IMG/VR virus record: IMGVR_UViG_3300030433_001688
Coordinates: 1-55,166 of that record
Reading direction: 5' to 3' (one strand)
DNA from: a virus
Taxonomy: Duplodnaviria; Caudoviricetes
Length of the DNA: 55,166 nucleotides
In this document: in pieces, positions 1 to 55,166 of the stretch
How positions within the stretch are numbered: position 1 is the stretch's first letter
Layout: every line of letters starts with the position of its first letter
The notes under the pieces: model-generated
The model's database searches: none
Told to the model about the DNA's origin: nothing
Seen by the model: only the letters and a program-made list of their open reading frames with translations
Position numbers and translations under genes: made by a program

Positions 1-98
1 ACTCTTACTGTGAGCAAGGCTGGCCACAAGGAGTCCTAGAAACAACGAGAGATATAAGTGTATATCCCAATCCTGTAACAGACATTTTAAATATTAAA
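1..98. repeat. Terminal direct repeat, copy 1 (circular overlap)
   Basis: Bases 1-98 are identical to 55068-55165; only the final base (99 g vs 55166 a) differs. A reading frame runs unbroken across the join. Confidence 0.97.
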
Positions 99-260
99 GC
101 ACCATCAATAGATATGGTATCTTTGTATAACTATTTAGGTCAAGTTGTTATACAGACTTCTGATAAAACAATAGACCTTTCACACCTTTCAAACGGTGTG
201 TATGAGGTCGTTATACAATACAACTCTAGAATTATTAAAAAGAAAATTATTAAATCATGA
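1..260 (+). CDS. 3' end of the junction-spanning secreted protein: T9SS (Por secretion) type A C-terminal sorting domain
   Basis: Frame from base 3 reads SYCEQGWPQGVLETTRDISVYPNPVTDILNIKAPSIDMVSLYNYLGQVVIQTSDKTIDLSHLSNGVYEVVIQYNSRIIKKKIIKS*. It has the YPNP..ILNI, YNxLGQ, IDLSxLxxGVY and terminal KxIK motifs of T9SS CTDs. Continues the ORF starting at 52841. Confidence 0.92.
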   Translation, partial: SYCEQGWPQGVLETTRDISVYPNPVTDILNIKAPSIDMVSLYNYLGQVVIQTSDKTIDLSHLSNGVYEVVIQYNSRIIKKKIIKS

Positions 261-406
261 ACATTAATTGGATCAATAGCTGGAACGCTAACAACAAAAA
301 AGAAAAGTATCATTTAGAGTGGAGATTAGGAACAATCACTATCCTAGAAATACGTTACGCAAAAAAGTTTAGATTTATGGTTTTAAATGTAGGATTTGAA
401 TTGTGA
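257..406 (+). CDS. 49-aa hypothetical protein (not in ORF track)
   Basis: MNINWINSWNANNKKEKYHLEWRLGTITILEIRYAKKFRFMVLNVGFEL*; ATGA overlap with the upstream stop and TGATG overlap with the downstream start. Confidence 0.75.
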   Translation: MNINWINSWNANNKKEKYHLEWRLGTITILEIRYAKKFRFMVLNVGFEL

Positions 407-1503
407 TGTCATCAGACAAACTAAATAACTGCCGTAAGTATAAAAGGTTACAGTTTTTTCTTTACATGGCAATAATGCTTGTCGTGTTTATTCTTGGTGC
501 GTCTTTAGATGCAAAAGGACAAACGTTGAAAAAAACATTTAAGTTTGCAACTTTTTATGCAGCTGTTAGCGGTGGTAATTCTGTGGCTGACGATAATATT
601 TATTCTGTAACAAATGGATTGCAAACCGATGTTGTAGAAACACCTTTTGATTATTCTATGACTTTGGGTGTGAGAAAGATTGCTAGGTTTGGATATGAAA
701 ATAGAGCGAATACTTTTTACAACGGTACTGAAAGATCGTATAGTGATGCAGCAAACATCGGTAAGGTAAAAGGATTTGAGTTTTTGTTTGAAGCTGACTG
801 GCGAAGGCAGCAGGGTAGAAACTTTTTAGATCAAGATTATTTTCTTCGTTACGTTGCAAAAAACTGGATCGCTAAAGCTGAGTATCTACAAGATGGTTTT
901 GCTGATGTCGAATACTTTGAGGGTTCTCAACGTTTACGTTTAAACGTCAATAGTAAGTTTAGTTTTAACGTAGGTATAGCTCAGCGTATATCAGAGCCAT
1001 ACGGTTACAATCCACTAGACGAGTGGGTGCTACCTAACGGTAGCTTGCACTACACAAGTTTAGCTATACAAGAAGGGTATAGTGTTGACGTTCAGTCAGA
1101 AGAGTACTTTACTCCTAACGGAGAACTTATTGCAAATAGTTCTGACGTATGGGAGCAGGTTGTTATTCCTGAAGTTATCGGTGACTACGTAGATCGTAAG
1201 CGTAGTGAGCTGCCTAATCAATGGAATTATTCTCTTGTTCTGGGTTATGACTATTATCACTTTACAAAAGATTACTGGCTGCACTCTTGGGTTAGTGTTA
1301 TGCCATATCATTTAAAGACAGAAGGTGAGTACTCTTACTTTGAAACTACTGATGGAGCTCAATGGATCGATTACGGTGCAGGCCTTATCTTTGGGTGGAG
1401 ATTAAATAAAAGCCTTGGTGTTTTCTTAGAAGGTAAATACAATAAGTATTGGAATAGAGAATGGCATGACTTTACTGTAGGACTTAATTATGTAATAATA
1501 TAA
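406..1503 (+). CDS. Putative outer-membrane beta-barrel protein
   Basis: Hydrophobic signal peptide ending DAKG/Q; aromatic-rich alternating beta strands; C-terminus GAGLIFGWRLNKSLGVFLEGKYNKYW...FTVGLNYVII resembles terminal barrel strands. ATG at 406 preferred over GTG at 403. Confidence 0.7.
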   Translation: MSSDKLNNCRKYKRLQFFLYMAIMLVVFILGASLDAKGQTLKKTFKFATFYAAVSGGNSVADDNIYSVTNGLQTDVVETPFDYSMTLGVRKIARFGYENRANTFYNGTERSYSDAANIGKVKGFEFLFEADWRRQQGRNFLDQDYFLRYVAKNWIAKAEYLQDGFADVEYFEGSQRLRLNVNSKFSFNVGIAQRISEPYGYNPLDEWVLPNGSLHYTSLAIQEGYSVDVQSEEYFTPNGELIANSSDVWEQVVIPEVIGDYVDRKRSELPNQWNYSLVLGYDYYHFTKDYWLHSWVSVMPYHLKTEGEYSYFETTDGAQWIDYGAGLIFGWRLNKSLGVFLEGKYNKYWNREWHDFTVGLNYVII

Positions 1504-1787
1504 TGGCAAAAGAAATTGGAGAGGATACTAAAGTAACACTAGACCTAAAGACAATAGGTATGGGTGCAGCAGGGCTAGCGGCCCTTATCGGGATGTGGTT
1601 TGCTCTTCAAGCAGACATAGCATTAGCTAAAGAACTGCCTGAGCCGTTACCTGCAGAAGTTACTCGTATGGAGTTTGACATGAAAGATCAACTGATCCGT
1701 CAAACTATTATGACTACACAAGAAGATGTGTCAGAACTTAAAGAAGATCTTGACCGCATCGAAGAAAAGATAGATAAATTACAATGA
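1503..1787 (+). CDS. Single-TM membrane protein with C-terminal coiled coil
   Basis: TM segment IGMGAAGLAALIGMWFAL followed by heptads VSELKEDLDRIEEKIDKL; TAATG coupling to the upstream gene. Confidence 0.75.
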   Translation: MAKEIGEDTKVTLDLKTIGMGAAGLAALIGMWFALQADIALAKELPEPLPAEVTRMEFDMKDQLIRQTIMTTQEDVSELKEDLDRIEEKIDKLQ

Positions 1788-1793
1788 TGAAAA

Positions 1794-2162
1794 ATGAAAA
1801 CTGTTCTAGTATCTGTATTATCGCTTCTATCGTTATTAATGGTGGCGCATGTATCTCCTCTGGAGAGTGCCCCAGAAATTAGTAAAGACGGCATATGTGT
1901 TGCAGAGTTTAACGCTTCGTTCAACTCTCAAAACAGTGTGCCATGGATAGAAAAGCTAAACGACTGCACAACAACCCGTGTAGACATTGCCGATGCTCCA
2001 GAGTTACAGGCGGAGCACAAAATCGTCGTGGTCCCTACAATCGTTGTATTCAACAACGGAGAAGAGGTGGACCGTTTCCAAGCAAACATCATGATGACAA
2101 TGGAGGCAAGCAAGAGTGATGTACAAGATGCTATTGATGAAATTATAATGAGCGACTTCTAA
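1794..2162 (+). CDS. Exported thioredoxin-fold protein lacking CxxC
   Basis: Signal peptide; VAEFNASFN where VxFxAxWC is usual; RVDI...L...I.VVPTIVVFNNGEEVDRF matches the thioredoxin C-terminal half with the cis-Pro. Confidence 0.8.
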   Translation: MKTVLVSVLSLLSLLMVAHVSPLESAPEISKDGICVAEFNASFNSQNSVPWIEKLNDCTTTRVDIADAPELQAEHKIVVVPTIVVFNNGEEVDRFQANIMMTMEASKSDVQDAIDEIIMSDF

Positions 2163-2485
2163 TGGCTATAAAAGACAAGTTAAAAAAGCTTGGGCTTAAA
2201 GGAGTTAACAAACCAAAGCTCACAAGAAACCACCCTACTAAAAAGGCTGTGGTTCTTTCTACGATTGGCCCTGGACAAGAGAAGGGTGTTGTCGTACGTT
2301 TTGGTGATCAGAAGATGGGGAACAACTACAGCCCCGAAGCACGAAAAGCTTTCAAAAGTAGACACGCAAAAAATATTAAACGTAAAGGTAGTGCCGCATA
2401 TTGGGCTAACAGATTTTTATGGAAAGCAGGAGGGCACAGTAAGCGTCCACCGAAAGGTCAGAAGAAGACATACGGTAAAAAATAA
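2162..2485 (+). CDS. Basic conserved viral hypothetical protein (DUF5754-like, from recall)
   Basis: Lys/Arg-rich; VRFGD...RKAFKSRH...SAAYWANRFLW motif. Confidence 0.6.
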   Translation: MAIKDKLKKLGLKGVNKPKLTRNHPTKKAVVLSTIGPGQEKGVVVRFGDQKMGNNYSPEARKAFKSRHAKNIKRKGSAAYWANRFLWKAGGHSKRPPKGQKKTYGKK

Positions 2486-2501
2486 GATTTCCTAGATTCC
2501 C

Positions 2502-2509
2502 TATATTTG
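2502..2509 (+). promoter_or_regulatory. TATATTTG (-7 element, Bacteroidota-type) promoter of the head operon
   Basis: Matches TAnnTTTG; intergenic, about 30 nt before ATG 2539; identical copies precede other + strand operons. Confidence 0.75.
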
Positions 2510-2538
2510 CACTATATAAAAGAAGAAATTAAAATAAG

Positions 2539-2901
2539 ATGGCGACATTAACACCGACTTTATCATTTTCAAGTTCAGATACTTCATCAGATACTCTGAG
2601 TTTTTCTGTGACTACTAATTTAACTGTAACAGCCCCCACAGTTGATATTGCTAGAAAAAGTATTGCTACAGGCTCTGCTCAAGCATTGATTGATTCAAAC
2701 AGCGCTTTTTCATATGCATATATAAAAGTTATTTCTGGTGCTAACAGCACGGACTTCTTACAAGTAAAGATTGATGGTAACGTAGTCTTTAAAATTAGAG
2801 TCGGAGAGTTTGCTTTCTTCCCACTGTATAACGCTTTAGCTATTACAGCTGAATCATATGGAGGAGCGACATCTGTAGAATACGGATTCTGGTCTGTTTA
2901 A
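2539..2901 (+). CDS. Putative virion structural protein
   Basis: 120 aa, Ser/Thr-rich beta-type; upstream of the scaffold and capsid genes. Confidence 0.6.
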   Translation: MATLTPTLSFSSSDTSSDTLSFSVTTNLTVTAPTVDIARKSIATGSAQALIDSNSAFSYAYIKVISGANSTDFLQVKIDGNVVFKIRVGEFAFFPLYNALAITAESYGGATSVEYGFWSV

Positions 2902-2914
2902 AAATTAAGAAACT

Positions 2915-3418
2915 ATGGCATACTCACTTATAAAATTAACACCAACAATAGTAGCTGCTGAATTAGCTCTTAATGATGTATTATTTGATTCAACAGAAAT
3001 TGTACTTCCAGCTCACACATGTAAGCTAGTTAGCGCTACAATAGTAGATTATCAAAACAAACTTACAGCTGAAGATGTTGCTCTTATATTTCATCACGAT
3101 AATGCTGGGGGAAGTTTTGGTACTTCAGCTGATGCAGAAAATTTAAGTAGCGCTAACGCTGTATTAAATCAGCCTATTGCTGCTGTTAGATGTAATCACG
3201 AGACAGAAGGTACTGGCACGAATTTTAATATTTTAACTAGCTATAGCATAACTGGGAGTGCTGCACCAGTATCGTCTCCAGTAATTTTATCTAAAGACAA
3301 GTCTGATGACAAACTATTTGTTATGGGTAAAGTTGTTGTTTTAAGTACCGCTGGCACTCTAGATGGAACAAATGCTGATGGAGGCGACTTAGCTGTGTAC
3401 TTGGGTTTCGAGTACTAA
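2915..3418 (+). CDS. Putative virion structural/decoration protein
   Basis: 167 aa, Ala/Thr/Gly-rich; in the head operon. Confidence 0.55.
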   Translation: MAYSLIKLTPTIVAAELALNDVLFDSTEIVLPAHTCKLVSATIVDYQNKLTAEDVALIFHHDNAGGSFGTSADAENLSSANAVLNQPIAAVRCNHETEGTGTNFNILTSYSITGSAAPVSSPVILSKDKSDDKLFVMGKVVVLSTAGTLDGTNADGGDLAVYLGFEY

Positions 3419-3445
3419 AACGTATATAAATAAATTTAATGTAAT

Positions 3446-4528
3446 ATGAATAAAGACTTAGAAGAAGCAATGGCGTCAGCTGGCTTCGCTATTAGCGATG
3501 AGCCACCTACGCAAGAAGCTCCTACGCAGGAGCCACAAGAAACCGAGGTTCAGGCACAACCTGACGCCGAGGTTTCAGCACCTACCCCAGAGCCTCAACC
3601 AGAAGTTCAACAGGTAGAAACACCACAGGCCGAACAGCCTGTGCAACAGGAAGCGAAAGCAGAAGATATAAATGTAGACCAAGAGGTTCTTCAATTCCTA
3701 AGCGAAAGGCTGGGTAAAGACTTCGATAGTTTTGATTCTATTTCTGAAGCTATTTCTTATAAACCCGTAGAAATTGATGAGCGTGTAGCAGCGATCAACA
3801 AGTTCGTCGTAGAAACTGGTAGATCACCAGAGGAGTGGTATAGATACCAATCATTAGATCCATCCGAAATGGATGAGATGTCTTTAGTGCGTTTGCAAGT
3901 TTCCGCTGAAAACCCTAGTCTTACATCTGATGATGTAGCTCTGTTACTTAAAAACAAGTACAAGCTAGACCAGGATTACCACAGTGAAGACGAAATAAAG
4001 TTGTCTAAGCTTCAGCTTAAAATGGATGCGGAAAAAGCTCGTAAATCTATTACAGAATTAAGATCTTCATATGAAGCCCCTGTAGTAGAAACGAGCGACA
4101 TGGATAGTCCTATCGACGAGGATTGGGTTAAGAGCATGTCTGCTAGAACAAATAACTTTGGTTATCTAGAGTTTGATCTACCAGGAAACGAAACGTTTAA
4201 GTTTGGTATTGACGACAACTACAGAAAGCAGCTTGTACAAAAAAACTCAAAGCTTGATGAGTACTTCAACGATTACGTAAGTGATTCTGGAGATTGGAAC
4301 TTTGATAAGCTCAATGCACACAGGGCTCTTGTAGATAACATAGATAGTATCGTATCGTCAATCTATAATCAAGGATTGAGCGATGGGAGAAAAGGTGTTG
4401 TAGCACAAGCAGCTAATGTTGACGCAAGCAGACCAAATGTCAATCAACAACCAGATCAAAGAAATAAACTTGAAGAACAATTATTAAATGCACTTGGAGG
4501 TAGTACTAGCATGACATTTAAAGTATAA
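3446..4528 (+). CDS. Putative capsid scaffolding protein
   Basis: Acidic, E/P/Q-rich disordered N-terminus with helical remainder; directly upstream of the major capsid gene. Confidence 0.65.
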   Translation: MNKDLEEAMASAGFAISDEPPTQEAPTQEPQETEVQAQPDAEVSAPTPEPQPEVQQVETPQAEQPVQQEAKAEDINVDQEVLQFLSERLGKDFDSFDSISEAISYKPVEIDERVAAINKFVVETGRSPEEWYRYQSLDPSEMDEMSLVRLQVSAENPSLTSDDVALLLKNKYKLDQDYHSEDEIKLSKLQLKMDAEKARKSITELRSSYEAPVVETSDMDSPIDEDWVKSMSARTNNFGYLEFDLPGNETFKFGIDDNYRKQLVQKNSKLDEYFNDYVSDSGDWNFDKLNAHRALVDNIDSIVSSIYNQGLSDGRKGVVAQAANVDASRPNVNQQPDQRNKLEEQLLNALGGSTSMTFKV

Positions 4529-4546
4529 CTACAAAAATTGTAAATC

Positions 4547-6040
4547 ATGGCTATTACACAATCTACAGGTACGTTTAGCTCTGCCCCTAAAGGCATCAAT
4601 AACAACCTGTATAATTTAGCAGATCCAACGAAGTATACTTCGTTGTTTGACTTCATTGATGAAGTAAACGCCCCAGACGTACGTGCTAAACTATCGAAGT
4701 CTTTCGGTAATCAAGGCATTTCTGGATTTTTAAAAATGACTGGAGCTATCAAGTCTAATGGTACTGCTGATAATGTTCAGTACTACGAGGAAGCTCGTCT
4801 ACACCAAACGCAAACTGCTACTATCGCTAGTGCTGTTGACAAAGATGGTAGTGCTCAAGCAACTGATCTTTCAGATATCGCTGGAGGATTAATCTTTGAC
4901 GGAGTTGCTACTGCAGATGGAGGATCTTTTACTGATGCTTCTTCTGCTCAAGTTGTTTGTCGTGTAGGAGATATTCTTCTTATCAACGGTGTTGACCGTT
5001 TATTAGTTACTGCTGTTGAAACCAATGGATCAGGCTTTACTACAAAGCCTCTTCTTGGAGCTAACGCTGCTGACGGTGCTGCTGCCCCAACTGTAGCTTT
5101 AGTTGATGAGCAAACATACACGATGCCTATTATCGGTAACATGTTCGCTCAAGGTTCTGATCAACCAGATCGTTTCCTAGAGTCTAACGTTGTTAAGAGA
5201 ACTAATCCTTACGCTATCGTAAAGGAGTCTTTCGAAGTTTCTGGATCACAAGCTACTAACATCGGTTACATCGACGTAGGTGGTGGTGACTTCCGTTACT
5301 ACATCAAGTCTGAAATGGATACTCGTCAGCGTTTTATGGATAAGCGTGAGATGGTAATGCTTCTTGGACAGAAGGTAACTAACATTGATACTTCAAACGG
5401 TATTACTGATATCGACGGTACTGAGGGATACTTCTCAGCATTAGAGGATCGTGGTATGGTAACTTCAGACCTTATCGGTTCTGCTGGTCTTAGTGACCTT
5501 GACGCTCTAATCAAGGAGATGGATAAGAACGGATGTCCTGCTGAATACGCTGTTTACTCAGCTACTCGTCAAGACCTTCTTCTTGACGATATGGTTGCTG
5601 GTGCTGGTGCTGGTGCTAACGTTACTGCAGGTGTTGCTGCAAGCTTTGGAGCTTTCAACAACGACAGAGACATGGCTCTAAACCTTGGGTTTAAGTCTTT
5701 CTCTCGTGGCGGATATACGTTCCACAAGAACAGCTTCAAGCTTCTTAACGATCCAACACTTCTTGGTAATGACGATGTTCACAACAGACTATGTGCTGGT
5801 GTAATGATTCCTCTTGCTAACGTAGTAGATCCACGTTCAGGTGAAAGAGCTCCTGCTCTAGAAATGAACTTCAAGGCTGCTGGCGGTTACAACCGTGAGA
5901 TGGAGCACTGGGTAACTGGTGGTGGCGTTCTTGGTTTCACTAACGATACTCAAGATATCGCTAAGTTCCACTACCGTTCAGAGTGTTGTCTAGTAACAAG
6001 ATCTGCTAACCAGCACGTTCTTATTCAAGGTACTGTTTAA
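4547..6040 (+). CDS. Major capsid protein
   Basis: 497 aa; strongly biased codon usage; motifs YYEEARLH, GTEGYFSALEDRG, LNLGFKSFSRGGYTFHK and HYRSECCL as in Bacteroidota podophage capsids; follows the scaffold gene. Confidence 0.88.
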   Translation: MAITQSTGTFSSAPKGINNNLYNLADPTKYTSLFDFIDEVNAPDVRAKLSKSFGNQGISGFLKMTGAIKSNGTADNVQYYEEARLHQTQTATIASAVDKDGSAQATDLSDIAGGLIFDGVATADGGSFTDASSAQVVCRVGDILLINGVDRLLVTAVETNGSGFTTKPLLGANAADGAAAPTVALVDEQTYTMPIIGNMFAQGSDQPDRFLESNVVKRTNPYAIVKESFEVSGSQATNIGYIDVGGGDFRYYIKSEMDTRQRFMDKREMVMLLGQKVTNIDTSNGITDIDGTEGYFSALEDRGMVTSDLIGSAGLSDLDALIKEMDKNGCPAEYAVYSATRQDLLLDDMVAGAGAGANVTAGVAASFGAFNNDRDMALNLGFKSFSRGGYTFHKNSFKLLNDPTLLGNDDVHNRLCAGVMIPLANVVDPRSGERAPALEMNFKAAGGYNREMEHWVTGGGVLGFTNDTQDIAKFHYRSECCLVTRSANQHVLIQGTV

Positions 6041-6060
6041 TCTTTTAATTACTAGAAAAT

Positions 6061-6825
6061 ATGTCAAAATATATCTATATAAACAATGCAGCTGACGATG
6101 CTGTAACATTACCTTTAAGTGGGTTAAAGTCTATGCGTCACGGAGCTGCTGATACTGTTGAGTTAGAATTTAACGTAGAAGACACAAGCGGAAATACTGT
6201 TGTTGCAATTTCTACTGCAGAAAATAAAGAGAAAGAGTTTATGGAAGACCTTTCTACTATTATTTCAAAAGGTAGAAATGCTATGATTGAATTAAACGAT
6301 GAGGATGAAGTTTACTTCTCTAATAATGTAGGTGCTACAGGCGCTGTTGTTGATTCAATTACACATAACGTAGGTCCTAGATCTAAAGTTCAAAACCTTA
6401 CTGCTGCAACAAAGAGCATTCTTGCTTCTGAGTCTGGAACTTTGTTTAGATTAAATAGAGCTGGCGGTATCGTTGCAACTCTTCCTGTTGCTCAAGTTGG
6501 TTTAACATACGATTTTGTTATTGAAACAACTTTTACAGGAACGTTTAGTTTAGACGGTGCTTCTGCAAATGATATTTTCACTGCAGGATCAACAGTTGTA
6601 ATTTCTGATAAAGATGCTCCAGGAACTGTCTCATTAAAGCAATTCCATGCAGATGGATCTGATGATGATAAGATGGTTATGGATGCTGATGAGAAAGGTA
6701 GATTTTTAGGCGGTACATTTACTTGTACTGGCGTTGCTGCTGGAGGTCAAGGATCAGCTACTGCTGTTTGGCACTTAAACGGTGTTGTTTTTGGCGACGG
6801 CACTTTAGCTACTCCATTCGCTTAA
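6061..6825 (+). CDS. Putative capsid-associated/decoration protein
   Basis: Follows the capsid gene; C-terminal domain (ASESGTLF...TLP...GLTYDF) is similar to that of 42618-43490. Confidence 0.55.
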   Translation: MSKYIYINNAADDAVTLPLSGLKSMRHGAADTVELEFNVEDTSGNTVVAISTAENKEKEFMEDLSTIISKGRNAMIELNDEDEVYFSNNVGATGAVVDSITHNVGPRSKVQNLTAATKSILASESGTLFRLNRAGGIVATLPVAQVGLTYDFVIETTFTGTFSLDGASANDIFTAGSTVVISDKDAPGTVSLKQFHADGSDDDKMVMDADEKGRFLGGTFTCTGVAAGGQGSATAVWHLNGVVFGDGTLATPFA

Positions 6826-6843
6826 TAACATATGCTATCATAA

Positions 6844-6881
6844 GAAAGGGGGAGGGAATGGCTCTCCCCACTTTCCCTTTT
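6844..6881 (+). terminator. Intrinsic terminator-like hairpin after the capsid genes
   Basis: GAAAG-GGGGAGG/TCTCCCC-A-CTTTC stem followed by CCTTTT. Confidence 0.6.
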
Positions 6882-6900
6882 AATTTAATACTATTTAATT

Positions 6901-7755
6901 ATGACACAAGAAAAAACCACGGTACAGCGAGGCCGTCCTATAGCTCGCAAAGAGACTAGCCCTGCTCCAGAGGCAGCGCCAAAGAAAGCTGTAAAAGCTA
7001 AAAAGTCTACAATCAAAAGAACACTTCCTAATGAAGAAAAACTACCTAAGCTGTATGAAACTATCGGAGGTAAGGGCGGTGTGTTTTATAAACTAAGAGC
7101 AAACAGGCTTACTGTATTTGATGAGGAGACAGGACAAAGAAGAGCAATTAGATACTGTCCAGGAGAGCCATCTATTTATGTAGACGAGCAATCAGATCAA
7201 GCTATTAGAGAGCATGTTATTTTTAGAAACAAAATGCTTCTTGTTCGTTACGATCAACCTACACTTAGACAATATTTAGATAAGCACCCAGACAATCATG
7301 CCAATGGTGGTGGGGCATTTAAGCTTATAGATAAAACAGTAGATGTAGAAAAAGAAATAGAAGACGAGTTTTTGGTACACGATGCTATATCACTTATTAA
7401 AGCTAGGCCTATAGAGGAGTTATTACCTGTAGCTATGTCTTTAAAAATCAATACAAATCAAAAAGACTTACAGGTAAAAAGAGCTTTGGTATTATACGCT
7501 AAGAAAAAGCCACAGACCTTTATCGAGATGTTCGACAATCCACTTGTTCACGCACGAACTAGCGTAATGCAAGCTTTGGACTTCCAGATCATATCAGAAA
7601 AAAAGGGAGTAATTGTTTGGTCAGATACAGGAAAACTCGTAGTTTCGGTCCCTGTAGGACAGGATGCAATTGATACCATGACACGCTTTTGTTTAACAGA
7701 CAAGGGCTCATCTGTTCTTAATGAAATAAACAGGCAACTCGAAGAGATTGCTTAA
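6901..7755 (+). CDS. Conserved phage hypothetical protein
   Basis: 284 aa ORF with RAIRYCPGEPSIYVDEQ motif, between the capsid and tail genes. Confidence 0.75.
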   Translation: MTQEKTTVQRGRPIARKETSPAPEAAPKKAVKAKKSTIKRTLPNEEKLPKLYETIGGKGGVFYKLRANRLTVFDEETGQRRAIRYCPGEPSIYVDEQSDQAIREHVIFRNKMLLVRYDQPTLRQYLDKHPDNHANGGGAFKLIDKTVDVEKEIEDEFLVHDAISLIKARPIEELLPVAMSLKINTNQKDLQVKRALVLYAKKKPQTFIEMFDNPLVHARTSVMQALDFQIISEKKGVIVWSDTGKLVVSVPVGQDAIDTMTRFCLTDKGSSVLNEINRQLEEIA

Positions 7756-7783
7756 ATACATTTCATTTCTTCATAGCTAATGG

Positions 7784-7809
7784 GAAAAGGGGGCACTGCT
7801 CCCTTTTTC
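7784..7809 (+). terminator. Intrinsic terminator
   Basis: AAAAGGGGGC-act-GCTCCCTTTT hairpin with T tail. Confidence 0.75.
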
Positions 7810-7810
7810 T

Positions 7811-7818
7811 TATATTTG
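7811..7818 (+). promoter_or_regulatory. TATATTTG promoter of the tail operon
   Basis: Immediately after the terminator, 19 nt before ATG 7838. Confidence 0.75.
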
Positions 7819-7837
7819 CCATACAACTATAAATGTA

Positions 7838-8578
7838 ATGGCAAGCGTAAGAGAGGTATACAACGCATTAAGCGATTTAGCTAACAAAGATGAGCGAGGG
7901 TTTGTTACTCCTACGGAGTTCAACTCTTTTGCTCCTATAGCACAACAGAATATTTTTAACAGGCTGTTTCAAGAGCTTACCAATGTAGAGGCTCTACGTA
8001 AAAGAAACGTAGATCCTGCGAGGGATAAGTCTAGAAGCAAACAGATCAAAGAAGATCTCGCTGTCTTTTCTGTACAGACAAACATTACGAAAGCAAGTGG
8101 GTCGTTTGCTAAGCCTGACGACTTCGCTAGACTAATTAGCCTTAAGACGTTTGGTGATGTTCTTCTTGACGTAACAAACTCTGTTATGATAGACTCAGTA
8201 TACGATGAAGAGAAAATTGACAGAATACTTTTAAGTACCCTCTCTGCCCCTACTAAGTCAAAGCCTGTTGCGCTTGTAAGGGATACAATCACTGTATTCC
8301 CGACAAGCGTAAACAGAATTACTATGCGTTACTACAAGCAACCAGAAGGTTTAGATCCTACAACTGGAGCAAGAACTGTTGCTCTACCGACATTTGGATT
8401 TTTAATTCAAAACGGTAAAGAAGCTTACAACGCATCATCTTCAGTAGACTTTGAGCTACCAGAACACTATACCTCTGAGTTAGTTTTAGAGATGGGTAAA
8501 CTTATAGGAGTAAACCTTCGTGATAGAGATGTATATGCATACGCTACAGGAGGACAACAAACACAACAAAGACGATAA
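7838..8578 (+). CDS. Putative tail tubular/adaptor (ring) protein
   Basis: LANKDERGFVTPTEFN..A..AQ, YYKQP and DFELPE motifs typical of crAss-related/Bacteroidota podophage ring proteins; position in the operon. Confidence 0.65.
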   Translation: MASVREVYNALSDLANKDERGFVTPTEFNSFAPIAQQNIFNRLFQELTNVEALRKRNVDPARDKSRSKQIKEDLAVFSVQTNITKASGSFAKPDDFARLISLKTFGDVLLDVTNSVMIDSVYDEEKIDRILLSTLSAPTKSKPVALVRDTITVFPTSVNRITMRYYKQPEGLDPTTGARTVALPTFGFLIQNGKEAYNASSSVDFELPEHYTSELVLEMGKLIGVNLRDRDVYAYATGGQQTQQRR

Positions 8579-8581
8579 GAG

Positions 8582-9391
8582 ATGGCAAGAAATTTAGTTA
8601 CAGTAGATCAAGTAGTCAATGACTTTGTTCTTACACTAGAGGGTGACGATTACGCAAACAACGCTTCAGATACTCTTATTCACAACTACGCTTTGCGTGG
8701 TATTAGAGAAATGGGTTTTGATTTACTTCAAAGGGTACGCTCTATAAAACTTTCAGCAGGAACTAACAATACTGTTGATTTACCTGACGACTTTGTAAGT
8801 TTAGTAAAGGTAGGTATCGTAGGTAGCGACGGACTTGTACATGTGTTTGGTGAAAACAAAAACATAAACTACTCTCAAGCTTACAGTACTAATGCAGCAG
8901 GCAATCCTATTGATAGCGATGGAGACGGAGTATTTGATAGAGTAGATTCTAAAGGAAGCATAGCTGTTGGTGGTGTATTCGGTGCTGACGACTTCATCGT
9001 GTTTTCTAACTACATATACCAAAACAATATTGGTCAGATCTACGGTTTAGGGGGAGGCTTTTACGAGGGGGAGTATAGGCTCAACCTCGACCAAAACAGA
9101 ATAGAGTTTTCTTCTAACAGTAGTGTTAACGAAATTGTTATAGAATATATTGCTGACGAAGCTAGATCTGTAAACCCTACTGTACATATAGAGGCAGAGG
9201 AAGCTTTACGATCATATATATACTACAAGATTATAGAAAGAAAAAGCAGTGTGCCTATGGCTGAAAAGGCTAGGGCACGCTCAGAGTACTATAACGAGCG
9301 TAGAAAAGCTAACGCTAGACTGAAAGCATTTAGCAAAGAGGAAGCTCTTAAAACTATTCGTAAGAACTTTAAACAAGCACCTAAGTATTAA
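8582..9391 (+). CDS. Putative tail tubular/ring protein
   Basis: LPDDFVSLVKV, IVIEYIAD and AEEALRSYIYY motifs; precedes the large tail protein. Confidence 0.65.
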   Translation: MARNLVTVDQVVNDFVLTLEGDDYANNASDTLIHNYALRGIREMGFDLLQRVRSIKLSAGTNNTVDLPDDFVSLVKVGIVGSDGLVHVFGENKNINYSQAYSTNAAGNPIDSDGDGVFDRVDSKGSIAVGGVFGADDFIVFSNYIYQNNIGQIYGLGGGFYEGEYRLNLDQNRIEFSSNSSVNEIVIEYIADEARSVNPTVHIEAEEALRSYIYYKIIERKSSVPMAEKARARSEYYNERRKANARLKAFSKEEALKTIRKNFKQAPKY

Positions 9392-12300
9392 TGGCTATTG
9401 ATAAACTCATACCGCAGTATCTCAATAAAGATGAGGACGCTAGGCTTATTAAGGGAGTAGAAATGTCAGACGCACTTAACGTGCGTGTATCTCAAGAGCC
9501 TGATGGAGATAGAGGTATTATAAAAAACGTTCTTGGTAATACCGCTATAGCAGCTTCAGGGCTTAGCGAAGCATACCCTACTGGCACAAATAGTGTATTA
9601 GGATCAGTTGCATCAGAAGCTGGTAAATGTATTTACTTTTTTTTATACAACTCAAACGACAATCACGGTATATATCACTATAGCCATGCTACAAATACAT
9701 ATATTAAGATATATGAAAATAGTGCGTTAAACTTTTCTTTAAGCAGCTTCATTAAAGCTGATGTGGTTATAAATCAGTTTGGGGAACACCTTCTGTATTT
9801 CACGGATAACAGAAACGAGCCACGAAAAATAAATGCTACCAAAGCTTTAGAAAACAACTATGATGCAGGCATTGATAATGCTGCTACAGCAGACAATTAT
9901 TTAACTGTATGTAAAGCTGCTCCGCAAACTCCTATTACGTTTGAGTTTTTAAGTATAGAAGGTATTTCTTCTAACGCTTTAAAAAACAACTGCTTTCAGT
10001 TTGCGTATCAATATGTGTATGATGATGGAGAGGTAAGTGCTTTATCACAATACTCAGAGCTTACTGTTAGTAGAACTAACATGGCTCACAACATTACAAC
10101 GCAAAACTTTTTTGAAGATCAGAATAACACGTTAAGACTTACTCTTACTGGATTACAAGGACCAATAGAAAAAATTAGAGTTTTTGCTAGACGTAATAAT
10201 GAGGGTGCATTTTTTAGAATTGATGAGGTAGATCATATAGTTGGTACTCAAACTATAGATTTTGCCAATGATGGGATATACACTTTCTTAGCTGATCAAG
10301 AGGCTAATAAATTATTTGATTCTGTTCCTAGAAAAGCTTTTGCACAAGCGATAAGTAACAATAGATTGTTTTATGGCAATTATTTAGAGGGCTTTGATAA
10401 TATAGAAACTAGGGTTGATATAAATCCTTTTTATAATATTACACCAGAAGACTTTAGTATTAGTGCAGATGAAGCCTTGCTTTTAGAAAGTTTTGGTCCA
10501 GTCGATAGTATCGATTTTATTCAAGTATATAAGTATTTTGCAGGCCTTACTGGTCAAGCCAGTTTGGCATTTACTTCTAATACTTTTTGTCAATTTTTAT
10601 CAACGCCAAATGCAGACAATAGCGCTCTTACATCTTCTGCATCTACAACTGCTCCAGTTACAGTTGATATAGACATAAGCGAATTTTCTGATTTAGATAT
10701 AATACCAGAAGGTAATTTTGTTTGTAGTCTAAATGTAACTTGCGATTCTTTAGCTATGGGAATGTTTACTAGTGCAGGTTTTACGGCTACAGCAAATTTT
10801 CTTACTGAAGATGGCGCTAACCCAGGAAATATTGAAACTTTAACTGGGTATACAAATCTGCCAAGCACATTTGAGTTTTTTTTTCTTGAGAAGTATAATC
10901 CAGATAGCACTAGAGAAAATAGATCTATAAATAGCTTATTTCCTGAAAGCAGTATAGCTTTTGAAACACTATCTTCTTTTACACAAACTTCATCTGGAGC
11001 AGGAAATAGTGCAATAGAAAATTTTGCTAACAAAATAGCAAACTCTTTAAATGGTCTTACAACTGTTGCAATTTTCGGAGGTGCAGGAATAAATGCAAGA
11101 GGTTTTACTGATAACTTACCACCAGAAGTTGTTGCTAACACTAATATGCAATTTCAAGACGTAGACTTAAATATAGGCGGACCTATTACATTTGAGCTTT
11201 ATCAAGGACATTACCTTAATGATAATGGAGTTGATAAAGTTAGATTTCACTTAAGAGTTATTCAAAGTAATCTTACTATCAATAGCATCAGTTTACCAGG
11301 AAATATCTTTTCTACATCGGTTCTTGAGGAAGATCAAAATATTCTTGATGCCTTTCTTGAGTTTTTTTCTGGAGGGAGTATATCAACATCATTTGATGCA
11401 GATGCTATTTTACAAACAGCAGAGCCACTAAGTCAATTTTATGATAATCTTCAATTTGTTCCAATCAATATAGGAAGTCAAAACTTTGCTGCACCTACTG
11501 GTCATACCTTAATAGATAGTTTTTCGGATGGTATAGTAACAGGATATGAAGGTTTTCGTGTAGCATCTTCTAGTATAGATTATGTTACAGAAGACTCAAT
11601 TTCAGGACCTTCATTTAAGGCAGGTGCAGATCATGAATTTGGGATAGTTTATTATGATGAAAAGAATAGACCGTCAGCAGTTCAAAAATTAAATAGCGTT
11701 AGTGTATCACATTTTGGTAAAGAAGACAGGTTTGGCAATAACGGAATAACACATATAGATATAAAAGTACTTCACGATCCTCCTTATTGGGCTAGCAAAT
11801 GGGCGCCTGTATATTCAAAAAATACAACATATGAAAAAATACTTCATACATCGATTATGGAGGCGGCTTTGGGTAGAACAGAAACATATTCTGATCCATT
11901 AGCCCCACAGCAAGGAGACTCTGCTGCTCTTACTAGGCCTATAGAATCTGCTTTAGCTGGCGCTACTCAAGGAACAATCTATCTTTCTATGAGGGCTTTG
12001 GAGGGAAAAAATAATTCTCATAAAGAATCGAAAGGATCTTTGCTTTCTTATGAATATAAAGAGGGCGATATGTTGCGTGTTTTGCAGTGTTTAGATAATG
12101 AGTTAAATATAATTAGACCGCTAGTAGAGTTTCCTATAAGCTTTTACAGGTACTTCCCTGATGATGAAACAAACCCAATAACTTTGTCGACAAGCAGTAC
12201 TTTGCCAAACGAAAATAATTATAGAAGAACAGGATGGTATTTAGGTATACGAGATGAGGGGATCGATAATTTTAATATTTCTTCTGTAGCAGGAGGTACA

Positions 12301-14619
12301 GATTTTTTTCATAATGATTGTATTGTAGAAATTTATAGACCTAAGTCTCAAGTAGAAAATCAAATCTTTTATGAGGTAGGAAAAGCGTTTGATATAGTAG
12401 AAGTAGGTGGTGTAAGAACACACGCAGGAGATAGGCCGAACACAAGCCCTGATCCGTTCCCTTTAACTGTGGACTCAGGTAATACATTTTTTAGCAATCA
12501 AAGGTTATATGTAGGAGATGAAGTTTTGTTTCAACAAATATTGGCTCAAAATGTTTTTGTTACTCAGGTTCTCCCTGTTGAGGGCGGAGGTTTTATGTAC
12601 ACGTTTGAGCCATCCCTAGGTGGACAACTCTCTTCATTTATAGGTCAATCTATACCCCAGAATAGTGCTACTGGAATGTTTTTTGGGGCTATCACTTTAA
12701 CTTTTGGGGATGTATATTTTAGAAAAAGAAGTCTTTTATCTAATGTCAAAGATTCTGATATTAACGGCCAACCAAACCCTGCTAAACCTTCAGATCAATT
12801 TTATAAAAGGTATTACATTGAAGATGAGTCCGTTAGTGACTTCTTTGATTCAAAAGCTGTTGCTATCGGTAGGCCCCATATAGAAATGCCAGAGCAAGCT
12901 GAGATACAAAGAACGTCTTCTGTTACGTATAGCGATGCATTTGCTTTAGATTCTACTAGACTAAACCTATCGTCTTTTAACCCATCTTTATTTCCATTTA
13001 AAGATTACAATAGTCGTGATGGAGATATATGCTTTATGCTAGACAACAGTGAAACTCTAATGGTAATGCAAGAAAACAAAGTTTCTAGCACACCTATAGG
13101 GCGTACACTTATTGAAGATGCTGGTGGAGGACAGCTTGTAACATCTATAAATGTTATGGGTACAGAAACTTTTTATGGTGGTGACTATGGTCCAGGAAAA
13201 CAACCAGAAAGCGTAGTAGAACGTTTTGGTAAAATATACTTTTGCGATGTGGCAAAGGGTGCTGTTGTAGAAATAAGTGGTAAAGGAATTAAACTCATAA
13301 GCGCAATTAATATGGATTCTTATTTCGGAACTAAATTTTCTGATATAAACTCTGTAACCCAAACTGCAAAAATTCCTTGCGGATTAGATCCAGATAACGA
13401 TGAGTATATCGTTACTGTACAAGCTATAGACACACGTAAAATCGATGTGCCCTCAGTTAATGGAGGAACTTTAAGTAATGTTTCGAAGTCTAGCACCACT
13501 ACTTTTAATGATGCTTTATGCGATATTATTTTTAAAGATGGAGGAAACAGCACTTGGGAAAAACTTTCAGATAATTTCCAATTAGAAGATCAAGAGTGGG
13601 ATAACTCTGGTAATGGGGTTATTGTTTTAGATAAACTAGCTGATAGAGGTAGCTGTATCGTTGATAGTGCTCTAAGAACTTCTACAAGTAGTATTAATGT
13701 AAAACTTACTACAAGCAATAGCAGTTTGGGTGGTACAGCTACAGTTTCTTTGAAAGACAATAGTGTTGATTTACCATCATCTGTAACAAAACAATCTGAC
13801 GGATCTTCTATATCCTTGACGTTATCATCGACGAGTGATCATGTAACAGCAGAAACGATAGCTTATTCTACGACAAAAGAGTTTTGGTTGACGTTTTACT
13901 CTTTCCAACCAGAGATGTATGAAAAACTTCATGATAGATTTTTTTCTTTTCTTGATGGAGTTATGTACAGGCACAATATTAACGAAACTAGAAACAATTT
14001 CTATGGAGTTCAAAACAATTCCACACTTACGGTGGTGTCTAGAGCTAATCCTAGTGATATAAAAGTATATGATGCAATGAGTTTAGAAGGTAATTTTTCT
14101 TGGGATGCTATAGTTTCTAACACAAATCAAACTACAGCTACTATGGCTAACAGCGAGTTTGAGCAAAGAGAAGGTTTGTTTTACAGGCAAATAGAAAAAG
14201 ATGCTACATCAAACTCTACTACCAATACATCTCATAAAGTTGTGTTAGGTCAGGTTGCTTCTGTTAGTGGATCTACTATAACATTTACTTCAAAAATTAG
14301 TAACTTGCCGTTTGGAATTGCAGACAGCTTGTTTAAATTAGAAAGTTCATCAGAAACAAATCTTAGTGTTACAATTTCTTCTGTATCTGGAAGAAAAGAA
14401 ATCACCGCTAGCGGTACTGTTTCTGGTCTTTCAGCAGGAGATACGGTTATGGCTGTATCATCAGCAAGTATTAATGGAGATAAAATGAGAGACTATCATG
14501 CTCAAGTTGCTTTAACAAATACAGCTACTACACCAGTAGAGTTGTTTGCTGTAAACATGGTGTACAAATCTTCTCCTTTACATAATAATTCGTCAATTCC
14601 ATCACAAAATAAAAAATAA
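9391..14619 (+). CDS. Large tail nozzle/stabilization protein
   Basis: 1742 aa; N-terminal LNKDEDARL...DALNVRV, LYFTDNRNEPRKIN, FQFAYQYVYDDGEVS, NNRLFYGNYLEG; SFKAGADHEFGIVYYD; C-terminal IYFCD..KGAV, WLTFYSF.PE and GDKMRDY, as in crAss-like stabilization proteins. Confidence 0.75.
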   Translation: MAIDKLIPQYLNKDEDARLIKGVEMSDALNVRVSQEPDGDRGIIKNVLGNTAIAASGLSEAYPTGTNSVLGSVASEAGKCIYFFLYNSNDNHGIYHYSHATNTYIKIYENSALNFSLSSFIKADVVINQFGEHLLYFTDNRNEPRKINATKALENNYDAGIDNAATADNYLTVCKAAPQTPITFEFLSIEGISSNALKNNCFQFAYQYVYDDGEVSALSQYSELTVSRTNMAHNITTQNFFEDQNNTLRLTLTGLQGPIEKIRVFARRNNEGAFFRIDEVDHIVGTQTIDFANDGIYTFLADQEANKLFDSVPRKAFAQAISNNRLFYGNYLEGFDNIETRVDINPFYNITPEDFSISADEALLLESFGPVDSIDFIQVYKYFAGLTGQASLAFTSNTFCQFLSTPNADNSALTSSASTTAPVTVDIDISEFSDLDIIPEGNFVCSLNVTCDSLAMGMFTSAGFTATANFLTEDGANPGNIETLTGYTNLPSTFEFFFLEKYNPDSTRENRSINSLFPESSIAFETLSSFTQTSSGAGNSAIENFANKIANSLNGLTTVAIFGGAGINARGFTDNLPPEVVANTNMQFQDVDLNIGGPITFELYQGHYLNDNGVDKVRFHLRVIQSNLTINSISLPGNIFSTSVLEEDQNILDAFLEFFSGGSISTSFDADAILQTAEPLSQFYDNLQFVPINIGSQNFAAPTGHTLIDSFSDGIVTGYEGFRVASSSIDYVTEDSISGPSFKAGADHEFGIVYYDEKNRPSAVQKLNSVSVSHFGKEDRFGNNGITHIDIKVLHDPPYWASKWAPVYSKNTTYEKILHTSIMEAALGRTETYSDPLAPQQGDSAALTRPIESALAGATQGTIYLSMRALEGKNNSHKESKGSLLSYEYKEGDMLRVLQCLDNELNIIRPLVEFPISFYRYFPDDETNPITLSTSSTLPNENNYRRTGWYLGIRDEGIDNFNISSVAGGTDFFHNDCIVEIYRPKSQVENQIFYEVGKAFDIVEVGGVRTHAGDRPNTSPDPFPLTVDSGNTFFSNQRLYVGDEVLFQQILAQNVFVTQVLPVEGGGFMYTFEPSLGGQLSSFIGQSIPQNSATGMFFGAITLTFGDVYFRKRSLLSNVKDSDINGQPNPAKPSDQFYKRYYIEDESVSDFFDSKAVAIGRPHIEMPEQAEIQRTSSVTYSDAFALDSTRLNLSSFNPSLFPFKDYNSRDGDICFMLDNSETLMVMQENKVSSTPIGRTLIEDAGGGQLVTSINVMGTETFYGGDYGPGKQPESVVERFGKIYFCDVAKGAVVEISGKGIKLISAINMDSYFGTKFSDINSVTQTAKIPCGLDPDNDEYIVTVQAIDTRKIDVPSVNGGTLSNVSKSSTTTFNDALCDIIFKDGGNSTWEKLSDNFQLEDQEWDNSGNGVIVLDKLADRGSCIVDSALRTSTSSINVKLTTSNSSLGGTATVSLKDNSVDLPSSVTKQSDGSSISLTLSSTSDHVTAETIAYSTTKEFWLTFYSFQPEMYEKLHDRFFSFLDGVMYRHNINETRNNFYGVQNNSTLTVVSRANPSDIKVYDAMSLEGNFSWDAIVSNTNQTTATMANSEFEQREGLFYRQIEKDATSNSTTNTSHKVVLGQVASVSGSTITFTSKISNLPFGIADSLFKLESSSETNLSVTISSVSGRKEITASGTVSGLSAGDTVMAVSSASINGDKMRDYHAQVALTNTATTPVELFAVNMVYKSSPLHNNSSIPSQNKK

Positions 14620-14622
14620 ATT

Positions 14623-15492
14623 ATGTCAAACGGACCATTATCAGTAGGACAAGCTCAAGCAATAGGCACAGCAGCAGGTGGCGTAGGTCAACTTGTAGGT
14701 GGTATTGTTGGTATGTTAAATCAAGAGGAGCTAGAAGCAACAGCATCAGCAAATTTAAATACTGCTTTACAAGAGCTAGAAGACCTTAGAGCTTCGCAAC
14801 CATCTTTATCTACACCGTCAGCATATTACGAGGGTGTTAAAGGAGCATATGATCAAAGGCTTTTGCAGATGAGGATGGATGATATAAACAGATCTTTAGC
14901 TACCACAGCGCAAGCCGCTACACAGTTTGGTGCTAGAGGGTTAGGTGCTTTAGCTGGAGCTACAGCACAAGCTCAAAGGGCACAAAGGGAAGAGGCTCTT
15001 ACTCAACAGAGGCTACAATCCGAAGCTCTTATGCAGTTAGGTGCTGCTGAAGAAAGAAGCACTCAGTTGCAAGAAGCTCGTAGCACAAGAGATATAGAAT
15101 TTGCATATGATGCTAAAGGTTTAGCAGAGGCTCAGGTAGCGCAAGCTGAGCAGCAAAGAATCCAAAACATTGCTAACGTAGCTGGGGGTATTGCAGGGCT
15201 TGCTGGAGGTACTATTGGAGCTTTGATGAAAGATGGAGGTATGGTAGGTTACAGAGTAGGTGGTAAAACTAAAGAAGCTCCGTTTGTTACAGAAGGCGAG
15301 TTCGATCACGGCACAAACAAAAAAGCTGTTATTGATGAAGAAAGTGGTGTAAAAGAAGCGGAGCTTACTGGGGGTGAGTATGTATTCAACCCAGAGCAGT
15401 CTGAAACATTATTTAAGTTAGCAAAGGAAGGTGATACTCCACTGCATAAATATTTATTAAAATTATTACTAAGATTCGAGAGAGATGTCTGA
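14623..15492 (+). CDS. Putative internal virion/ejection protein
   Basis: Gly/Ala-rich hydrophobic segments, Gln/Ala coiled coil, MKDGG motif, AELTGGEYVFNP; first of three genes after the nozzle. Confidence 0.6.
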   Translation: MSNGPLSVGQAQAIGTAAGGVGQLVGGIVGMLNQEELEATASANLNTALQELEDLRASQPSLSTPSAYYEGVKGAYDQRLLQMRMDDINRSLATTAQAATQFGARGLGALAGATAQAQRAQREEALTQQRLQSEALMQLGAAEERSTQLQEARSTRDIEFAYDAKGLAEAQVAQAEQQRIQNIANVAGGIAGLAGGTIGALMKDGGMVGYRVGGKTKEAPFVTEGEFDHGTNKKAVIDEESGVKEAELTGGEYVFNPEQSETLFKLAKEGDTPLHKYLLKLLLRFERDV

Positions 15493-18031
15493 ACAAGGTA
15501 CACGATTTAAAACAGGGTTTTTAGCACCCAACATAGACTACGGTGCTATCGGAAGAAATGTTGCAGAGCAATTTTCCAACCCTATCCTTGCTGTAGCTCA
15601 AGAAAGAGCTGCACAAAGGGACGCTAAGATGAAAGCTCTAAACCCTCAAGCTGCTGCAGGGGAGGCTGTACCAGGACAGATCAATCAAAAGTATCAGGGT
15701 GCAGCACAAATGGCTTTGGATATCTATCAGGAAGCTGCTACACGATTTGAGTTAGATCCTAGCGGTGCTAACGAAGCTGCTTTTGTACAGGCTAAAAATC
15801 AATATTTAAGTATCGTTCAAGATGCTAAGTTTGGGACAGAGTTTATAGCTAAAAAAACCGCTGAAATAAGAGGTAATACAGAGCTTGCTGAGTCAGGACT
15901 TTTAGAGGCTAACATACAAGCTATTAATGAGTACGCTATGCCTCCTATATACACAAAGCAGGGTAACGTTGTTATGGTTGGACAAGGTGCCAACGCAATA
16001 GATTACTTTAACTCTGGAGTTACTGCATCAAATGCAGACAATCTGTTTTACGAAACAGGATCTATAGTAGGTGACTATAAGTTTTTAGGTAGTAAAGTAG
16101 GGGCTGAGGTTTTTAATTCTCAGATATCTCCTAAAGCAGGCAAAAGCACAGTAGAAGGTGGATATTATAAGACTCAGGTTGTTGGTAACCAATCTGTTAA
16201 GGTAGGGTTTGATGAAGAAAATTTTTCTGAAGATCTAGCAAAGCAGTATAATGTTTTTGCAAGTAACAACAAAACAATATGGAACGCCACTGCTTTAGAA
16301 GGGTATAAGAGTTTGTATGCTTCAAATAGAGATTTGCAATCTGGAGATCTAGAGTCTATAAACAATACGATGCACCCAGAGCTTTTTGCTATAACAGATA
16401 AAAACGGTAATTCTATATCTAAAGTTACAGGCTTTGAAGCTGACGGCACTCCAATCTATGCTGTTGAAATAGAAAGTATAGATAATTTACGGGATGTTCC
16501 AACAGGAATAAATCTTGATGACATAAAAAACTTTAGGGAAGGAGAAACTATCCATGCAAGAAATTACTACAATACCATAAGTGCACAGTTCCCTCGCCCA
16601 GATGAAGTCGCTGTACGAGAAATGATATCTAAAGCTACGAGTGATACAGACGAAACTATGACTAGGACAATATTTACAGCGTATGAAGGTAAAAGACCAG
16701 CTGCAGATCCTACTTTGACTAATGAATATCCAAACATGAGTGTAGGTAGTGTAGCTAGTGGCGGAAACTTTAGAGATGTAACAGTAAGTAATGTTGGTGT
16801 AGATGTAGAAAAAGCTATTATAGATTTATCTACTGGAAAAGTAATAGGCTATAAGATTGCTAAGAATCAAGACCTTATAGATAAATTATCAGCCATAACA
16901 AACCTTAATCAAGTTGAAACAGATATGTTAGCGCTTCTTACAAAAGAGGCTGATATATACGTAAACTCTTCAACACATCCTAATGCCTTTAATAACATAA
17001 AGGATCAGCTTCAAGCGCAACAAAAAGTAGGTCAGTCTCTTAACTATAATATTTTAATAGAGGAAGCTATAAATCAACTTGGAGTGTCCATTCAAGAGCA
17101 AGCTGAAGATGACAATAAAAAAGATGCTGGAGTAGTTAATGATGTAGCTGGTATGAATAATGGCGGCATAGTTCCTGGCGAAGATTCTAAGCAGCAAGAT
17201 CAAACCACTACAGAACCACAAGCAGATTCTACTCAAGAGGAGACTGTTGAGGGAGAGCCTTTAGAAATGTTAGTGAAAGAAGATTCTGAAGCTATAATAG
17301 ATACACAATTTTCAAATGTAAAATTTGATGCTGACACATCTAGATTTCAAGTCGATGTCCCTGAAGCTATGGTGGGTTCAGAAGAGGCTACACTTGCAAA
17401 TGTTTTAAAAAATGAGCCTGATGCATATGTAGCAGCTGTTGAAGCAGGTTCTATGAAAGAAGGGTTAGGAGATAGAGAAACTATAGAAAAAGGCAGCTAC
17501 TCAAGTGTTAAAAGAATTAAAGAGGTGTTCGGTGATAGTATAAAAAAGTTAGGTTTAAAAAGAAGAGATTTAAAACAACTAGTCAATAACCCAGAGGCAG
17601 TATTTAATACTTTTTATGGGGATGAAAACAAACCTTTCCTTGGTAATACAGAAGAGGGCGATGGTTTTAAGTTTAGGGGTAGAGGTTATTTGCAGATAAC
17701 AGGTAGAGCCAACTATGCAAAAATATCAGAACAACTATTTGGTGATGACAGGCTTGTACAAAACCCAGATTTAATACTTTCACCAGAGTATGCTGAACAA
17801 GCTGCTGCACAGTTCTTGAAAAATAATAAATCAAGAATTGTTAAAAAACTAAACGGTTTTGGATACAACATAGACGAAGAAAACTTATCGCAAGCTGATG
17901 CTAATTTATTGGTAGCTTCGCAATTGTCTGGAGGTAAAGATCCATTGTCTTATGCTATTGGTGTAGAAGGTTTAAAGAAAATGGATGAAGCCACAGGAGT
18001 AGAAAGAGAGTACCCTAATTTAAAATCTTAA
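15485..18031 (+). CDS. Putative ejection protein with C-terminal GH19 (chitinase/lysozyme-like) peptidoglycan hydrolase
   Basis: GNTEEGDGFKFRGRGYLQITGRANY...LVQNPDLI at about 17640-17780 is the phage GH19 signature. Confidence 0.8.
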   Translation: MSEQGTRFKTGFLAPNIDYGAIGRNVAEQFSNPILAVAQERAAQRDAKMKALNPQAAAGEAVPGQINQKYQGAAQMALDIYQEAATRFELDPSGANEAAFVQAKNQYLSIVQDAKFGTEFIAKKTAEIRGNTELAESGLLEANIQAINEYAMPPIYTKQGNVVMVGQGANAIDYFNSGVTASNADNLFYETGSIVGDYKFLGSKVGAEVFNSQISPKAGKSTVEGGYYKTQVVGNQSVKVGFDEENFSEDLAKQYNVFASNNKTIWNATALEGYKSLYASNRDLQSGDLESINNTMHPELFAITDKNGNSISKVTGFEADGTPIYAVEIESIDNLRDVPTGINLDDIKNFREGETIHARNYYNTISAQFPRPDEVAVREMISKATSDTDETMTRTIFTAYEGKRPAADPTLTNEYPNMSVGSVASGGNFRDVTVSNVGVDVEKAIIDLSTGKVIGYKIAKNQDLIDKLSAITNLNQVETDMLALLTKEADIYVNSSTHPNAFNNIKDQLQAQQKVGQSLNYNILIEEAINQLGVSIQEQAEDDNKKDAGVVNDVAGMNNGGIVPGEDSKQQDQTTTEPQADSTQEETVEGEPLEMLVKEDSEAIIDTQFSNVKFDADTSRFQVDVPEAMVGSEEATLANVLKNEPDAYVAAVEAGSMKEGLGDRETIEKGSYSSVKRIKEVFGDSIKKLGLKRRDLKQLVNNPEAVFNTFYGDENKPFLGNTEEGDGFKFRGRGYLQITGRANYAKISEQLFGDDRLVQNPDLILSPEYAEQAAAQFLKNNKSRIVKKLNGFGYNIDEENLSQADANLLVASQLSGGKDPLSYAIGVEGLKKMDEATGVEREYPNLKS

Positions 18032-18034
18032 ATC

Positions 18035-21000
18035 ATGAACGGATTTACAGAAGGTCAAGACAGTATTTTTAATATTGTAACTCGTGCTGGATACACAGGA
18101 ACGGAAGAACAACTTTTTGAAGCAATGAAACAGCAAGAGGCTTTTGATGCTGTGTATAGAATTGTTCAAAGAGCTGGTGTCACTCTTGACGAAAGAGATT
18201 TTATTTACGTGGCTGGCGTAGCCCCAAAAAAAAAAGATTCAGCGCTATCAGCAGAGTACTCTACTCAATTAGGATTTGGTGTAGAAGGTGGAGATTTAGA
18301 TGTTCCAACGGACACTACTGTGCCACCTTCACAAAGAGAGGACGATCTATCACGATTGGCGTCACGACAAGAAGCACTACAAGGTGATTTCTTTGAGAGT
18401 ATATTCGGTAGTAGAACAGATCCAATAGACGACAGTAATTTTACTGGCACAGGCGCTCTAAGGCCAGAAGAAAAAAAAGCATTTCATGAGAAGTCTAGAA
18501 ACGAGTTAGCCGAGCAGTTTTCTACTGAGGGCTTTGTCGCTACAGATGGAGACATAAATTCTGTAGACTACGAAAACTATCACTTAGCAAAGGACTGGTT
18601 TACAAGTAGAGGTATAAACTTAGGCACTCCCGTAGGACCTGGTGATATTGCAAGTTTTAGTAATGAAATTTATGATACACTAAAAGATAACCCTTATGTA
18701 GTTAATACAGGTGCAACAGCAGATGTGTTTGAAACTGTTATTAAAAATAGTGGGTTGCTTATGGAAGATGCTAACTCTACTTTAAATGTAGAGATGAGAA
18801 AGCAAGCTATTGTTTCTAATACATTTGATATAGGTACATATAGTAGTGCTGTTGTAGCTGAGGTTCCTACAATAGACACCGAGGAGGGTGCGAGTTTTTT
18901 TTATGAACCTCACCTCAATCAATTTAACACATCTTACATTCCCACAAGTGAAGAGGAGTTGACTATAGCTCAAGGCATGATGCCAGAAAAGCTGAGCACT
19001 TTTGAAAAGGCATCTGAGTACTATAGTGCTTTTGGAAAAGAGTTAACAACAGAAGAGTACAATAAAGTAGCTGGTTACTATACAGCTAGATCTGAGGTTG
19101 TACAAGCTTTAGATAACAAACGTAAAGTTAGAAATCACATAGAGATTTTTGTAGATGAATTTTCTGGAGCTACTACCAAGGCTCAACAAGATGATGTGTT
19201 AAGCAGAGAAAGAGATAAAGAGGCTACTGTTATATCACTATATAACGAAGCAAATGAAGTCTTGGGTATAGAAAGAAGAGCCTACGATATTTTTGATGTG
19301 GTTATGCAAATGTCTATGGACGAGGTGTTTATGAATGGAGATACTGCAATAAACAGATATAGACAAAGTGCTGAATACTTTGGTAGGAAGTTAGATGACG
19401 AAACGTATTTTAAAAATTTAAACCAAACTGCAGGTATGATAGAGTTTGGATTTATTGATTTGGCTAATATGATAGGCCTTACTAACTCAACTTCTGAAAG
19501 CGTTTTATTGTCAGAAAGAATTAGAACAGGAGATCTAGTAGCAGAGGGAGGTTTCAAAGACATATACGGAAGAGAGTTTGAGCCTGACATGTTTAGCTGG
19601 AATGAGTTGTCTGCAGCTATGAGTCAAAATAAAAGCCTAAGAGAAGGTTTGACTTTTGACGAAATAGAAAAAGGTGTTTTTGGAAATTATATTGACGGAA
19701 ATGTTAGTGCAGCAAATACATTATTTTTAGATGGCGTTGCAGCTGCTGTACCTCAGATTGCTGGTACAATAGTTATGACTATGGCAGGTGCTCCAGAGGT
19801 AGCTTTAGTTGGCTTTGCTGGAAGTGCTTCAGGAAGTGCGTATAGTGATATAAAAAGCAATGCACACTTAACTGAGGGTGAAAAGATTTTATACTCTTCT
19901 CTTATGGGTGGGTTTGAGTATGTGTCAGAAAAAATATTTATGAAGCAAGAGCTTATCTCTGCCAATGCTTTGCGTAAGATGTTTGGTATAGGGGTAAAAG
20001 ATATAGCTCAAGAAACAGCAAAGACAACAGCTAGGAAAGGAGTGAGGGGAGCTATAGGGACAGCTTGGAAAAAGACTACGGGAAATAGAGTGTTTAAGTT
20101 TTTTGAAGAGGGTATAGAGGAAGGGTTGGTTTCTTTTGCAGGTCAGCAACTTACTAATTATGCTGAGCGTACAGCTTTAGATAGAGAGATTTCAGATTTA
20201 CAGACAAGGTTAAATACAGAAGATATAGCTGATGATGTAGCGTCTAATTTAAGATCACAGATAGCAGGCAAAGAAATAGAAAAAACAGATATAAAGTACA
20301 ACTATATTGAAACTCTTGATGCTTTTGCTATAGGTACTGCAGCAGGAAGTTTGCAGATGGGGATTGTACGAGCGCCATCTTTCATAGCTTCAAAGTTTAA
20401 TTTTAAAGATCAGCTAGCTTTAGAAAATAAATACGAAGCTCTACAAAAAAGATTAGCCAATGAAACAAACTCTGAAAAGAAAGCTCAGATAAAGCAAGAG
20501 ATGCTAGAAATTCAGGATCAGATGTGGAGAGTTTCGGCCAGGGACCTTGCTTTTTTAACAGGCATTAGTGATGAGGATCTTACAGAGATTAGTGGATTGA
20601 ATACTCGTATTAGAAAAAACAGAAGGAAAGCTTTTGATACTAGAAAAAATTTAGAGGAGGCAAGAAGTCAAGGCAATCAGGATGCTGTTGCTGTATTTGA
20701 AGCAGAGCTTTCAGCTTTACAGGCAGACACAAAACAGGCTTTTGAAACTAAGTTTAATATAGAGGGTAAGTATTCGCAGAATCAATCTTTCATAGAGCAA
20801 AACTTAGAAGATCCTGAAACTCAAGCTGTTATAGACGAGGTGGGTAGAGTAGATCCAGACATAATAGATTACGGAAGAGTAGGCAAAGGCAATTCAGTAG
20901 AACTTACTGGCGAAAATGCCAATAGCGTTATAGATAGAATTATTAATACTGGTAAGATTATATCTACTAAGTTTTCGTCTCGTGAAGAAATTATACGTGG

Positions 21001-24000
21001 ACTACAAAACATAAAGAAAGTAATACAAACTGTTGTAGGTCAGGGCGGTCAAGTGTTTATTCATGGCACAGCTAAAGCTTTTGAAAAAGCTACAGGCGAG
21101 GAGGTGTCAAGAGGTATTCATATAAAAGATGGCAATCAAGTGCATCTTTTCTTACCTGCTTTGAAAGCAAACACAGCATACCACGAAGCTTTCCACTCTG
21201 CTGCCATGCAAATCGATGAAAAGCAAGGTAAAGGCGCAGCACTACGCAAGCTTGCACGGCAGTTCGCTATGGCTTTACCTAACGCTAAAAGATATCTGGC
21301 TTTTATTAGTGAGTATCTTACTGAAGAGCAACAAGCTTTAGCAGAGGTAGCTGTGACAGACGAGCTTGCTAGAAAGTTATTATCACAAATTGTAGAACAA
21401 AATGCACAAGCTGCGGAGGAACTTGTTGTAGAAATACTCGCTGACATCACTAACGGTGATTTATCAGCAGAGTATAAGCAAGGACTTATAACGTCACTGA
21501 AAAACTACGTAGGTAAATTGTTTGGGACAGAGTTCAAAGATCCTACATTAAAGAACGTAGCTAACGCTATCAAGTCTGTTACCACCACTATGGAGGCAGG
21601 TTTAGGTGTCGCTGGTATGCAAAGACTAGCTGAAGCTACCGAGGATCTCAAAGATGTACCGACAATAACCACTGATGATGATACAGAAGAAGAGTTAAAA
21701 TCACAAGCTCAAAAAATTAGAAGCGGAGATCGTATATCTGGACCAGTAGAAATTAAGACAAAAGAGTTTGTCCCTGAAGTCAGTCAATATGGTTTTAGGT
21801 TGGGAGGTACAGCATACATCCCTGTATCTGTCATGTTAAATTTCCAAGATCGTGGAACTATAGCAGGTAGAGAAAATTATCAAAATGAAGATAGCAGAAG
21901 AAGGATAGAGGAAATTAAAAAGTCTTTATTAAAAGACGGGTATGATGAATCTATACCAGGTGATGCAGGTATAGTCCTAGATGTAGACTCTCAAGGTTAC
22001 GCAAAAATTATTGAAGGAAATCACAGGCTCATAGCTATGGATGAACTTGGTATGAATGTAGTTCCTACAAGTCTACTTATATTGGCTGCTAGGGATGAGT
22101 TTAGATTTCCTAATGATAACCCCCTTAGTTCAAGATACAATGCTGAGGATATGCCTAGACGTATACAACGAAGGTTGGAGGGTATACCAGAGCAAAAAGC
22201 TGAAGGCATTTTAATGTCTAGTGTTGATGCTGAAGGTAATGAAATAAGTGTGCCTATTAATGAATCTTTTGCCCAACAAGGTGCGAGAAGTGGATTCCAA
22301 ATTATAAGTCCTGAAAAGCTTTCAGGGTTTTACGAAAGTGCTAAAAAAGGTAAATATCACATAGGATATGTAAGTATTTGGGAAACAAATCTTGTTGAAT
22401 CTAGAAAGGATGGAGATGGTTTCTTGACATATGAGGACAATCTTATGACTAAAGAGGTAGGTTCTGTTAATGAAGCTGAATCAAATGACAACACTGCAGA
22501 GGAAGGTAAGAGCGCACAGAAGATTGTAGAAACTGTAGCTGACATGCTTACAGAAAAAGGATTTAACTTGGTTATGGAAGGCAAGGGTAAGGACAAAAAG
22601 CTTGTTCTAAAATCATCTAATCAAATCAACTTGTTTAAGATGAAGAAGGATGAGATTTTACAGATCCTTCAGGATAGCGGTATGAAGAAAGAGCAGGCAG
22701 AAAAGACATACAAAAATGCTGTTCAGTTTGCTAGGGGTAGAAGAGCTGCTAGAAAAGAGGCTGCTAAGATAGCCTCTCAAGCTAGACGTAGAGAGGGTAA
22801 GCTATCTACAGAGGCTAAAAATTTACGTAAGCAACTGCAAGAACTTAAGGACAAGTCTAAGAGTTTGCAAGAGTTCTTTAACAAAGCTAAGGCTCTTATT
22901 AAAGAGCGTATGAAAGATAGGAAGACGTCTGATAAGTTTACTGCTGCACAGCTCAATAGTTTCTTCACTATAGCTGGCCAGATGGCACGAACTTCAGCAA
23001 AGAGGCTGTCGGAAAACGAACTCGATATTATAGACTCATTCCTCGATAAAATAGCTACCATATTCGATAAGCAAGATGCAAAAAAAGCGATGGACGATCA
23101 CCTTGATCTTGTTAAGAGTATGCGTAAGCTGCAGAAAACTTTGGTTAGAAAGTCTAAACAAAAAGACTTTGGAGCATACAGGTCCCTCGCAAGAATCGTG
23201 GCTGGCATAAACCCTTCGCTCATACCTGTTGATCAGATGCAGTCGTTCTCTGACTTTGTTAATGACGTCAACAATAGTATGAAGAGGGCTAGGTTTAGTA
23301 AAGATGAAGAGGGTAATCTAGTTGTAACAGCATCTAACCTCAAAGAGGTAAAATCTCTGATGGCTATAGCTACAAACTTCAAAGCCATAGAAGAAGTAGA
23401 AAGAGATGCAAACTTCAGAGCTAGGGCAACTAAAGCTGTTGAGGCAGCAGAAAAAGCTGGGAAGTCAACAACATTTGAAGAGGAGTACAAAGCTATACTA
23501 GAAAAGTATCAGAGAAGTAGACTAAGCCCTACACGCAAAAAGATAGAGGACACAGCGAAAAAGCTAGGTCTTGATGTAAACAATGTACAGGATTTAGAGA
23601 TTATACTCGATGAGCTAGCTAAGGATAGCGCTGAGTTAGCAGAAAACAAAAAGGATCTTATCTTATCCGACGCTATTATCCCAAGAGTTATGGCTAACCT
23701 TGAGGAGTTACTGCAGGACACATCGTTTAGAACAATACTAGGTTTGTTTAGTATGGATAACGTTTCTGCACCAGAACTTAAGGCTAGACTTATGCAGCTC
23801 GATATGAGACATCTAGCAGCTTTGGAGTACAAGATCAATGACTACTTAGTAAACTCTTCTACTATAGGTCTTGGGTACTTAGCGTCTATAGTAAGGGGTA
23901 AGATATCTTTAGCTAGTGATATCAAAGCTCTTGTAGCAAAAGGTGTTAGATCTAAAGACAGATCTTACGGAAGCTTTGCCGATAACGTCCCTTCATTTAT

Positions 24001-26773
24001 ACGTAACGTATTTAAAGTAGGCAACGTTGACGTAGCTAAGATATTAGTAGCTATAGGCTTCCAAGATGTTATGTCTAGCGTAAACCTACATGAGCAGGCT
24101 CATATGGAGAGAGTCACTGCCCTACAAAATAAGATCGATGAGATAACAGAGAAGGGTGGTGAGATAACATCAGACCTATCCAATGCTATAGCACAGATAT
24201 TTTCTATGGCTAATCAAAAGCCAGAGGCTCTATCTGAAGCAGAGTGGTTTATGAATCTACGTGACGCTATGGACTCTACGATTCAAGAGTACGAAGTAGA
24301 GCAGTCAGACATATACGATCCAGAAACTATACAAGAGTTTAAAGACGCTCGTGAATATTTGTTTGGGCAGACTAATAACTTACAGGAGCTGCTAGATAAA
24401 GTCAGAAGCGAAAGAACAGACATCGTAGAAATTGTAGACTTCTTATCCCAGATGCATGAGTCTATGCGCCCAGATTTTGAAAACTTTACAGAAAGATATC
24501 TAGGTAAAACCTTAGAGGTATTAGAAAACTACACTCCTTTTAAAGTTAGGAAGAAAGGCTTTGATGATCAGTTAGATTCTGTTATGGAGATACGTAGACA
24601 ACTGATAAGTGCTCTAAGTAGTGCAGGTAACAGTAATTACACAAAGACTCCTGGCGCTACATTTGAAAGGGAAGCAAGAGCTGTCGGTGGAGATTCTATT
24701 TTAGGACTAAACTTCTTGAAGATAAACGAGGCAACGCTAAGGCAAAACTCGTTTATTATGATGTCGCTTGAGGATGTTCTCGCTATGAAGTATGCTTTCC
24801 AAACTGAAGCTATGCAAGGCCTTATGCCTAAAAGCATAAAGGCTAAGCTGTCAGAGATGATAGACAACTACCTTGTTGCTGACGCTACAGAAGTTCCGTT
24901 TATATTTCAAAAAAATATAAGGGTAGGAGGAAAGACGATACGTAACCCATTTGAGATGTTTAGGGTTGCTGCTGTAGTAAATGCTTTTGGTGGTGTGTTT
25001 GTACAGTTCTTTAAACAGTCTACTGTTATGCTATCTGCTTTTGCAAACACTAAAACACTACAAGGTAAAGCATACCTTATAAGAACTTTTGGGGAGATGC
25101 TGGCCCTAACTTTTATAGGGAAGGATAAAGATGGAAAACTTAGAGTTCTTAGCGATCCTAAAGTAAAAATTAATGACGGGAGGTATGAGCTACTGCGTCA
25201 CACTACTTTATTCTTAAGAGACTACAAGGCTGGTAACATAGATCCGTTTACAGGTAGGGTAGAATTTGATAAGAGTCGACTTGATAAAACTCGTGACTGG
25301 CTGCAAGACAAGTCTATGTGGACGCTAACAACGACAGACAAGGTAGCTGCTATAAGTTCTTTTTATGCTTTCTATGCAGACTTCTTATTATCTGAGGGTG
25401 TAGTAAATGATATCTCAGAAATCAATTGGGGGCAAGAGGCTGCAAATCCAAACATGGAGGCTATAGCTTATGCAGAAAACATAGTTAGCAAAGACCAAAA
25501 CGTCTCTAGCTCTAGACTTGCAGCAAATGTTTATAAAAATAAAAGTGCGTTTGTAAGATTTTTAGTGCAGACTATGCTCCCATTCCAAAGCTTTGCTATC
25601 AATACAAAGAGATCGATTACTGGTGATATAGGACGTATTATTGATCCTGTTAATCCACAAGCTAGAAAGGATGGATTGAGAGGATTGGCAGGAACAACAG
25701 CTTCTTTATTTGTGTTTGCTTACATTTCAAGAGTTATGACTGCACTAATATCTGAGTTTGTTAAAGGCTTCGGAGATGATGACGATGAATCTAACTTAGA
25801 TGAAATACTTACAGATCCTAAAACAATAAGGGAGTCTGCTGTACAAACAGTATTAGACGCAATTCCACTTCCGTCTACACCTGCTATCGATAACAAAGTA
25901 AAAGACTTTTTCAACTACTACTTCTTCTTTAACGCTTCGGACTATGATGCTCCAGGACTTGAAGATAAAGATGCTTTTGAATTGTTTAAACAATACGGTG
26001 ATGCCGTAACAACTTACGAAACAGGTGTGACAGACAAAAAAGGGCCAGTACAAAACGCTATACTAACAGCGCTTAGTGCGCTTGGACCTGGTGGTAAGTT
26101 TGCAATGGACTTGGAAAAGATGCTTGAGCCTACACTTAACGGTGGCACTTCGTACACCACAGGATCAGGGCGTGAAAGGTTTATTAGACCAGAAGATCAG
26201 GCAGACTTTATGTTGAGTAACACATTAAGAACGCTTTTATCTTTTGCTAACCTAGCAGGTGTAGGTGTTAAGGAACTTGACTATGTAGCAAAAGCATTAG
26301 ATGATATGCCAAAAGACAGGGCGCTTTCTTCAGAAGAACAGCTTGCAGCATTTGAAACCATATTGATTGCGATAGGTAACGATCCTGAAACTCGAGCTAC
26401 TATTGAGGGCATGGAGGGCGCAGGACCAGAAAGATTACTTAGCATACTACAGAAGCAAGCTGAAGAAGATCCAGTGACTTTAGCTAGAGGGTTGAGCCAG
26501 GCTAAATTTAAGTCAGCATTAAAACAAGCTGTGGGAGATAAGGTAACCGAGATGATGTTCCCTCAAGAGTATAAGAAATATTCTGCAGAGGTGCGCAGAA
26601 TATCTAGACGCTCCCCGAAAGAAATAGCCGCTGTTATCAGGGGTAAGGAAGGTGAGATGAATCCTGATGACTTCAAAAGGTATAACAATTTCTTACTATA
26701 TTACATCGCTTTAAACTCTGAAGCAACGTTTAACAACGTGCTGATAGAGTTGGATATAAACACAGTAGAATGA
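18035..26773 (+). CDS. Giant (2912 aa) internal virion polyvalent-type protein with zincin HExxH and ParB/Srx-like domains
   Basis: HEAFH at 21182-21196 with downstream EELVVE; IEEIKKSL...IIEGNHRLIAM at about 21900-22070; long coiled coils; EEGIEE motif; last gene of the virion block. Confidence 0.7.
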   Translation: MNGFTEGQDSIFNIVTRAGYTGTEEQLFEAMKQQEAFDAVYRIVQRAGVTLDERDFIYVAGVAPKKKDSALSAEYSTQLGFGVEGGDLDVPTDTTVPPSQREDDLSRLASRQEALQGDFFESIFGSRTDPIDDSNFTGTGALRPEEKKAFHEKSRNELAEQFSTEGFVATDGDINSVDYENYHLAKDWFTSRGINLGTPVGPGDIASFSNEIYDTLKDNPYVVNTGATADVFETVIKNSGLLMEDANSTLNVEMRKQAIVSNTFDIGTYSSAVVAEVPTIDTEEGASFFYEPHLNQFNTSYIPTSEEELTIAQGMMPEKLSTFEKASEYYSAFGKELTTEEYNKVAGYYTARSEVVQALDNKRKVRNHIEIFVDEFSGATTKAQQDDVLSRERDKEATVISLYNEANEVLGIERRAYDIFDVVMQMSMDEVFMNGDTAINRYRQSAEYFGRKLDDETYFKNLNQTAGMIEFGFIDLANMIGLTNSTSESVLLSERIRTGDLVAEGGFKDIYGREFEPDMFSWNELSAAMSQNKSLREGLTFDEIEKGVFGNYIDGNVSAANTLFLDGVAAAVPQIAGTIVMTMAGAPEVALVGFAGSASGSAYSDIKSNAHLTEGEKILYSSLMGGFEYVSEKIFMKQELISANALRKMFGIGVKDIAQETAKTTARKGVRGAIGTAWKKTTGNRVFKFFEEGIEEGLVSFAGQQLTNYAERTALDREISDLQTRLNTEDIADDVASNLRSQIAGKEIEKTDIKYNYIETLDAFAIGTAAGSLQMGIVRAPSFIASKFNFKDQLALENKYEALQKRLANETNSEKKAQIKQEMLEIQDQMWRVSARDLAFLTGISDEDLTEISGLNTRIRKNRRKAFDTRKNLEEARSQGNQDAVAVFEAELSALQADTKQAFETKFNIEGKYSQNQSFIEQNLEDPETQAVIDEVGRVDPDIIDYGRVGKGNSVELTGENANSVIDRIINTGKIISTKFSSREEIIRGLQNIKKVIQTVVGQGGQVFIHGTAKAFEKATGEEVSRGIHIKDGNQVHLFLPALKANTAYHEAFHSAAMQIDEKQGKGAALRKLARQFAMALPNAKRYLAFISEYLTEEQQALAEVAVTDELARKLLSQIVEQNAQAAEELVVEILADITNGDLSAEYKQGLITSLKNYVGKLFGTEFKDPTLKNVANAIKSVTTTMEAGLGVAGMQRLAEATEDLKDVPTITTDDDTEEELKSQAQKIRSGDRISGPVEIKTKEFVPEVSQYGFRLGGTAYIPVSVMLNFQDRGTIAGRENYQNEDSRRRIEEIKKSLLKDGYDESIPGDAGIVLDVDSQGYAKIIEGNHRLIAMDELGMNVVPTSLLILAARDEFRFPNDNPLSSRYNAEDMPRRIQRRLEGIPEQKAEGILMSSVDAEGNEISVPINESFAQQGARSGFQIISPEKLSGFYESAKKGKYHIGYVSIWETNLVESRKDGDGFLTYEDNLMTKEVGSVNEAESNDNTAEEGKSAQKIVETVADMLTEKGFNLVMEGKGKDKKLVLKSSNQINLFKMKKDEILQILQDSGMKKEQAEKTYKNAVQFARGRRAARKEAAKIASQARRREGKLSTEAKNLRKQLQELKDKSKSLQEFFNKAKALIKERMKDRKTSDKFTAAQLNSFFTIAGQMARTSAKRLSENELDIIDSFLDKIATIFDKQDAKKAMDDHLDLVKSMRKLQKTLVRKSKQKDFGAYRSLARIVAGINPSLIPVDQMQSFSDFVNDVNNSMKRARFSKDEEGNLVVTASNLKEVKSLMAIATNFKAIEEVERDANFRARATKAVEAAEKAGKSTTFEEEYKAILEKYQRSRLSPTRKKIEDTAKKLGLDVNNVQDLEIILDELAKDSAELAENKKDLILSDAIIPRVMANLEELLQDTSFRTILGLFSMDNVSAPELKARLMQLDMRHLAALEYKINDYLVNSSTIGLGYLASIVRGKISLASDIKALVAKGVRSKDRSYGSFADNVPSFIRNVFKVGNVDVAKILVAIGFQDVMSSVNLHEQAHMERVTALQNKIDEITEKGGEITSDLSNAIAQIFSMANQKPEALSEAEWFMNLRDAMDSTIQEYEVEQSDIYDPETIQEFKDAREYLFGQTNNLQELLDKVRSERTDIVEIVDFLSQMHESMRPDFENFTERYLGKTLEVLENYTPFKVRKKGFDDQLDSVMEIRRQLISALSSAGNSNYTKTPGATFEREARAVGGDSILGLNFLKINEATLRQNSFIMMSLEDVLAMKYAFQTEAMQGLMPKSIKAKLSEMIDNYLVADATEVPFIFQKNIRVGGKTIRNPFEMFRVAAVVNAFGGVFVQFFKQSTVMLSAFANTKTLQGKAYLIRTFGEMLALTFIGKDKDGKLRVLSDPKVKINDGRYELLRHTTLFLRDYKAGNIDPFTGRVEFDKSRLDKTRDWLQDKSMWTLTTTDKVAAISSFYAFYADFLLSEGVVNDISEINWGQEAANPNMEAIAYAENIVSKDQNVSSSRLAANVYKNKSAFVRFLVQTMLPFQSFAINTKRSITGDIGRIIDPVNPQARKDGLRGLAGTTASLFVFAYISRVMTALISEFVKGFGDDDDESNLDEILTDPKTIRESAVQTVLDAIPLPSTPAIDNKVKDFFNYYFFFNASDYDAPGLEDKDAFELFKQYGDAVTTYETGVTDKKGPVQNAILTALSALGPGGKFAMDLEKMLEPTLNGGTSYTTGSGRERFIRPEDQADFMLSNTLRTLLSFANLAGVGVKELDYVAKALDDMPKDRALSSEEQLAAFETILIAIGNDPETRATIEGMEGAGPERLLSILQKQAEEDPVTLARGLSQAKFKSALKQAVGDKVTEMMFPQEYKKYSAEVRRISRRSPKEIAAVIRGKEGEMNPDDFKRYNNFLLYYIALNSEATFNNVLIELDINTVE

Positions 26774-27237
26774 GACTAAGCAAAAACTTTACTCTCTCTG
26801 AGCTTACACGCAGTAGTACAGCAAAAAGAAAGGGTATAAAAAATGAGCCTACAGAAGCTCACAAGAAAAATCTACAACGTATTGTAACACAGATACTACA
26901 GCCTATGCGTGATCAGTTAGGCCCTATCCGTGTAACTAGCGGATACAGATCACCTAAATTAAATCGCTCTATTGGTGGTAGTACAAAGTCGCAGCACTGC
27001 AAAGGTCAGGCTGTAGACATCCAGTTCTGGGACAAAGGCGTTATGAAAAACAAAGTCATATACGATTACATCGTGCAAAACGGGATTGAGTTTGATCAGA
27101 TGATCAACGAGTTTGACTTCTCGTGGATACACATATCGTTAAAAGACAAAGACAACAGAAACAGAATCCTCGAAGCGTATAAAGATGATGATGGAGATAC
27201 GTGCTACAAAGAGGTAAAAGAAAATATAGTACTATGA
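26770..27237 (+). CDS. Endolysin, peptidase M15A family
   Basis: LSKNFTLSEL, VTSGYRSPKLNRSIGGSTKSQHCKGQAVDI and WIHIS zinc-peptidase motifs. Confidence 0.92.
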   Translation: MRLSKNFTLSELTRSSTAKRKGIKNEPTEAHKKNLQRIVTQILQPMRDQLGPIRVTSGYRSPKLNRSIGGSTKSQHCKGQAVDIQFWDKGVMKNKVIYDYIVQNGIEFDQMINEFDFSWIHISLKDKDNRNRILEAYKDDDGDTCYKEVKENIVL

Positions 27238-27662
27238 AAAAAATAAAAGACACAAAGCTAGGTAGCTGGTTAAAAAGCAAAGCTCCACAAGTTTTAGATG
27301 TAGTAGGAGACTTGCTACCAGATAGCGGTGGGTTGGGTGTAGTAAAAAATCTTATCGATAAAGATCCAGAGGTAGACTCTGCAGACGCTCAATCTCAGAT
27401 CGATGCTGAGGTAAGATTTCAAGAAAATGTAACGGAGCGCTGGAAAGCTGATATGGGTAGCGATGTAAAACTAGCAAAGCTTATACGCCCTGTAACATTG
27501 ATTGCTTTGATGACCATGTTTATGGTGACAATGTTTATTGACAGTATGGATAACGTGCCTTTTAATGTAAAGGACTCCTACGTAGACCTACTACAGATCC
27601 TCATGCTTACTGCCTTCGGAGCTTACTTCGCTGGTCGCACCATTGAAAAGGCTAAAAAGTAA
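27234..27662 (+). CDS. Putative holin (3TM GTA-holin-like)
   Basis: ATGA overlap with the endolysin; RWKADM.SD..LAK.IRP plus two TM helices, ending AYFAGRTIEK. Confidence 0.7.
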   Translation: MKKIKDTKLGSWLKSKAPQVLDVVGDLLPDSGGLGVVKNLIDKDPEVDSADAQSQIDAEVRFQENVTERWKADMGSDVKLAKLIRPVTLIALMTMFMVTMFIDSMDNVPFNVKDSYVDLLQILMLTAFGAYFAGRTIEKAKK

Positions 27663-27737
27663 AGTGTAAAGTGTATGTAGAATCATAGCTTGGTTCTATA
27701 AAACATTCGTGGCTTATAGTAGATGTGGTTACGTACA

Positions 27738-28181
27738 TTATCTTTTTATGATTGTTGTAAGATCTAGAGGTATTTGATAGAAGTACTCACCTTTGCCTAC
27801 GTATTTGTTTTTTACCTCTACAGGTTTTAGATGTTTTATCTTTTGACTCCAGAACATAACTGCATGCGTCAATTCTTTGTTCCAAATGTAAAATAAAGTA
27901 AGCTTTTTAAAAAACTTTTTTTTGCGATGCGGTAATTGTACTGTGTCGTAAGGAAAGTTTGGGCCAGACCATACTATTTTTACTTCGCACTCTACACAAA
28001 AAGGATCGGTGTAGTTAACTCCCCACTCATCTGTTTTGGAAGCTATAAGATCCTGTGCGTACTTGTCGTGATGATCTACAGCAATAAACCCTTTCTTTTT
28101 AAGGTGAGCCTTTGTAGCTATTCTAGCTAGCTTGTCATACTTTTCATATAACTTTTTATCGAAAGGCTTTCGAGCTGACAT
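27738..28181 (-). CDS. Putative PD-(D/E)xK nuclease-fold protein
   Basis: DKYAQDLI...VECEVK motif. Confidence 0.5.
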   Translation of the reverse strand: MSARKPFDKKLYEKYDKLARIATKAHLKKKGFIAVDHHDKYAQDLIASKTDEWGVNYTDPFCVECEVKIVWSGPNFPYDTVQLPHRKKKFFKKLTLFYIWNKELTHAVMFWSQKIKHLKPVEVKNKYVGKGEYFYQIPLDLTTIIKR

Positions 28182-28182
28182 C

Positions 28183-28407
28183 TTACAGCTTTACTTTACT
28201 TTCGTTGTATTCCTCACACGCTGTTCGTATACCCTCTATCTCTGCTAGCACTCCCTTCCTGTAGTCTAGCGCTAGATCTATAACAGTTTCCCAATTGTTT
28301 ATTGGTTCTCCATTGTCTTTGTGTAGGTCTTCGTATAGTTGTGCGGTTATCGATTGTATCTCATCGCAGGTTACGAAGTACAGCCTACTTAGTTCCTTTG
28401 AGTTCAT
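28183..28407 (-). CDS. Hypothetical protein
   Basis: Likely start MNSKELSRLY at 28407; the longer track ORF overlaps the resolvase. Confidence 0.65.
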   Translation of the reverse strand: MNSKELSRLYFVTCDEIQSITAQLYEDLHKDNGEPINNWETVIDLALDYRKGVLAEIEGIRTACEEYNESKVKL

Positions 28408-28843
28408 CCTGAATAATTTTGATTGTTTCGTCCACTTGTTTTCTATTCTTAGGGATAAACAACATATAGTCATCCATCTGATTATCAATTAGATACCTAA
28501 GAAAAAGTTTCCACCGCAACGGGAAGGTGTGCTGTCCATGCACGTAACCTTTCGTTTCGATGATAAACTTGTGATCGTGGGAAACAAAATCAGGAGTGTA
28601 CTTAATCCCTTGTATTGCCTTCTGAGTGTTATTTCTCATAACATCTCTACCCTTTGTCATCTTATGATAGATACCGTTGTATCTAAAACCATCCATTAAA
28701 TAAAAGACATCTGTCTCATACCCAAACTTTAGTTTTGCATCCTTGAGTCTGTCATAACAGTATGCCTCAAGAGCACTTTTAAGTTTGCTTCCTGCTCTTC
28801 TATGGCCCTTTGCCTTAGATCTATTCTTTACTTTTTTTCCCAC
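28385..28843 (-). CDS. T7 endonuclease I-like Holliday junction resolvase
   Basis: KSALEAYC, YE, YTPDF and IIETKG motifs. Confidence 0.8.
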   Translation of the reverse strand: MGKKVKNRSKAKGHRRAGSKLKSALEAYCYDRLKDAKLKFGYETDVFYLMDGFRYNGIYHKMTKGRDVMRNNTQKAIQGIKYTPDFVSHDHKFIIETKGYVHGQHTFPLRWKLFLRYLIDNQMDDYMLFIPKNRKQVDETIKIIQDELKGTK

Positions 28844-28870
28844 GTATGGGAATATATAAACAAAAAAATG

Positions 28871-30661
28871 TTAAAAATGTTCAAACTCCAGCTGTTTATC
28901 AACATCTTCTATGTTAATATGTTGATAGAGTGATGAAAAGGGACCTGTCATAGTAAATCCTGCGTGATTTGCATTGAAATCAAAGTAGAATGGATCGTCT
29001 ATTGCTGTTGGCTCACCACCAGTTTCTTGCTCTCTCACTTTGCGAACATGGAACTCTGTCCTACTACGCTTCTCTACGTCTGGATGATGTATCTTTCTGT
29101 GTATTGTTAAGAAGCAATCAGCTCTGTTAACCCACATGCCACCATACTCTGTGTCAGGAGCTAAAGGTGCAATAGGCTGACCATCGTCACCTTTTTGCCT
29201 TTGCGCTGAGGTTATCGAGTGTGCGTTTACCCATACAGCTATATCTAGTCTGTTACAAAACGTAAGGAACGCACCAGCAGCTTCGTAGTGGTACTCGAAA
29301 GCTGATCCCGACTTGTTTGATGTAAGGGCAACCTTGAGGGAGTTGTATGGATCTATAAGCAATCCATCTATCTTTCTATGCCTAGTTATCTTTTCAGTGT
29401 AAACAAGTAAGTCTGCATAGCTGAGCATCTTTGTGTTGTCTATCAAGATAAAATGCTTTGACACCCACTTCATCATATACTTTACCTCACCTTCAGTCAT
29501 TTCGTCTAGAGACTTACCACAAGCAAACTGCATTAGTTTAATCTTGACGTTAGCAGTTTTATTTTCAGAAGAATAAATAACCCACACCCACTCATGATTT
29601 ACTGCAATCGTAACCATCATGTACAGCATGAATGTGGTTTTACCTACAGAGCTATGACCTGAGATCATAACAAACTCTTTTTTGTAAATAAAGTTTTTAT
29701 CAAATAGAACATTACCTGTACCACACCCTTTCTCTATCTCTCCGTTTTTATATCTGATAATCCAGTCTAAATCCTCTACATCCGAACTCATAAACGACAT
29801 ATCGCCGTCTGATAGTAGTAACTCCCTTTGCGCTTCCTCCTCTGCCTCTATTGTTTCATGTATAGGCGCCATTTTACCACGCTCTATGCCGTCACGAATA
29901 GTATTCCTAGCGACGTACATATCGTCAACTTCACGAAGCTCTATTTCACGTTCTAAAACACGATACGCTTCAAGCTCATCTACCCTACCCACAGATATAT
30001 ATCCACCCATAAGTATAGAAGCTTTCAGGAGTACGTTGTGCTTTTCTCCATCAGGAGCGTTGCGTATCATCCTGGCTGCAAGGTGTAGCTTGGTGTAGTC
30101 TGTAGATATTTCCTTTACCTCAGCTACCTGAGTCTTAGGAATATCGTCAAAGAGCATCTTCCCAAAAGGCTCTGATTCTATCTTGATAACAGCATCAGGA
30201 TCATAGCTTTCAAAGCATGCCCTACTCTCATTGATACCTGTGCTATCAACCTCTAGATTGTATTTACTATCAAAGTATTGTACAAGAGCTCTGAAATGAT
30301 CTCTATGATTTTCTGAGTTTGTAACTTTTACAACAGCTTTTAACCCGTCACCAGAGGGACTAACCCAGCAGGCTTTGACAAAAGGATCTAAAGCAAGAAC
30401 AGCTTTGCTGTTGTCTACATCGATGTGATCGAAGTCAAGGACAATGTAGCCACTGTGTTTTATTAGTGAGGAGTCCTTGCGTTCATTGAACTTTCCGCTA
30501 AATAAAACGACAGGTAGCTTTGACTTTAAAGATTTGTTTCCACCTCTTATCTTTTCTATAGCATCTTTCTGCTTACCAGACTTTACTCTGTCTAGGCATT
30601 GCTCTAAAGAAATATAGTTAGGAGAGTCTTTGCTGTATAGATCACGATATATCGTCAGCAT
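28871..30661 (-). CDS. Primase-helicase: BT4734/VirE-N-like primase domain fused to a DnaB/RecA-type helicase
   Basis: KSKLPVVLFSGKF, LDFDH, SPSGDGLK, DSTG.NESRACFESYDP; Walker A GHSSVGKTT; Walker B LLIDPYN. Confidence 0.88.
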   Translation of the reverse strand: MLTIYRDLYSKDSPNYISLEQCLDRVKSGKQKDAIEKIRGGNKSLKSKLPVVLFSGKFNERKDSSLIKHSGYIVLDFDHIDVDNSKAVLALDPFVKACWVSPSGDGLKAVVKVTNSENHRDHFRALVQYFDSKYNLEVDSTGINESRACFESYDPDAVIKIESEPFGKMLFDDIPKTQVAEVKEISTDYTKLHLAARMIRNAPDGEKHNVLLKASILMGGYISVGRVDELEAYRVLEREIELREVDDMYVARNTIRDGIERGKMAPIHETIEAEEEAQRELLLSDGDMSFMSSDVEDLDWIIRYKNGEIEKGCGTGNVLFDKNFIYKKEFVMISGHSSVGKTTFMLYMMVTIAVNHEWVWVIYSSENKTANVKIKLMQFACGKSLDEMTEGEVKYMMKWVSKHFILIDNTKMLSYADLLVYTEKITRHRKIDGLLIDPYNSLKVALTSNKSGSAFEYHYEAAGAFLTFCNRLDIAVWVNAHSITSAQRQKGDDGQPIAPLAPDTEYGGMWVNRADCFLTIHRKIHHPDVEKRSRTEFHVRKVREQETGGEPTAIDDPFYFDFNANHAGFTMTGPFSSLYQHINIEDVDKQLEFEHF

Positions 30662-30998
30662 TTTGAGAGTCGTTCTTTTCTTTTAGACTTAATGCTGTTT
30701 GGTAACACACCCTATACAAAGGATGTGTCTTTAGGTTGTCTTCATGCTTATCAAACACATGATACATTGTTGTTCTAGCCATGTCCCATGTCTGTGCTAG
30801 CACATTCTGATGACAGTATGTTTTGAAAGCATTGATAAAAGCGTAACGCAAAAAAACAGACTCATGCTTACGTGTAGCTATATCATCTTGCATTTCTGCA
30901 GGAAAAACTAAATCGACATACTCTTTCTTCAAATGCTCAACAGCTTCAAAAGAATATCCTTTGTGCTTTGGCTTGCGCACTTTACTTAACTTTCTCAT
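30642..30998 (-). CDS. HTH DNA-binding protein (DnaA domain IV-like)
   Basis: TRKHESVFLR...LAQTWDMARTTMYH pattern; lies beside the helicase. Confidence 0.5.
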   Translation of the reverse strand: MRKLSKVRKPKHKGYSFEAVEHLKKEYVDLVFPAEMQDDIATRKHESVFLRYAFINAFKTYCHQNVLAQTWDMARTTMYHVFDKHEDNLKTHPLYRVCYQTALSLKEKNDSQNADDIS

Positions 30999-31750
30999 AT
31001 GTAAGATGTTTCATAATATGTTGTTGCCTTCACTCCACTATCTAAGTGTTCACGTATTCTAGCTACAGCAGTATCAAACTTCTGCTTCCCATATTCTAGT
31101 GTTTGATCAGAAGCGAAGTACAATCCTACTGCATATGGGTATGCCTTTTCTTGTGCTACCCACCTAAAATCTTTTATCCCTAAAACTTCTGTATAGATGT
31201 ATGCCTGTATATCGTAACCGAAGTCTCGCACAGCCCACTTAAACTTATCTAACTTCTGCGTGGTCTTTGAGTCAGCTATGTATTCGTCATTTAAAATATC
31301 TAGGAATCCACGTACAGGGACGTCCCCAATAAAGTCGTTAAACTCATATTGAGCATCGCCCTGTAGTGATATTTCGTGGACTCCAGTCTCTTGTAATCTC
31401 TGTATCATTTCCTCAGCCTTTACCTTGTCTTCAACAGAAACTATTTGTTTCCCTGGCTCGGCTAAAGAATCTTTCCATTCTGAGTAAGCTTTGGTCCTTT
31501 GTGGAGCTTTACCACCTATCTCTAAACAGATAGCTGTATCGTCTGCGACCACGAACTGATCGCTAAACGACTCAGGAGTGAGGAGCAGACAGTCGTATAG
31601 CTTACCAAAAGAAAGGGCTGGGCTTTCTATCTTGAGTTGATCCTTCATCTTCATCTCAAACAACTGCATGTCTTTTAATGCGTATTTTATCGACGAGTAA
31701 GAGAGGTATCCCTTCCCATATTTTTCTGATAATTTAAGGGCCAGATCCAT
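30995..31750 (-). CDS. RecE/exonuclease VIII-like PD-(D/E)xK exonuclease
   Basis: LSYSSIK, ALSFGKLYDCLLL.P, RGFLD, DSKTT and YDIQAYIY motifs; adjacent to ERF. Confidence 0.85.
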   Translation of the reverse strand: MDLALKLSEKYGKGYLSYSSIKYALKDMQLFEMKMKDQLKIESPALSFGKLYDCLLLTPESFSDQFVVADDTAICLEIGGKAPQRTKAYSEWKDSLAEPGKQIVSVEDKVKAEEMIQRLQETGVHEISLQGDAQYEFNDFIGDVPVRGFLDILNDEYIADSKTTQKLDKFKWAVRDFGYDIQAYIYTEVLGIKDFRWVAQEKAYPYAVGLYFASDQTLEYGKQKFDTAVARIREHLDSGVKATTYYETSYI

Positions 31751-32319
31751 TACTTAATTACTTCAGCAAGATTACCTAATACCTTTAACTTTTTAACTTG
31801 ATCTTTTGTAAGCTCAGATTCATACTTACCTAGTATAAGCTTTACTGCAGACGCCTTGTCTTTAGAATTGTTGACGTGAGCTAAGCTCATTTCAAAAATG
31901 CTTTTTTCAGGAGCTTTCTTTTTAGCTGGAGTACCAGCGCCTGTGTTTGTAGCGTCACTGTCTTTTGTATCATCAATACAGAACAGTCCGTTGAGTGCAT
32001 ACTTTCTTGCATAACTAGACGATGCTCCTGTTACCTGGCTACCGTCCATACCTTTTTTGCTTTCCTCCTCCCTAGCGAAAGCTGTGGTTTGTACCTCAGA
32101 CTGACCGTCAGTAATACTAGCTGTAGCCTTGACGTATACCCTGTCACCAAGCATTACCATTTCGTCTGACAATGTTAGAATCAGACCATGTTCTGATAGT
32201 AAAGGTTTTACAGATTCTAAAATGTCCTCAGCAGATCTGTATTTGTATCCACCGAACTTGTTCATTTGCCCCTTCGGAGCTTTGAGGTTGCCTTGAATAA
32301 GACTTAGTTTATCTACCAT
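31750..32319 (-). CDS. erf: ERF-family single-strand annealing protein
   Basis: KAPKGQMNKFGGYKYRSAEDILESVKPLL and QVTGASSSYARKYALNGLFCIDDTKDSD. Confidence 0.93.
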   Translation of the reverse strand: MVDKLSLIQGNLKAPKGQMNKFGGYKYRSAEDILESVKPLLSEHGLILTLSDEMVMLGDRVYVKATASITDGQSEVQTTAFAREEESKKGMDGSQVTGASSSYARKYALNGLFCIDDTKDSDATNTGAGTPAKKKAPEKSIFEMSLAHVNNSKDKASAVKLILGKYESELTKDQVKKLKVLGNLAEVIK

Positions 32320-32346
32320 GATTTATTATATTAAATTAAAAATTAG

Positions 32347-32421
32347 ACTCCTGCGTAGGATTCGAACCTACACTCTCGGAAAACCAATTAAACACGAGCC
32401 CATCCCAGTGGGTAGCAGGAG
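32347..32421 (-). ncRNA. tRNA-like RNA with a non-canonical 16-nt loop in place of the anticodon loop
   Basis: Minus strand: CTCCTGC TA CCCA-CTGGGA-TGGG CTCG-TGTTTAATTGGTTTTC-CGAG AGT GTAGG-TTCGAAT-CCTAC GCAGGAG T. Perfect 7-bp acceptor stem, U8, D arm with GG, perfect T arm; no encoded CCA. Confidence 0.85.
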
Positions 32422-32445
32422 GTGTGCGGCACAAGGCCGCATAAA

Positions 32446-32739
32446 TTAGAACGGTAAGTCAGCAGTTTCTGTTTCTGTTTCTACCTCTTCTTGCTTTTCA
32501 GCAGTAGTGATGGTTCCGTCAGTCCAGATAACTTTTGCATTACCTACATAATTTTTAGGTGTCTTTGCTTCACGCTCTTCTTTTGTTTGTGAGCAGAAGA
32601 TGCTGCAGTTGTCACCGAATTGTCCCGTCTCATCGTTCACTGAAATAGTGAAGTCATAGTACGTTCCGTTTTTGCCTTTGATAAGTTTTTCTTTTGGCAG
32701 TTTGTTCAAATTAATTGAACCTTTGATTAATGATCCCAT
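32446..32739 (-). CDS. Putative single-stranded DNA-binding protein
   Basis: Short OB-like beta protein with acidic tail ending ADLPF; upstream of ERF. Confidence 0.7.
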   Translation of the reverse strand: MGSLIKGSINLNKLPKEKLIKGKNGTYYDFTISVNDETGQFGDNCSIFCSQTKEEREAKTPKNYVGNAKVIWTDGTITTAEKQEEVETETETADLPF

Positions 32740-32749
32740 AGTTTTAAAT

Positions 32750-32977
32750 TTAAAGGGTTTGAATTAATAGTTGATATTGTTTTCTAAATGCTGGTCTGTG
32801 ATCCATAGCTCTATCTGTCATTATCCAATGCAGAAACAAAGGATCTCTATGTACTTCAATAGCTTTAGATACATCAATAAAGCTCATGTCCTTGTGCTTA
32901 GCTAAGTATGCTATAGCCAAGCGCAATGCTTCGTCACCAGTAGCACCAGTGATTCTTGTTACTTCCTCTACTATCAT
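32750..32977 (-). CDS. Hypothetical protein
   Basis: 75 aa; ATGA-coupled in the - strand operon. Confidence 0.7.
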   Translation of the reverse strand: MIVEEVTRITGATGDEALRLAIAYLAKHKDMSFIDVSKAIEVHRDPLFLHWIMTDRAMDHRPAFRKQYQLLIQTL

Positions 32978-33120
32978 GACATTTTATTTATAGTGTTTTT
33001 AAATTCTTTCATAGCTTTTTTCTGTAGATACTTTCTGTATTGGTAGTCATCGTCAATGTGATCACGATGCTCCCCAAAATCTTCAATATCCTTGATAAAT
33101 ACCTCTTTTATTTTTCCCAT
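32974..33120 (-). CDS. Hypothetical protein
   Basis: Likely start MGKIKEVF at 33120; IDDDYQY motif. Confidence 0.6.
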   Translation of the reverse strand: MGKIKEVFIKDIEDFGEHRDHIDDDYQYRKYLQKKAMKEFKNTINKMS

Positions 33121-33165
33121 AGCGTTGACAAATATATGTGTTACAAACTTTAATTGCAACCATTG

Positions 33166-33378
33166 TTAATAATTTTCAAAGTCATCTTCGGCTAGCTCCT
33201 GCATATAACTGCGGAAGTTATTATCATCTAGCAGAAATGACATTGAGTGTTTTTCTTTACCGCTTCTGTAGTACAGCCAATCAAGATCAACACTACGACC
33301 TTCAGGGTAATCGACTACATAGTAAACCAGTGTGGCTTCTACACCACAACCTAGTTCAAAATCAACTTCTCGTTTCAT
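33166..33378 (-). CDS. Hypothetical protein
   Basis: 70 aa, acidic; A-rich leader. Confidence 0.7.
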   Translation of the reverse strand: MKREVDFELGCGVEATLVYYVVDYPEGRSVDLDWLYYRSGKEKHSMSFLLDDNNFRSYMQELAEDDFENY

Positions 33379-33413
33379 ATTTATTTTATTTTTTTATATT
33401 ATGCAATCTTTTA

Positions 33414-33857
33414 TTAGAAAACGTTATACTCTCCAGCAACTGGACAGGTACGCTTGCCGTCTGAATCTATATCCATCAACATCTCTCTTATGTCAGCACG
33501 ATCGTTTGCAGTTAAAGTTCTGTTTCTGTCGCAAACCTTTCTCATTAGTTTAATCATATTTGGAACTTGTGATATAATATAAGATAGCTTTCCAGCTCTT
33601 TTCCTATCACCATAAACTTCGCATATATTTCTGTTTAATTCTTTATTAAAAATATAATGCTTTCTATGACCACGAGTGGACTTAGGCAATCTTGAACCAC
33701 CACCTAAACTTCTCCCCCCCTCTCTATATGTTATAGTCCAAGTTTGTTGTTCTATGTTTTCGTCTTTAAGTTGTTGCATGTGTGCTTTAAGTTCATTTAC
33801 TTTTTGTTGAGCTTCTCTTAAAGCTATCTCTACTTGTCTGTAATTATTGTTTTTCAT
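33414..33857 (-). CDS. Hypothetical protein
   Basis: 147 aa with N-terminal coiled coil. Confidence 0.7.
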   Translation of the reverse strand: MKNNNYRQVEIALREAQQKVNELKAHMQQLKDENIEQQTWTITYREGGRSLGGGSRLPKSTRGHRKHYIFNKELNRNICEVYGDRKRAGKLSYIISQVPNMIKLMRKVCDRNRTLTANDRADIREMLMDIDSDGKRTCPVAGEYNVF

Positions 33858-34116
33858 CGTTACATCCTTTAATAAATTCTACTACTTCATTGTAAACGCT
33901 ATCCATGTAGGGTAGACTCCAAATGATTACGGAGAAGTCATCTTCATGCTTAGCAACTTCGAAACACTTCTGTACTACTGGCATTAACCAATCCCATGAT
34001 GTGTGGTATTGTAGGTTCTGAACTATCTCATTTGAAGGTAGTTCGTACTCACTATACCCATCGTGCATTATCTCATGCACCCCCATAAATTCTGCTATTA
34101 ATTTATTGTCTTTCAT
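33844..34116 (-). CDS. Conserved Bacteroidota phage hypothetical protein
   Basis: NKLIAEFMG...YHTSWDWLMPVV motif; start at 34116 preferred, with 34164 as an alternative that has its own AAACCAA leader. Confidence 0.75.
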   Translation of the reverse strand: MKDNKLIAEFMGVHEIMHDGYSEYELPSNEIVQNLQYHTSWDWLMPVVQKCFEVAKHEDDFSVIIWSLPYMDSVYNEVVEFIKGCNDEKQ

Positions 34117-34261
34117 TTTGTTTTGGTTTAATTGGTTCATCCAAATCCATTCTTTTTTTATCATCTTGTTTTGGTTTAAACACTACTGTTGGTAGTGGCA
34201 TTGCAATTAATCCAGCTAATTCGTCCATGCTGAATCCTGATTGTGTTTTTCGTTTACTCAT
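34103..34261 (-). CDS. 52-aa hypothetical protein (not in ORF track)
   Basis: MSKRKTQSGFSMDELAGLIAMPLPTVVFKPKQDDKKRMDLDEPIKPKQNERQ*; AAACCAATAAA leader. Confidence 0.55.
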   Translation of the reverse strand: MSKRKTQSGFSMDELAGLIAMPLPTVVFKPKQDDKKRMDLDEPIKPKQNERQ

Positions 34262-34262
34262 T

Positions 34263-34595
34263 TTATTGGTTTATTATAAGTTCTTCTATAAATATTTTTA
34301 CACAGCTTTCATCGCCTTGATAGTATAATGCATCATCTACTTCTGTGAAGATTTCTTTAATCCTATCGTCACCTTTTGCTTCATTGACAGCACGTTGATA
34401 CTCTTGCAAAGCGTTTGCATATTCTGTAAATAGTTTTTGTTCTGAATAGTCTAATAGTGAGTCCATTACGTGGACGGCATACACCTTTCTACACTCTTGT
34501 TTGGCACGTAGTTCTGTTATCAGTTTGCCTTGTGCTTCGATTGTTTTAAATAGTTCGTTGTTTGACATTTCGTTATATCTTTTTAGTAAATTCAT
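34263..34595 (-). CDS. Hypothetical early protein
   Basis: 110 aa in a tightly packed - strand array. Confidence 0.7.
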   Translation of the reverse strand: MNLLKRYNEMSNNELFKTIEAQGKLITELRAKQECRKVYAVHVMDSLLDYSEQKLFTEYANALQEYQRAVNEAKGDDRIKEIFTEVDDALYYQGDESCVKIFIEELIINQ

Positions 34596-34600
34596 CGTGT

Positions 34601-34798
34601 TTATATTAATAATAAGTCATCAACATAGTCGGGTTCTAATCCGAATTCGCTTAACAAGTAATCTTCTATATCCCATAGCGTCAGGTCTCCCGATGTCAAA
34701 CCTTGCGTTACAAAGTCTCTTGCTTCAGATACCATATGTTCTGCTGTTTCAGGTGATATGCAATCACGTTGAATTAGTACGTCTTTAATTCTTCTCAT
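34601..34798 (-). CDS. Conserved phage hypothetical protein
   Basis: IKDVLIQRD..S...A and EFGLEPDY motifs. Confidence 0.75.
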   Translation of the reverse strand: MRRIKDVLIQRDCISPETAEHMVSEARDFVTQGLTSGDLTLWDIEDYLLSEFGLEPDYVDDLLLI

Positions 34799-34803
34799 CG
34801 TAT

Positions 34804-35070
34804 TTAGTATTCTAGTTCAATTAATTTCCCATCTACCTCTTCGTATCTTAGGTCTGTAGGGCATTCCCATTGCGTCCAATAGTATTCATCTTGTTGGTAG
34901 CTTTCAGCTAAGATGTACTCGTCAGATAGTTCGTTATCAACATCAACATTCCAAGAACGTATCAGTGCTATTAAGTCTTTCTCGTACTTAATGTGCATAA
35001 ATCCATCGCCTACTACATAGCCATCATTCATGCCTTCGCCAGTTATATCACATCGTCTTGCGTATTTCAT
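34804..35070 (-). CDS. Conserved phage hypothetical protein
   Basis: ARRCDITGEGMNDGY...YYWTQWE motif. Confidence 0.75.
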   Translation of the reverse strand: MKYARRCDITGEGMNDGYVVGDGFMHIKYEKDLIALIRSWNVDVDNELSDEYILAESYQQDEYYWTQWECPTDLRYEEVDGKLIELEY

Positions 35071-35097
35071 GTTTATTGGTTTTATATTTTCTAATAG

Positions 35098-35214
35098 TTT
35101 AGTGCATTACTAGTTAATAATGTTGAGGGTAGATAACACGCCATATAGCTATCTATTACTCGATTGGTTTCGCCTAATCAAAACCCTCAAACATTTATTT
35201 AGTGCATTACTAGT
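35098..35214. repeat. 17-bp direct repeat flanking an 83-bp structured element
   Basis: TTTAGTGCATTACTAGT at 35098-35114 and 35198-35214, exactly 100 bp apart. Confidence 0.9.
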
Positions 35215-35807
35215 CCTACTTTATTTGTTGGATTATACCACTTTGTGGCGTTAAGGTCGCTTTCCATGGCGTTTACATACCCAGCATTTTCTAAATCCTC
35301 ATAGCTGTCGAAGATTCGTGCATGACGATCTGTTGCGTAGTCTATCATGTCATCTCGTGTGCCGCCTTCGCTGAATATGATATCGTAGTTGTCAGGAATA
35401 TCAACACCAATAAATAGAGGGATAGACTTCGTATAAGAGTAGAACTTTACACCTGGCAACCTTTTGGCTATTTCTATCCACTTAGCTAAGTATTCTTTCG
35501 AATAGTAATCGCCTGAATCATGAACCCTGAGTATATCTACTTTCTTTTTCTTTATTTCTGCAATCATATCATCTATGAAGTTGTTTGACTTAGTAGCTAG
35601 ATATCTAAACTGGAAAGCTGGTTTGACATTGCTCCAAGAGTATGCACCTTTCTGAGCATAGCAAAACTTTGCACAGCTCCCTGCAAATGGACAGGTGCGC
35701 TTACCGTTCTCATCTTCAAAGGCAGGTATCCCGAAGTTGAATACTCGCAGTCCGATTAACTTGCTAGTCTTTTTTAGTTTACTGTTTTGTGTTATTAAAT
35801 GCGGCAT
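35199..35807 (-). CDS. GP88-like (radical-SAM-related, Cys-cluster) phage protein
   Basis: NSKLKKT, FGIPA, TCPFAGSCAKFCYA.KG, RVHDSGDYYS and FYSYTK motifs. Confidence 0.8.
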   Translation of the reverse strand: MPHLITQNSKLKKTSKLIGLRVFNFGIPAFEDENGKRTCPFAGSCAKFCYAQKGAYSWSNVKPAFQFRYLATKSNNFIDDMIAEIKKKKVDILRVHDSGDYYSKEYLAKWIEIAKRLPGVKFYSYTKSIPLFIGVDIPDNYDIIFSEGGTRDDMIDYATDRHARIFDSYEDLENAGYVNAMESDLNATKWYNPTNKVGLVMH

Positions 35808-35991
35808 CTTTCAATTGGTTTATTATCGGTTCATTTTTATATCCGTATGCAGATATCTCTCCTTTATTAAATTTTCTTACAAGCTGTTTATACACTTTAG
35901 TTCTAGTTGGAGATTTACAATCCTTAATTGCGTGTATATATTCTATTGAATACTTATCGTTTAGTTTGTAATAAAAAGTAGTTCTAAACAT
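35779..35991 (-). CDS. Hypothetical early protein
   Basis: 70 aa; fills the gap in the array. Confidence 0.6.
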   Translation of the reverse strand: MFRTTFYYKLNDKYSIEYIHAIKDCKSPTRTKVYKQLVRKFNKGEISAYGYKNEPIINQLKDAAFNNTKQ

Positions 35992-36139
35992 TTGATTTAT
36001 ATTTTACTGGTTGAATTACTACGTCATCGTAACCTTTTTCTTGCCATTCGAATTGTTCTATAATCGCATCGTGAAAGCAATCAAATTCGTTACATACTCC
36101 TCCTATCCACACTAAGTATTTTATTCCTTGTGATTTCAT
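35984..36139 (-). CDS. 51-aa hypothetical protein (not in ORF track)
   Basis: MKSQGIKYLVWIGGVCNEF...EWQEKGYDDVVIQPVKYKSNV*. Confidence 0.7.
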   Translation of the reverse strand: MKSQGIKYLVWIGGVCNEFDCFHDAIIEQFEWQEKGYDDVVIQPVKYKSNV

Positions 36140-36150
36140 GTTAGTATGCT

Positions 36151-36324
36151 TTATTGATTGTTTTCTAAATTGTCATACTGTTTAGCTAGGTATTCGATTT
36201 CTTCAGCGTGTATGGCTACACTTAGGTACTCCGATACGTCAATGTAAAGTTTGCCGTCTAGCTCTTCACTAGGCGTTTCGTGGTGTACTTCAAGTACGAA
36301 TGAGGCTTTTTCTAATTGTGTCAT
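36151..36324 (-). CDS. Hypothetical early protein
   Basis: Start MTQLEKAS at 36324 with AAAACCAAT leader. Confidence 0.65.
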   Translation of the reverse strand: MTQLEKASFVLEVHHETPSEELDGKLYIDVSEYLSVAIHAEEIEYLAKQYDNLENNQ

Positions 36325-36504
36325 GGGGAATATTGGTTTTATTAAAAATAGCAAGACTTAGCACAGTATCGTGTACTCCTTGCACTCTGCTCCAAGTTTC
36401 CGTCCGCTTGTGCGTTCGCCTTGCTATTTCGTTACCATACGCAAGAGCATAGTAAGATAATTATAACTAAAAGTGTCATTTCTACAACGCTTGGTTTGTT
36501 GACA

Positions 36505-36609
36505 TTATTGTACATCATCAAAATTGATTAGGTCGAACTCTACTCCCATATCTAAGAGCGCCTGTTGCAGTGCTAAATCTTGCACGTTTGGTAATTGGTT
36601 TTTACTCAT
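36505..36609 (-). CDS. 34-aa acidic peptide downstream of the hammerhead
   Basis: MSKNQLPNVQDLALQQALLDMGVEFDLINFDDVQ*; A-rich leader. Confidence 0.55.
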   Translation of the reverse strand: MSKNQLPNVQDLALQQALLDMGVEFDLINFDDVQ

Positions 36610-36631
36610 AATTGAAAAGGTTTTATTTATT

Positions 36632-36762
36632 AACATAGACTACCCTAGGCGAATACGTTCAGATTTTTTTTACACGTTGGGCAAACAGGGATACAAGTGA
36701 TATGTTTGCTTGTGCTTACTCGCTTCGGGTAGTTTCGACTAATCAAGTCTCGTCAGTATGCT
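36632..36762 (-). ncRNA. Hammerhead ribozyme (type I topology, large insert in stem III)
   Basis: Minus strand: AGCATA-CTGACGA-GACT(TGATT)AGTC-GAAA-CTACCC...GGGTAG-TC^TATGTT. All core nucleotides are present; predicted GUC cleavage between 36638 and 36637. Confidence 0.9.
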
Positions 36763-36867
36763 TATTTGTTTATACTCAAGTACCATTGTAACAACGGTAG
36801 TTTCTGCTGAAGTAGTATATTCCAGACAATTTGCGGAGTTTGCTTAAGGATATCATGAAAAAGGGTT

Positions 36868-36978
36868 TTTATTTATTTATTAAAATAGTTGTTTTATTAG
36901 ACGTACTTTTTCTGCGTCTGTTAATTCATCGCTATCTAGTATGTTGATTAGGTAGCATTCAAATTCTTCTGAATTCAT
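36868..36978 (-). CDS. 36-aa hypothetical peptide
   Basis: MNSEEFECYLINILDSDELTDAEKVRLIKTTILINK*. Confidence 0.5.
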
Positions 36979-37080
36979 AATCTTTATAAAAATTTATGGC
37001 ACGGCTTTGCACCGTGTCCGTTGTTATCGTGTGGTCTCCACTAGCCAATGTATTTAAATTGGCTCGTATGTTGTCGGCGC

Positions 37081-37272
37081 TTACGCTCTCGCTCTGCGTC
37101 TGTTGTTGCGTTGTTCATCTGCTCGCTCGATGCGGTCAGATATCGCTTCAACTTTGCGGTTGGTTGATGCCGTTGCCCTGTTAGACTTTTGCCCCTTGGT
37201 ACTGCCGTAAGTCTTGTTTGAGTACTCACGCCTGTAACGTTTGTCGTGTAGTATAGTATCTAAAACTCTCAT
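37081..37272 (-). CDS. Small Arg-rich early protein
   Basis: Start MRVLDTIL at 37272 overlaps the upstream stop (ATGA). Confidence 0.6.
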   Translation of the reverse strand: MRVLDTILHDKRYRREYSNKTYGSTKGQKSNRATASTNRKVEAISDRIERADEQRNNRRRARA

Positions 37273-37484
37273 TTCTTTGATTTTATTGTTGGCTTGAAAC
37301 GATTCCAATTCCACTCCTCAAGTAGGTTTTCAGCTGATTGTAACGCCAGAGAGTAATCTGCACAAGGCTCGGGCAACTCTAAAATCACTTTACCTAATGT
37401 AGTAGATATTCCGTAAAACTTACTACCGCTTTGGATTGCATCAGCTATTTGACGTACATAGTGCGCTTGTTGAATTGTATTCAT
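37269..37484 (-). CDS. First gene of the leftward early transcript, hypothetical
   Basis: Start MNTIQQAH at 37484, downstream of the promoter at 37516-37547. Confidence 0.65.
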   Translation of the reverse strand: MNTIQQAHYVRQIADAIQSGSKFYGISTTLGKVILELPEPCADYSLALQSAENLLEEWNWNRFKPTIKSKK

Positions 37485-37515
37485 AATTGAAATTGTTTTG
37501 GTTTGAATTCTGGTA

Positions 37516-37557
37516 CTAATATACACTAGTCACTTCGATAAATGCAAGTTTTATCGA
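37516..37557 (-). promoter_or_regulatory. Early leftward promoter with overlapping inverted repeat
   Basis: TTG-N21-TATATTAG on the minus strand; TCGATAAA-N7-TTTATCGA (37535-37557) straddles the -33 element. Confidence 0.6.
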
Positions 37558-38018
37558 CACTTTAACAGTATTTTAACATTTAAGGCGATATATAGACAAT
37601 TGACGTTAATAGATGTTAATGCCCTTGCATATGTCAAAAAAAAATTGTATAAGTTGGCAAATGCAAAGAGTTGTTAAATAGTTGCAGAAGTCGTAAATGT
37701 TTTGTATAGCGTACCCCGTCGGGGGTTCCTTGGTACGTTGCCTGTGTTCGGAGTGGGGATTGTCACAAACTTTTTTGCGTTTGCGTTTGTTAACAGAATA
37801 AACTTGCATAAGTTGCTGTAAAATTGTATAGGCAAAAAGCTGAAATTTTTTGCAGGTTGTCAGCAATGTAAAAGGCGGTGGGGTTGCAGATGCGTTTGGG
37901 TTTGCGTGCGTCAACGGCTGTATGTATGTATAATCCCCAGGATCTGTATAGCTCAGATTTTTTTTAACACTTAGGAGGCGGTGTTTTCACTAAATTTGCA
38001 TATACTAATTCAATAGAT

Positions 38019-38096
38019 ATGACAGCTTTAATTGTATTTTCTGTTTACGCAATATTTATCATAGGTATGACGTTGTGGTGCAGAGAAGAATCGTAG
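38019..38096 (+). CDS. 25-aa single-TM peptide
   Basis: MTALIVFSVYAIFIIGMTLWCREES*; TAAATTTG at 37991-37998 upstream and a terminator downstream. Confidence 0.55.
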   Translation: MTALIVFSVYAIFIIGMTLWCREES

Positions 38097-38140
38097 TGGA
38101 GGCACCTAAAACGTGCCGACCACGTAGATTCTTTTTTTTT
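38086..38140 (+). terminator. Long imperfect hairpin with T tract
   Basis: AAGAATC..GTGG.GGCAC-loop-GTGCC..CCAC..GATTCTT running into a T9 tract. Confidence 0.7.
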
Positions 38141-38144
38141 GGGC

Positions 38145-38175
38145 TTGACTTTTTAAATTTTTTGTAGTAACTTTG
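38145..38175 (+). promoter_or_regulatory. Complete Bacteroidota sigma70-type promoter
   Basis: TTG(ACT)-N20-TAACTTTG; canonical spacing. Confidence 0.8.
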
Positions 38176-38179
38176 CTAC

Positions 38180-38330
38180 GACTTTAGTCACAACCATACG
38201 GCCAAAGGTCTTGAGGACTTTGACCTGGGTTGTTCAGAGGGAGGTTGCGTAAGTAACTTACAGGTCCTCCTACTACCGATTAGAGTCTACTATTACTTGT
38301 CTAGTATATGATAAGTAGTGACTAGGGCTA
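38180..38330 (+). ncRNA. Candidate structured ncRNA or leader (multi-branch)
   Basis: Closing stem CTTTAGTCAC/GTGACTAGGG enclosing three hairpins; directly after the promoter; no ORF. Confidence 0.55.
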
Positions 38331-38354
38331 GCTATATACTTAAATTAAATACAT

Positions 38355-38633
38355 ATGAATAAATACTTACTAGAGATCCTAGAAGACAATGAATGCCTTG
38401 TCGCCACTGGATTTGATGAAGCCATCATAGGTTTCAGTTATGGGTTAGAAACTAGAGCTGTCTACGATGTAGATCAGGTTTTAGATATCCTTCAAAGAGA
38501 TGATGGGATGACTCGTGAAGATGCCATGGAGCATTTTGATTACAACATTGCTGGGAGTTATGTAGGACCAAAGACACCGATCTTTGTTTACTGCACTGAT
38601 CCAGCATATACAATAGAGGGTAGCGATGAGTGA
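38355..38633 (+). CDS. Conserved phage hypothetical protein
   Basis: GFDEAIIG...AVYD...DAMEHFDYNIAGSYVG.KTP motif. Confidence 0.8.
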   Translation: MNKYLLEILEDNECLVATGFDEAIIGFSYGLETRAVYDVDQVLDILQRDDGMTREDAMEHFDYNIAGSYVGPKTPIFVYCTDPAYTIEGSDE

Positions 38634-38877
38634 TCAAGAATTTAAACCACTCGACCTTCTGCCAAAGGAGGACATTAAGATTGTGTTAAAGCAACACAGC
38701 AAAAGACAACTACTTGAAAAGGCTCTCTTATGGGAGATGCTTGCAAAGGAATACAAAAAACAATTAGAAAACCTTCAGAAGGATCAAGCATCTATAGATA
38801 AAGAGCGTGTTGAAGAATTTTTTAAATTAAATAAAGATGAGTTACAAAACGAACAAGACGACAAAAAAAAAGATTGA
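38626..38877 (+). CDS. Hypothetical coiled-coil protein
   Basis: 83 aa; overlapping operon arrangement. Confidence 0.7.
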   Translation: MSDQEFKPLDLLPKEDIKIVLKQHSKRQLLEKALLWEMLAKEYKKQLENLQKDQASIDKERVEEFFKLNKDELQNEQDDKKKD

Positions 38878-39040
38878 TTCTTTGCTTTCTAAGAATGCAT
38901 CATACCAGGCAGCTAATGTTTGTGTGACAAACTCTAAGACAAAAAGGAAAGAGATCAATAGATATTGTAGGGTAAACTTTATAAACCCTATAAAAGATAT
39001 CGACGAAGAATTTTACTCACGTATTAAAGAATCATACTAA
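38837..39040 (+). CDS. Hypothetical protein
   Basis: 67 aa, basic; coupled to the next gene. Confidence 0.6.
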   Translation: MSYKTNKTTKKKIDSLLSKNASYQAANVCVTNSKTKRKEINRYCRVNFINPIKDIDEEFYSRIKESY

Positions 39041-39360
39041 TGTCAGGAATCAAACCAAAAAGTATTAAGGATACTATTTCTGCTCTTCGCAACGGAAAGA
39101 GAGTGCGCCATATAGATCTTCAGACGTCATACTTAAATATGAATGACACTGAGAGAAAGCTTCTAAAGTCACTAGTACAAAATAGAAGGAGGGAGCTGTT
39201 GCTTTTATTTGCAGAAACTAACACTAACTCATTATGGAGGCAGATCTCTTTACTCGATAAGTTTATGTATCTCTTTACAAAAAATGAAGTGTATAATATA
39301 AATGAATATTTTACCATTCATGGTGATTACGTGTCTGGTCATATCTATTCTCCACAATAA
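39040..39360 (+). CDS. Hypothetical protein
   Basis: 106 aa; TAATG coupling. Confidence 0.7.
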   Translation: MSGIKPKSIKDTISALRNGKRVRHIDLQTSYLNMNDTERKLLKSLVQNRRRELLLLFAETNTNSLWRQISLLDKFMYLFTKNEVYNINEYFTIHGDYVSGHIYSPQ

Positions 39361-39371
39361 AATTATATCAT

Positions 39372-39379
39372 TATATTTG
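39372..39379 (+). promoter_or_regulatory. TATATTTG promoter
   Basis: 4 nt before GTG 39384. Confidence 0.65.
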
Positions 39380-39383
39380 CGAT

Positions 39384-39857
39384 GTGGGTAAAAGAAAACA
39401 ACCATATCGACTAGGTTTCCCTGAAAGATATTTTACACAGGGTGATGATAGTGCTGGTTCTGATGAAACACACGCAAGAAAAATGAGAGCACGAAAAAAA
39501 GCATACGAAGAGGGTAGAAAGATAGACCTAAAAAAGGTAGCCAAGCTAGGCATGAAGGTAAGTAAGTCTCCTGCACAGCAGGCAGCTATAGCTATTTCTA
39601 AAAAAGAAAAGGCTGGGGAGATGAAGAAGGGCGGTAAAGTTTCACGTAAAGCTTTAAGTGCTTCAGTAAAGAAAACTTTAAGAGCTAAAGCTAAAAAGTC
39701 AGGTAAATCATACGGTACTTTAGCAAAAGTATACCGCAGGGGCCAAGGAGCTTGGATGTCTGGCGGTAGCAGAAAAGGTATACCTATGGCTGCTTGGGCT
39801 ATGGGTAGAGTGAATAGCTTTATTCGAGGATCTAAAAAACACGATACAGACCTATAA
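39384..39857 (+). CDS. Basic viral protein (DUF5824-like C-terminus, from recall)
   Basis: KAKKSG...L.KVYRRGQGAW..GSR......WAMGRVNSF motif. Confidence 0.7.
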   Translation: MGKRKQPYRLGFPERYFTQGDDSAGSDETHARKMRARKKAYEEGRKIDLKKVAKLGMKVSKSPAQQAAIAISKKEKAGEMKKGGKVSRKALSASVKKTLRAKAKKSGKSYGTLAKVYRRGQGAWMSGGSRKGIPMAAWAMGRVNSFIRGSKKHDTDL

Positions 39858-39858
39858 T

Positions 39859-41070
39859 ATGAAACACGGAAAATTAATGCCAGGTGGTGGACACCTAAAA
39901 ATGCCAGGTGGAGGACGTCTTTACGAGATTTTGAAAAAAGGCGGTAAGCTAAAGATGGTAAAAAATGATAAGGGTGAAATGGTTCCCTTTTATGCTGCAG
40001 ACGGTATTGGAAAGATGGAGTACGGAGGTAAGACTATGGGACATGGAGGTATGATGGAGGATGGTCCTATGCTTGTTATCAAACTAGGTAAGGATGGTAT
40101 GAAGTATATGCAAGAGGGAGGTAAAAATGAAGACGAAGGGTTTGGTGAAAACGATCCGTTTGAAGGAAGAGCTAAAGGTACTAGAGATAACGAGTTAGTG
40201 AATGATGACGGAAAGACTATGTTTAACTCAGGGATTGAAGGTTTTAATCCTAAAACATTAGGAGAATTTTCAAATAGATTTTTTGTTCGTGATAATAATG
40301 AAGAGGGCAGCACAGACGGTCGATTTGATGCAGCTGTAAAGCTTGATGACGGCAGAATCGTACCTATATCCAAAGAACAGTTTCTTTTTATGAATGAACA
40401 ATTCAGAAGTAATGATTACGGTAAGACTATGGAAGCAGGATCTCCTGAGCCTCAAAAAAGAAATCTTATGTTTTATTTACCTGAATTTAATCCTAACTAT
40501 GACGAGTCTGGAACTGAAATAACAAGTAGAGAGTCTAGAAATTTAGGTAAATTTAATAGAAGGTTTGATAAAGAACTTGATCAATTTTATGATACTGAAG
40601 CGTTTGATGTAAGAGCTGCGGCAATGGCGACAGATGAAGAGAAAGAAAGGCTAAACCTTCCACTAAGCGGAGGTGAAGAAAAGCTACAAAAAGAACTAGC
40701 CATAAATGCTAACTTAAACCCACTTAAAAGACAAGAGGCTCATCGGCTTGGACAAAATTTTGCTGCTAAAACATTTTTTGAAGGATCAGGAGATGCTAAA
40801 GGTATAGAAGCTGTACAGGGCAAAGCTACTAGATTTAGATCGCAAATAGAAGGAACTGGAGAAGAAAAAGATAAAGAAGTAGAAACATCTGGTGCAGGTA
40901 TGGATACTCCAGGAATGCAACGTATTCAAGCTCCTGATTTTAGTACACCAATCCCAAGTTCATTAAGACAAGAGACTGCATCAGCGATGAATTTTGGGGG
41001 TAGACTTCGTATGGCTAATCAAGGGGCAAAGATGGCTAGACGTACTGTATTTAGATTTCCAAGATCATAA
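39859..41070 (+). CDS. Hypothetical protein with MxxGG repeats
   Basis: Multiple MPGGG, MEYGG, MGHGG, MQEGG and MNFGG motifs; VPFYAADG.GKM. Confidence 0.75.
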   Translation: MKHGKLMPGGGHLKMPGGGRLYEILKKGGKLKMVKNDKGEMVPFYAADGIGKMEYGGKTMGHGGMMEDGPMLVIKLGKDGMKYMQEGGKNEDEGFGENDPFEGRAKGTRDNELVNDDGKTMFNSGIEGFNPKTLGEFSNRFFVRDNNEEGSTDGRFDAAVKLDDGRIVPISKEQFLFMNEQFRSNDYGKTMEAGSPEPQKRNLMFYLPEFNPNYDESGTEITSRESRNLGKFNRRFDKELDQFYDTEAFDVRAAAMATDEEKERLNLPLSGGEEKLQKELAINANLNPLKRQEAHRLGQNFAAKTFFEGSGDAKGIEAVQGKATRFRSQIEGTGEEKDKEVETSGAGMDTPGMQRIQAPDFSTPIPSSLRQETASAMNFGGRLRMANQGAKMARRTVFRFPRS

Positions 41071-41074
41071 TAAA

Positions 41075-41099
41075 AAAAGAGGGGTATAACCCCTCTTTT
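41075..41099. terminator. Bidirectional intrinsic terminator
   Basis: AAAAGAGGGGT-ata-ACCCCTCTTTT between convergent genes. Confidence 0.85.
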
Positions 41100-41103
41100 A
41101 TAT

Positions 41104-41580
41104 TTATAAAGTTGTGTAAGTAAAGTAAGCGTTTTCATCTAAAATTTGAAAACTTCTTGTTGTTTCAAGCACTCCGTCTTTATTGATTTTTGTTTTACCA
41201 TTGTCTTTGTATGTATTTACCCAATCATCGCTAATTACCAAGGTAGTGGCAATATTCATAGGAGTTTCGTCATACATGTGACCTTCTATTAAATATACTC
41301 CTGGTCTGTCAAAGTAAACTTTCATCTGTCTCTCTCCGTATTTGATCTTGTAAAGACCTAGCTGGATATCTTCATCACTTAAATCTGGTTTAGCAAAAAA
41401 ACTTCGTACGCTATCTAAATCATTTGCATCGACTGTAGATAATTTCCATATCCATACCTCATCAGGTACTACACCACCTTTCTCGATATTGATGTACTGA
41501 ATAAATGGTTCTGATAAAAATTCTTGACAGAAAAGTGTGCCGCTAAATACTAGGGCGAGTGTTAAAAATAAATTCTTCAT
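41104..41580 (-). CDS. Secreted protein (moron-like, opposite strand)
   Basis: Signal peptide MKNLFLTLALVFSGTLFC/Q; candidate promoter TTG-N21-TATACTTG at 41638-41607; own terminator. Confidence 0.75.
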   Translation of the reverse strand: MKNLFLTLALVFSGTLFCQEFLSEPFIQYINIEKGGVVPDEVWIWKLSTVDANDLDSVRSFFAKPDLSDEDIQLGLYKIKYGERQMKVYFDRPGVYLIEGHMYDETPMNIATTLVISDDWVNTYKDNGKTKINKDGVLETTRSFQILDENAYFTYTTL

Positions 41581-41664
41581 AGCTTTTATATATTTGTTGT
41601 TTGATTCAAGTATATAATTTTTATTCGATACAAGTCAAGTTTTTTCAACTTTTTAACAAATAAC

Positions 41665-41964
41665 ATGAGGGCAGGTAAGAAGCGTGATCCAAAAGTAGGT
41701 ACGGGTAAAAAGCCTAAAGGCTCCGATAGACGCTTGTATACAGACGAAAACCCCAAGGATACAGTAGGTATTAAGTTTGCTACAGTACAAGATGCAAAGG
41801 ATACAGTAGCTAAGGTGATGCGCATCAATAAACCGTTTGCTAGAAAGATACAGATACTTACAGTAGGAGAACAAAGATCTAGATATTCTAAGCCTAAGAA
41901 AGTAAAGCAGATGAATATATTTAAAAAAGCAAAAGAAGCGTTACGCAAAAAACACAACAAATGA
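41665..41964 (+). CDS. Basic conserved hypothetical protein
   Basis: GTGKKPKGSDRRLYTDENPKDTV.IKFAT motif; TATATTTG at 41589-41596 upstream. Confidence 0.75.
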   Translation: MRAGKKRDPKVGTGKKPKGSDRRLYTDENPKDTVGIKFATVQDAKDTVAKVMRINKPFARKIQILTVGEQRSRYSKPKKVKQMNIFKKAKEALRKKHNK

Positions 41965-42164
41965 GATACGGTAAAAAAAGAAAACTAAAGGAAGGTGGTA
42001 AGCTAACCATGACAAACAAAAGTGTTAAGGTAGATCCACCAAAGGGATATCACTGGATGGAAGAGTCAGGAAGATTCTACCTTATGGAGGGAGAGTACCA
42101 ACCACATGACGGAGCTGTAGAAAGAGCTAAGTTCACAGTTGTAACTCACCCAAAAGCTAAATAA
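41961..42164 (+). CDS. Small hypothetical protein
   Basis: LKEGG motif; PPKGYHWM. Confidence 0.7.
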   Translation: MRYGKKRKLKEGGKLTMTNKSVKVDPPKGYHWMEESGRFYLMEGEYQPHDGAVERAKFTVVTHPKAK

Positions 42165-42588
42165 CAATCTGCTCTAAACCTTCTAGTTTTCTGTAAAACT
42201 TTTGTATCGTTAGTCTAGCACGTTGTGTTATAGTGTATCTATTTTTATAGTTTTTCCTTTCGTGGAATAGAGCTTCAGAAAAAGACATCTCGTTGACTTT
42301 AGTTCTGTCGAAGGCTTTTTCTATCCACCCACGTTTCTGTAAAGGATATAGAACTTTTTGTTTGAACTTACGTGGGCTCTGATATAATGCATCAGCCATA
42401 TGGTCGGCTGTAAAAAACTCGTAGTCGTACATAAATATTAAGACGTTGATTTCGTTCATGGTAAGATCTGTACTGTTAGATATGTCACGTATAGCGTGCT
42501 TATAGTACTTCATATAGTTCTTCCCGACATACCTATCATTAAGATAACTGAACTCTCGTATCTTACGTCCTTTATGATATCTACTCAT
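42157..42588 (-). CDS. Winged-helix (MarR-like) DNA-binding protein
   Basis: DLTMNEINVLIFMY...LYPLQKRGWIEK...YTITQRA; start MSRYHK at 42588, divergent from the promoter at 42594. Confidence 0.65.
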   Translation of the reverse strand: MSRYHKGRKIREFSYLNDRYVGKNYMKYYKHAIRDISNSTDLTMNEINVLIFMYDYEFFTADHMADALYQSPRKFKQKVLYPLQKRGWIEKAFDRTKVNEMSFSEALFHERKNYKNRYTITQRARLTIQKFYRKLEGLEQIVI

Positions 42589-42593
42589 TTGAT

Positions 42594-42601
42594 TATATTT
42601 G
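42594..42601 (+). promoter_or_regulatory. TATATTTG promoter of the packaging operon
   Basis: 16 nt before ATG 42618. Confidence 0.7.
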
Positions 42602-42617
42602 CTGTAAAAATAAGAAC

Positions 42618-43490
42618 ATGGGAACTCTTTCTGGAAATGCAATAAAAAATACTTATCAGGGTTTGCTGAAGACCTCTGATGCAGCTGCTTTAACATCCTC
42701 GTTAAAGGTTATAGAAGACGGTACTGGAGTAGATAGCGCCTTATCACTTTCTACCACTAGCGTCAAAGCAGAGTCTTTACAAATAAATACTGTAGCTGAT
42801 GGATCATCTAGCACTGTTCTTGTTTGGGATAGCTCTAGTAAAACAGTTTCCAAAAGAGCCCTCCCAATATTTGATCCCATAACAGCAACTGTTTCAGGTG
42901 CAACAAACCCTACTTTAAGAATATCTGATAGTGCAAGCAATAGCTCTTCATTTATATTTTTTGGAGGAACAGGAATAGAAGTTTCACAAGCTACTAATAC
43001 AATAACGTTTTCTTCTAAAAACCAAACAACCAACACTATTACAGGGGCAACTACTTTAACAGCTGCTGATTCTGGTAAGGTTCATCTTCTAGATGCAAAT
43101 GCAATTAATGGTGATACAATAACATTACCTTCATGCGCAGATGGATTATACTTTAAGTTTTTATTTATTACAACAAAAGGAACAGAGTTTAATATCGTTA
43201 CAGCCAATGCTGCAGCATCGGGAACAGTAGAAAGATTTATAGGTAAGGTTGTTGTTCAGAGCACCACTGATGATCAAATAGCTGTTCAGCGTGTAACAAA
43301 TACAGGTAATACATTTGACAACGATACGTTGTCTCTTGATGGAGATTCTGCAACAAGTGGTGGAATGGAAGGTGATATAATAGAAATTTATGGGTGTACT
43401 ATTTCTAGTGTAGCGACATGGGTTGTTGATGCAAGACTAACTACAACAAATGCTAACCCATCTAGTATTGCAGTAATAGGTGCTTCATAA
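42618..43490 (+). CDS. Putative virion fibre/decoration protein
   Basis: Thr/Ser/Gly-rich; N-terminal IKNTYQGLLKT...IEDG.G..SAL.LS; TLTAADSG...ITLP...GLYFKF domain. Confidence 0.6.
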   Translation: MGTLSGNAIKNTYQGLLKTSDAAALTSSLKVIEDGTGVDSALSLSTTSVKAESLQINTVADGSSSTVLVWDSSSKTVSKRALPIFDPITATVSGATNPTLRISDSASNSSSFIFFGGTGIEVSQATNTITFSSKNQTTNTITGATTLTAADSGKVHLLDANAINGDTITLPSCADGLYFKFLFITTKGTEFNIVTANAAASGTVERFIGKVVVQSTTDDQIAVQRVTNTGNTFDNDTLSLDGDSATSGGMEGDIIEIYGCTISSVATWVVDARLTTTNANPSSIAVIGAS

Positions 43491-43768
43491 TGAGTAGCAA
43501 GCACGACGCCATAGAAGAGATAGCTGAAGTATTAGATACATTAAATAATATTATATCTAAGTACGAACTAGAAGATGAGTTTGCATACGTCTTCTGTTGC
43601 GCTGTACCTTTAGGGGTTAATGTTTTTGAAACGGAATACACAGCAGGATACTCTTGGAGCACGCAAGGTAAAAAAGAGTTTGATGCTATACTTACTATAT
43701 TAGAAAACGCTTACCACAAACGTGATGACGGAAAGTGGGAGCTATTGAATAACATATCACTAAATTAA
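43490..43768 (+). CDS. Hypothetical protein
   Basis: 92 aa; TAATG coupling. Confidence 0.7.
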   Translation: MSSKHDAIEEIAEVLDTLNNIISKYELEDEFAYVFCCAVPLGVNVFETEYTAGYSWSTQGKKEFDAILTILENAYHKRDDGKWELLNNISLN

Positions 43769-43780
43769 AATTAATTACAT

Positions 43781-44020
43781 ATGGCAAACATTATCAGAAA
43801 GATAGTTGTTGGCCCCAATCCCAAAGACGCAATGGCTTACTATTTAGGTATGCGTGCAGGAGACGGAAGGGTTTCAGCTATCATGGAAAACGAAAGGTCT
43901 TTATACAAATTCAATGTTCGTAGATACGAAGTCTACATAGAAGATCAAGATTCTACTTACCTTTGGAAAACGGTTGAGAATCAACCAGTATTAATTGAAT
44001 ATGATTGTAAATTTGAATAG
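43781..44020 (+). CDS. Conserved hypothetical protein upstream of GroES
   Basis: IIRKIVVG..PKDAMAY..G...LWK...PV.IEYD motif. Confidence 0.75.
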   Translation: MANIIRKIVVGPNPKDAMAYYLGMRAGDGRVSAIMENERSLYKFNVRRYEVYIEDQDSTYLWKTVENQPVLIEYDCKFE

Positions 44021-44022
44021 AG

Positions 44023-44628
44023 ATGCAGGGCGTATATCATTTTATTGTAAGTGTACCAAAGAAATTTGAGGACACTTTAAAGCTTGGGGATAAAGAGATA
44101 TTCTTAGAAAGTAAGTTTAACGAGTTTGAGCATAGGATCTCTTATGGAGAGATTATAGCTACACCTATGAAACATCCAGATCTAGAGTGTAAGCCTGGTG
44201 ACACCCTTATATTTCACCATCATGTAACAACAAATCCAGCATTGAACTTAGGCGACAAAAGACACCTTGTTCTTTACGATGCAGAAAACGGGAGGATGAG
44301 TCAAGCAATAGCATATAGAGATAAAGATTCTGGAGAGTTGCATATGCTTTCTGACTGGCTGTTTGTTTTACCTGTAGACGAAAGAGAAGATGAGGTTTCT
44401 GAAAGCGGTATTATAACAGAGCTTGCAACACAAAAAGAACTGCCTGATGAGGCAGAAATATATATGCCTCATCCAGAGTTAGAAGCTCAAGGTGTAAAGC
44501 CAGGTGATATTGTAGGTTTTGATAAAAACTCTGACTATAAGATAAAGCTAGATAATGGCGATGTTGTTTATAGAATGAGAGTAGACGATATAAGCTATGT
44601 CAAAGTTTACGACGGAGAGTGCAGCTAA
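44023..44628 (+). CDS. groES: GroES-like co-chaperonin, apparently two tandem domains
   Basis: Second half SDWLFVLP...SESGII...GVKPGDIVGF...YRMRVDDI; first half G.IIA.P...KPGDTLIF. Confidence 0.8.
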   Translation: MQGVYHFIVSVPKKFEDTLKLGDKEIFLESKFNEFEHRISYGEIIATPMKHPDLECKPGDTLIFHHHVTTNPALNLGDKRHLVLYDAENGRMSQAIAYRDKDSGELHMLSDWLFVLPVDEREDEVSESGIITELATQKELPDEAEIYMPHPELEAQGVKPGDIVGFDKNSDYKIKLDNGDVVYRMRVDDISYVKVYDGECS

Positions 44629-44881
44629 AAGGCTTATGTCTTCTATGGAGCAGGCCATAGACAATATGATTAGTGAAATTAAAAAACCTGTTGATCAAGA
44701 AATCAATGGTAGCGCACGTAAAGCTGAGTTGCAGTCTATAAAGCAAACTGCTATTGATTGCAAAGAGCTTCTTATAGAACGTCAGAAGTTAGAGCAGATG
44801 TTAAAAGATCTTTCTAGTAACGGACAAATAGAAGAAGAGGCTGATTACAGTAGCGGTTTTGCAGAACGTTTTTCTAAATAA
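44597..44881 (+). CDS. Helical protein, candidate terminase small subunit
   Basis: Directly upstream of terL; ends SGFAERFSK. Confidence 0.5.
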   Translation: MSKFTTESAAKRLMSSMEQAIDNMISEIKKPVDQEINGSARKAELQSIKQTAIDCKELLIERQKLEQMLKDLSSNGQIEEEADYSSGFAERFSK

Positions 44882-47019
44882 TGCTTATCGATGTTAATGA
44901 ATATGATGAGCAAGCTGTTGGCATATGCCCCGATGGTACGCAGGGTAAAGTTATCACGATTAGTGGTCTACACATTATGCTTCCCAAACAACCAGCCGAT
45001 TCCGATATTGCCTTCTACGACCTTCCGCAGGAGGAGCAATATTGGAGGCGTCAAGAACTACCCAAAGAGTTGCTTAGGATTCGCAGTATGGACGAGTGGA
45101 TGGAGGCGCCGAGCGAGTTTAGAAAAAGGTTTCGTCCGTATATCGAAGAAGAATTTAGACGTAGGCGTCAGGGTTTTTGGTTTTATAATAACGGCACACC
45201 TGTCTATATATCGGGGCGTCATTACATGTTCCTACAATGGTCCAGAATAGATATAGGCTATCCGTCGTATCTTTCTTACCAACGTGAAATCTATCTACAC
45301 ATGGCTGCGTGCGAGTCTGATCCTCGCTGTATCGGTCAGCTATATACTAAGTGTCGTCGCTCTGGCTATACCAATATCTGTGCTTCTGTTCTTGTGGATG
45401 AAGCTACACAGGTTAAAGATAAGCTTTTGGGTATACAGTCGAAAACTGGTAAAGACGCTCAGGAAAATATCTTTATGAAAAAAGTGGTCCCGATTTTTAA
45501 ATCGTACCCTTTCTTTTTCAAACCTATACAAGACGGTACTACAAACCCTCGTATGGAGCTAGCTTTCCGAGAACCCTCGAAACGTATCACAAAAAACAAC
45601 AAAACTTCTGCAAAAGGTGAAGCGTTAAATACAATCATCAATTGGAAGAACACCACTAACAATGCGTATGACGGAGAGAAGCTACACCTATTGTATCTTG
45701 ATGAGGCAGGTAAATGGGAAAAGCCAACCGATATAAAGGAGGCGTGGAGGATACAAAGAACTTGCCTTATTGTAGGTAGGAAGATAGTAGGGAAGTCTTT
45801 GGTTGGTAGCACAGTCAATCCTATGGACAAAGGTGGTAAGCAGTATAAAAAGTTATGGGAGGATTCTGATCCGTGTATGCGTAATGCTAACGGAAGAACT
45901 GTATCTGGATTGTACAGATTGTTCATACCAGCTTACGATGCGTTAGAAGGATTCTTTGATATTCATGGAGATGCTGTTATAGAAGATCCTAAGTCACCAG
46001 TCGAAGGTATTGATGGAGAAATTGTAGCTTTTGGATCTAAGACGTTTTTAAAAAACGAGAGGTCTGCTATGAAGACTGACGCTAGGGAACTCAATGAGTT
46101 TATACGTCAGTTTCCGTTTTCTCCTGAAGAAGCTTTTAGAGATAGTATAGAGGGTAGTCTGTTTAATATAGGAAAGATCTATGAGCAGATAGAACACAAT
46201 GATGGGTTGTACCCTAATCCTATAGTTCAAGGAAACTTTGTATGGGTAGGCGGAAAGCGTGACGGTAACGTAGCTTTTAGACCTATGGCTGACGGAAGGT
46301 GGAGGGTAGCATGGATGCCTCCAGCGGAAATGCAGAACAAAAGAGTTTTAGAAAGGGGTAAGCTTATAGCACCAAACGCTTCATTCGGCTGTGGGGGTGT
46401 CGACTCTTATGATCTTGACGCTACAGTTGATGGTAGAGGTTCAAAAGGTGCGTGCCATTTGTTTAACAAGTTTAATATGGTGTATCCCTCTAACATGTTT
46501 GTTGCGGAATATGTAAGCCGCCCTCCTATGGCTAAGATCTTTTATGAGGATATACTTATGGCTTCTTTCTTTTATGGGTATCCATTACTTATAGAGAATA
46601 ATAAATACGGAATCGTTAGATACTTTGAAGAACGTGGATATGATGGTTATGTGTTGGATAGACCAGATCACTTAAAATCATCTAGTTACAGTAGCAACGT
46701 AAAAACAAAAGGTATCCCGTCTAACTCACAAGACGTACTCCAAGCGCATGCTCAAGCTGTAGAAGACTATATCCATCAACATGTGGGGTATAATGAAGAT
46801 GGAGATATAGGAAAAATGTATTTTAATCGCACATTAGAAGACTGGATAGGTTTTAAAATAAATGATAGAACAAAGTATGACCTTACGATAAGTTCTGGCC
46901 TGGCTTTGCTAGCATCTCAAAAGGTAGACAAGAAAATAAAAAAGAGTAATTTTAACGAGAAAACTTTTTTCAGAAAATACAAATACAACTCTTCGGGCCC
47001 CTCAATTCTAAAAAAGTGA
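44881..47019 (+). CDS. terL: Terminase large subunit
   Basis: KCRRSGYT (Walker A variant), LYLDEAGKW (Walker B), GSTVN; nuclease domain GVDSYD, LIENN and YDLTISSGLAL. Confidence 0.93.
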   Translation: MLIDVNEYDEQAVGICPDGTQGKVITISGLHIMLPKQPADSDIAFYDLPQEEQYWRRQELPKELLRIRSMDEWMEAPSEFRKRFRPYIEEEFRRRRQGFWFYNNGTPVYISGRHYMFLQWSRIDIGYPSYLSYQREIYLHMAACESDPRCIGQLYTKCRRSGYTNICASVLVDEATQVKDKLLGIQSKTGKDAQENIFMKKVVPIFKSYPFFFKPIQDGTTNPRMELAFREPSKRITKNNKTSAKGEALNTIINWKNTTNNAYDGEKLHLLYLDEAGKWEKPTDIKEAWRIQRTCLIVGRKIVGKSLVGSTVNPMDKGGKQYKKLWEDSDPCMRNANGRTVSGLYRLFIPAYDALEGFFDIHGDAVIEDPKSPVEGIDGEIVAFGSKTFLKNERSAMKTDARELNEFIRQFPFSPEEAFRDSIEGSLFNIGKIYEQIEHNDGLYPNPIVQGNFVWVGGKRDGNVAFRPMADGRWRVAWMPPAEMQNKRVLERGKLIAPNASFGCGGVDSYDLDATVDGRGSKGACHLFNKFNMVYPSNMFVAEYVSRPPMAKIFYEDILMASFFYGYPLLIENNKYGIVRYFEERGYDGYVLDRPDHLKSSSYSSNVKTKGIPSNSQDVLQAHAQAVEDYIHQHVGYNEDGDIGKMYFNRTLEDWIGFKINDRTKYDLTISSGLALLASQKVDKKIKKSNFNEKTFFRKYKYNSSGPSILKK

Positions 47020-47026
47020 AAAACAG

Positions 47027-47034
47027 TATATTTG
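47027..47034 (+). promoter_or_regulatory. TATATTTG promoter before the portal gene
   Basis: Intergenic between terL and portal. Confidence 0.7.
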
Positions 47035-47056
47035 CAGATATGACAACTGAAGCATA

Positions 47057-49507
47057 ATGGAGTACGGACAAAGTAAAGGAACATACGGCAACTTCCCAGA
47101 TCCATTTGCAAGTCCCATAGAAAAGGCTTCAAATGAATACGGACTAAAATACGCTAAAGCTATCCACGGTCAGTGGGGCTCTGGCGAGGATTCTTCATCT
47201 CTACTAAATCGTAGGATGTATGAGTTTGAAAAAAATAGAGACTACGCTAACGGAACGCAGGATACTTCTATCTATAAACAGATACTTAACTCTCTCGATC
47301 CCAACAATGGTGACGGGACGTTACTTAATATAGACTGGTCCCCTGTACCTATCGTGCCTAAGTTCGTAAAGGTCGTTGTAAATAGAATACTTTCTCGTAA
47401 GCCTTATCCTGCTGTCGAAGCTATAGATCCAATATCTAAGCAAGAAAAAGAAATGCAGAAGGCTAAGATAAACTCTACGATAAAAAACAAAAAAGAGTTT
47501 ACAGAGGCTAAGCAGTTAGGATTGACTATGGAGCTTGATCCAGAAAGTGTACCAGACACTACTGAGGAAGCGGAAATATTCTTAGACGAAAACATAAAGA
47601 CTAGCGCAGAGATGGCAGCACAGCTAGCTACATCTCTTACTTTGGATTGGAATGATTTCGATGAGCATATATATAGGCGCTCTGTCAATGATCTTGTTAC
47701 ATGTGGTATAGGCGTTGTAAAAAGAAATAACGATCCCAACTACGGTATTACTGAAGAGTATGTAGATCCTTCATTCTTCGTACATAGCTATACTGAAGAT
47801 CCTAATATGAATGACATCGTTTACGCAGGTCATGTAAAGCGTATGTCTATTATGGATCTCAAGCGTATGGCTGGCGACGAGTTTACGGAAAAGGAGTACG
47901 AAGAAATGGCTAGAAAGGTAATGCATAAAAGCTATAACGATTCTGGTAAGTTTGCTAGCGGAGGTTACGATAGGAGTGGCAGAAAGATGACGTATGGATA
48001 TGACGATTATCTTATCGACGTATTACAGTTTGAGTTTAAAAGTGTAGACGAAGTTTTCTATGAAAGTAAAGAATCTCAGTTTGGTAATGTAGGATTCTAT
48101 TTTAAAGGTAGCGAGTACAAGCCAGTTACTGATTCTGTATACGAAAGGCAGCCATACAAGATGGATGTAGAGACAGTATATGGAGGTTGTTATATTGTAG
48201 ATAGCGGTAGGTTATTTAACTACGGTCAACAAAAGAACATACCAAAAAATGTTCATGATATATCTAAGTGTACACTTTCTTATAGTATAGCCTGCACAAA
48301 TATTAGAAGAATGATGCCTAAGTCTTTGGTAGGTAGCGTTACTGGATTTGCTGATCAACTACAATTAACACACTGCAAGATCCAACAAGCTATTGCTAAA
48401 GCTAAGCCAGATGGATTGATTATAGATATAGAAGGTTTAGAAAACGTCCAGCTAGGTAGGGGTGGTGAGCTTAGTCCTTTAGAGATTCAGGACATATACG
48501 AGCAGACAGGTATTATGTACTATCGTTCTAAGAATCCAGAGGGAGGTTTTCAAAATCCGCCGATACGTTCTATAGAAAATCAGATAAGAAACATAAACTC
48601 TTTTATTAGTCTATACAATCACTACCTACGCATGATTCGTGACGCTACTGGCGTTAATGAAGTTATGGATGCTTCTACTCCAAAAGGCGACGCTCTTGTG
48701 GGTGTTCAGCAACAGGCTATCGCTGCAGGTAATAACGCATTGTACGATATTACTAATGCCTCTCTTGTTTTATACAAGAAGGTGTGTTCTGATATTGTTA
48801 AGTGTTTACAAATTATACCAGAGGATTCTATACTTTATAGCGTGTATAAAAAGGCTATAGGTAAACACAGTATGGAGATCCTTACGTCATTTAAAGATCT
48901 CCCTATGTACAACTTTGGAGTGAGGGTTGTTAAAACGATGTCAGATGATGACCGTATTTTCTTAGAGCAAAACCTTCAAGCTTCTTTAGCTCAGAAAGAA
49001 ATAGATCTAGAAGATGCTATGGCTGTACGTCAGCTGAAAGATATTGATCAAGCTCAAAAACTTCTTATCGTAAGAAGGAAGAGAAGGATAAACATGCTTC
49101 AACAGCAGCAACAGCAAAATATTCAGGCTCAGTCTCAAGCCAACGCTCAAGCAGCTCAAGCTGCTTCTCAAGCTAAGCAGCAAGAAATGCAGATGGAAGC
49201 TCAGCTCGAAGCGCAAAAAATACAGCTCAAAGGTCAAGTAGACGTTCAGGTAGCTCAGGCTATGCACCAGATGAGTATGCAGCTAGAGCAGCTAAAGGCT
49301 CAGATTGCTGGAGGAACTCGTTCTGGAGAACAGATGTTTAGAGAGAAGCTTGAAACAATGAAGGACGATAGAAAAGACCAGAGGGTAAAGAAACAAGCTA
49401 TAGAGCAGTCTAAACTTATCTCTCAAAGAAAAGGTGAGCGTGCTCCCTTAGCAGATGTAGAGTCTGACAATCAAGATATACAAAACTTTTTACAATCAAT
49501 GATATGA
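47057..49507 (+). CDS. Portal protein
   Basis: 816 aa after terL; LNIDWSPVPIVPKFV, YSYTEDP-like, IRDATGVNE..D.S.P motifs; Gln-rich C-terminal coiled-coil barrel. Confidence 0.88.
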   Translation: MEYGQSKGTYGNFPDPFASPIEKASNEYGLKYAKAIHGQWGSGEDSSSLLNRRMYEFEKNRDYANGTQDTSIYKQILNSLDPNNGDGTLLNIDWSPVPIVPKFVKVVVNRILSRKPYPAVEAIDPISKQEKEMQKAKINSTIKNKKEFTEAKQLGLTMELDPESVPDTTEEAEIFLDENIKTSAEMAAQLATSLTLDWNDFDEHIYRRSVNDLVTCGIGVVKRNNDPNYGITEEYVDPSFFVHSYTEDPNMNDIVYAGHVKRMSIMDLKRMAGDEFTEKEYEEMARKVMHKSYNDSGKFASGGYDRSGRKMTYGYDDYLIDVLQFEFKSVDEVFYESKESQFGNVGFYFKGSEYKPVTDSVYERQPYKMDVETVYGGCYIVDSGRLFNYGQQKNIPKNVHDISKCTLSYSIACTNIRRMMPKSLVGSVTGFADQLQLTHCKIQQAIAKAKPDGLIIDIEGLENVQLGRGGELSPLEIQDIYEQTGIMYYRSKNPEGGFQNPPIRSIENQIRNINSFISLYNHYLRMIRDATGVNEVMDASTPKGDALVGVQQQAIAAGNNALYDITNASLVLYKKVCSDIVKCLQIIPEDSILYSVYKKAIGKHSMEILTSFKDLPMYNFGVRVVKTMSDDDRIFLEQNLQASLAQKEIDLEDAMAVRQLKDIDQAQKLLIVRRKRRINMLQQQQQQNIQAQSQANAQAAQAASQAKQQEMQMEAQLEAQKIQLKGQVDVQVAQAMHQMSMQLEQLKAQIAGGTRSGEQMFREKLETMKDDRKDQRVKKQAIEQSKLISQRKGERAPLADVESDNQDIQNFLQSMI

Positions 49508-49863
49508 GTTCAGTAGTAAACCTCGATGTATCCAAAAGATTAGATATCACCTGCAGAAAGGGCGATACGTTTAATCTTGTTATAAATGTTACTGACGCTG
49601 CTGGTGCAGTGGTAGATCTTACTACATACTCTTTTAAAATGGAGGTGCGTGCTACAGATACTTCTGAGGATTCTGTTATAACAAATGATCAGTTAACCAT
49701 TACTGGAACATCTGGCGGTGTTATTACGATTACTATACCAGCAAACATCATGGCTGGTATTACTAGCGGATTGTACACATACGATCTACAGACGATAGTA
49801 TCTGGTGTAACTCAAACATGGCTTCAGGGCGTGTTGCAAGTAAATGAGGATGTTACAGTATGA
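49504..49863 (+). CDS. Putative fibre adaptor (BppU-like beta sandwich)
   Basis: GDTF.L...D..G..VDLT.Y...M.VR...G.ITITI...G.Y.YDLQ...L.G...V..DVT pattern. Confidence 0.6.
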
Positions 49864-51578
49864 GCGATATAAACTTAAGCATATCGACAGGCACTAATGT
49901 GCTTACACAGGCTGTAGGCAGTGATGAAGTAAACTTAGCTTTATCTAGCACAACCAATGTGCATACTACATCTATACAGACGCAGAATAATTTGTCCGTA
50001 GATGTCGGTATTGGCCCACAAGGCCCACAGGGACCTCAAGGAGATACTGGAGCTACTGGACCTCAAGGACCCCAAGGACCTCAAGGAGCTCAAGGACCTC
50101 AAGGACCTCAAGGAGACACTGGTGCTACTGGAGCTACTGGAGCTACTGGAGCTACTGGTGCTACTGGAGCTCAAGGTCCTGCTGGGGCAGCAGGTGCTGA
50201 TGGCACTACATTTACAGCTGGTGATGGCTTAGACTTAACAGGAGGCACTTTATCTGCTGACTTAAAATCTAACGGAGGTCTAGTTATAGAATCAAGTAAG
50301 TTAGCTGTTGATCTTGGAGCTTCTTCTATTACTGGAACTTTAGCTATTGGAGATGGAGGTACGGGCAGCACTTCTACAACATATTGTAATTTAACATCTA
50401 ATGTAACAGGAACGCTGCCTGTTGCCAATGGAGGCACAGGCGCTACAAGTTTTACAGCTAATGAATTACTTTTTGGTAATGGAACAAGCGCAATACAAAG
50501 TTCAAGCAACTTAACATATAATGGTTCAATACTTTCTATTATAGATAGTGATAGCTTTCAGCCTGTGTTACAATTAGAAAACACTAAAAATAACGCACTT
50601 TCAGGAAACATAATATTTGCAAAAAGTAGAGATTCAGGAACTTCTGCCGATGGAGATAAAATTGGACAGATTTATTTTATTGGTCATGATGACGCTGGTA
50701 ATACAGGACAACAGTATGGTTTAATAGAGTGTGCTTCTAAAGAAACTGGTAGCGGTCAAGAGGGTGGAAAAATATTAATGCAAGTTGCCTCTCATGATGG
50801 AAGCGCAGTTACTGGATTTACAATAGAAGATGGAGATGCAAGTGGTGAGGTAGATGTTACAATAGGAGCAGGTGCTGCTTCAACAACTACTATAGCTGGT
50901 ACTCTTACTATGGGTAGTACAGCATTTGTAAACAATAGTGGTGTAATACAAGTAGCTACTCAAGGCACTATTGATCATGATTCATTAGCAAACTTTTCTG
51001 CAGATGAACACTTTACTCAAGCAAATATTGTTGCTACTGGCGCTTTGAATAGCGGAAGCATAACTTCTGGTTTTGGTAATATAGATATAGGTTCTAGTAC
51101 GCTTGATACCACAGGAGATGTGTCAACTGGGCAGCTTTCAGCTAGATCAGTAATTCACTCAATTAGCGGTAATAGTGCTGGTGATTTTGGAACTGGCGCT
51201 GAAATATTAACGGGCATAAGTAATGATAGCGTTACTGCTGGAGCCATATATGTTTTAAGAAATGGTGTATGGACATTAATAGATGCTGATGCAGAGACTA
51301 CTGTAAATCAAATAGTTGGTGTTGCAACAGCTGCTGCAGGAAGCGGAAACTCTTCAAATGGTATGATTATAAAAGGATGTGTAACATTAAATTCTACATA
51401 TACCGCAGGTACTGACAGTGAAGGAGCAATAGTATATGCATCGGCAACGGCTGGGGAAGCTACACTTACAGCTCCATCTTCTTCTGGTCAATTTGTTAGA
51501 ATACTTGGACACTCTCTTAATGTAAGCGACAAAAAAATGTTCCTTAACCCAGATAACACATTCGTAAAAATAGCGTAA
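49860..51578 (+). CDS. Collagen-like tail fibre
   Basis: 21 GXY triplets; [13 protein letters not shown] fibre repeats; C-terminal G..T.TAPS.SG.FVRILG...FLNPD domain. Confidence 0.85.
50013..50201 (+). repeat. 9-bp tandem repeats encoding collagen GXY
   Basis: GGACCTCAA and GGAGCTACT units. Confidence 0.9.
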
Positions 51579-52144
51579 TGGGTTATATAGACGAAACATT
51601 GATATTTGAGTCTGACAGGATATATTATACAGATGAGGCATTTGGAGGGGAAATGCAGGTCATGATGTCTTGGGAAGATCCTATAATGAAAGCATCTGCT
51701 AATTATGTGTGTGAAGGAGGTGGAGATATATTAGAAATAGGATTTGGTATGGGAATATCTGCTGAACATATTCAGTCTAACTCTATATCATCCCACACCA
51801 TAGTAGAAAACCACCCTCAAGTTATAGAGAAAGCTAAAGCTTGGGCTGCAGGTAAGCCTAATGTCACCATAGTAGAAGGAGGTTGGTATGAAGTAAAAGA
51901 TTCTTTATCTACTTACGATGGAGTGTTTTACGATACATGGGGAGAAGATGACTGGACTTTATTTAGTACTACTATAGCATCATTATGTAAGCCTGGAGCA
52001 AAAGTTACATGGTGGAACGCAAATGCTTATGCTAATACTATTCATAACATAGAAGGTGTTTCATATGAAGCTATTTCTGTAAATCCTAAGTCTAATATGT
52101 ATTTTAATTCGACTACATATTACCTCCCTAAAAAAGTATTTTAA
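51578..52144 (+). CDS. Class I SAM methyltransferase, Rmt2/guanidinoacetate methyltransferase-like
   Basis: VMMSWEDPIM, ILEIGFGMGIS, HTIVENHPQV and YDGVFYDTW motifs. Confidence 0.85.
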   Translation: MGYIDETLIFESDRIYYTDEAFGGEMQVMMSWEDPIMKASANYVCEGGGDILEIGFGMGISAEHIQSNSISSHTIVENHPQVIEKAKAWAAGKPNVTIVEGGWYEVKDSLSTYDGVFYDTWGEDDWTLFSTTIASLCKPGAKVTWWNANAYANTIHNIEGVSYEAISVNPKSNMYFNSTTYYLPKKVF

Positions 52145-52822
52145 ATGCCTACTATAAACTTAAATAAAGGTGGTAGGATTATAGGTACAGTTGATACAAC
52201 TCAAGCAGCAGCTAGAGATGAAGCTTCTGGCACATCCACAGCACAAGGCACAGCTCAAGATAGTGCTGTTCAATACTTTAAAAGCGCAGGTAGAGGTGGA
52301 GGTACATTTAGATATATAAGATCTTTTTTACAATTTGATTCATCATCTATTACATCTGCAGTAGGTACTGCTGTTTTAAATATAGAGAGTCAAGGTATAT
52401 CTAGTACTGCTGATGTTATAGTTTGTGCAAGTGACGCTTTTGGTGGGGCAAGTGATGATCTTATAAATGACGATTTTAATAATGTAGATTTTAGTACTGC
52501 ATATTCAAGCGAACTTTCTACTTGGAATGCTAATGGAGCAAATAATGCTATTACATTAAATGCGGCAGCTCGTACAGCTATTCAAAATAATAATAGTTTT
52601 ATATGTGCTATTGTAGATCATGATAGTGATTTCCAAGACACTGACAATCTTTCTGGTGTATCAAACGGAAGCCAAACTGTAGGCATAGATTTTTCTGGGA
52701 CAATAACTTTAGTGGTTACGTTAGCAGGATATGCTAATGACGTTAATCTTGTAGCTAGTGCTAACATAGGTGAGGTTAATGGTGTAGCCAGTGGTGATAT
52801 AGAAAAAATAATAGGTGTGTAA
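52145..52822 (+). CDS. Putative virion protein
   Basis: RSFLQFD.S.I...A.L pattern; C-terminal VNLVASANIGEVNGVASGDIEKIIGV repeat. Confidence 0.6.
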   Translation: MPTINLNKGGRIIGTVDTTQAAARDEASGTSTAQGTAQDSAVQYFKSAGRGGGTFRYIRSFLQFDSSSITSAVGTAVLNIESQGISSTADVIVCASDAFGGASDDLINDDFNNVDFSTAYSSELSTWNANGANNAITLNAAARTAIQNNNSFICAIVDHDSDFQDTDNLSGVSNGSQTVGIDFSGTITLVVTLAGYANDVNLVASANIGEVNGVASGDIEKIIGV

Positions 52823-52828
52823 ATAAAT

Positions 52829-52836
52829 TATATTTG
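52829..52836 (+). promoter_or_regulatory. TATATTTG promoter of the envelope operon
   Basis: 4 nt before ATG 52841. Confidence 0.65.
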
Positions 52837-52840
52837 TAAT

Positions 52841-55166
52841 ATGAAAAATAAATCTTACTTATTGGTTTTTTTATTTTGGGTGATAGCATCATGTGTATTA
52901 GGACAACCTAGCAACGACAGTATACCTCCTATTTGCTCTGGTGTTCAAAATCTTCAAGGGCAAATTGATTGCTTTCCTTTTGCGCCAAATCAAGGTCAAC
53001 TACAAGTCATGTGGACTATACCTGAACCTGGATGTAATCCAGTTGGATTTTATAGGGGTGATGACTTAGATAATTTACAATTTGTGCCATACGGTCAATG
53101 GTTTGATGGTAGTTTTTACGGTGGTGTGCCGTCTTCACCTGTGTCAAATGATGAATACTATTTTATAGTAGAGTCTCCTGGTGGCATTATGGATACACTA
53201 ATCGTTGAAAATCCAAACTGCGGTATTGGCTGTTTAGATTCTTTAGCGACAAACTATAATCCTTTTGCTGGTATAGAGAGTGAATTTGGGGAGTCTTGTC
53301 AGTATGGTGAAGTATCAGAGTGTGGTAATATATTTACCCAAAAAGTATATGTAAGTATAACCGCAGATACATATTCTCAGTGGGAAACAAGTTGGGAGAT
53401 AGTCACAACAGATAGTATCCCGATAGTATTGGCTAGTGAAGATATAGGTTTTTATCAAACAGAGGGACTTACTGTAACAACAGAATACTGCATACCTCTT
53501 GGAGTTGAGTTTACTTTTAACATATACGATACGTTTGGAGATGGACTTGCAGGATCTACAACAGGTGGATTTACAGATGGAGACGTTCTTGTGTATACAG
53601 AGTGTGGTAATACTATATACAGCATACTGCCGTTTGAAGGACAGAATCCTGACTACGGATATGAAGCGATTAGTGAACCTAATTTACTAAACCCATGCCC
53701 TCCAGACAATCCGCCATTTGGTTGCTTAGATCCAGAATACTTAGAGTTCAACTCCCTTGCTACAAACAATGATTCTAGTTTATGTGTAACTCCTGCTGTT
53801 CCAGGATGCCTTAACGAGAATGCATTTAACTACGATCCAGAGGCAAATATCATGGATTATATTCCTGAGTGTGAATACACGCTTATGTTATTTGACGGAG
53901 GTGGTGACGGCTGGGATGGATCTTATTTAGGTGTTGTGCAGGACGGCGAACCTATTGGTGCGTTTACATGCACAGAGGAGCAAGCCTTCTATGATATAAC
54001 AGTAAGCTCTCAAACACATGTAGAGTTTAAGTTTTACGAAGTAGAGTTTGGCAGTTTCTTTGGTGAAGGTGGTACGAGCACTGATGTATCACAATGTGGA
54101 TTCAAATTAATAAGTCCTAATGGAAATATAGTCTTTGAGAAGGGAACTAATCCATGGTTAGATCCAATAGATCCTGATCAGGTATATACACCATATTTAA
54201 GATGCGGTAATTACTGTGAGCCATATACATATGGATGCACAGATGAATCTGCACAGAACTACAATAGTGATGTTAACACAGAAGATGGTAGTTGCTATTA
54301 TCAAGCTGGCTGCGCACAAGCTGGTTATCTAGAATATTACACTCAGGGGTACGAGGCTGATTTTGATGACGGCAGTTGCCAAACGGTAGCTGTTTTTGGC
54401 TGTATGGATCCTGATGCTTTTAACTACAACGAAGAAGCAAATGTTGACAACGAAGGTTGCATTCCTGTTGTGCTGGGTTGCATGAATCCTTTGGCTTATA
54501 ACTATCTACCATCTGCTAACGTAGACGATAACAGCTGTATACCTTATATATATGGCTGTATGGATCCATCGGCTTACAACTACAATGAAAATGCAAACAT
54601 TGATGATGGAGAGTGTGAGCCTTTTGTATACGGATGCACTGACAACAGTATGTTTAATTACAATCCTGCAGCAAATGCTGAATACGATCCATCGAACTGC
54701 GAGCCTTATATTTATGGTTGTACAGATCCTAGCATGCTTAACTATGATGCCTCTGCTAATACAGAAGACTTTAGTTGCATACCTTACATTTATGGTTGCA
54801 CTGATCCTGAAGCTCTCAACTATGATGAACTTGCTAACACAGACAACGGCTCTTGTATCGATGTACTAGTTGACTGCATGGATCCTGATGCATACAATTA
54901 TAATGAATTAGCAAATACACCAGATGAAGATGCATGTCTATATGACGCAGGGTGCATAGGTGGTCCTGGTGAACCCTACTGGTTAAACGATGGCTGTTAC
55001 GCTTGGATTATCGATATAGATCCTTACTGCTGCGAAGTTGCTTGGGATGAAGCATGTGTAGATCTATACTCTTACTGTGAGCAAGGCTGGCCACAAGGAG
55101 TCCTAGAAACAACGAGAGATATAAGTGTATATCCCAATCCTGTAACAGACATTTTAAATATTAAAA
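52841..55166 (+). CDS. Secreted Cys/Asp-rich repeat protein with T9SS CTD (828 aa across the junction, ends at base 260)
   Basis: Missed by the ORF track because it has no stop before the window end. Signal peptide MKNKSYLLVFLFWVIASCVLG/Q; about 12 GCxDxxAxNYxxxAxxDxxxC-type repeats; DTFGDG and DGGGDGW motifs; IDPYCCEVAWDEAC; YPNP CTD. Confidence 0.92.
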   Translation, partial: MKNKSYLLVFLFWVIASCVLGQPSNDSIPPICSGVQNLQGQIDCFPFAPNQGQLQVMWTIPEPGCNPVGFYRGDDLDNLQFVPYGQWFDGSFYGGVPSSPVSNDEYYFIVESPGGIMDTLIVENPNCGIGCLDSLATNYNPFAGIESEFGESCQYGEVSECGNIFTQKVYVSITADTYSQWETSWEIVTTDSIPIVLASEDIGFYQTEGLTVTTEYCIPLGVEFTFNIYDTFGDGLAGSTTGGFTDGDVLVYTECGNTIYSILPFEGQNPDYGYEAISEPNLLNPCPPDNPPFGCLDPEYLEFNSLATNNDSSLCVTPAVPGCLNENAFNYDPEANIMDYIPECEYTLMLFDGGGDGWDGSYLGVVQDGEPIGAFTCTEEQAFYDITVSSQTHVEFKFYEVEFGSFFGEGGTSTDVSQCGFKLISPNGNIVFEKGTNPWLDPIDPDQVYTPYLRCGNYCEPYTYGCTDESAQNYNSDVNTEDGSCYYQAGCAQAGYLEYYTQGYEADFDDGSCQTVAVFGCMDPDAFNYNEEANVDNEGCIPVVLGCMNPLAYNYLPSANVDDNSCIPYIYGCMDPSAYNYNENANIDDGECEPFVYGCTDNSMFNYNPAANAEYDPSNCEPYIYGCTDPSMLNYDASANTEDFSCIPYIYGCTDPEALNYDELANTDNGSCIDVLVDCMDPDAYNYNELANTPDEDACLYDAGCIGGPGEPYWLNDGCYAWIIDIDPYCCEVAWDEACVDLYSYCEQGWPQGVLETTRDISVYPNPVTDILNIK
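55068..55165. repeat. Terminal direct repeat, copy 2
   Basis: Identical to bases 1-98. Confidence 0.97.

What the first reader, a model, noticed from the sequence alone, without database searches (positions are those of the whole stretch)
32347..32421. tRNA-scaffolded antisense RNA: expanded anticodon loop complementary to early-gene translation starts
Seen: an intact tRNA body (7-bp acceptor stem, D arm, perfect GTAGG-TTCGAAT-CCTAC T arm) whose anticodon arm is a 4-bp stem with an unpairable 16-nt loop, 5'-UGUUUAAUUGGUUUUC-3'. Its reverse complement (GAAAACCAAUUAAACA) recurs at initiation regions of same-strand early genes. Matches: 12 nt at 34126-34137 (9 nt before ATG 34116); 9 nt plus AAACA across a 1-nt bulge, reaching the AUG, at 35070-35083; 9 nt at 35813-35821; 9 nt at 36332-36340; 8 nt at 34265-34272; 7 nt at 34171-34177 and 37498-37504; 11 nt just inside the ORF at 36592-36602. 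Inference: the tRNA fold provides RNase P/Z processing and stability while the loop acts as a guide that pairs with a shared leader motif. It could switch off (or recruit ribosomes to) early mRNAs, and perhaps host mRNAs with AACCAA leaders. I know of no described system of this kind.
Basis: partly seen in the sequence, partly recalled or inferred. Interest (0 to 1): 0.92.

Follow-up and report, generated by a model that had tools for sequence, protein, structure and literature searches.

The report
tRNA-shaped phage RNA matching early-gene leaders
A marine phage carries a conserved tRNA-shaped RNA gene whose oversized "anticodon" loop is complementary to a short signal placed just before the start codons of many of its early genes, which suggests an undescribed way of switching those genes.

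Summary
On the minus strand at 32421-32347 lies a 75-nt cloverleaf: a 7-bp acceptor stem, a short D-like hairpin, a canonical T arm and a 4-bp stem closing a 16-nt loop. ARAGORN and Rfam do not call it a tRNA.

It is under selection. Only 5 of 75 columns vary among 14 relatives, all five keep pairing, and the flanking genes vary in 229 of 945 columns.

The loop complement (AAAACCAAU...) is a start-associated motif. It is ten times denser on the sense strand of the 5.2 kb of early genes upstream than anywhere else in the genome. Its AACCAA core usually ends 6 nt before the ATG. Matches of 9 nt or more number 6, against 0.9 for shuffled loops (p about 0.002).

I found diverged relatives with different stems and an extra hairpin that keep the loop core AUU(U)GGUU. 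In one (G019) loop and leader motif changed together (GAUUUGG with AACCAAAUC).

Against this, two lineages (G006, the G003 type) keep the RNA but show no enrichment of the complement. Energy-based tests are weaker, and no RNA data exist.

Best reading (about 0.45): a tRNA-scaffolded antisense RNA that pairs with early translation start regions, probably to shut them off. No Rfam family or paper I searched describes this.

The parts
32347..32421 (-). tRNA-like RNA gene (type 1 of the family), 75 nt. The parts in window coordinates are: acceptor 5' strand 32421-32415; D-like hairpin 32412-32399; loop-closing stem 32398-32395 with 32378-32375; T arm 32371-32355; acceptor 3' strand 32354-32348; discriminator U 32347.
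   Evidence: Sequence. Cloverleaf energy. Covariance model R1 scores 109.7 bits. 5 of 75 columns vary, all keeping pairs, including a compensatory G-C to A-U change in the T stem. Not called by ARAGORN or Rfam.
32379..32394 (-). Expanded 16-nt 'anticodon' loop, 5'-UGUUUAAUUGGUUUUC-3'. The central 12 nt are invariant, and positions 2 and 15 probably pair. The core AUUGGUU is shared with the diverged family members.
32426..32440 (-). G+C-rich hairpin GCGGCC-UUG-UGCCGC with no U run, 4 nt upstream of the tRNA-like 5' end and just after the stop codon of the upstream gene. A hairpin also sits at this place in type 2a relatives (GGTATGT..ACATACC).
   Evidence: The role as protector of the upstream mRNA's 3' end after RNase P cleavage is inference.
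32446..32739 (-). Upstream gene of 97 aa, with an acidic C-terminal tail ending DLPF like single-strand-binding proteins. It matches phrog_24909 (function unknown).
   Evidence: The SSB-like reading rests on the tail only (inference).
31750..32319 (-). Downstream gene: Erf-family single-strand annealing protein, the first gene of the recombination/replication module.
   Evidence: PF04404 at 9e-42 and phrog_155.
34126..34137 (-). Start-associated motif copy AACCAATTAAAC (12 nt complementary to the loop), followed by a second AAACCAAAACAAA and the ATG at 34116.
35070..35083 (-). Motif copy AAAACCAATAAAC, immediately before the ATG of the 88-aa gene. Predicted duplex -11.9 kcal/mol.
35813..35821 (-). 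Motif copy AAACCAATT, 5 nt before the ATG of the GP88-family gene (202 aa). Predicted duplex -11.7 kcal/mol.
36332..36340 (-). Motif copy AAAACCAAT, 7 nt before the ATG at 36324 (57 aa).
34265..34272 (-). Motif copy AAACCAAT, 3 nt before the ATG at 34261 (52 aa).
34171..34177 (-). Motif copy AAACCAA, 6 nt before the ATG at 34164 (106 aa).
37498..37504 (-). Motif copy AAACCAA, 13 nt before the ATG at 37484 (71 aa).
36592..36602 (-). AAAACCAATTA (11 nt), just inside a small ORF (ATGAGTAAAAACCAATTA). It is conserved in relatives L041 and L037.

Best explanation
The element is a phage-encoded, tRNA-shaped small RNA and not a decoding tRNA. The acceptor stem and T arm form a tRNA minihelix. By inference this lets host tRNA-processing enzymes cut the RNA out of the early polycistronic transcript and makes it stable. 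The enlarged loop (core AUUGGUU flanked by U runs) is the working part. It base-pairs with a start-associated motif, AAAACCAAU(A/U)AA, that sits at about -15 to -4 of many small early genes. Because the RNA gene lies at the downstream end of the motif-bearing early genes, at the border with the recombination/replication genes, I think the RNA accumulates after them. It would then occlude their translation start regions as a delayed shut-off of early proteins, an RNA counterpart of T4 RegA/RegB. Shown here: the fold and its conservation, the motif and its fixed spacing, the complementarity and its specificity to the early region, and one case of co-change of loop and motif. Inferred: transcription, processing, pairing in vivo, and the sign of the effect.
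For: (1) Selection on the fold. 5 of 75 columns vary, against 229 of 945 in the flanking genes (binomial P=6.7e-5). All changes keep pairs.
(2) A wider family. 13 related loci were found with a pattern that leaves the loop free (2 of the 15 hits were chance), and 5 more were found via model R2 and a longer-gap pattern. In the 11-sequence alignment, 6 of 15 RNAalifold pairs show compensatory changes. The stems differ completely from type 1, yet the loop keeps AUU(U)GGUU or AUAUGGUU.
(3) The motif. AACCAA occurs at 2.31 per kb on the sense strand of 32450-37650, against 0.0-0.29 per kb elsewhere on either strand. Of 45 distinct copies in the clade, 34 precede an ATG opening 30 or more codons. 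The spacing is 6 nt in 18, 5 nt in 4 and 7 nt in 2. The motif stands before different genes in different relatives.
(4) Complementarity beyond chance. It repeats in G013 (5 sites against 1.03, p=0.01) and L277 (3 against 0.38, p=0.018).
(5) Co-change in G019. Its own loop gives 7 sites of 9 nt or more, including 14 and 13 nt (p=0.003), while the type 2 loop gives 0 and the type 1 loop gives 3 (p=0.085). There are none in 8.5 kb downstream. The 11-mer AACCAAATCAA occurs only 3 times in the 63-kb genome: the loop itself and two leaders.
(6) No complementarity to the 6 downstream or 40 opposite-strand gene starts.
Against: G006 keeps the RNA (loop GUUUUUUUUUCAUUGGUUCU), but its early leaders are of another kind (..ACACAATG). 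There are 0 sites of 9 nt or more, against 1.4 expected. The G003 type (G003, L375, L373) shows 1 site, p about 0.3-0.5. G008 (p=0.056) and L374 (p=0.10) are marginal. The energy test weakens to p=0.06 with wider windows and automatic gene calls. Enrichment in relatives is not independent evidence against coincidence, because loop and motif are inherited together. Only G019 gives a co-change, and G019 also has AACCAATT-type leaders that fit its loop less well. The duplexes are short and A-U rich (-7 to -12 kcal/mol). Homology of type 1 with the other types is not shown by the models: R1 misses type 2 and R2 misses type 1. There is no evidence that the RNA is made or processed. The fixed 6-nt spacing of the motif is more than a simple blocker needs.
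Confidence: 0.45

Rival explanations
1. Ribosome-bound adaptor (activator). The tRNA-shaped RNA docks on the host ribosome like a tRNA. Its large loop then pairs with the leader motif upstream of the start codon. It would act as a Shine-Dalgarno/anti-Shine-Dalgarno pair supplied in trans, on Bacteroidia ribosomes whose own anti-SD is hidden.
For: The motif has a fixed spacing from the ATG (a peak at 6 nt for 18 of 34 copies), as expected for a signal read in a fixed ribosomal geometry. All named hosts of the nearest isolates are Flavobacteriia or other Bacteroidota. Bacteroidia ribosomes are reported as blind to SD sequences (abstracts of PMC6847099, PMC7797042 and PMC13000453, seen in the listing). 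The tRNA shape is conserved although no decoding is possible.
Against: The RNA gene lies downstream of the genes it would have to activate. Nothing tested here shows ribosome binding. G006 and the G003 type lack the motif. The D-arm region is replaced by a long hairpin in most family members, so a standard tRNA L-shape is doubtful.
Confidence: 0.12
2. The conserved loop serves another partner: a host RNA containing AACCAAU, or a protein or polymerase for which the loop is a decoy (6S-RNA-like, or an rRNA or promoter mimic). The phage leader motif then either uses the same partner independently or merely coexists with the loop.
For: The loop core is kept in G006 and the G003 type, where the phage's own leaders lack the complement. 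What is invariant across the family is short: UGGUU(U) in the loop and AAAACCA in the leaders.
Against: The host is unknown, so no target could be sought. The co-change of loop and leaders in G019 is not expected if they do not interact. The motif's strand bias (12 to 1) and its ATG spacing point to an RNA-level role in translation.
Confidence: 0.2
3. A tRNA-like processing or punctuation signal only. The fold directs RNase P/Z cleavage that separates early mRNA from recombination-gene mRNA, and the hairpin upstream protects the new 3' end. On this view the loop-leader complementarity is a coincidence, or a relic of recombination at the repeated motif.
For: The element always sits at the border between the small early genes and the replication/recombination module, on the same strand. 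An upstream hairpin is present in types 1 and 2a. Only 1 of the 15 upstream flanks printed shows a Bacteroidetes-type promoter box near the element (L304).
Against: A pure processing signal does not need an invariant loop sequence. The loop core is the best-kept part across a family whose stems have all changed. The chance of the complementarity is about 1e-3.
Confidence: 0.15
4. A decaying tRNA gene (pseudogene), or an unusual decoding or suppressor tRNA.
For: Related phages carry ordinary tRNA-Arg(UCU), with or without tRNA-Met. In G007 this gene lies right after an SSB-like gene of the same module. Complete relatives have either ordinary tRNAs (G002, G004, G005, G007) or the tRNA-like RNA (G003, G006, G008, G013, the window), never both.
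Against: There is purifying selection with compensatory changes. Loops of 13-19 nt cannot decode. The genome is 89% coding under table 11, so no recoding calls for a suppressor. There is no sequence similarity to those tRNA-Arg genes beyond generic tRNA features (17-22 bits).
Confidence: 0.03

Closest known systems
Start-associated sequences (SAS) of Cluster K mycobacteriophages (PMC3203893; passages read)
   Same: An asymmetric repeated motif, nearly always in one orientation and immediately upstream of many start codons. It often overlaps the stop codon of the gene before. It is specific to one phage group, lies mostly in non-structural genes, and has no established function.
   Different: The mycobacteriophage SAS (GGGATAGGAGCCC) contains an SD core and partly pairs with 16S rRNA. 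The motif here (AAAACCAAU) has no SD, in phages of SD-blind hosts. Here a phage-encoded RNA carries the complement; none is reported for Cluster K in the passages I read.
T4 RegB endoribonuclease and RegA translational repressor (PMC3014915; passages read)
   Same: These are phage factors that switch off many early mRNAs by acting on a shared short sequence in their translation start regions. regA lies in the replication gene cluster, as the RNA gene does here.
   Different: RegA and RegB are proteins. Here the candidate effector is an RNA, and its effect is untested.
Trans-acting base-pairing small RNAs of bacteria and prophages that occlude ribosome binding sites (general knowledge; listing)
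   Same: A short seed in a single-stranded loop pairs with the translation start regions of several mRNAs.
   Different: No known example uses a tRNA cloverleaf as its body with the seed in an enlarged anticodon loop. Bacteroidota also lack Hfq (recalled, not checked here).
tRNA-like scaffolds: engineered tRNA scaffolds for RNA expression in E. coli (PMC3753655, listing only); tRNA-linked microRNA precursors of murine gammaherpesvirus 68 and mascRNA (both recalled, not checked)
   Same: A tRNA fold is used for processing and stability of a non-decoding RNA payload.
   Different: Those are man-made or eukaryotic. A natural bacterial-virus case with the payload in the anticodon loop was not found in my searches.
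T-box leaders (recalled)
   Same: Gene control through pairing between a tRNA anticodon loop and an mRNA leader.
   Different: In T-boxes a normal cellular tRNA is sensed by a structured leader through 3-4 nt. Here a dedicated tRNA-like RNA has 9-14 nt of complementarity to unstructured start regions.

Membership tests
Transfer RNA (Rfam RF00005 / ARAGORN definition) | Recognised by tRNA gene finders and covariance models | tested here: not met
   ARAGORN finds 0 genes in the window and in 28 related loci. Rfam gathering search gives 0 hits. The best permissive hit is tRNA-Sec at 14.8 bits against a threshold of 47.
Transfer RNA | 7-nt anticodon loop on a 5-bp stem | tested here: not met
   Type 1 has a 16-nt loop (12 nt if G2:U15 pairs) on a 4-bp stem. 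Relatives have loops of 13-19 nt.
Transfer RNA | 7-bp acceptor stem stacked on a 5-bp T stem with a TTCGAAT-type T loop | tested here: met
   CTCCTGC/GCAGGAG and GTAGG-TTCGAAT-CCTAC. A compensatory change is seen in the T stem.
Transfer RNA | Standard D arm and positions 26 and 44-48 | tested here: inconclusive
   Type 1 has a compact 4-bp/6-nt hairpin carrying GG, no position 26 and a 3-nt variable region. The other types have a long two-part hairpin instead.
Transfer RNA | Aminoacylation, CCA end, RNase P/Z processing | not testable with these tools
   No CCA is encoded (the 3' trailer is CUAAUU...). No RNA data are available.
Any Rfam 15 RNA family | Score at or above the family threshold | tested here: not met
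   0 hits for the window. 0 hits at E<=1 for four loci holding type 2 elements.
Trans-acting antisense small RNA | Complementarity to target start regions beyond chance | tested here: met
   It is not met in G006 or the G003 type.
Trans-acting antisense small RNA | Co-variation of seed and targets between relatives | tested here: inconclusive
   One clear case (G019). Types 1 and 2 are not discriminated from each other. L374 is heterogeneous.
Trans-acting antisense small RNA | A discrete transcript and an effect on target expression | not testable with these tools
   No RNA run holds the sequence. No cultured phage carries the element: blastn against 50,697 phage records found nothing, and the covariance models run on 5 isolate records gave only weak hits.
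Start-associated sequences (as defined for Cluster K phages) | Asymmetric repeat in one orientation, immediately upstream of start codons, specific to the phage group | tested here: met
   Strand bias of 12 to 1 in the early region. 34 of 45 copies precede an ORF start, with a spacing peak at 6 nt. Membership is by analogy of definition, not by sequence similarity.

The most novel reading that the evidence does not exclude
A family of marine Flavobacteriia-type phages encodes a tRNA-shaped RNA that sits on the ribosome like a tRNA. Its enlarged anticodon loop would act as a portable anti-Shine-Dalgarno sequence: it pairs with AAAACCAAU placed 6 nt upstream of the start codon. Phage early mRNAs would thereby gain a private initiation signal on host ribosomes that are otherwise blind to SD pairing. 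Later the same pairing would silence them.
Probability: 0.1. Interest if true: 0.97.

Novelty: new variant of a known kind. Interest (0 to 1): 0.8.

Why it matters
If the pairing is real, this would be the first natural bacterial-virus case of a tRNA fold reused as the body of a guide RNA. It would also give a function to start-associated sequences, whose role has been open since they were described in mycobacteriophages. It bears on how translation starts are chosen in Bacteroidota, which do not use Shine-Dalgarno pairing. It offers a compact, programmable RNA part (tRNA body plus exchangeable loop) for gene control in these bacteria. Even on the most cautious reading, it is a new conserved structured RNA family, absent from Rfam. 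It is present in phages found in marine metagenomes of at least 9 studies (2 of the 20 holder rows may be the source sample).

Tried and rejected
Decayed tRNA: rejected, because of the conservation and compensatory changes.

Suppressor or recoding tRNA: rejected. Coding density is 89% under table 11.

attP or tRNA-fragment relic: not pursued. The full cloverleaf lies inside an operon, and none of the 22 proteins I scanned matched an integrase. Not all ORFs were scanned.

Derivation from the tRNA-Arg(UCU) of relatives: no similarity beyond generic features.

Own promoter: a Bacteroidetes -7 box (TAnnTTTG) lies near the element only in L304, 1 of the 15 upstream flanks printed.

Distant relatives of the upstream 97-aa protein (41-58% identity): the 21 IMG/VR loci (L016-L036) and 35 metagenome loci (L050-L084) gave no hit with model R1, except in L016, which belongs to the type 1 clade.

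Genome-contig scan: 24 hits, none in Bacteroidota. In the 5 I checked I found only ordinary tRNAs or none, so I read them as chance matches. The other 19 were not checked.

L038 is a tmRNA of an unrelated large phage.

RNA evidence: no RNA holder listed. Read laying was not used, because contigs cannot show RNA ends.

16S rRNA complementarity of the motif: could not be tested.

Supplementary files of papers were not opened; figures S3 and S4 of PMC3203893 may hold more SAS detail.

The weak G015 hit (18.1 bits) was not examined.

The protein tools (homology, structure, complex) were not used, because the finding is an RNA.
Full report
WHAT IS THERE. The window is a complete 55,166-bp virus record. 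It has a late or structural block on the plus strand: terminase, portal, tail fibre and virion proteins. Two very large ORFs (1,742 and 2,912 aa) also lie there; the 2,912-aa one has no PHROG match. A leftward block at about 27.7-37.6 kb holds some 16 small genes of unknown function. These are followed by a 97-aa protein with an SSB-like DLPF tail, Erf, a PD-(D/E)XK exonuclease and a primase-helicase with a BT4734-like N domain. Coding density under table 11 is 89%. The nearest cultured phages all infect Bacteroidota: Flavobacterium Elemovirus at 40.6% terminase identity, then Cellulophaga, Maribacter and Tenacibaculum. A Flavobacteriia host is therefore likely but not shown.

THE ELEMENT. It has a 7-bp acceptor stem, UA, a 4-bp hairpin with a 6-nt loop containing GG, a 4-bp stem closing a 16-nt loop, 3 nt, a canonical T arm and a discriminator U. 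No CCA is encoded. ARAGORN and Rfam do not accept it as a tRNA. The cloverleaf is within 0.4 kcal/mol of the MFE. The MFE itself is not unusual (z=-1.35). A G+C-rich hairpin without a U run lies 4 nt upstream.

IT IS SELECTED. Exact-pattern and protein-anchored searches found the element in 19 further loci from IMG/VR and metagenomes; some are the same contig filed twice. They give 5 distinct sequences. Among 14 distinct 1.1-kb haplotypes, 5 of 75 element columns vary. The comparison is 68 of 375 columns in the upstream gene, 161 of 570 in erf, and 5 of 25 and 8 of 27 in the spacers (binomial P=6.7e-5). All five changes keep pairing. They are C7 to U (G.U); G29 to A or U42 to C, which points to a pair inside the 'loop'; and G50 to A together with C66 to U in the T stem. 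The central 12 nt of the loop never vary.

THE LEADER MOTIF. The complement of the loop is GAAAACCAAUUAAACA. The core AACCAA occurs 12 times on the sense strand of 32450-37650 (2.31 per kb), against 0.0-0.29 per kb in every other region and strand. In close relatives, which carry partly different early genes, the motif reads AAAACCAAT(A/T)A(A/G)A(A/G)ATG. Of 45 distinct copies, 34 precede an ATG opening 30 or more codons. The spacing is 6 nt in 18, 5 nt in 4, 7 nt in 2, and 13 or 15 nt in 8. This fits the definition of the start-associated sequences of Cluster K mycobacteriophages, whose function is unknown (PMC3203893, passages). It contains no SD core. Bacteroidia ribosomes are reported not to use SD pairing (abstracts in the listing).

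IS THE COMPLEMENTARITY MORE THAN CHANCE? Yes for the window; the counts against shuffled and natural 16-mers and the duplex energies are those given in the observation check. A less favourable repeat with -25..+12 windows and automatic calls gave p=0.06.

A WIDER FAMILY. Relatives by terminase (72-80% identity) were fetched as whole records. G008 has the motif and a diverged tRNA-like element that model R1 had missed. A pattern that leaves the loop free (GTGAGYGTCTGG..GGTTCGAWYCC) then found 13 related loci; 2 of the 15 hits were chance. Model R2 and a longer-gap pattern added G003, L373, L374 and L375. These RNAs are 94-116 nt long. Each has a 7-bp acceptor stem (GTGAGYG), UCUGG, a long two-part hairpin with apical GUGAUG, a 3-5-bp stem closing a 13-19-nt loop, a T arm and a discriminator.

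RNAalifold on 11 of these sequences gives 15 pairs, 6 of them with compensatory changes. By eye, the loop-closing stem also covaries: G-C to A-U in G008 and L240, and U-A to C-G in L318. The loops are:
- UUUUAUUGGUUAU (type 2)
- UUUUAAUUGGUUAU (L240)
- UUUUGAUUUGGUUUA (L317 = G019)
- UUUUGAUUUGGUUAU (L318)
- UUUUAUUUGGUUUA (L374)
- UUUUAUAUGGUUUAG (G003 type)
- GUUUUUUUUUCAUUGGUUCU (G006)

Type 1 shares four things with these: the position at the early/replication border, the T loop, the loop core and the 3' trailer CUAAUUUAAUUAA. The two covariance models do not cross-detect, so common descent of type 1 and the rest is likely but not proven. Rfam has no match. No cultured phage has the element, and neither does any species-representative bacterial genome by that pattern. 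Among complete relatives, the RNA is present in G003, G006, G008, G013 and the window. It is absent from G002, G004, G005 and G007, which instead carry ordinary tRNA-Arg(UCU), with or without tRNA-Met.

DOES THE LOOP TRACK THE LEADERS? Matches of 9 nt or more to each genome's own loop, in up to 6 kb upstream, against shuffles:

| Genome | Sites observed | Shuffle mean | p |
|---|---|---|---|
| G000 (window) | 6 | 1.05 | 0.001 |
| G013 | 5 | 1.03 | 0.01 |
| L277 | 3 | 0.38 | 0.018 |
| G008 | 3 | 0.71 | 0.056 |
| G019 | 7 | 1.07 | 0.003 |
| L374 | 3 | 1.12 | 0.10 |
| G003 | 1 | 0.71 | 0.5 |
| L375 | 1 | 0.63 | 0.47 |
| L373 | 1 | 0.47 | 0.32 |
| G006 | 0 | 1.40 | 1.0 |

G019 is the informative case. 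Its loop has GAUUUGG where type 2 has AUUGG. Its two best leaders read AACCAAAUCAA(A/G), giving matches of 14 and 13 nt. The type 2 loop finds nothing there, and G019's loop finds at most 10 nt in type 1 and type 2 genomes. That 11-mer occurs nowhere else in the 63-kb genome. However, G019 also has AACCAAUU-type leaders. L374's leaders are mixed. G006 and the G003 type use other leader endings (..ACACAAUG..ACAUCAUG). What is constant everywhere is UGGUU(U) in the loop and, where the motif exists, AAAACCA in the leader.

HOW IT MOST LIKELY WORKS. Shown: a selected tRNA-like fold; a conserved loop; a translation-linked leader motif; complementarity specific to the early genes upstream; and one co-change of loop and leader.

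Inferred: the RNA is co-transcribed with the early genes. A promoter box lies nearby only in L304. The RNA would be released by tRNA-processing enzymes that recognise the acceptor/T-arm minihelix (established knowledge of RNase P and RNase Z substrates; not tested here). The upstream hairpin would guard the new mRNA end. The loop would then pair with positions -15 to -4 of early mRNAs.

The gene lies after its putative targets, at the border with the replication genes. This is much as regA lies in T4's replication cluster (PMC3014915, passages). I therefore favour delayed repression of early translation (confidence 0.45 for the antisense-regulator reading as a whole).

The precise spacing of the motif keeps open the bolder reading that the RNA works on the ribosome as a trans-acting anti-SD (0.10-0.12). 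The two lineages without the motif keep open a host or protein partner (0.20). A pure processing signal (0.15) and a dying tRNA (0.03) fit the loop conservation poorly.

NOVELTY. Full-text searches for tRNA-like, phage, anticodon loop and antisense (11 papers listed, none describing such an RNA by title or abstract) turned up no such system. Nor did a search for bacteriophage, tRNA-like, small RNA and translation initiation region (92 papers held at least 4 of the 5 terms, 15 listed). Rfam 15 has no family for it. The nearest known things are listed under Closest known systems. I rate it a new variant of a known kind (a base-pairing regulatory RNA), with a small chance of being categorically new. 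It remains a computational inference.

Noticed in passing
L207, L209, L212, L229, L232, L248, L258, L263, L298, L302, L313 (hits; sequences): A recurrent tRNA-like element of about 80 nt in large phage contigs (up to 372 kb) that ARAGORN does not call. It has a 7-bp acceptor stem, no D arm, an anticodon arm with a CUGAUAC loop (anticodon GAU) and a long variable region, GGTTAATTGGTTAC, before the T arm.
   Followed up: no
L297, L246, L238, L282: Minimal 'minihelix' forms: an acceptor-like stem and a T arm with only a single-stranded AAUUGGUUUU-type stretch between them (L238 also has a hairpin). L282 lies directly after a gene ending ..DDGLPF, as in the window. All were found with a pattern that requires ATTGGTT, so that word is present by construction.
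   Followed up: partly
L322 (G008), L240, L318, L324: the 80 nt after the tRNA-like element: A conserved second structure, CTTGATAAGNGAGGGGGCAAACTT....GTCCTCCTTTCTTRTC, forms a long hairpin (about -28 kcal/mol in G008) just downstream of the element in some family members. It is absent from the window.
   Followed up: no
G002, G004, G005, G007, G014 versus the window, G003, G006, G008, G013: Related phages carry either ordinary tRNA-Arg(UCU), with or without tRNA-Met, or the tRNA-like RNA, never both. In G007 the tRNA-Arg lies right after an SSB-like gene (tail ..NDVPF) in the same module.
   Followed up: partly
G006 positions 1657-3154 and 7451; G003 and G019 early regions: Other start-associated endings recur in relatives..(A/T)ACACA-ATG in G006 and ..ACATC-ATG in G003, G019, G008 and L277. 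Several leader 'dialects' may therefore coexist in this phage family.
   Followed up: no
window 18035-26773 (+) and 9391-14619 (+): Two very large ORFs (2,912 and 1,742 aa) lie in the late block. The larger has no PHROG match at 1e-5. The smaller matches a virion structural protein family.
   Followed up: no
window 32452-32500 (-): The 3' end of the SSB-like gene is a GAAACA-type tandem repeat that encodes the acidic ETETETA tail. It is one of the most self-repeated 16-mers of the early region.
   Followed up: no
L021, L022, L024, L025 (about 130 nt after the SSB-like gene): Distant relatives without the tRNA-like RNA have at the same place an intergenic stretch with a Bacteroidetes-type -7 box (TATATTTG) and a possible 24-codon ORF (MKKLTINPQFETPVVGLSSWGFLI) before erf.
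   Followed up: no

Follow-up and report, generated by a model that had tools for sequence, protein, structure and literature searches.

A type I hammerhead ribozyme with an 81-nt folded stem III extension in the replication and recombination gene block of a phage

Hammerhead ribozymes have been known since 2011 to occur between phage genes and, to our knowledge, the biological role of these intergenic elements is still unproven. Members of this class cut RNA after position 17. The accessible text of Perreault et al. (2011; PMC3088659) describes polycistronic prophage transcripts in which genes are flanked by hammerheads, and the in vitro cleavage of fragments of about 2 kb from three of these RNAs. 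In the accessible portions of that paper and of a review (PMC6765202), the flanking ribozymes are thought to process the polycistronic RNAs of prophages.

The window analyzed here, i.e. the whole 55,166-bp stretch of DNA of one IMG/VR record, carries a hammerhead that shares its core, its type I topology, its intergenic site and a 6-bp stem I with these phage and prophage type I hammerheads (Perreault et al. 2011, PMC3088659; Rfam families RF00163, Hammerhead_1, and RF03152, RAGATH-1-hammerhead). Its stem II, GACU/AGUC closed by a loop of 5 nt, is common to dozens of phage hammerheads from IMG/VR. It is the only hammerhead of its genome, whereas tandem sets are found in some phages (L037, L025, L044 and L052). 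What is unusual in the window is a long, conserved and folded extension of stem III. Judging from the sequence, this element is likely a functional type I hammerhead involved in ordinary processing of phage mRNA, whose long stem III would provide the upstream fragment with a folded 3′ end.

The length of stem III was surveyed in the IMG/VR matches listed (at least 120 stretches) to the stem II hairpin that is commonest in the class, together with the loci at hand. This gave 124 pattern instances, five of them without a complete hammerhead according to the strict rule; the remainder corresponded to 77 distinct hammerheads among the matches listed. The span from A15.1 to U16.1 is 10 to 29 nt in 70 and 38 to 65 nt in seven of these 77, so that, among the matches listed, about 9% of one common phage class have a stem III span of at least 38 nt. 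These long stems (65 nt in L037, 56 nt in L118, 44-45 nt in L095, L103, L162 and L180, and 38 nt in L098) are structured extensions on otherwise canonical hammerheads and have unrelated sequences; a long stem III recurs in a minority of the class. Their insert sequences are shorter than that of the window and unrelated to it. With spans of 93 nt in the window, 92 nt in L058 and 93 nt in L065 (two other phage contigs described below), the stem III of this ribozyme is the longest among the hammerheads compared, but is not different in kind.

Two other systems are worth comparing. Engineered aptazymes, which are artificial, contain an aptamer attached to one of the hammerhead stems and have ligand control designed in. 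They share with the window ribozyme an extra folded domain on a core-adjacent stem, but neither a ligand nor a switch is indicated in the window. The discontinuous hammerhead of the 3′ UTR of mammalian Clec2 genes, as presented in the accessible part of a review (PMC6765202), is likewise natural, with halves parted by a long insertion; it differs by being eukaryotic, by an insert that spans several hundred nucleotides and is devoid of a compact conserved fold and by its role in 3′-UTR regulation. The literature search, which covered subscription papers incompletely, returned no description of a hammerhead from a Flavobacteriia phage nor of the 81-nt insert.

Anatomy and covariation of the ribozyme

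The ribozyme is a complete type I hammerhead of 131 nt located on the minus strand (36762-36632), with every defining sequence feature present. Scans of IMG/VR, JGI metagenomes and GTDB genomes revealed two further variants of the insert-bearing ribozyme, both on IMG/VR contigs (L058 and L065); metagenome contigs L062-L064 are identical to L058 inside the ribozyme. The parts of the window ribozyme are as follows, read from the sequence unless another basis is given.

36757-36762, minus strand: 5′ strand of stem I, AGCAUA (positions 2.6-2.1), pairing with 36637-36632
36750-36756, minus strand: core strand CUGACGA (C3 to A9)
36737-36749, minus strand: stem II hairpin GACU-UGAUU-AGUC, with closing pair G10.1-C11.1
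36733-36736, minus strand: core GAAA (G12, A13, A14 and A15.1), the same in all three variants
36727-36732, minus strand: 5′ strand CUACCC of the stem III base (P3a), pairing with 36645-36640, the same in the three variants
36646-36726, minus strand: stem III insert, 81 nt (RNAalifold and covariation)
36723-36717 with 36655-36649, minus strand: P3b, GCGAGUA/UAUUCGC, 7 bp (RNAalifold; two compensatory and two one-sided changes)
36715-36712 with 36675-36672, minus strand: P3c, GCAC/GUGU, 4 bp, predicted (RNAalifold; invariant)
36709-36703 with 36687-36681, minus strand: P3d, GCAAACA/UGUUUGC, 7 bp (RNAalifold; one compensatory change)
36702-36688, minus strand: terminal loop, 15 nt in the window and 15-16 nt across variants
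36671-36656, minus strand: A-rich unpaired strand, 16 nt; A(7-8)UCUGAA(C/G)G in the variants
36640-36645, minus strand: 3′ strand GGGUAG of P3a
36638-36639, minus strand: U16.1 (36639) and C17 (36638); predicted cut after 36638
36632-36637, minus strand: 3′ strand of stem I, UAUGUU (positions 1.1-1.6); predicted 5′-OH end of the downstream RNA

Three helices surround the core; II and III are closed by loops and stem I is open. G12-A13-A14, the A15.1-U16.1 pair and a nucleotide other than G at position 17 (C17) are all present. The core-adjacent pairs are Watson-Crick in all three stems (G10.1-C11.1, U1.1-A2.1 and A15.1-U16.1); Watson-Crick pairing at 10.1-11.1, 1.1-2.1 and 15.1-16.1 is the acceptance rule for hammerheads given in the accessible text of Perreault et al. 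(2011; PMC3088659). An earlier reading made from the sequence alone had placed a complete hammerhead core on the coding strand, and the sequence agrees with every coordinate and helix that it named. It is known that fast natural hammerheads require a tertiary contact between stem I and loop II. A covarying contact that would join loop II to stem I or its flanks was sought in the three variants and none was definable; loop II (UGAUU, CGAUU or UGAAU depending on the variant) and the A-rich flanks of stem I are similar to those of canonical members of the class.

The variants were retrieved by several patterns. A 21-mer of the insert loop is found in IMG/VR in L058 only, and in three metagenome contigs. 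The pattern with fixed stems retrieved only L058, the one with a fixed stem III base only L058 and L065, and the search with a 20-mer of the A-rich strand L058 and L065. A loop-flank pattern matched six stretches; four of these (L066-L069) were considered as additional copies and rejected, being matches due to chance inside unrelated sequence.

The alignment therefore consists of three distinct sequences (window, L058 and L065), with about 89% identity per column. The only change in the core concerns N7, which is C in the window and U in L058 and L065 (CUGAUGA); this position is left free by the hammerhead consensus. All 105 pair cells (35 pairs in three variants) are standard pairs and none is broken. 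Compensatory changes affect five pairs in four of the six helices (one in stem I, one in stem II, two in P3b and one in P3d). For example, the outermost pair of stem I is A-U in the window and G-C in L058 and L065, and the fourth pair of stem II changes from U-A to C-G in L065. Both one-sided changes of P3b proceed via G-U, and these G-U intermediates point to RNA pairing rather than to a DNA palindrome. None of 500 column shuffles reached the observed values for paired cells, two-sided changes or covariation score, although the number of pair types is no better than in shuffles (7 versus 7). When the partners were slid by one to three columns, 21-41% of the cells remained paired. RNAalifold independently retrieved exactly the same 35 pairs. 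P3a and P3c are neither supported nor contradicted by covariation since they are invariant in the three sequences. Taken together, the intact core and the compensatory changes in four helices show selection for a folded, presumably active RNA.

The insert is an unbranched rod which comprises, starting from its base, P3a, a 3x3 internal loop, P3b, a 1x16 loop, P3c, a 2x5 loop, P3d and the terminal loop. The structured insert of about 80 nt proposed from the sequence alone is thus borne out with a length of 81 nt: both helices that had been named are found, and two of the three inner helices covary. The joints between helices differ among copies (GAA/AAC; CUA/AGA/CAA; AA/AC/AU); in L065, the terminal loop also differs in its middle. 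Little change is seen in the A-rich strand or at either end of the terminal loop (UAUCAC...CCC), a constancy that is non-significant with three sequences according to a rough estimate. This analysis suggests that the insert extends stem III as a lineage-specific rod of three extra helices, on which catalysis would not depend.

Several other contents of the insert were searched for. Rfam detected neither a known motif nor an aptamer in it. No sigma-70-type promoter was found on the minus strand of 36632-36762, and no terminator on the minus strand of the insert. The motif TAnnTTTG, which we take to be the -7 box of Bacteroidota, is not enriched across the window (55 occurrences for 62.6 expected). 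A coding function (33-codon ORF with a TTG start, 36645-36746) was rejected because the length of the A-run varies between variants, which shifts the frame. A pseudoknot of 4 bp between GAUU of loop II and AAUC of the insert is possible in the window and in L058 but was rejected since it is lost without compensation in L065 (GAAU). A BLAST search for a second copy of the insert in the window and in loci L002-L072 retrieved only its own homologues, besides a 14-nt identity at 37966-37953.

Gene context and distribution of the module

According to CheckV, the 55,166-bp IMG/VR record is 100% complete. DNA of the window is present in marine metagenome runs; the 19 runs listed include no RNA run. 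A tblastn search with its primase-helicase retrieved 51 phage records, all with less than 60% identity, 42 of which are phages of Flavobacteriia hosts; the best match is Maribacter phage Panino (33%). The source is an uncultivated marine phage, probably with a Flavobacteriia host. Among the cultured phages of INPHARED, no DNA match was obtained for 36400-37000 in distant mode nor for 30000-45000 in near mode. The pattern scans of GTDB genomes for the ribozyme or its insert found nothing, and therefore provided neither a prophage copy nor a host link.

From 28385 to 37526, every credible gene, as deduced from ORFs and family matches, is on the minus strand. This block includes genes encoding an ERF recombinase, a PDDEXK nuclease (DUF3799), a primase-helicase and a GP88-family protein; because of this gene content and of the common orientation, it is presumed to be an early operon. 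The ribozyme is located in an intergenic gap between small genes of this leftward replication and recombination block. These small neighbors matched no Pfam or PHROG family. The reading frames on either side are:

36505-36609, minus strand: downstream small gene encoding 34 aa (MSKNQLPNV...), whose start is 28 nt past the predicted cut; no PHROG family match
36776-36856, minus strand: possible ORF of 26 codons (MISLSKLRKLSGIYYFSRNYRCYNGT) just 5′ of the ribozyme, below the cut-off of the ORF list

The second one is preceded by an AAAACC-TTTT motif, as are neighboring starts. More generally, AAAACC(C)UUUU(U/C)-N(1-4)-AUG is found in place of a Shine-Dalgarno sequence before small early genes of the window (36610-36625 and 36857-36870), and the same start motif is found in the related contig L003 (2725-2745 and 2855-2875). 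A weak use of Shine-Dalgarno sequences is consistent with a Bacteroidota host.

Upstream of the block, 828 bp (37527-38354) without any credible gene separate the divergent minus-strand (up to 37526) and plus-strand (from 38355) blocks. A part of this stretch, 37964-37888, is conserved in L009 and L002. The sequence GUGUUAAAAAAAAUCUGAGC located there includes the 14 nt that are identical to the A-rich strand of the insert (37966-37953; BLAST E = 0.13), an identity that is probably due to chance. No Rfam match was obtained for this gene-free region (37500-38400).

The comparison of the three variants shows that the homology between the window and L058 or L065 has its start no more than about 3 nt from stem I and its end just past the ribozyme, the flanking genes being different. 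The edges of the module are the edges of the ribozyme in four gene contexts: the window, L058/L062/L064, L063 and L065. In L058, stem I is overlapped by the stop codon of a gene encoding a 141-aa protein, and the small gene located downstream is a different one. In L063 and L065, the ribozyme immediately precedes a homologue of the window gene 36151-36324; L063 thus combines the upstream side of L058 with the downstream gene of L065. In L065, the ribozyme abuts what remains (10 codons, MALLEKADHD*) of a gene present at full length in L058. Among DNA contigs from four marine runs, some cover only 36629/30-36763/65, with 11-15 differences, and others join the flanks of the window to other sequence at 36625, 36633 or 36765.

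A separate observation concerns L065, minus strand, 1745-1790. About 40 nt 5′ of the ribozyme lies AAAUAAAGCAUACUAAC, which is similar to the 5′ edge of the window ribozyme (AAAUAAGCAUACUGAC), with the MALLEKADHD* remnant in between. This resemblance and the remnant may be a recombination scar.

Close relatives differ at this place. In L003, the GP88 protein is 98% identical and the flanks are about 90% identical, and the ribozyme is absent at the equivalent spot. Two other small ORFs replace the 26-codon ORF and the ribozyme of the window, and a near-identical counterpart of gene 36505-36609 is present without any hammerhead before it. A covariance model (R1, see below) applied to five related phage records found exactly one hammerhead in four of them and none in the fifth, a complete record (L004). 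L002, the closest complete relative, whose GP88 protein is 95% identical, carries its hammerhead at 1614-1670 (plus strand), upstream of the homologue of 36151-36324 and of GP88. The stem III of this ribozyme, CUACCCC-UUCG-GGGGUAG, is the base of that of the window without insert, and there is an extra U between A9 and G10.1 (CUGAUGA-U-GGCU). L009 also carries a short-stem hammerhead with a UUCG cap, located upstream of the GP88-family gene in the same early operon. The stem I and stem II sequences of the short-stem hammerheads of L002 and L009 differ from those of the window (GUUACU/AGUAAC and GGCU/AGCC). Since the ribozyme is missing from complete genomes of close relatives, at this spot in L003 and entirely in L004, its function is dispensable. 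From these comparisons, the ribozyme seems to behave as a self-contained accessory module that would be gained, lost and recombined across within this phage group.

Such a pattern could also be expected from a selfish or neutral passenger, i.e. a 131-nt module spread by recombination that is harmless or provides shared homology for gene shuffling. The coincidence of module and ribozyme edges in the four contexts, the mosaic structure of L063, the remnant of L065 and the variable presence of the ribozyme among near relatives and among contigs of one sampling series are all in line with it. However, the intact core and the compensation in four helices indicate selection for the fold, whereas a homology patch would need neither. 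Furthermore, the module has no transposase, integrase or repeat beside it, and mosaic joints at gene boundaries are common in phages. We therefore regard the passenger explanation as unlikely.

Predicted processing of the early message and proposed role of the extension

The reading that we favor is ordinary mRNA processing by a functional hammerhead. Once the polymerase has passed 36632, the three-way junction would fold and the RNA would cut itself after C17 (36638), which would split the polycistronic message in two. The upstream fragment would end with a 2′,3′-cyclic phosphate right behind the long and stable stem III, and the downstream fragment would start with a 5′-OH at 36637, with the next start codon 28 nt downstream. 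This predicted 5′ end and its distance to the ATG at 36609 are those deduced in the sequence-only reading. Stability or translation could then differ between both fragments. We infer that the insert most likely stabilizes stem III and would thereby give the upstream fragment a folded, nuclease-resistant 3′ end. The motif, the fold, the covariation, the module boundaries and the pattern of presence and absence are shown here; transcription, cleavage and the effect on RNA stability are predicted.

The release of a separate insert-bearing RNA had also been suggested. As the window contains a single hammerhead, a single cut would free no small RNA: with one cut site per genome, the insert is not releasable and remains attached to the upstream fragment at its 3′ end, where the long rod could slow 3′ exonucleases.

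Another explanation is that the ribozyme is allosteric, the insert sensing a small molecule, a protein of phage or host or another RNA and gating stem III and the core, so that the processing of the early message would be conditional. The structure of the insert is kept in the three variants, its 16-nt A-rich strand and the ends of its terminal loop show little change, and the insert closes the cleavage-site helix, which is the helix on which engineered aptazymes carry their aptamers. However, the absence of a known aptamer according to Rfam, the free variation of the helix joints and of the loop middle in L065 and the rough estimate that the constancy of the A-rich strand is non-significant with three sequences argue against this explanation, as does the unbranched rod fold, which has no junction pocket. 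In addition, P3a, which has seven pairs with A15.1-U16.1 counted and four G-C pairs among them, is expected to form in the absence of the insert, as in L002 where it is capped by UUCG, and no alternative pairing that competes with the core was found, the sole one tried (GAUU of loop II with AAUC of the insert) being lost in L065. The allosteric explanation thus appears very unlikely, and the more specific proposal that the stem III domain is a natural sensor of a phage or host protein or a metabolite, gating the cleavage helix and timing the processing of the phage early message, equally so.

For the favored reading, i.e. mRNA processing, this phage group offers a natural comparison of three forms in one operon: hammerheads with the 81-nt extension (window, L058 and L065), a hammerhead with a UUCG cap (L002) and no hammerhead (L003 at this spot and L004). 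This set could show whether cutting alters the stability or the translation of the small early genes and whether the long stem III protects the upstream fragment.

Model searches, chance expectation and other phage hammerheads

The search with the Rfam hammerhead models, which the sequence-only reading had proposed as a check, failed: there was no match on the window at the gathering score, and the E-value mode gave only a partial match of Hammerhead_3 to the core and stem II (16.6 bits for a gathering score of 48.5; E = 1.4). At the gathering score, Rfam did not detect the hammerheads of 19 related loci either, tRNA being its sole match, and the canonical short-stem hammerhead of L009 reaches 23 bits versus a gathering score of 56.3 for RAGATH-1-hammerhead. 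Since this canonical ribozyme also fails and no Rfam model spans an 81-nt insert in loop III, the failure on the window tells little. The gathering threshold is a criterion of curated annotation and not a feature of the biochemical class. Standard Rfam models thus miss hammerheads with large loop III inserts.

The R1 covariance model, for which 23 short-stem hammerheads of phages (type I) were used, served to search eight sources (110,416 bases). Its best match in the window is the ribozyme (25.0 bits, E = 3.2e-5), the second best having an E-value of 0.61. The alignment is correct in the 5′ half only (stem I strand, core, stem II and GAAAC), and the 3′ half is wrongly placed inside the insert, because the model cannot span it. 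The unconstrained minimum free energy fold of 36775-36620 recovers the three-way junction and the helices of the insert (-30.5 kcal/mol; z = -2.40), and three of 200 shuffled sequences fold as well.

The full descriptor combined the core, stem I of at least 5 bp, stem II of at least 4 bp, stem III of at least 5 bp and a stem III span of up to about 120 nt. On both strands of the window, it retrieved exactly one site. It matched once in 300 dinucleotide-shuffled windows, and looser settings gave no match in 100. A chance motif or a dead relic, i.e. coincidental words and helices or a hammerhead that has lost cleavage, is extremely unlikely: the Rfam scores below threshold, the AT-rich region and the 10 occurrences of the loose core pattern (CUGAnGA, 8-30 nt, GAAA) in the window for 3.5 expected would fit with it, but all three stems are found at only one of these 10 sites, shuffled windows rarely reproduce them, and the element is conserved and covaries in two other phages with a core that differs at N7 alone.

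The searches also provided observations on other phage hammerheads. Some IMG/VR phages (L037, L025/L042, L044, L051 and L052) carry three or four type I hammerheads that flank single small genes, spaced by between a few hundred bases and about 2 kb and with a stem I that is near-identical within one phage. Tandem arrangements of the same sort are described in the accessible text of Perreault et al. (2011; PMC3088659). In L118 (minus strand, core start at 9257 of the reverse-complement strand), a sequence of about 19 nt (GCAUGAGUCCGCAAAUUGC) occurs twice, as a direct repeat, in the 56-nt stem III span.

Hammerheads were also observed next to tRNA genes. In the array of nine tRNAs of L060, tRNA-Tyr (8735-8819) begins about 14 nt past the end of a hammerhead-type core (CUGACGAG...CGAAAC; core and tRNA-Tyr at 8696-8819, plus strand). 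In L041 (279-544, plus strand) and in L050, a short-stem hammerhead is followed by tRNA-Pro and tRNA-Leu within about 60 nt. These arrangements in L060 and in L041/L050 may correspond to a ribozyme-assisted processing of tRNA 5′ ends.

Follow-up and report, generated by a model that had tools for sequence, protein, structure and literature searches.

A set of four genes, one of them encoding a predicted type IX secretion system (T9SS) cargo protein, is carried by the phage genome analysed here and was present in every group of relatives examined. The genome—hereafter the window, meaning the whole stretch of 55,166 nucleotides—specifies the T9SS cargo (the fibre), an outer-membrane-barrel-like protein, a putative coiled-coil protein of the inner membrane, and a thioredoxin fold without CxxC. 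By its sequence, the fibre shows the complete set of features expected of type A cargo for Sec and the T9SS; its ORF is intact, belongs to the late genes, and comes from a phage that looks lytic. The best explanation, to which we give an even chance, is that towards the end of infection a T9SS-exported fibre acts within this four-gene set on the envelope of the host. The underlying observation had been made in an initial annotation of the sequence and is confirmed; the accompanying interpretation is partly supported.

As a virus record of 55 kb, the window is complete; IMG/VR labels it linear, and its two ends share a 98-nt overlap: bases 1-98 are identical to 55068-55165, the sole mismatch being the window's final base. 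An ORF at 52841..55165 (775 aa) is open at its 3' end and a frame at 3..260 (85 aa) is open at its 5' end; joining the ends yields the single 828-aa ORF that the initial annotation had described as hidden across the genome junction. An ORF visible only after joining both ends of a record classed as linear might reflect an assembly artefact or a host-phage chimera, a doubt raised from the outset. However, a locus inside a 37-kb viral contig (L002; 99.07% identity to the window) crosses the junction in one unbroken stretch and encodes an 828-aa fibre differing by 1 residue, and likewise no break interrupts the gene in over 20 further viral contigs that have the same flanking regions. Logan contigs of three public runs from two studies (X1, X2 and X5) bridge the junction with at least 31 letters on each side, the best holder possibly being the window's own sample; the X6 piece does not bridge it with at least 31 letters on both sides. 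Given the intact gene in these sources, we ruled out an artefact or chimera, the probability of which we regard as negligible.

Features of the fibre gene and its partners in the window (coordinates refer to the 55,166-nt stretch).
Feature	Position	Strand	Basis or remark
T9SS cargo (fibre) gene, 5' part, residues 1-775	52841..55166	+	last 99 bases repeat window start
Fibre signal peptide, residues 1-21, then Gln22	52841..52903	+	sequence
FnIII-like domain, residues 22-129	52904..53227	+	AF2 pLDDT 85.5
Beta-sandwich domain B, invariant D..GDG loop, residues 161-286	53321..53698	+	alignment, AF2 model
Beta-sandwich domain C, DGGGDGW motif, residues 345-459	53873..54217	+	alignment, AF2 model
9 of 12 two-Cys repeats, residues 465-699	54233..54937	+	motif count
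Cys-rich helical module before CTD, residues 700-746	54938..55078	+	family-wide conservation; AF2 helices, pLDDT 54-71
T9SS cargo (fibre) gene, 3' end including its stop codon, residues 744-828	1..260	+	bases 1-98 duplicate 55068-55165
Type A T9SS C-terminal sorting domain (CTD), residues 747-828	12..257	+	HMMs, Foldseek
Outer-membrane-barrel-like protein, 366 aa as listed	403..1503	+	signal peptide, invariant Gln40
94-aa protein: one TM helix, then conserved charged coiled-coil-like region	1503..1787	+	sequence
122-aa exported thioredoxin-fold protein without CxxC	1794..2162	+	PF00085, TIGR01068, alignment
M15 endolysin	26770-27237	+	context
Holin	27201-27662	+	context

On the joined ORF, the C-terminal sorting domain (CTD) scored above the curated cut-offs of both PF18962 (50.3 bits; cut-off 27) and TIGR04183 (47.3 bits; cut-off 23), the match covering profile positions 1-75 of 75 and ending 2 residues short of the stop. 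Structure prediction pointed the same way: an AF2 model built from L002, which is identical to the window over residues 462-828, superposed in Foldseek on 8glk_D, the CTD of NucA as bound in the T9SS translocon of F. johnsoniae (E 1.5e-4, TM 0.81, rmsd 2.0 over 75 columns, 31% identity). Further fold matches were 8glj_D, 8qb1_A and 7pq4, and the profile of the fibre family also matched solved CTDs. The CTD proposed in the initial annotation therefore stands, and is kept in 21 of 22 complete phage copies; the accompanying idea that the protein might jam the translocon found no support. Type A cargo of the Bacteroidota T9SS includes NucA, RemA and FspA of F. johnsoniae and RgpB of P. gingivalis. 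With these proteins the fibre shares a Sec signal peptide and a C-terminal sorting domain of ~75 aa with the same beta-sandwich fold, whereas it is phage-encoded, has a passenger that matches no family and is part of a four-gene phage set.

The fibre begins with MKNKSYLLVFLFWVIASCVLG followed by QPS, placing Gln at +1. A rule-of-thumb test supported the annotated Sec signal, finding K/R and then a hydrophobic run (10-aa mean hydropathy 3.08, computed on the identical peptide of L002) and Gly-Gln at 21/22. Such a signal-like N-terminus was found in 31 of 31 relatives, followed by [AGS]Q in 30 and by SK in one; [AGS]Q after the signal peptide is the Bacteroidetes Q-rule, as given in the available excerpt of PMC5837995. 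The protein contains 43 Cys, 42 of them in the mature part, and 127 D+E vs 16 K+R.

Between its two export signals, the fibre resolves into beta-sandwich domains and Cys repeats. The FnIII-like domain resembles 5x83_C (VIA Z 8.7, rmsd 2.6 over 90 residues) and 7zn4_c (Z 9.2). FnIII is a common fold. Domain B matched nothing in Pfam, and Foldseek against the PDB returned only generic tandem beta-sandwich rows for domains B and C, the VIA lists being filled by the FnIII domain; a distant copy of domain C precedes the CTD in a protein of a Bacteroidales MAG. Both kinds of motif noted at the outset were recovered: two acidic DxxGDG motifs (DTFGDG at 230 and DGGGDG at 352), and two-Cys repeats of the form GCxDxxAxNYxxxAxxxxxxC, of which we counted 11 clear units and one degenerate unit (residues 490-513, by eye) where about 12 had been proposed. 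The three repeats outside the tabulated block lie at residues 130-153 and 294-344. AF2 modelled the repeat block as extended (pLDDT 87-95, pTM 0.39). Searches of the passenger against Pfam, NCBIfam and PHROGs gave nothing above cut-off; sub-threshold matches to NiFe_hyd_SSU_C, GM130_C, LysM_RLK and T4_Y03C were set aside as effects of the Cys repeats. MAM heads occur in 8 of 40 relatives and a CBM48-like module in one of the 40.

The three neighbouring genes encode predicted exported or membrane proteins. The barrel-like gene likely starts at an ATG near 466, since its relatives measure ~345 aa. Its barrel nature is a lead that comes from heuristics and an Atlas language-model similarity of 0.93-0.94 to barrel families. 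The protein had no match in Pfam or NCBIfam at E 0.1 or below (PF19572, PF11751 and T9SS models included), nor among PDB sequences at E 10 or below, and when 10 distant members of its family were compared with Pfam, none hit a family of outer-membrane proteins. Comparison by hhalign with PorV, PorV-like and PorP gave probabilities of 1.2%, 0.4% and 0.2%, values obtained with single sequences from a Bacteroidales MAG as templates and compatible with a distant relation. Complex prediction of barrel-like residues 40-366 with the CTD (score 0.00, mark 0.32) counts neither way. The 94-aa protein, for which 81 distinct relatives were aligned, belongs to phrog_1009 (function unknown) and has no Cys; from its sequence, the C-terminal part of this inner-membrane protein looks like a coiled coil. 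The 122-aa protein scored 21.5 bits against Thioredoxin (PF00085), under the cut-off of 23.5, and E 1.7e-5 against TIGR01068, with FNAxFNxAN in place of WCGPC (85 distinct relatives). A pattern search of the plus strand of 300-2600 for a lipobox ORF of at least 25 aa returned none; no o-spanin-type lipoprotein was found.

The barrel-like gene adjoins the fibre gene in 58 of 78 metagenome loci and in 37 of another 44 viral loci. A search baited with the barrel gene found the fibre in 74 of 80 loci and in all 43 with at least 4.5 kb on both sides; the 80 loci are the closest relatives, and the 43/43 may not hold further out. The dominant order is fibre-barrel-TM-Trx, and fibre and trio stay together through three different gene orders. 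The barrel gene occurs in at least 543 marine viral contigs, and phages that carry the set have unrelated backbones ranging from 13 to 298 kb. In most relatives the fibre gene directly follows the portal gene and a gene for a small protein with weak BppU_N-like matches. Of the 80 loci, 27 include a holin homologue at a distance of up to 8 kb, and in nine it is no more than 400 nt from the set. The set adjoins endolysin and holin in many relatives and lies ~25 kb from them in the window; given this distance, and given that 53 of the 80 loci showed no holin up to 8 kb away, the link to lysis does not hold throughout.

Fibre genes are under strong purifying selection. Among phage copies, dN/dS for the gene as a whole was 0.075, falling to 0.045 across the repeats and to 0.028 across the beta-sandwich part (dS ~1), and at 0.21 the CTD likewise showed purifying selection. 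With more than 5,500 homologues and the overall value of 0.075, the ORF is not a chance one. The fibre head is 90-96% identical where the portal is ~60% identical, and many loci pair a barrel of 82% identity with a head of 30%. Two loci, L026 and L027, show flanks of 92-99% identity but a fibre head of only 29-30%, and are unlike the window in both tail fibre and fibre head. A quick tree, moreover, requires two placements for the phage rows. Judged from such comparisons, the head is swapped between near-identical phages, making the fibre the variable member of the set.

The fibre family looks virus-borne and not recently captured from a host. Long forms were found in IMG/VR records at 44 of 44 loci; the view that they are the host's own genes was rejected, the contigs being phage-like and low in GC, with genes on one strand and the same partners. 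At E 1e-30, 0 of 401 sampled Bacteroidota genomes held a cellular homologue, and of two scans of species genomes for full-length homologues the first returned none and the second only five short partial matches; these scans are samples from which absence is not established.

That the gene is phage-encoded, as the initial annotation held, is borne out by terminase, portal, virion proteins, primase-helicase, Erf, endolysin and holin genes, together with a CheckV completeness of 100%. In line with its statement that there are no recognisable lysogeny genes, no integrase family appeared among the ORFs scanned, which did not include every small ORF. The terminase has 103 GenBank relatives, from phages of Flavobacterium (68), Cellulophaga (15), Tenacibaculum and Maribacter and from uncultured phages. 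These relatives and the Q-rule point to a host in the Bacteroidota, probably a marine flavobacterium. A T9SS of the host is inferred, and the phage itself has no PorV match. Searches against GenBank phages with the terminase-portal DNA (blastn) and with the fibre and barrel-like proteins (tblastn) gave no match. The four-gene set is absent from cultured Flavobacterium and Cellulophaga phages, which still lyse their hosts; the set is thus not generally needed for lysis in Bacteroidota. No RNA runs are listed among the sequencing runs carrying the window. A sigma-70 promoter and terminator scan returned 28 sites against 19.1 expected, with a promoter type that is wrong for Bacteroidota.

We propose the following course of events. 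The fibre would cross the inner membrane via Sec, with its signal peptide cut before Gln22, and would form up to 21 disulfides in the periplasm. The CTD would then pass it through the host SprA/PorV translocon to the cell surface, where the rod of 12 two-Cys repeats would hold the head domains outward. For the conserved trio, we favour a spanin-like device that would breach or bridge the outer membrane, while the swappable fibre may alter the binding partners of the infected cell and of its debris, for instance by blocking adsorption or superinfection, or through adhesion.

Known systems resemble parts of this arrangement. T9SS cargo with a dedicated outer-membrane barrel is exemplified by PorZ-PorQ, PorU-PorV and SprB-SprF. 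As in these pairs, the gene for a CTD protein lies beside a barrel-like gene and is co-inherited with it; unlike them, the phage pair shows no sequence likeness to the known ones (hhalign at most 1.2%), and its barrel is a predicted one. Two-component spanins have the topology of an inner-membrane coiled-coil plus an outer-membrane protein (excerpts of Kongari et al. 2018, PMC6139136). Like lambda Rz/Rz1, the set combines a small, predicted inner-membrane protein containing a coiled-coil-like part with a predicted outer-membrane protein, often beside holin and endolysin, but the outer-membrane partner is ~345 aa long and lacks a lipobox, the 94-aa protein lacks Cys and there are two additional members. 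Phage T9SS cargo has already been published: the available excerpts of Bellas 2020 (PMC7468147) describe variable T9SS-CTD genes in glacier cryophages (an endoglucanase, a GH39 and a PA14 protein) and propose roles in surface change or superinfection. The present case is alike in being phage-encoded type A cargo that varies between near-identical phages, with the same proposed roles; it differs in tying a Cys-repeat fibre to three exported proteins across widespread marine contigs, whereas those excerpts describe no linked envelope genes. Our literature search on phage T9SS cargo found Bellas 2020 only, and no paper on the four-gene set; the excerpts of López-Pérez 2017 (PMC5628999) hold no passage on it.

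How the fibre acts, and with which partners, can be read in several ways. On one account it is a stand-alone surface-display moron that blocks superinfection, or adsorption of progeny to infected cells, and the trio is an unrelated lysis or envelope set that neighbours it by chance. Swapped heads beside a conserved trio are as expected for a part meeting outside partners, and the joint divergence of tail fibre and fibre head in L026 and L027 fits as well. Mutants of F. psychrophilum in the T9SS and in gliding turn resistant to phage (excerpts of PMC9804748); surface parts that depend on the T9SS are thus relevant to adsorption in this phylum, and the same role was proposed in Bellas 2020 (PMC7468147, excerpted). 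Yet fibre and trio are never apart in the 43 roomy loci and stay together through three gene orders, and we consider this account rather unlikely. Alternatively, all four proteins may constitute one new lysis or exit apparatus for the envelope of the host clade, in which the T9SS-planted fibre would be needed to breach or peel the outer layer, on the model of lysis accessories specific to a given host envelope. Proximity to holin or endolysin in many relatives, the spanin-like topology (PMC6139136, excerpted), the fact that no classical spanin was found in the set, and the set's spread over unrelated backbones (13 to 298 kb), which a need tied to the host would predict, argue for such an apparatus; the 25 kb to the holin in the window argues against it, and a 21-disulfide fibre with variable adhesin-like heads (MAM in 8/40, CBM48-like in 1/40) would be an odd lysis part. 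We rate it as distinctly unlikely.

An infected-cell adhesin, by which the fibre would stick cells to particles, algae or neighbouring hosts so that progeny meet new hosts more often, is in our view improbable: it leaves the linked trio unexplained, even if the architecture is adhesin-like (FnIII, beta-sandwich heads, stalk), relatives bear MAM and carbohydrate-binding-like heads, and a head dN/dS of 0.028 within a type fits a fixed ligand. We see hardly any likelihood that the fibre belongs to the virion, as a decoration or fibre protein in which the signal peptide and CTD survive as relics. Its gene does lie in the late block, following the portal and the weakly BppU_N-like protein in most relatives, and FnIII domains are common on virions; however, the signal peptide is kept in 31/31 and the CTD in 21/22 complete copies, with a CTD dN/dS of 0.21, and the 42 Cys of the mature fibre need an oxidising compartment. 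Our preferred reading of a T9SS-exported fibre acting on the envelope within the four-gene set has a bolder extension, which is speculative and which we think unlikely. The four genes might make up one phage-made trans-envelope device outside known lysis and exclusion schemes, combining a T9SS-planted fibre, a periplasmic, redox-dead thioredoxin fold, an outer-membrane barrel and an inner-membrane coiled coil. Phages infecting a single abundant clade of marine Bacteroidota, with genomes from 55 kb (podovirus-like) to nearly 300 kb, would need it to leave the cell or control its surface.

Phage T9SS cargo had been reported once and called unique; here it is conserved, strongly selected and found in hundreds of marine viral contigs. 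Were the four genes one trans-envelope device, hijacking of the T9SS would be a routine step of phage infection in the ocean. A role in lysis would mean a new route for breaching the outer membrane in a phylum with poorly known spanins, and a role in display would mean that ocean phages with a lytic lifestyle change the surface of their hosts by way of the host's own secretion system. The CTD together with the Q-rule marks the host phylum for many viral contigs without an assigned host.

Both the two-Cys repeat and the beta-sandwich domains with GDG loops recur often and are nameless in the libraries searched, no curated family in the Pfam or PHROGs searches naming the two-Cys unit. In being a 24-28-aa unit bracketed by two Cys, the repeat bears a likeness to perforin-2 (MPEG1): the fibre family profile matched MPEG1 6u2j_A weakly over a short stretch (E 0.0051, 27 residues), and a similarly weak and short match to MACPF_D3 was present in one relative (P0083; E 0.023).

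The virus record has a G+C content of 38% and a CheckV completeness of 100%. Bases 1-98 recur as 55068-55165, the pattern of an assembled circular or terminally redundant genome; the last base (A, 55166) disagrees with base 99 (G), which is probably an assembler end effect and is the reason why IMG/VR classes the record as linear. The frame of the T9SS cargo gene (hereafter, the fibre gene) opens at 52841, runs off the window end after 775 aa and continues in a 5'-open frame at 3..260, yielding an ORF of 828 aa when the ends are joined. Within a 37-kb viral contig, the sister locus L002 matches at 99.07% identity without a break, from the portal gene on one side of the junction to the capsid genes on the other, and its 828-aa fibre differs by one residue. 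Contigs from three public runs of two studies likewise bridge the junction (the best holder is possibly the sample that yielded the window), while the piece from a fourth run falls short of doing so. The unbroken sister locus and the bridging contigs refute the objection of a host chimera, confirming the phage T9SS cargo ORF that the initial annotation had placed across the genome junction.

Features of the virus record, with the fibre gene read across the joined ends
Feature	Coordinates	Remarks
T9SS fibre	52841-55166 + 1-260	828 aa
366-aa protein	403-1503	signal peptide
94-aa protein	1503-1787	one membrane helix, conserved charged tail
122-aa protein	1794-2162	exported thioredoxin fold
Virion proteins	between 4547 and 9391	
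M15 endolysin	26770-27237	
Holin	27201-27662	
Large terminase	44881-47019	
Portal	47057-49507	
Collagen-like tail fibre	49860-51578	

A primase-helicase, an exonuclease and Erf are encoded as well. No integrase family was detected among the ORFs scanned, a set covering part of the small ORFs, in agreement with the earlier remark that recognisable lysogeny genes are missing. The terminase has 103 GenBank relatives, every one below 60% identity, recorded under Flavobacterium (68), Cellulophaga (15), uncultured (11), Bacteriophage (3), Tenacibaculum (2), Azobacteroides (2), Maribacter (1) and Caudoviricetes (1) phages; a CTD gene is lacking in MW202828, the closest of them. The structural block further contains two giant ORFs (9391-14619, 1,742 aa; 18035-26773, 2,912 aa) together with a protein of 848 aa, part of which is endolysin-like (15485-18031; phrog_181), all three probably ejected or internal virion proteins.

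All features listed in the initial annotation, from the Sec signal to the sorting domain, are present in the joined fibre. It contains 43 cysteines, 11 clear units and one degenerate unit of GCxDxxAxNYxxxAxxxxxxC, two DxxGDG motifs, and 127 acidic versus 16 basic residues; Ca2+ binding and disulfides are plausible. HMM searches of the joined ORF bore out the sorting-domain call: against cut-offs of 27 and 23, the C-terminal 82 residues reached 50.3 bits with the Pfam model Por_Secre_tail and the CTD 47.3 bits with TIGR04183, respectively; the type C model came far below (11.4 bits versus 40). An AlphaFold2 model of residues 462-828, built from the sister locus, which is identical over that stretch (mean pLDDT 83.9), found its best PDB match in 8glk_D, the CTD of NucA as bound in the T9SS translocon of Flavobacterium johnsoniae (TM 0.81 on target; 75 columns aligned with an rmsd of 2.0 and 31% identity). 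The CTDs of FspA, RemA, mirolase and RgpB came next, and solved CTDs were also recovered by a family-profile sequence search.

The AlphaFold2 model of residues 22-465 (pLDDT 85.5) has an FnIII-like domain at 22-129 (VIA Z 8.7 with 90 residues superposed at rmsd 2.6; Z 9.2 against a T5 tail-tip domain), FnIII being a common fold. Two more domains (161-286 and 345-459) are all-beta as well and have invariant loops, D..GDG and DGGGDGW; neither matched a family in Pfam, NCBIfam or PHROG. The repeats were modelled as an extended, loop-rich rod (block pLDDT 87-95, pTM 0.39); the CTD excepted, no match stood out in a PDB search of the repeat/CTD model, and the perforin-2 hinge 6u2j_A gave a weak profile match (E 0.0051, 27 residues). 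In a Bacteroidales MAG, a T9SS protein of 680 aa (L034, 2594-4636) has a distant copy of the DGGGDGW domain immediately ahead of its CTD; the N-terminal part of this protein presumably resembles a cysteine peptidase.

The fibre family comprises more than 5,500 matching clusters and is virus-borne as far as samples and pattern scans of genomes show; cellular copies may exist. Neither two pattern scans covering 185,579 species genomes nor a sample of 401 Bacteroidota genomes gave a full-length match, and none of 50,697 GenBank phage records has the fibre; of three viral relatives in BFVD, one already bears the name of a sorting-domain protein. We considered forms of 1,150-1,340 aa as host genes and rejected this, since their metagenome loci are phage-like (gene-dense, one-stranded, 31-35% G+C) and have the same neighbours. 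Moreover, each of the 44 loci retrieved with one of the long forms was an IMG/VR record; some of the records were of 120-298 kb, and four of five of these large ones carried exactly one CTD gene.

Across 12 complete phage copies of the fibre, median dN/dS was 0.075 with dS near 1, so that high protein identity reflects constraint rather than recent transfer. By part, the ratio was lowest in the beta-sandwich (0.028), followed by the repeats (0.045), the CTD (0.21) and the signal peptide (0.67). Even so, the head is swapped as a cassette. Two loci (L026 and L027) have flanks 92-99% identical and share signal peptide and C-terminal part, with heads 29-30% identical; compared with the window, their tail fibres are swapped as well as their heads. 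Many loci pair a barrel gene 82% identical with a head 30% identical, and a quick core tree (midpoint root) put the phage short forms in two places (SH-aLRT 98 and 100). The CTD is kept in 21 of 22 complete copies, the exception being L030 (6007-7977), where, on an unrelated phage backbone, the signal peptide and FnIII head recur (93% identity to protein P0001 over 153 aa), joined to a different, Cys-containing body. The stretch 49860-52822, comprising the collagen-like tail fibre and the next two genes (a methyltransferase-like 188-aa and a 225-aa protein), is missing from most relatives or replaced in them; there, the portal is followed by a 119-aa protein and then directly by the T9SS fibre gene.

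The fibre gene is directly followed by those for the 366-aa, 94-aa and 122-aa proteins. All four occurred together in the 31 viral loci that the fibre search retrieved, even at ~60% portal identity, and a 366-aa homologue was present in 58 of 78 metagenome loci and 37 of 44 further viral loci. Used as bait, the 366-aa family matched at least 543 viral contigs; among the best 80 loci, 74 had the fibre (43 of 43 where at least 4.5 kb lay on both sides), the other six being cut by the contig end. Most loci keep the order fibre-barrel-TM-Trx, and two other orders exist. A homologue of the window's holin occurs in 27 of these 80 loci, in nine of them no more than 400 nt from the set, and an endolysin directly follows the set in some metagenome loci; in the window, ~25 kb separate the set from the lysis genes.

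Close homologues of the 366-aa neighbour number 3,442, and the family forms 390 clusters at 50% identity; its members are exported proteins of ~345 aa with no curated name. The neighbour matched no sequence in Pfam, NCBIfam or the PDB, and its family occurs in no GenBank phage. It has a signal peptide followed by an invariant Gln, 18% aromatic residues and, by heuristics, ~12-15 amphipathic beta segments and no membrane helix. These heuristics and a language-model lead suggest a putative outer-membrane barrel; comparison with PorV, PorP and a PorV-like protein showed no resemblance. Relatives of the 122-aa protein have FNAxFNxAN in place of WCGPC, and across 85 distinct relatives CxxC is replaced by N..N, with a conserved D-C further on; this thioredoxin fold may be a binding or chaperone module, not a redox enzyme.

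The fibre is a modular, fibre-like protein under constraint, bears Sec and T9SS address tags, is linked to three exported proteins and frequently sits beside lysis genes. The initial annotation had the phage displaying it on infected cells via the host T9SS, an interpretation borne out in part: the tagged phage gene stands, and export to the cell surface is what we infer from the tags. The four-gene set would act on the envelope late in infection, and we favour a conserved trio working like a spanin, with the swappable fibre altering what the cell or its debris binds. To this reading as a whole we give roughly an even chance; its rivals are a fibre acting alone as an exclusion moron, a single exit device built of four parts, and an adhesin. 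Published work describes F. psychrophilum T9SS and gliding mutants as phage-resistant (PMC9804748), Q-rule exported proteins as encoded by P. gingivalis phages (PMC10367356), and outer-membrane disruption by spanin-less routes as an open question (PMC6139136).

Phage T9SS cargo is an already published concept: Bellas et al. 2020 (PMC7468147) describe a case in 'Cryophage', which they call unique, of three variable T9SS-CTD genes, and propose surface change or superinfection effects for them. Relative to the published case, the linked set, its spread and its constraint are new. No paper on the four-gene set was found in the full-text literature searched, though such genes may be listed in the Bellas supplements.

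Outside the set, the C-terminal half of a 201-aa protein (44023-44628) scored 22.1 bits on Pfam Cpn10 (GroES; cut-off 21.1), and groEL and a 10-kDa chaperonin are among the annotated genes of MW202828, a related podovirus.
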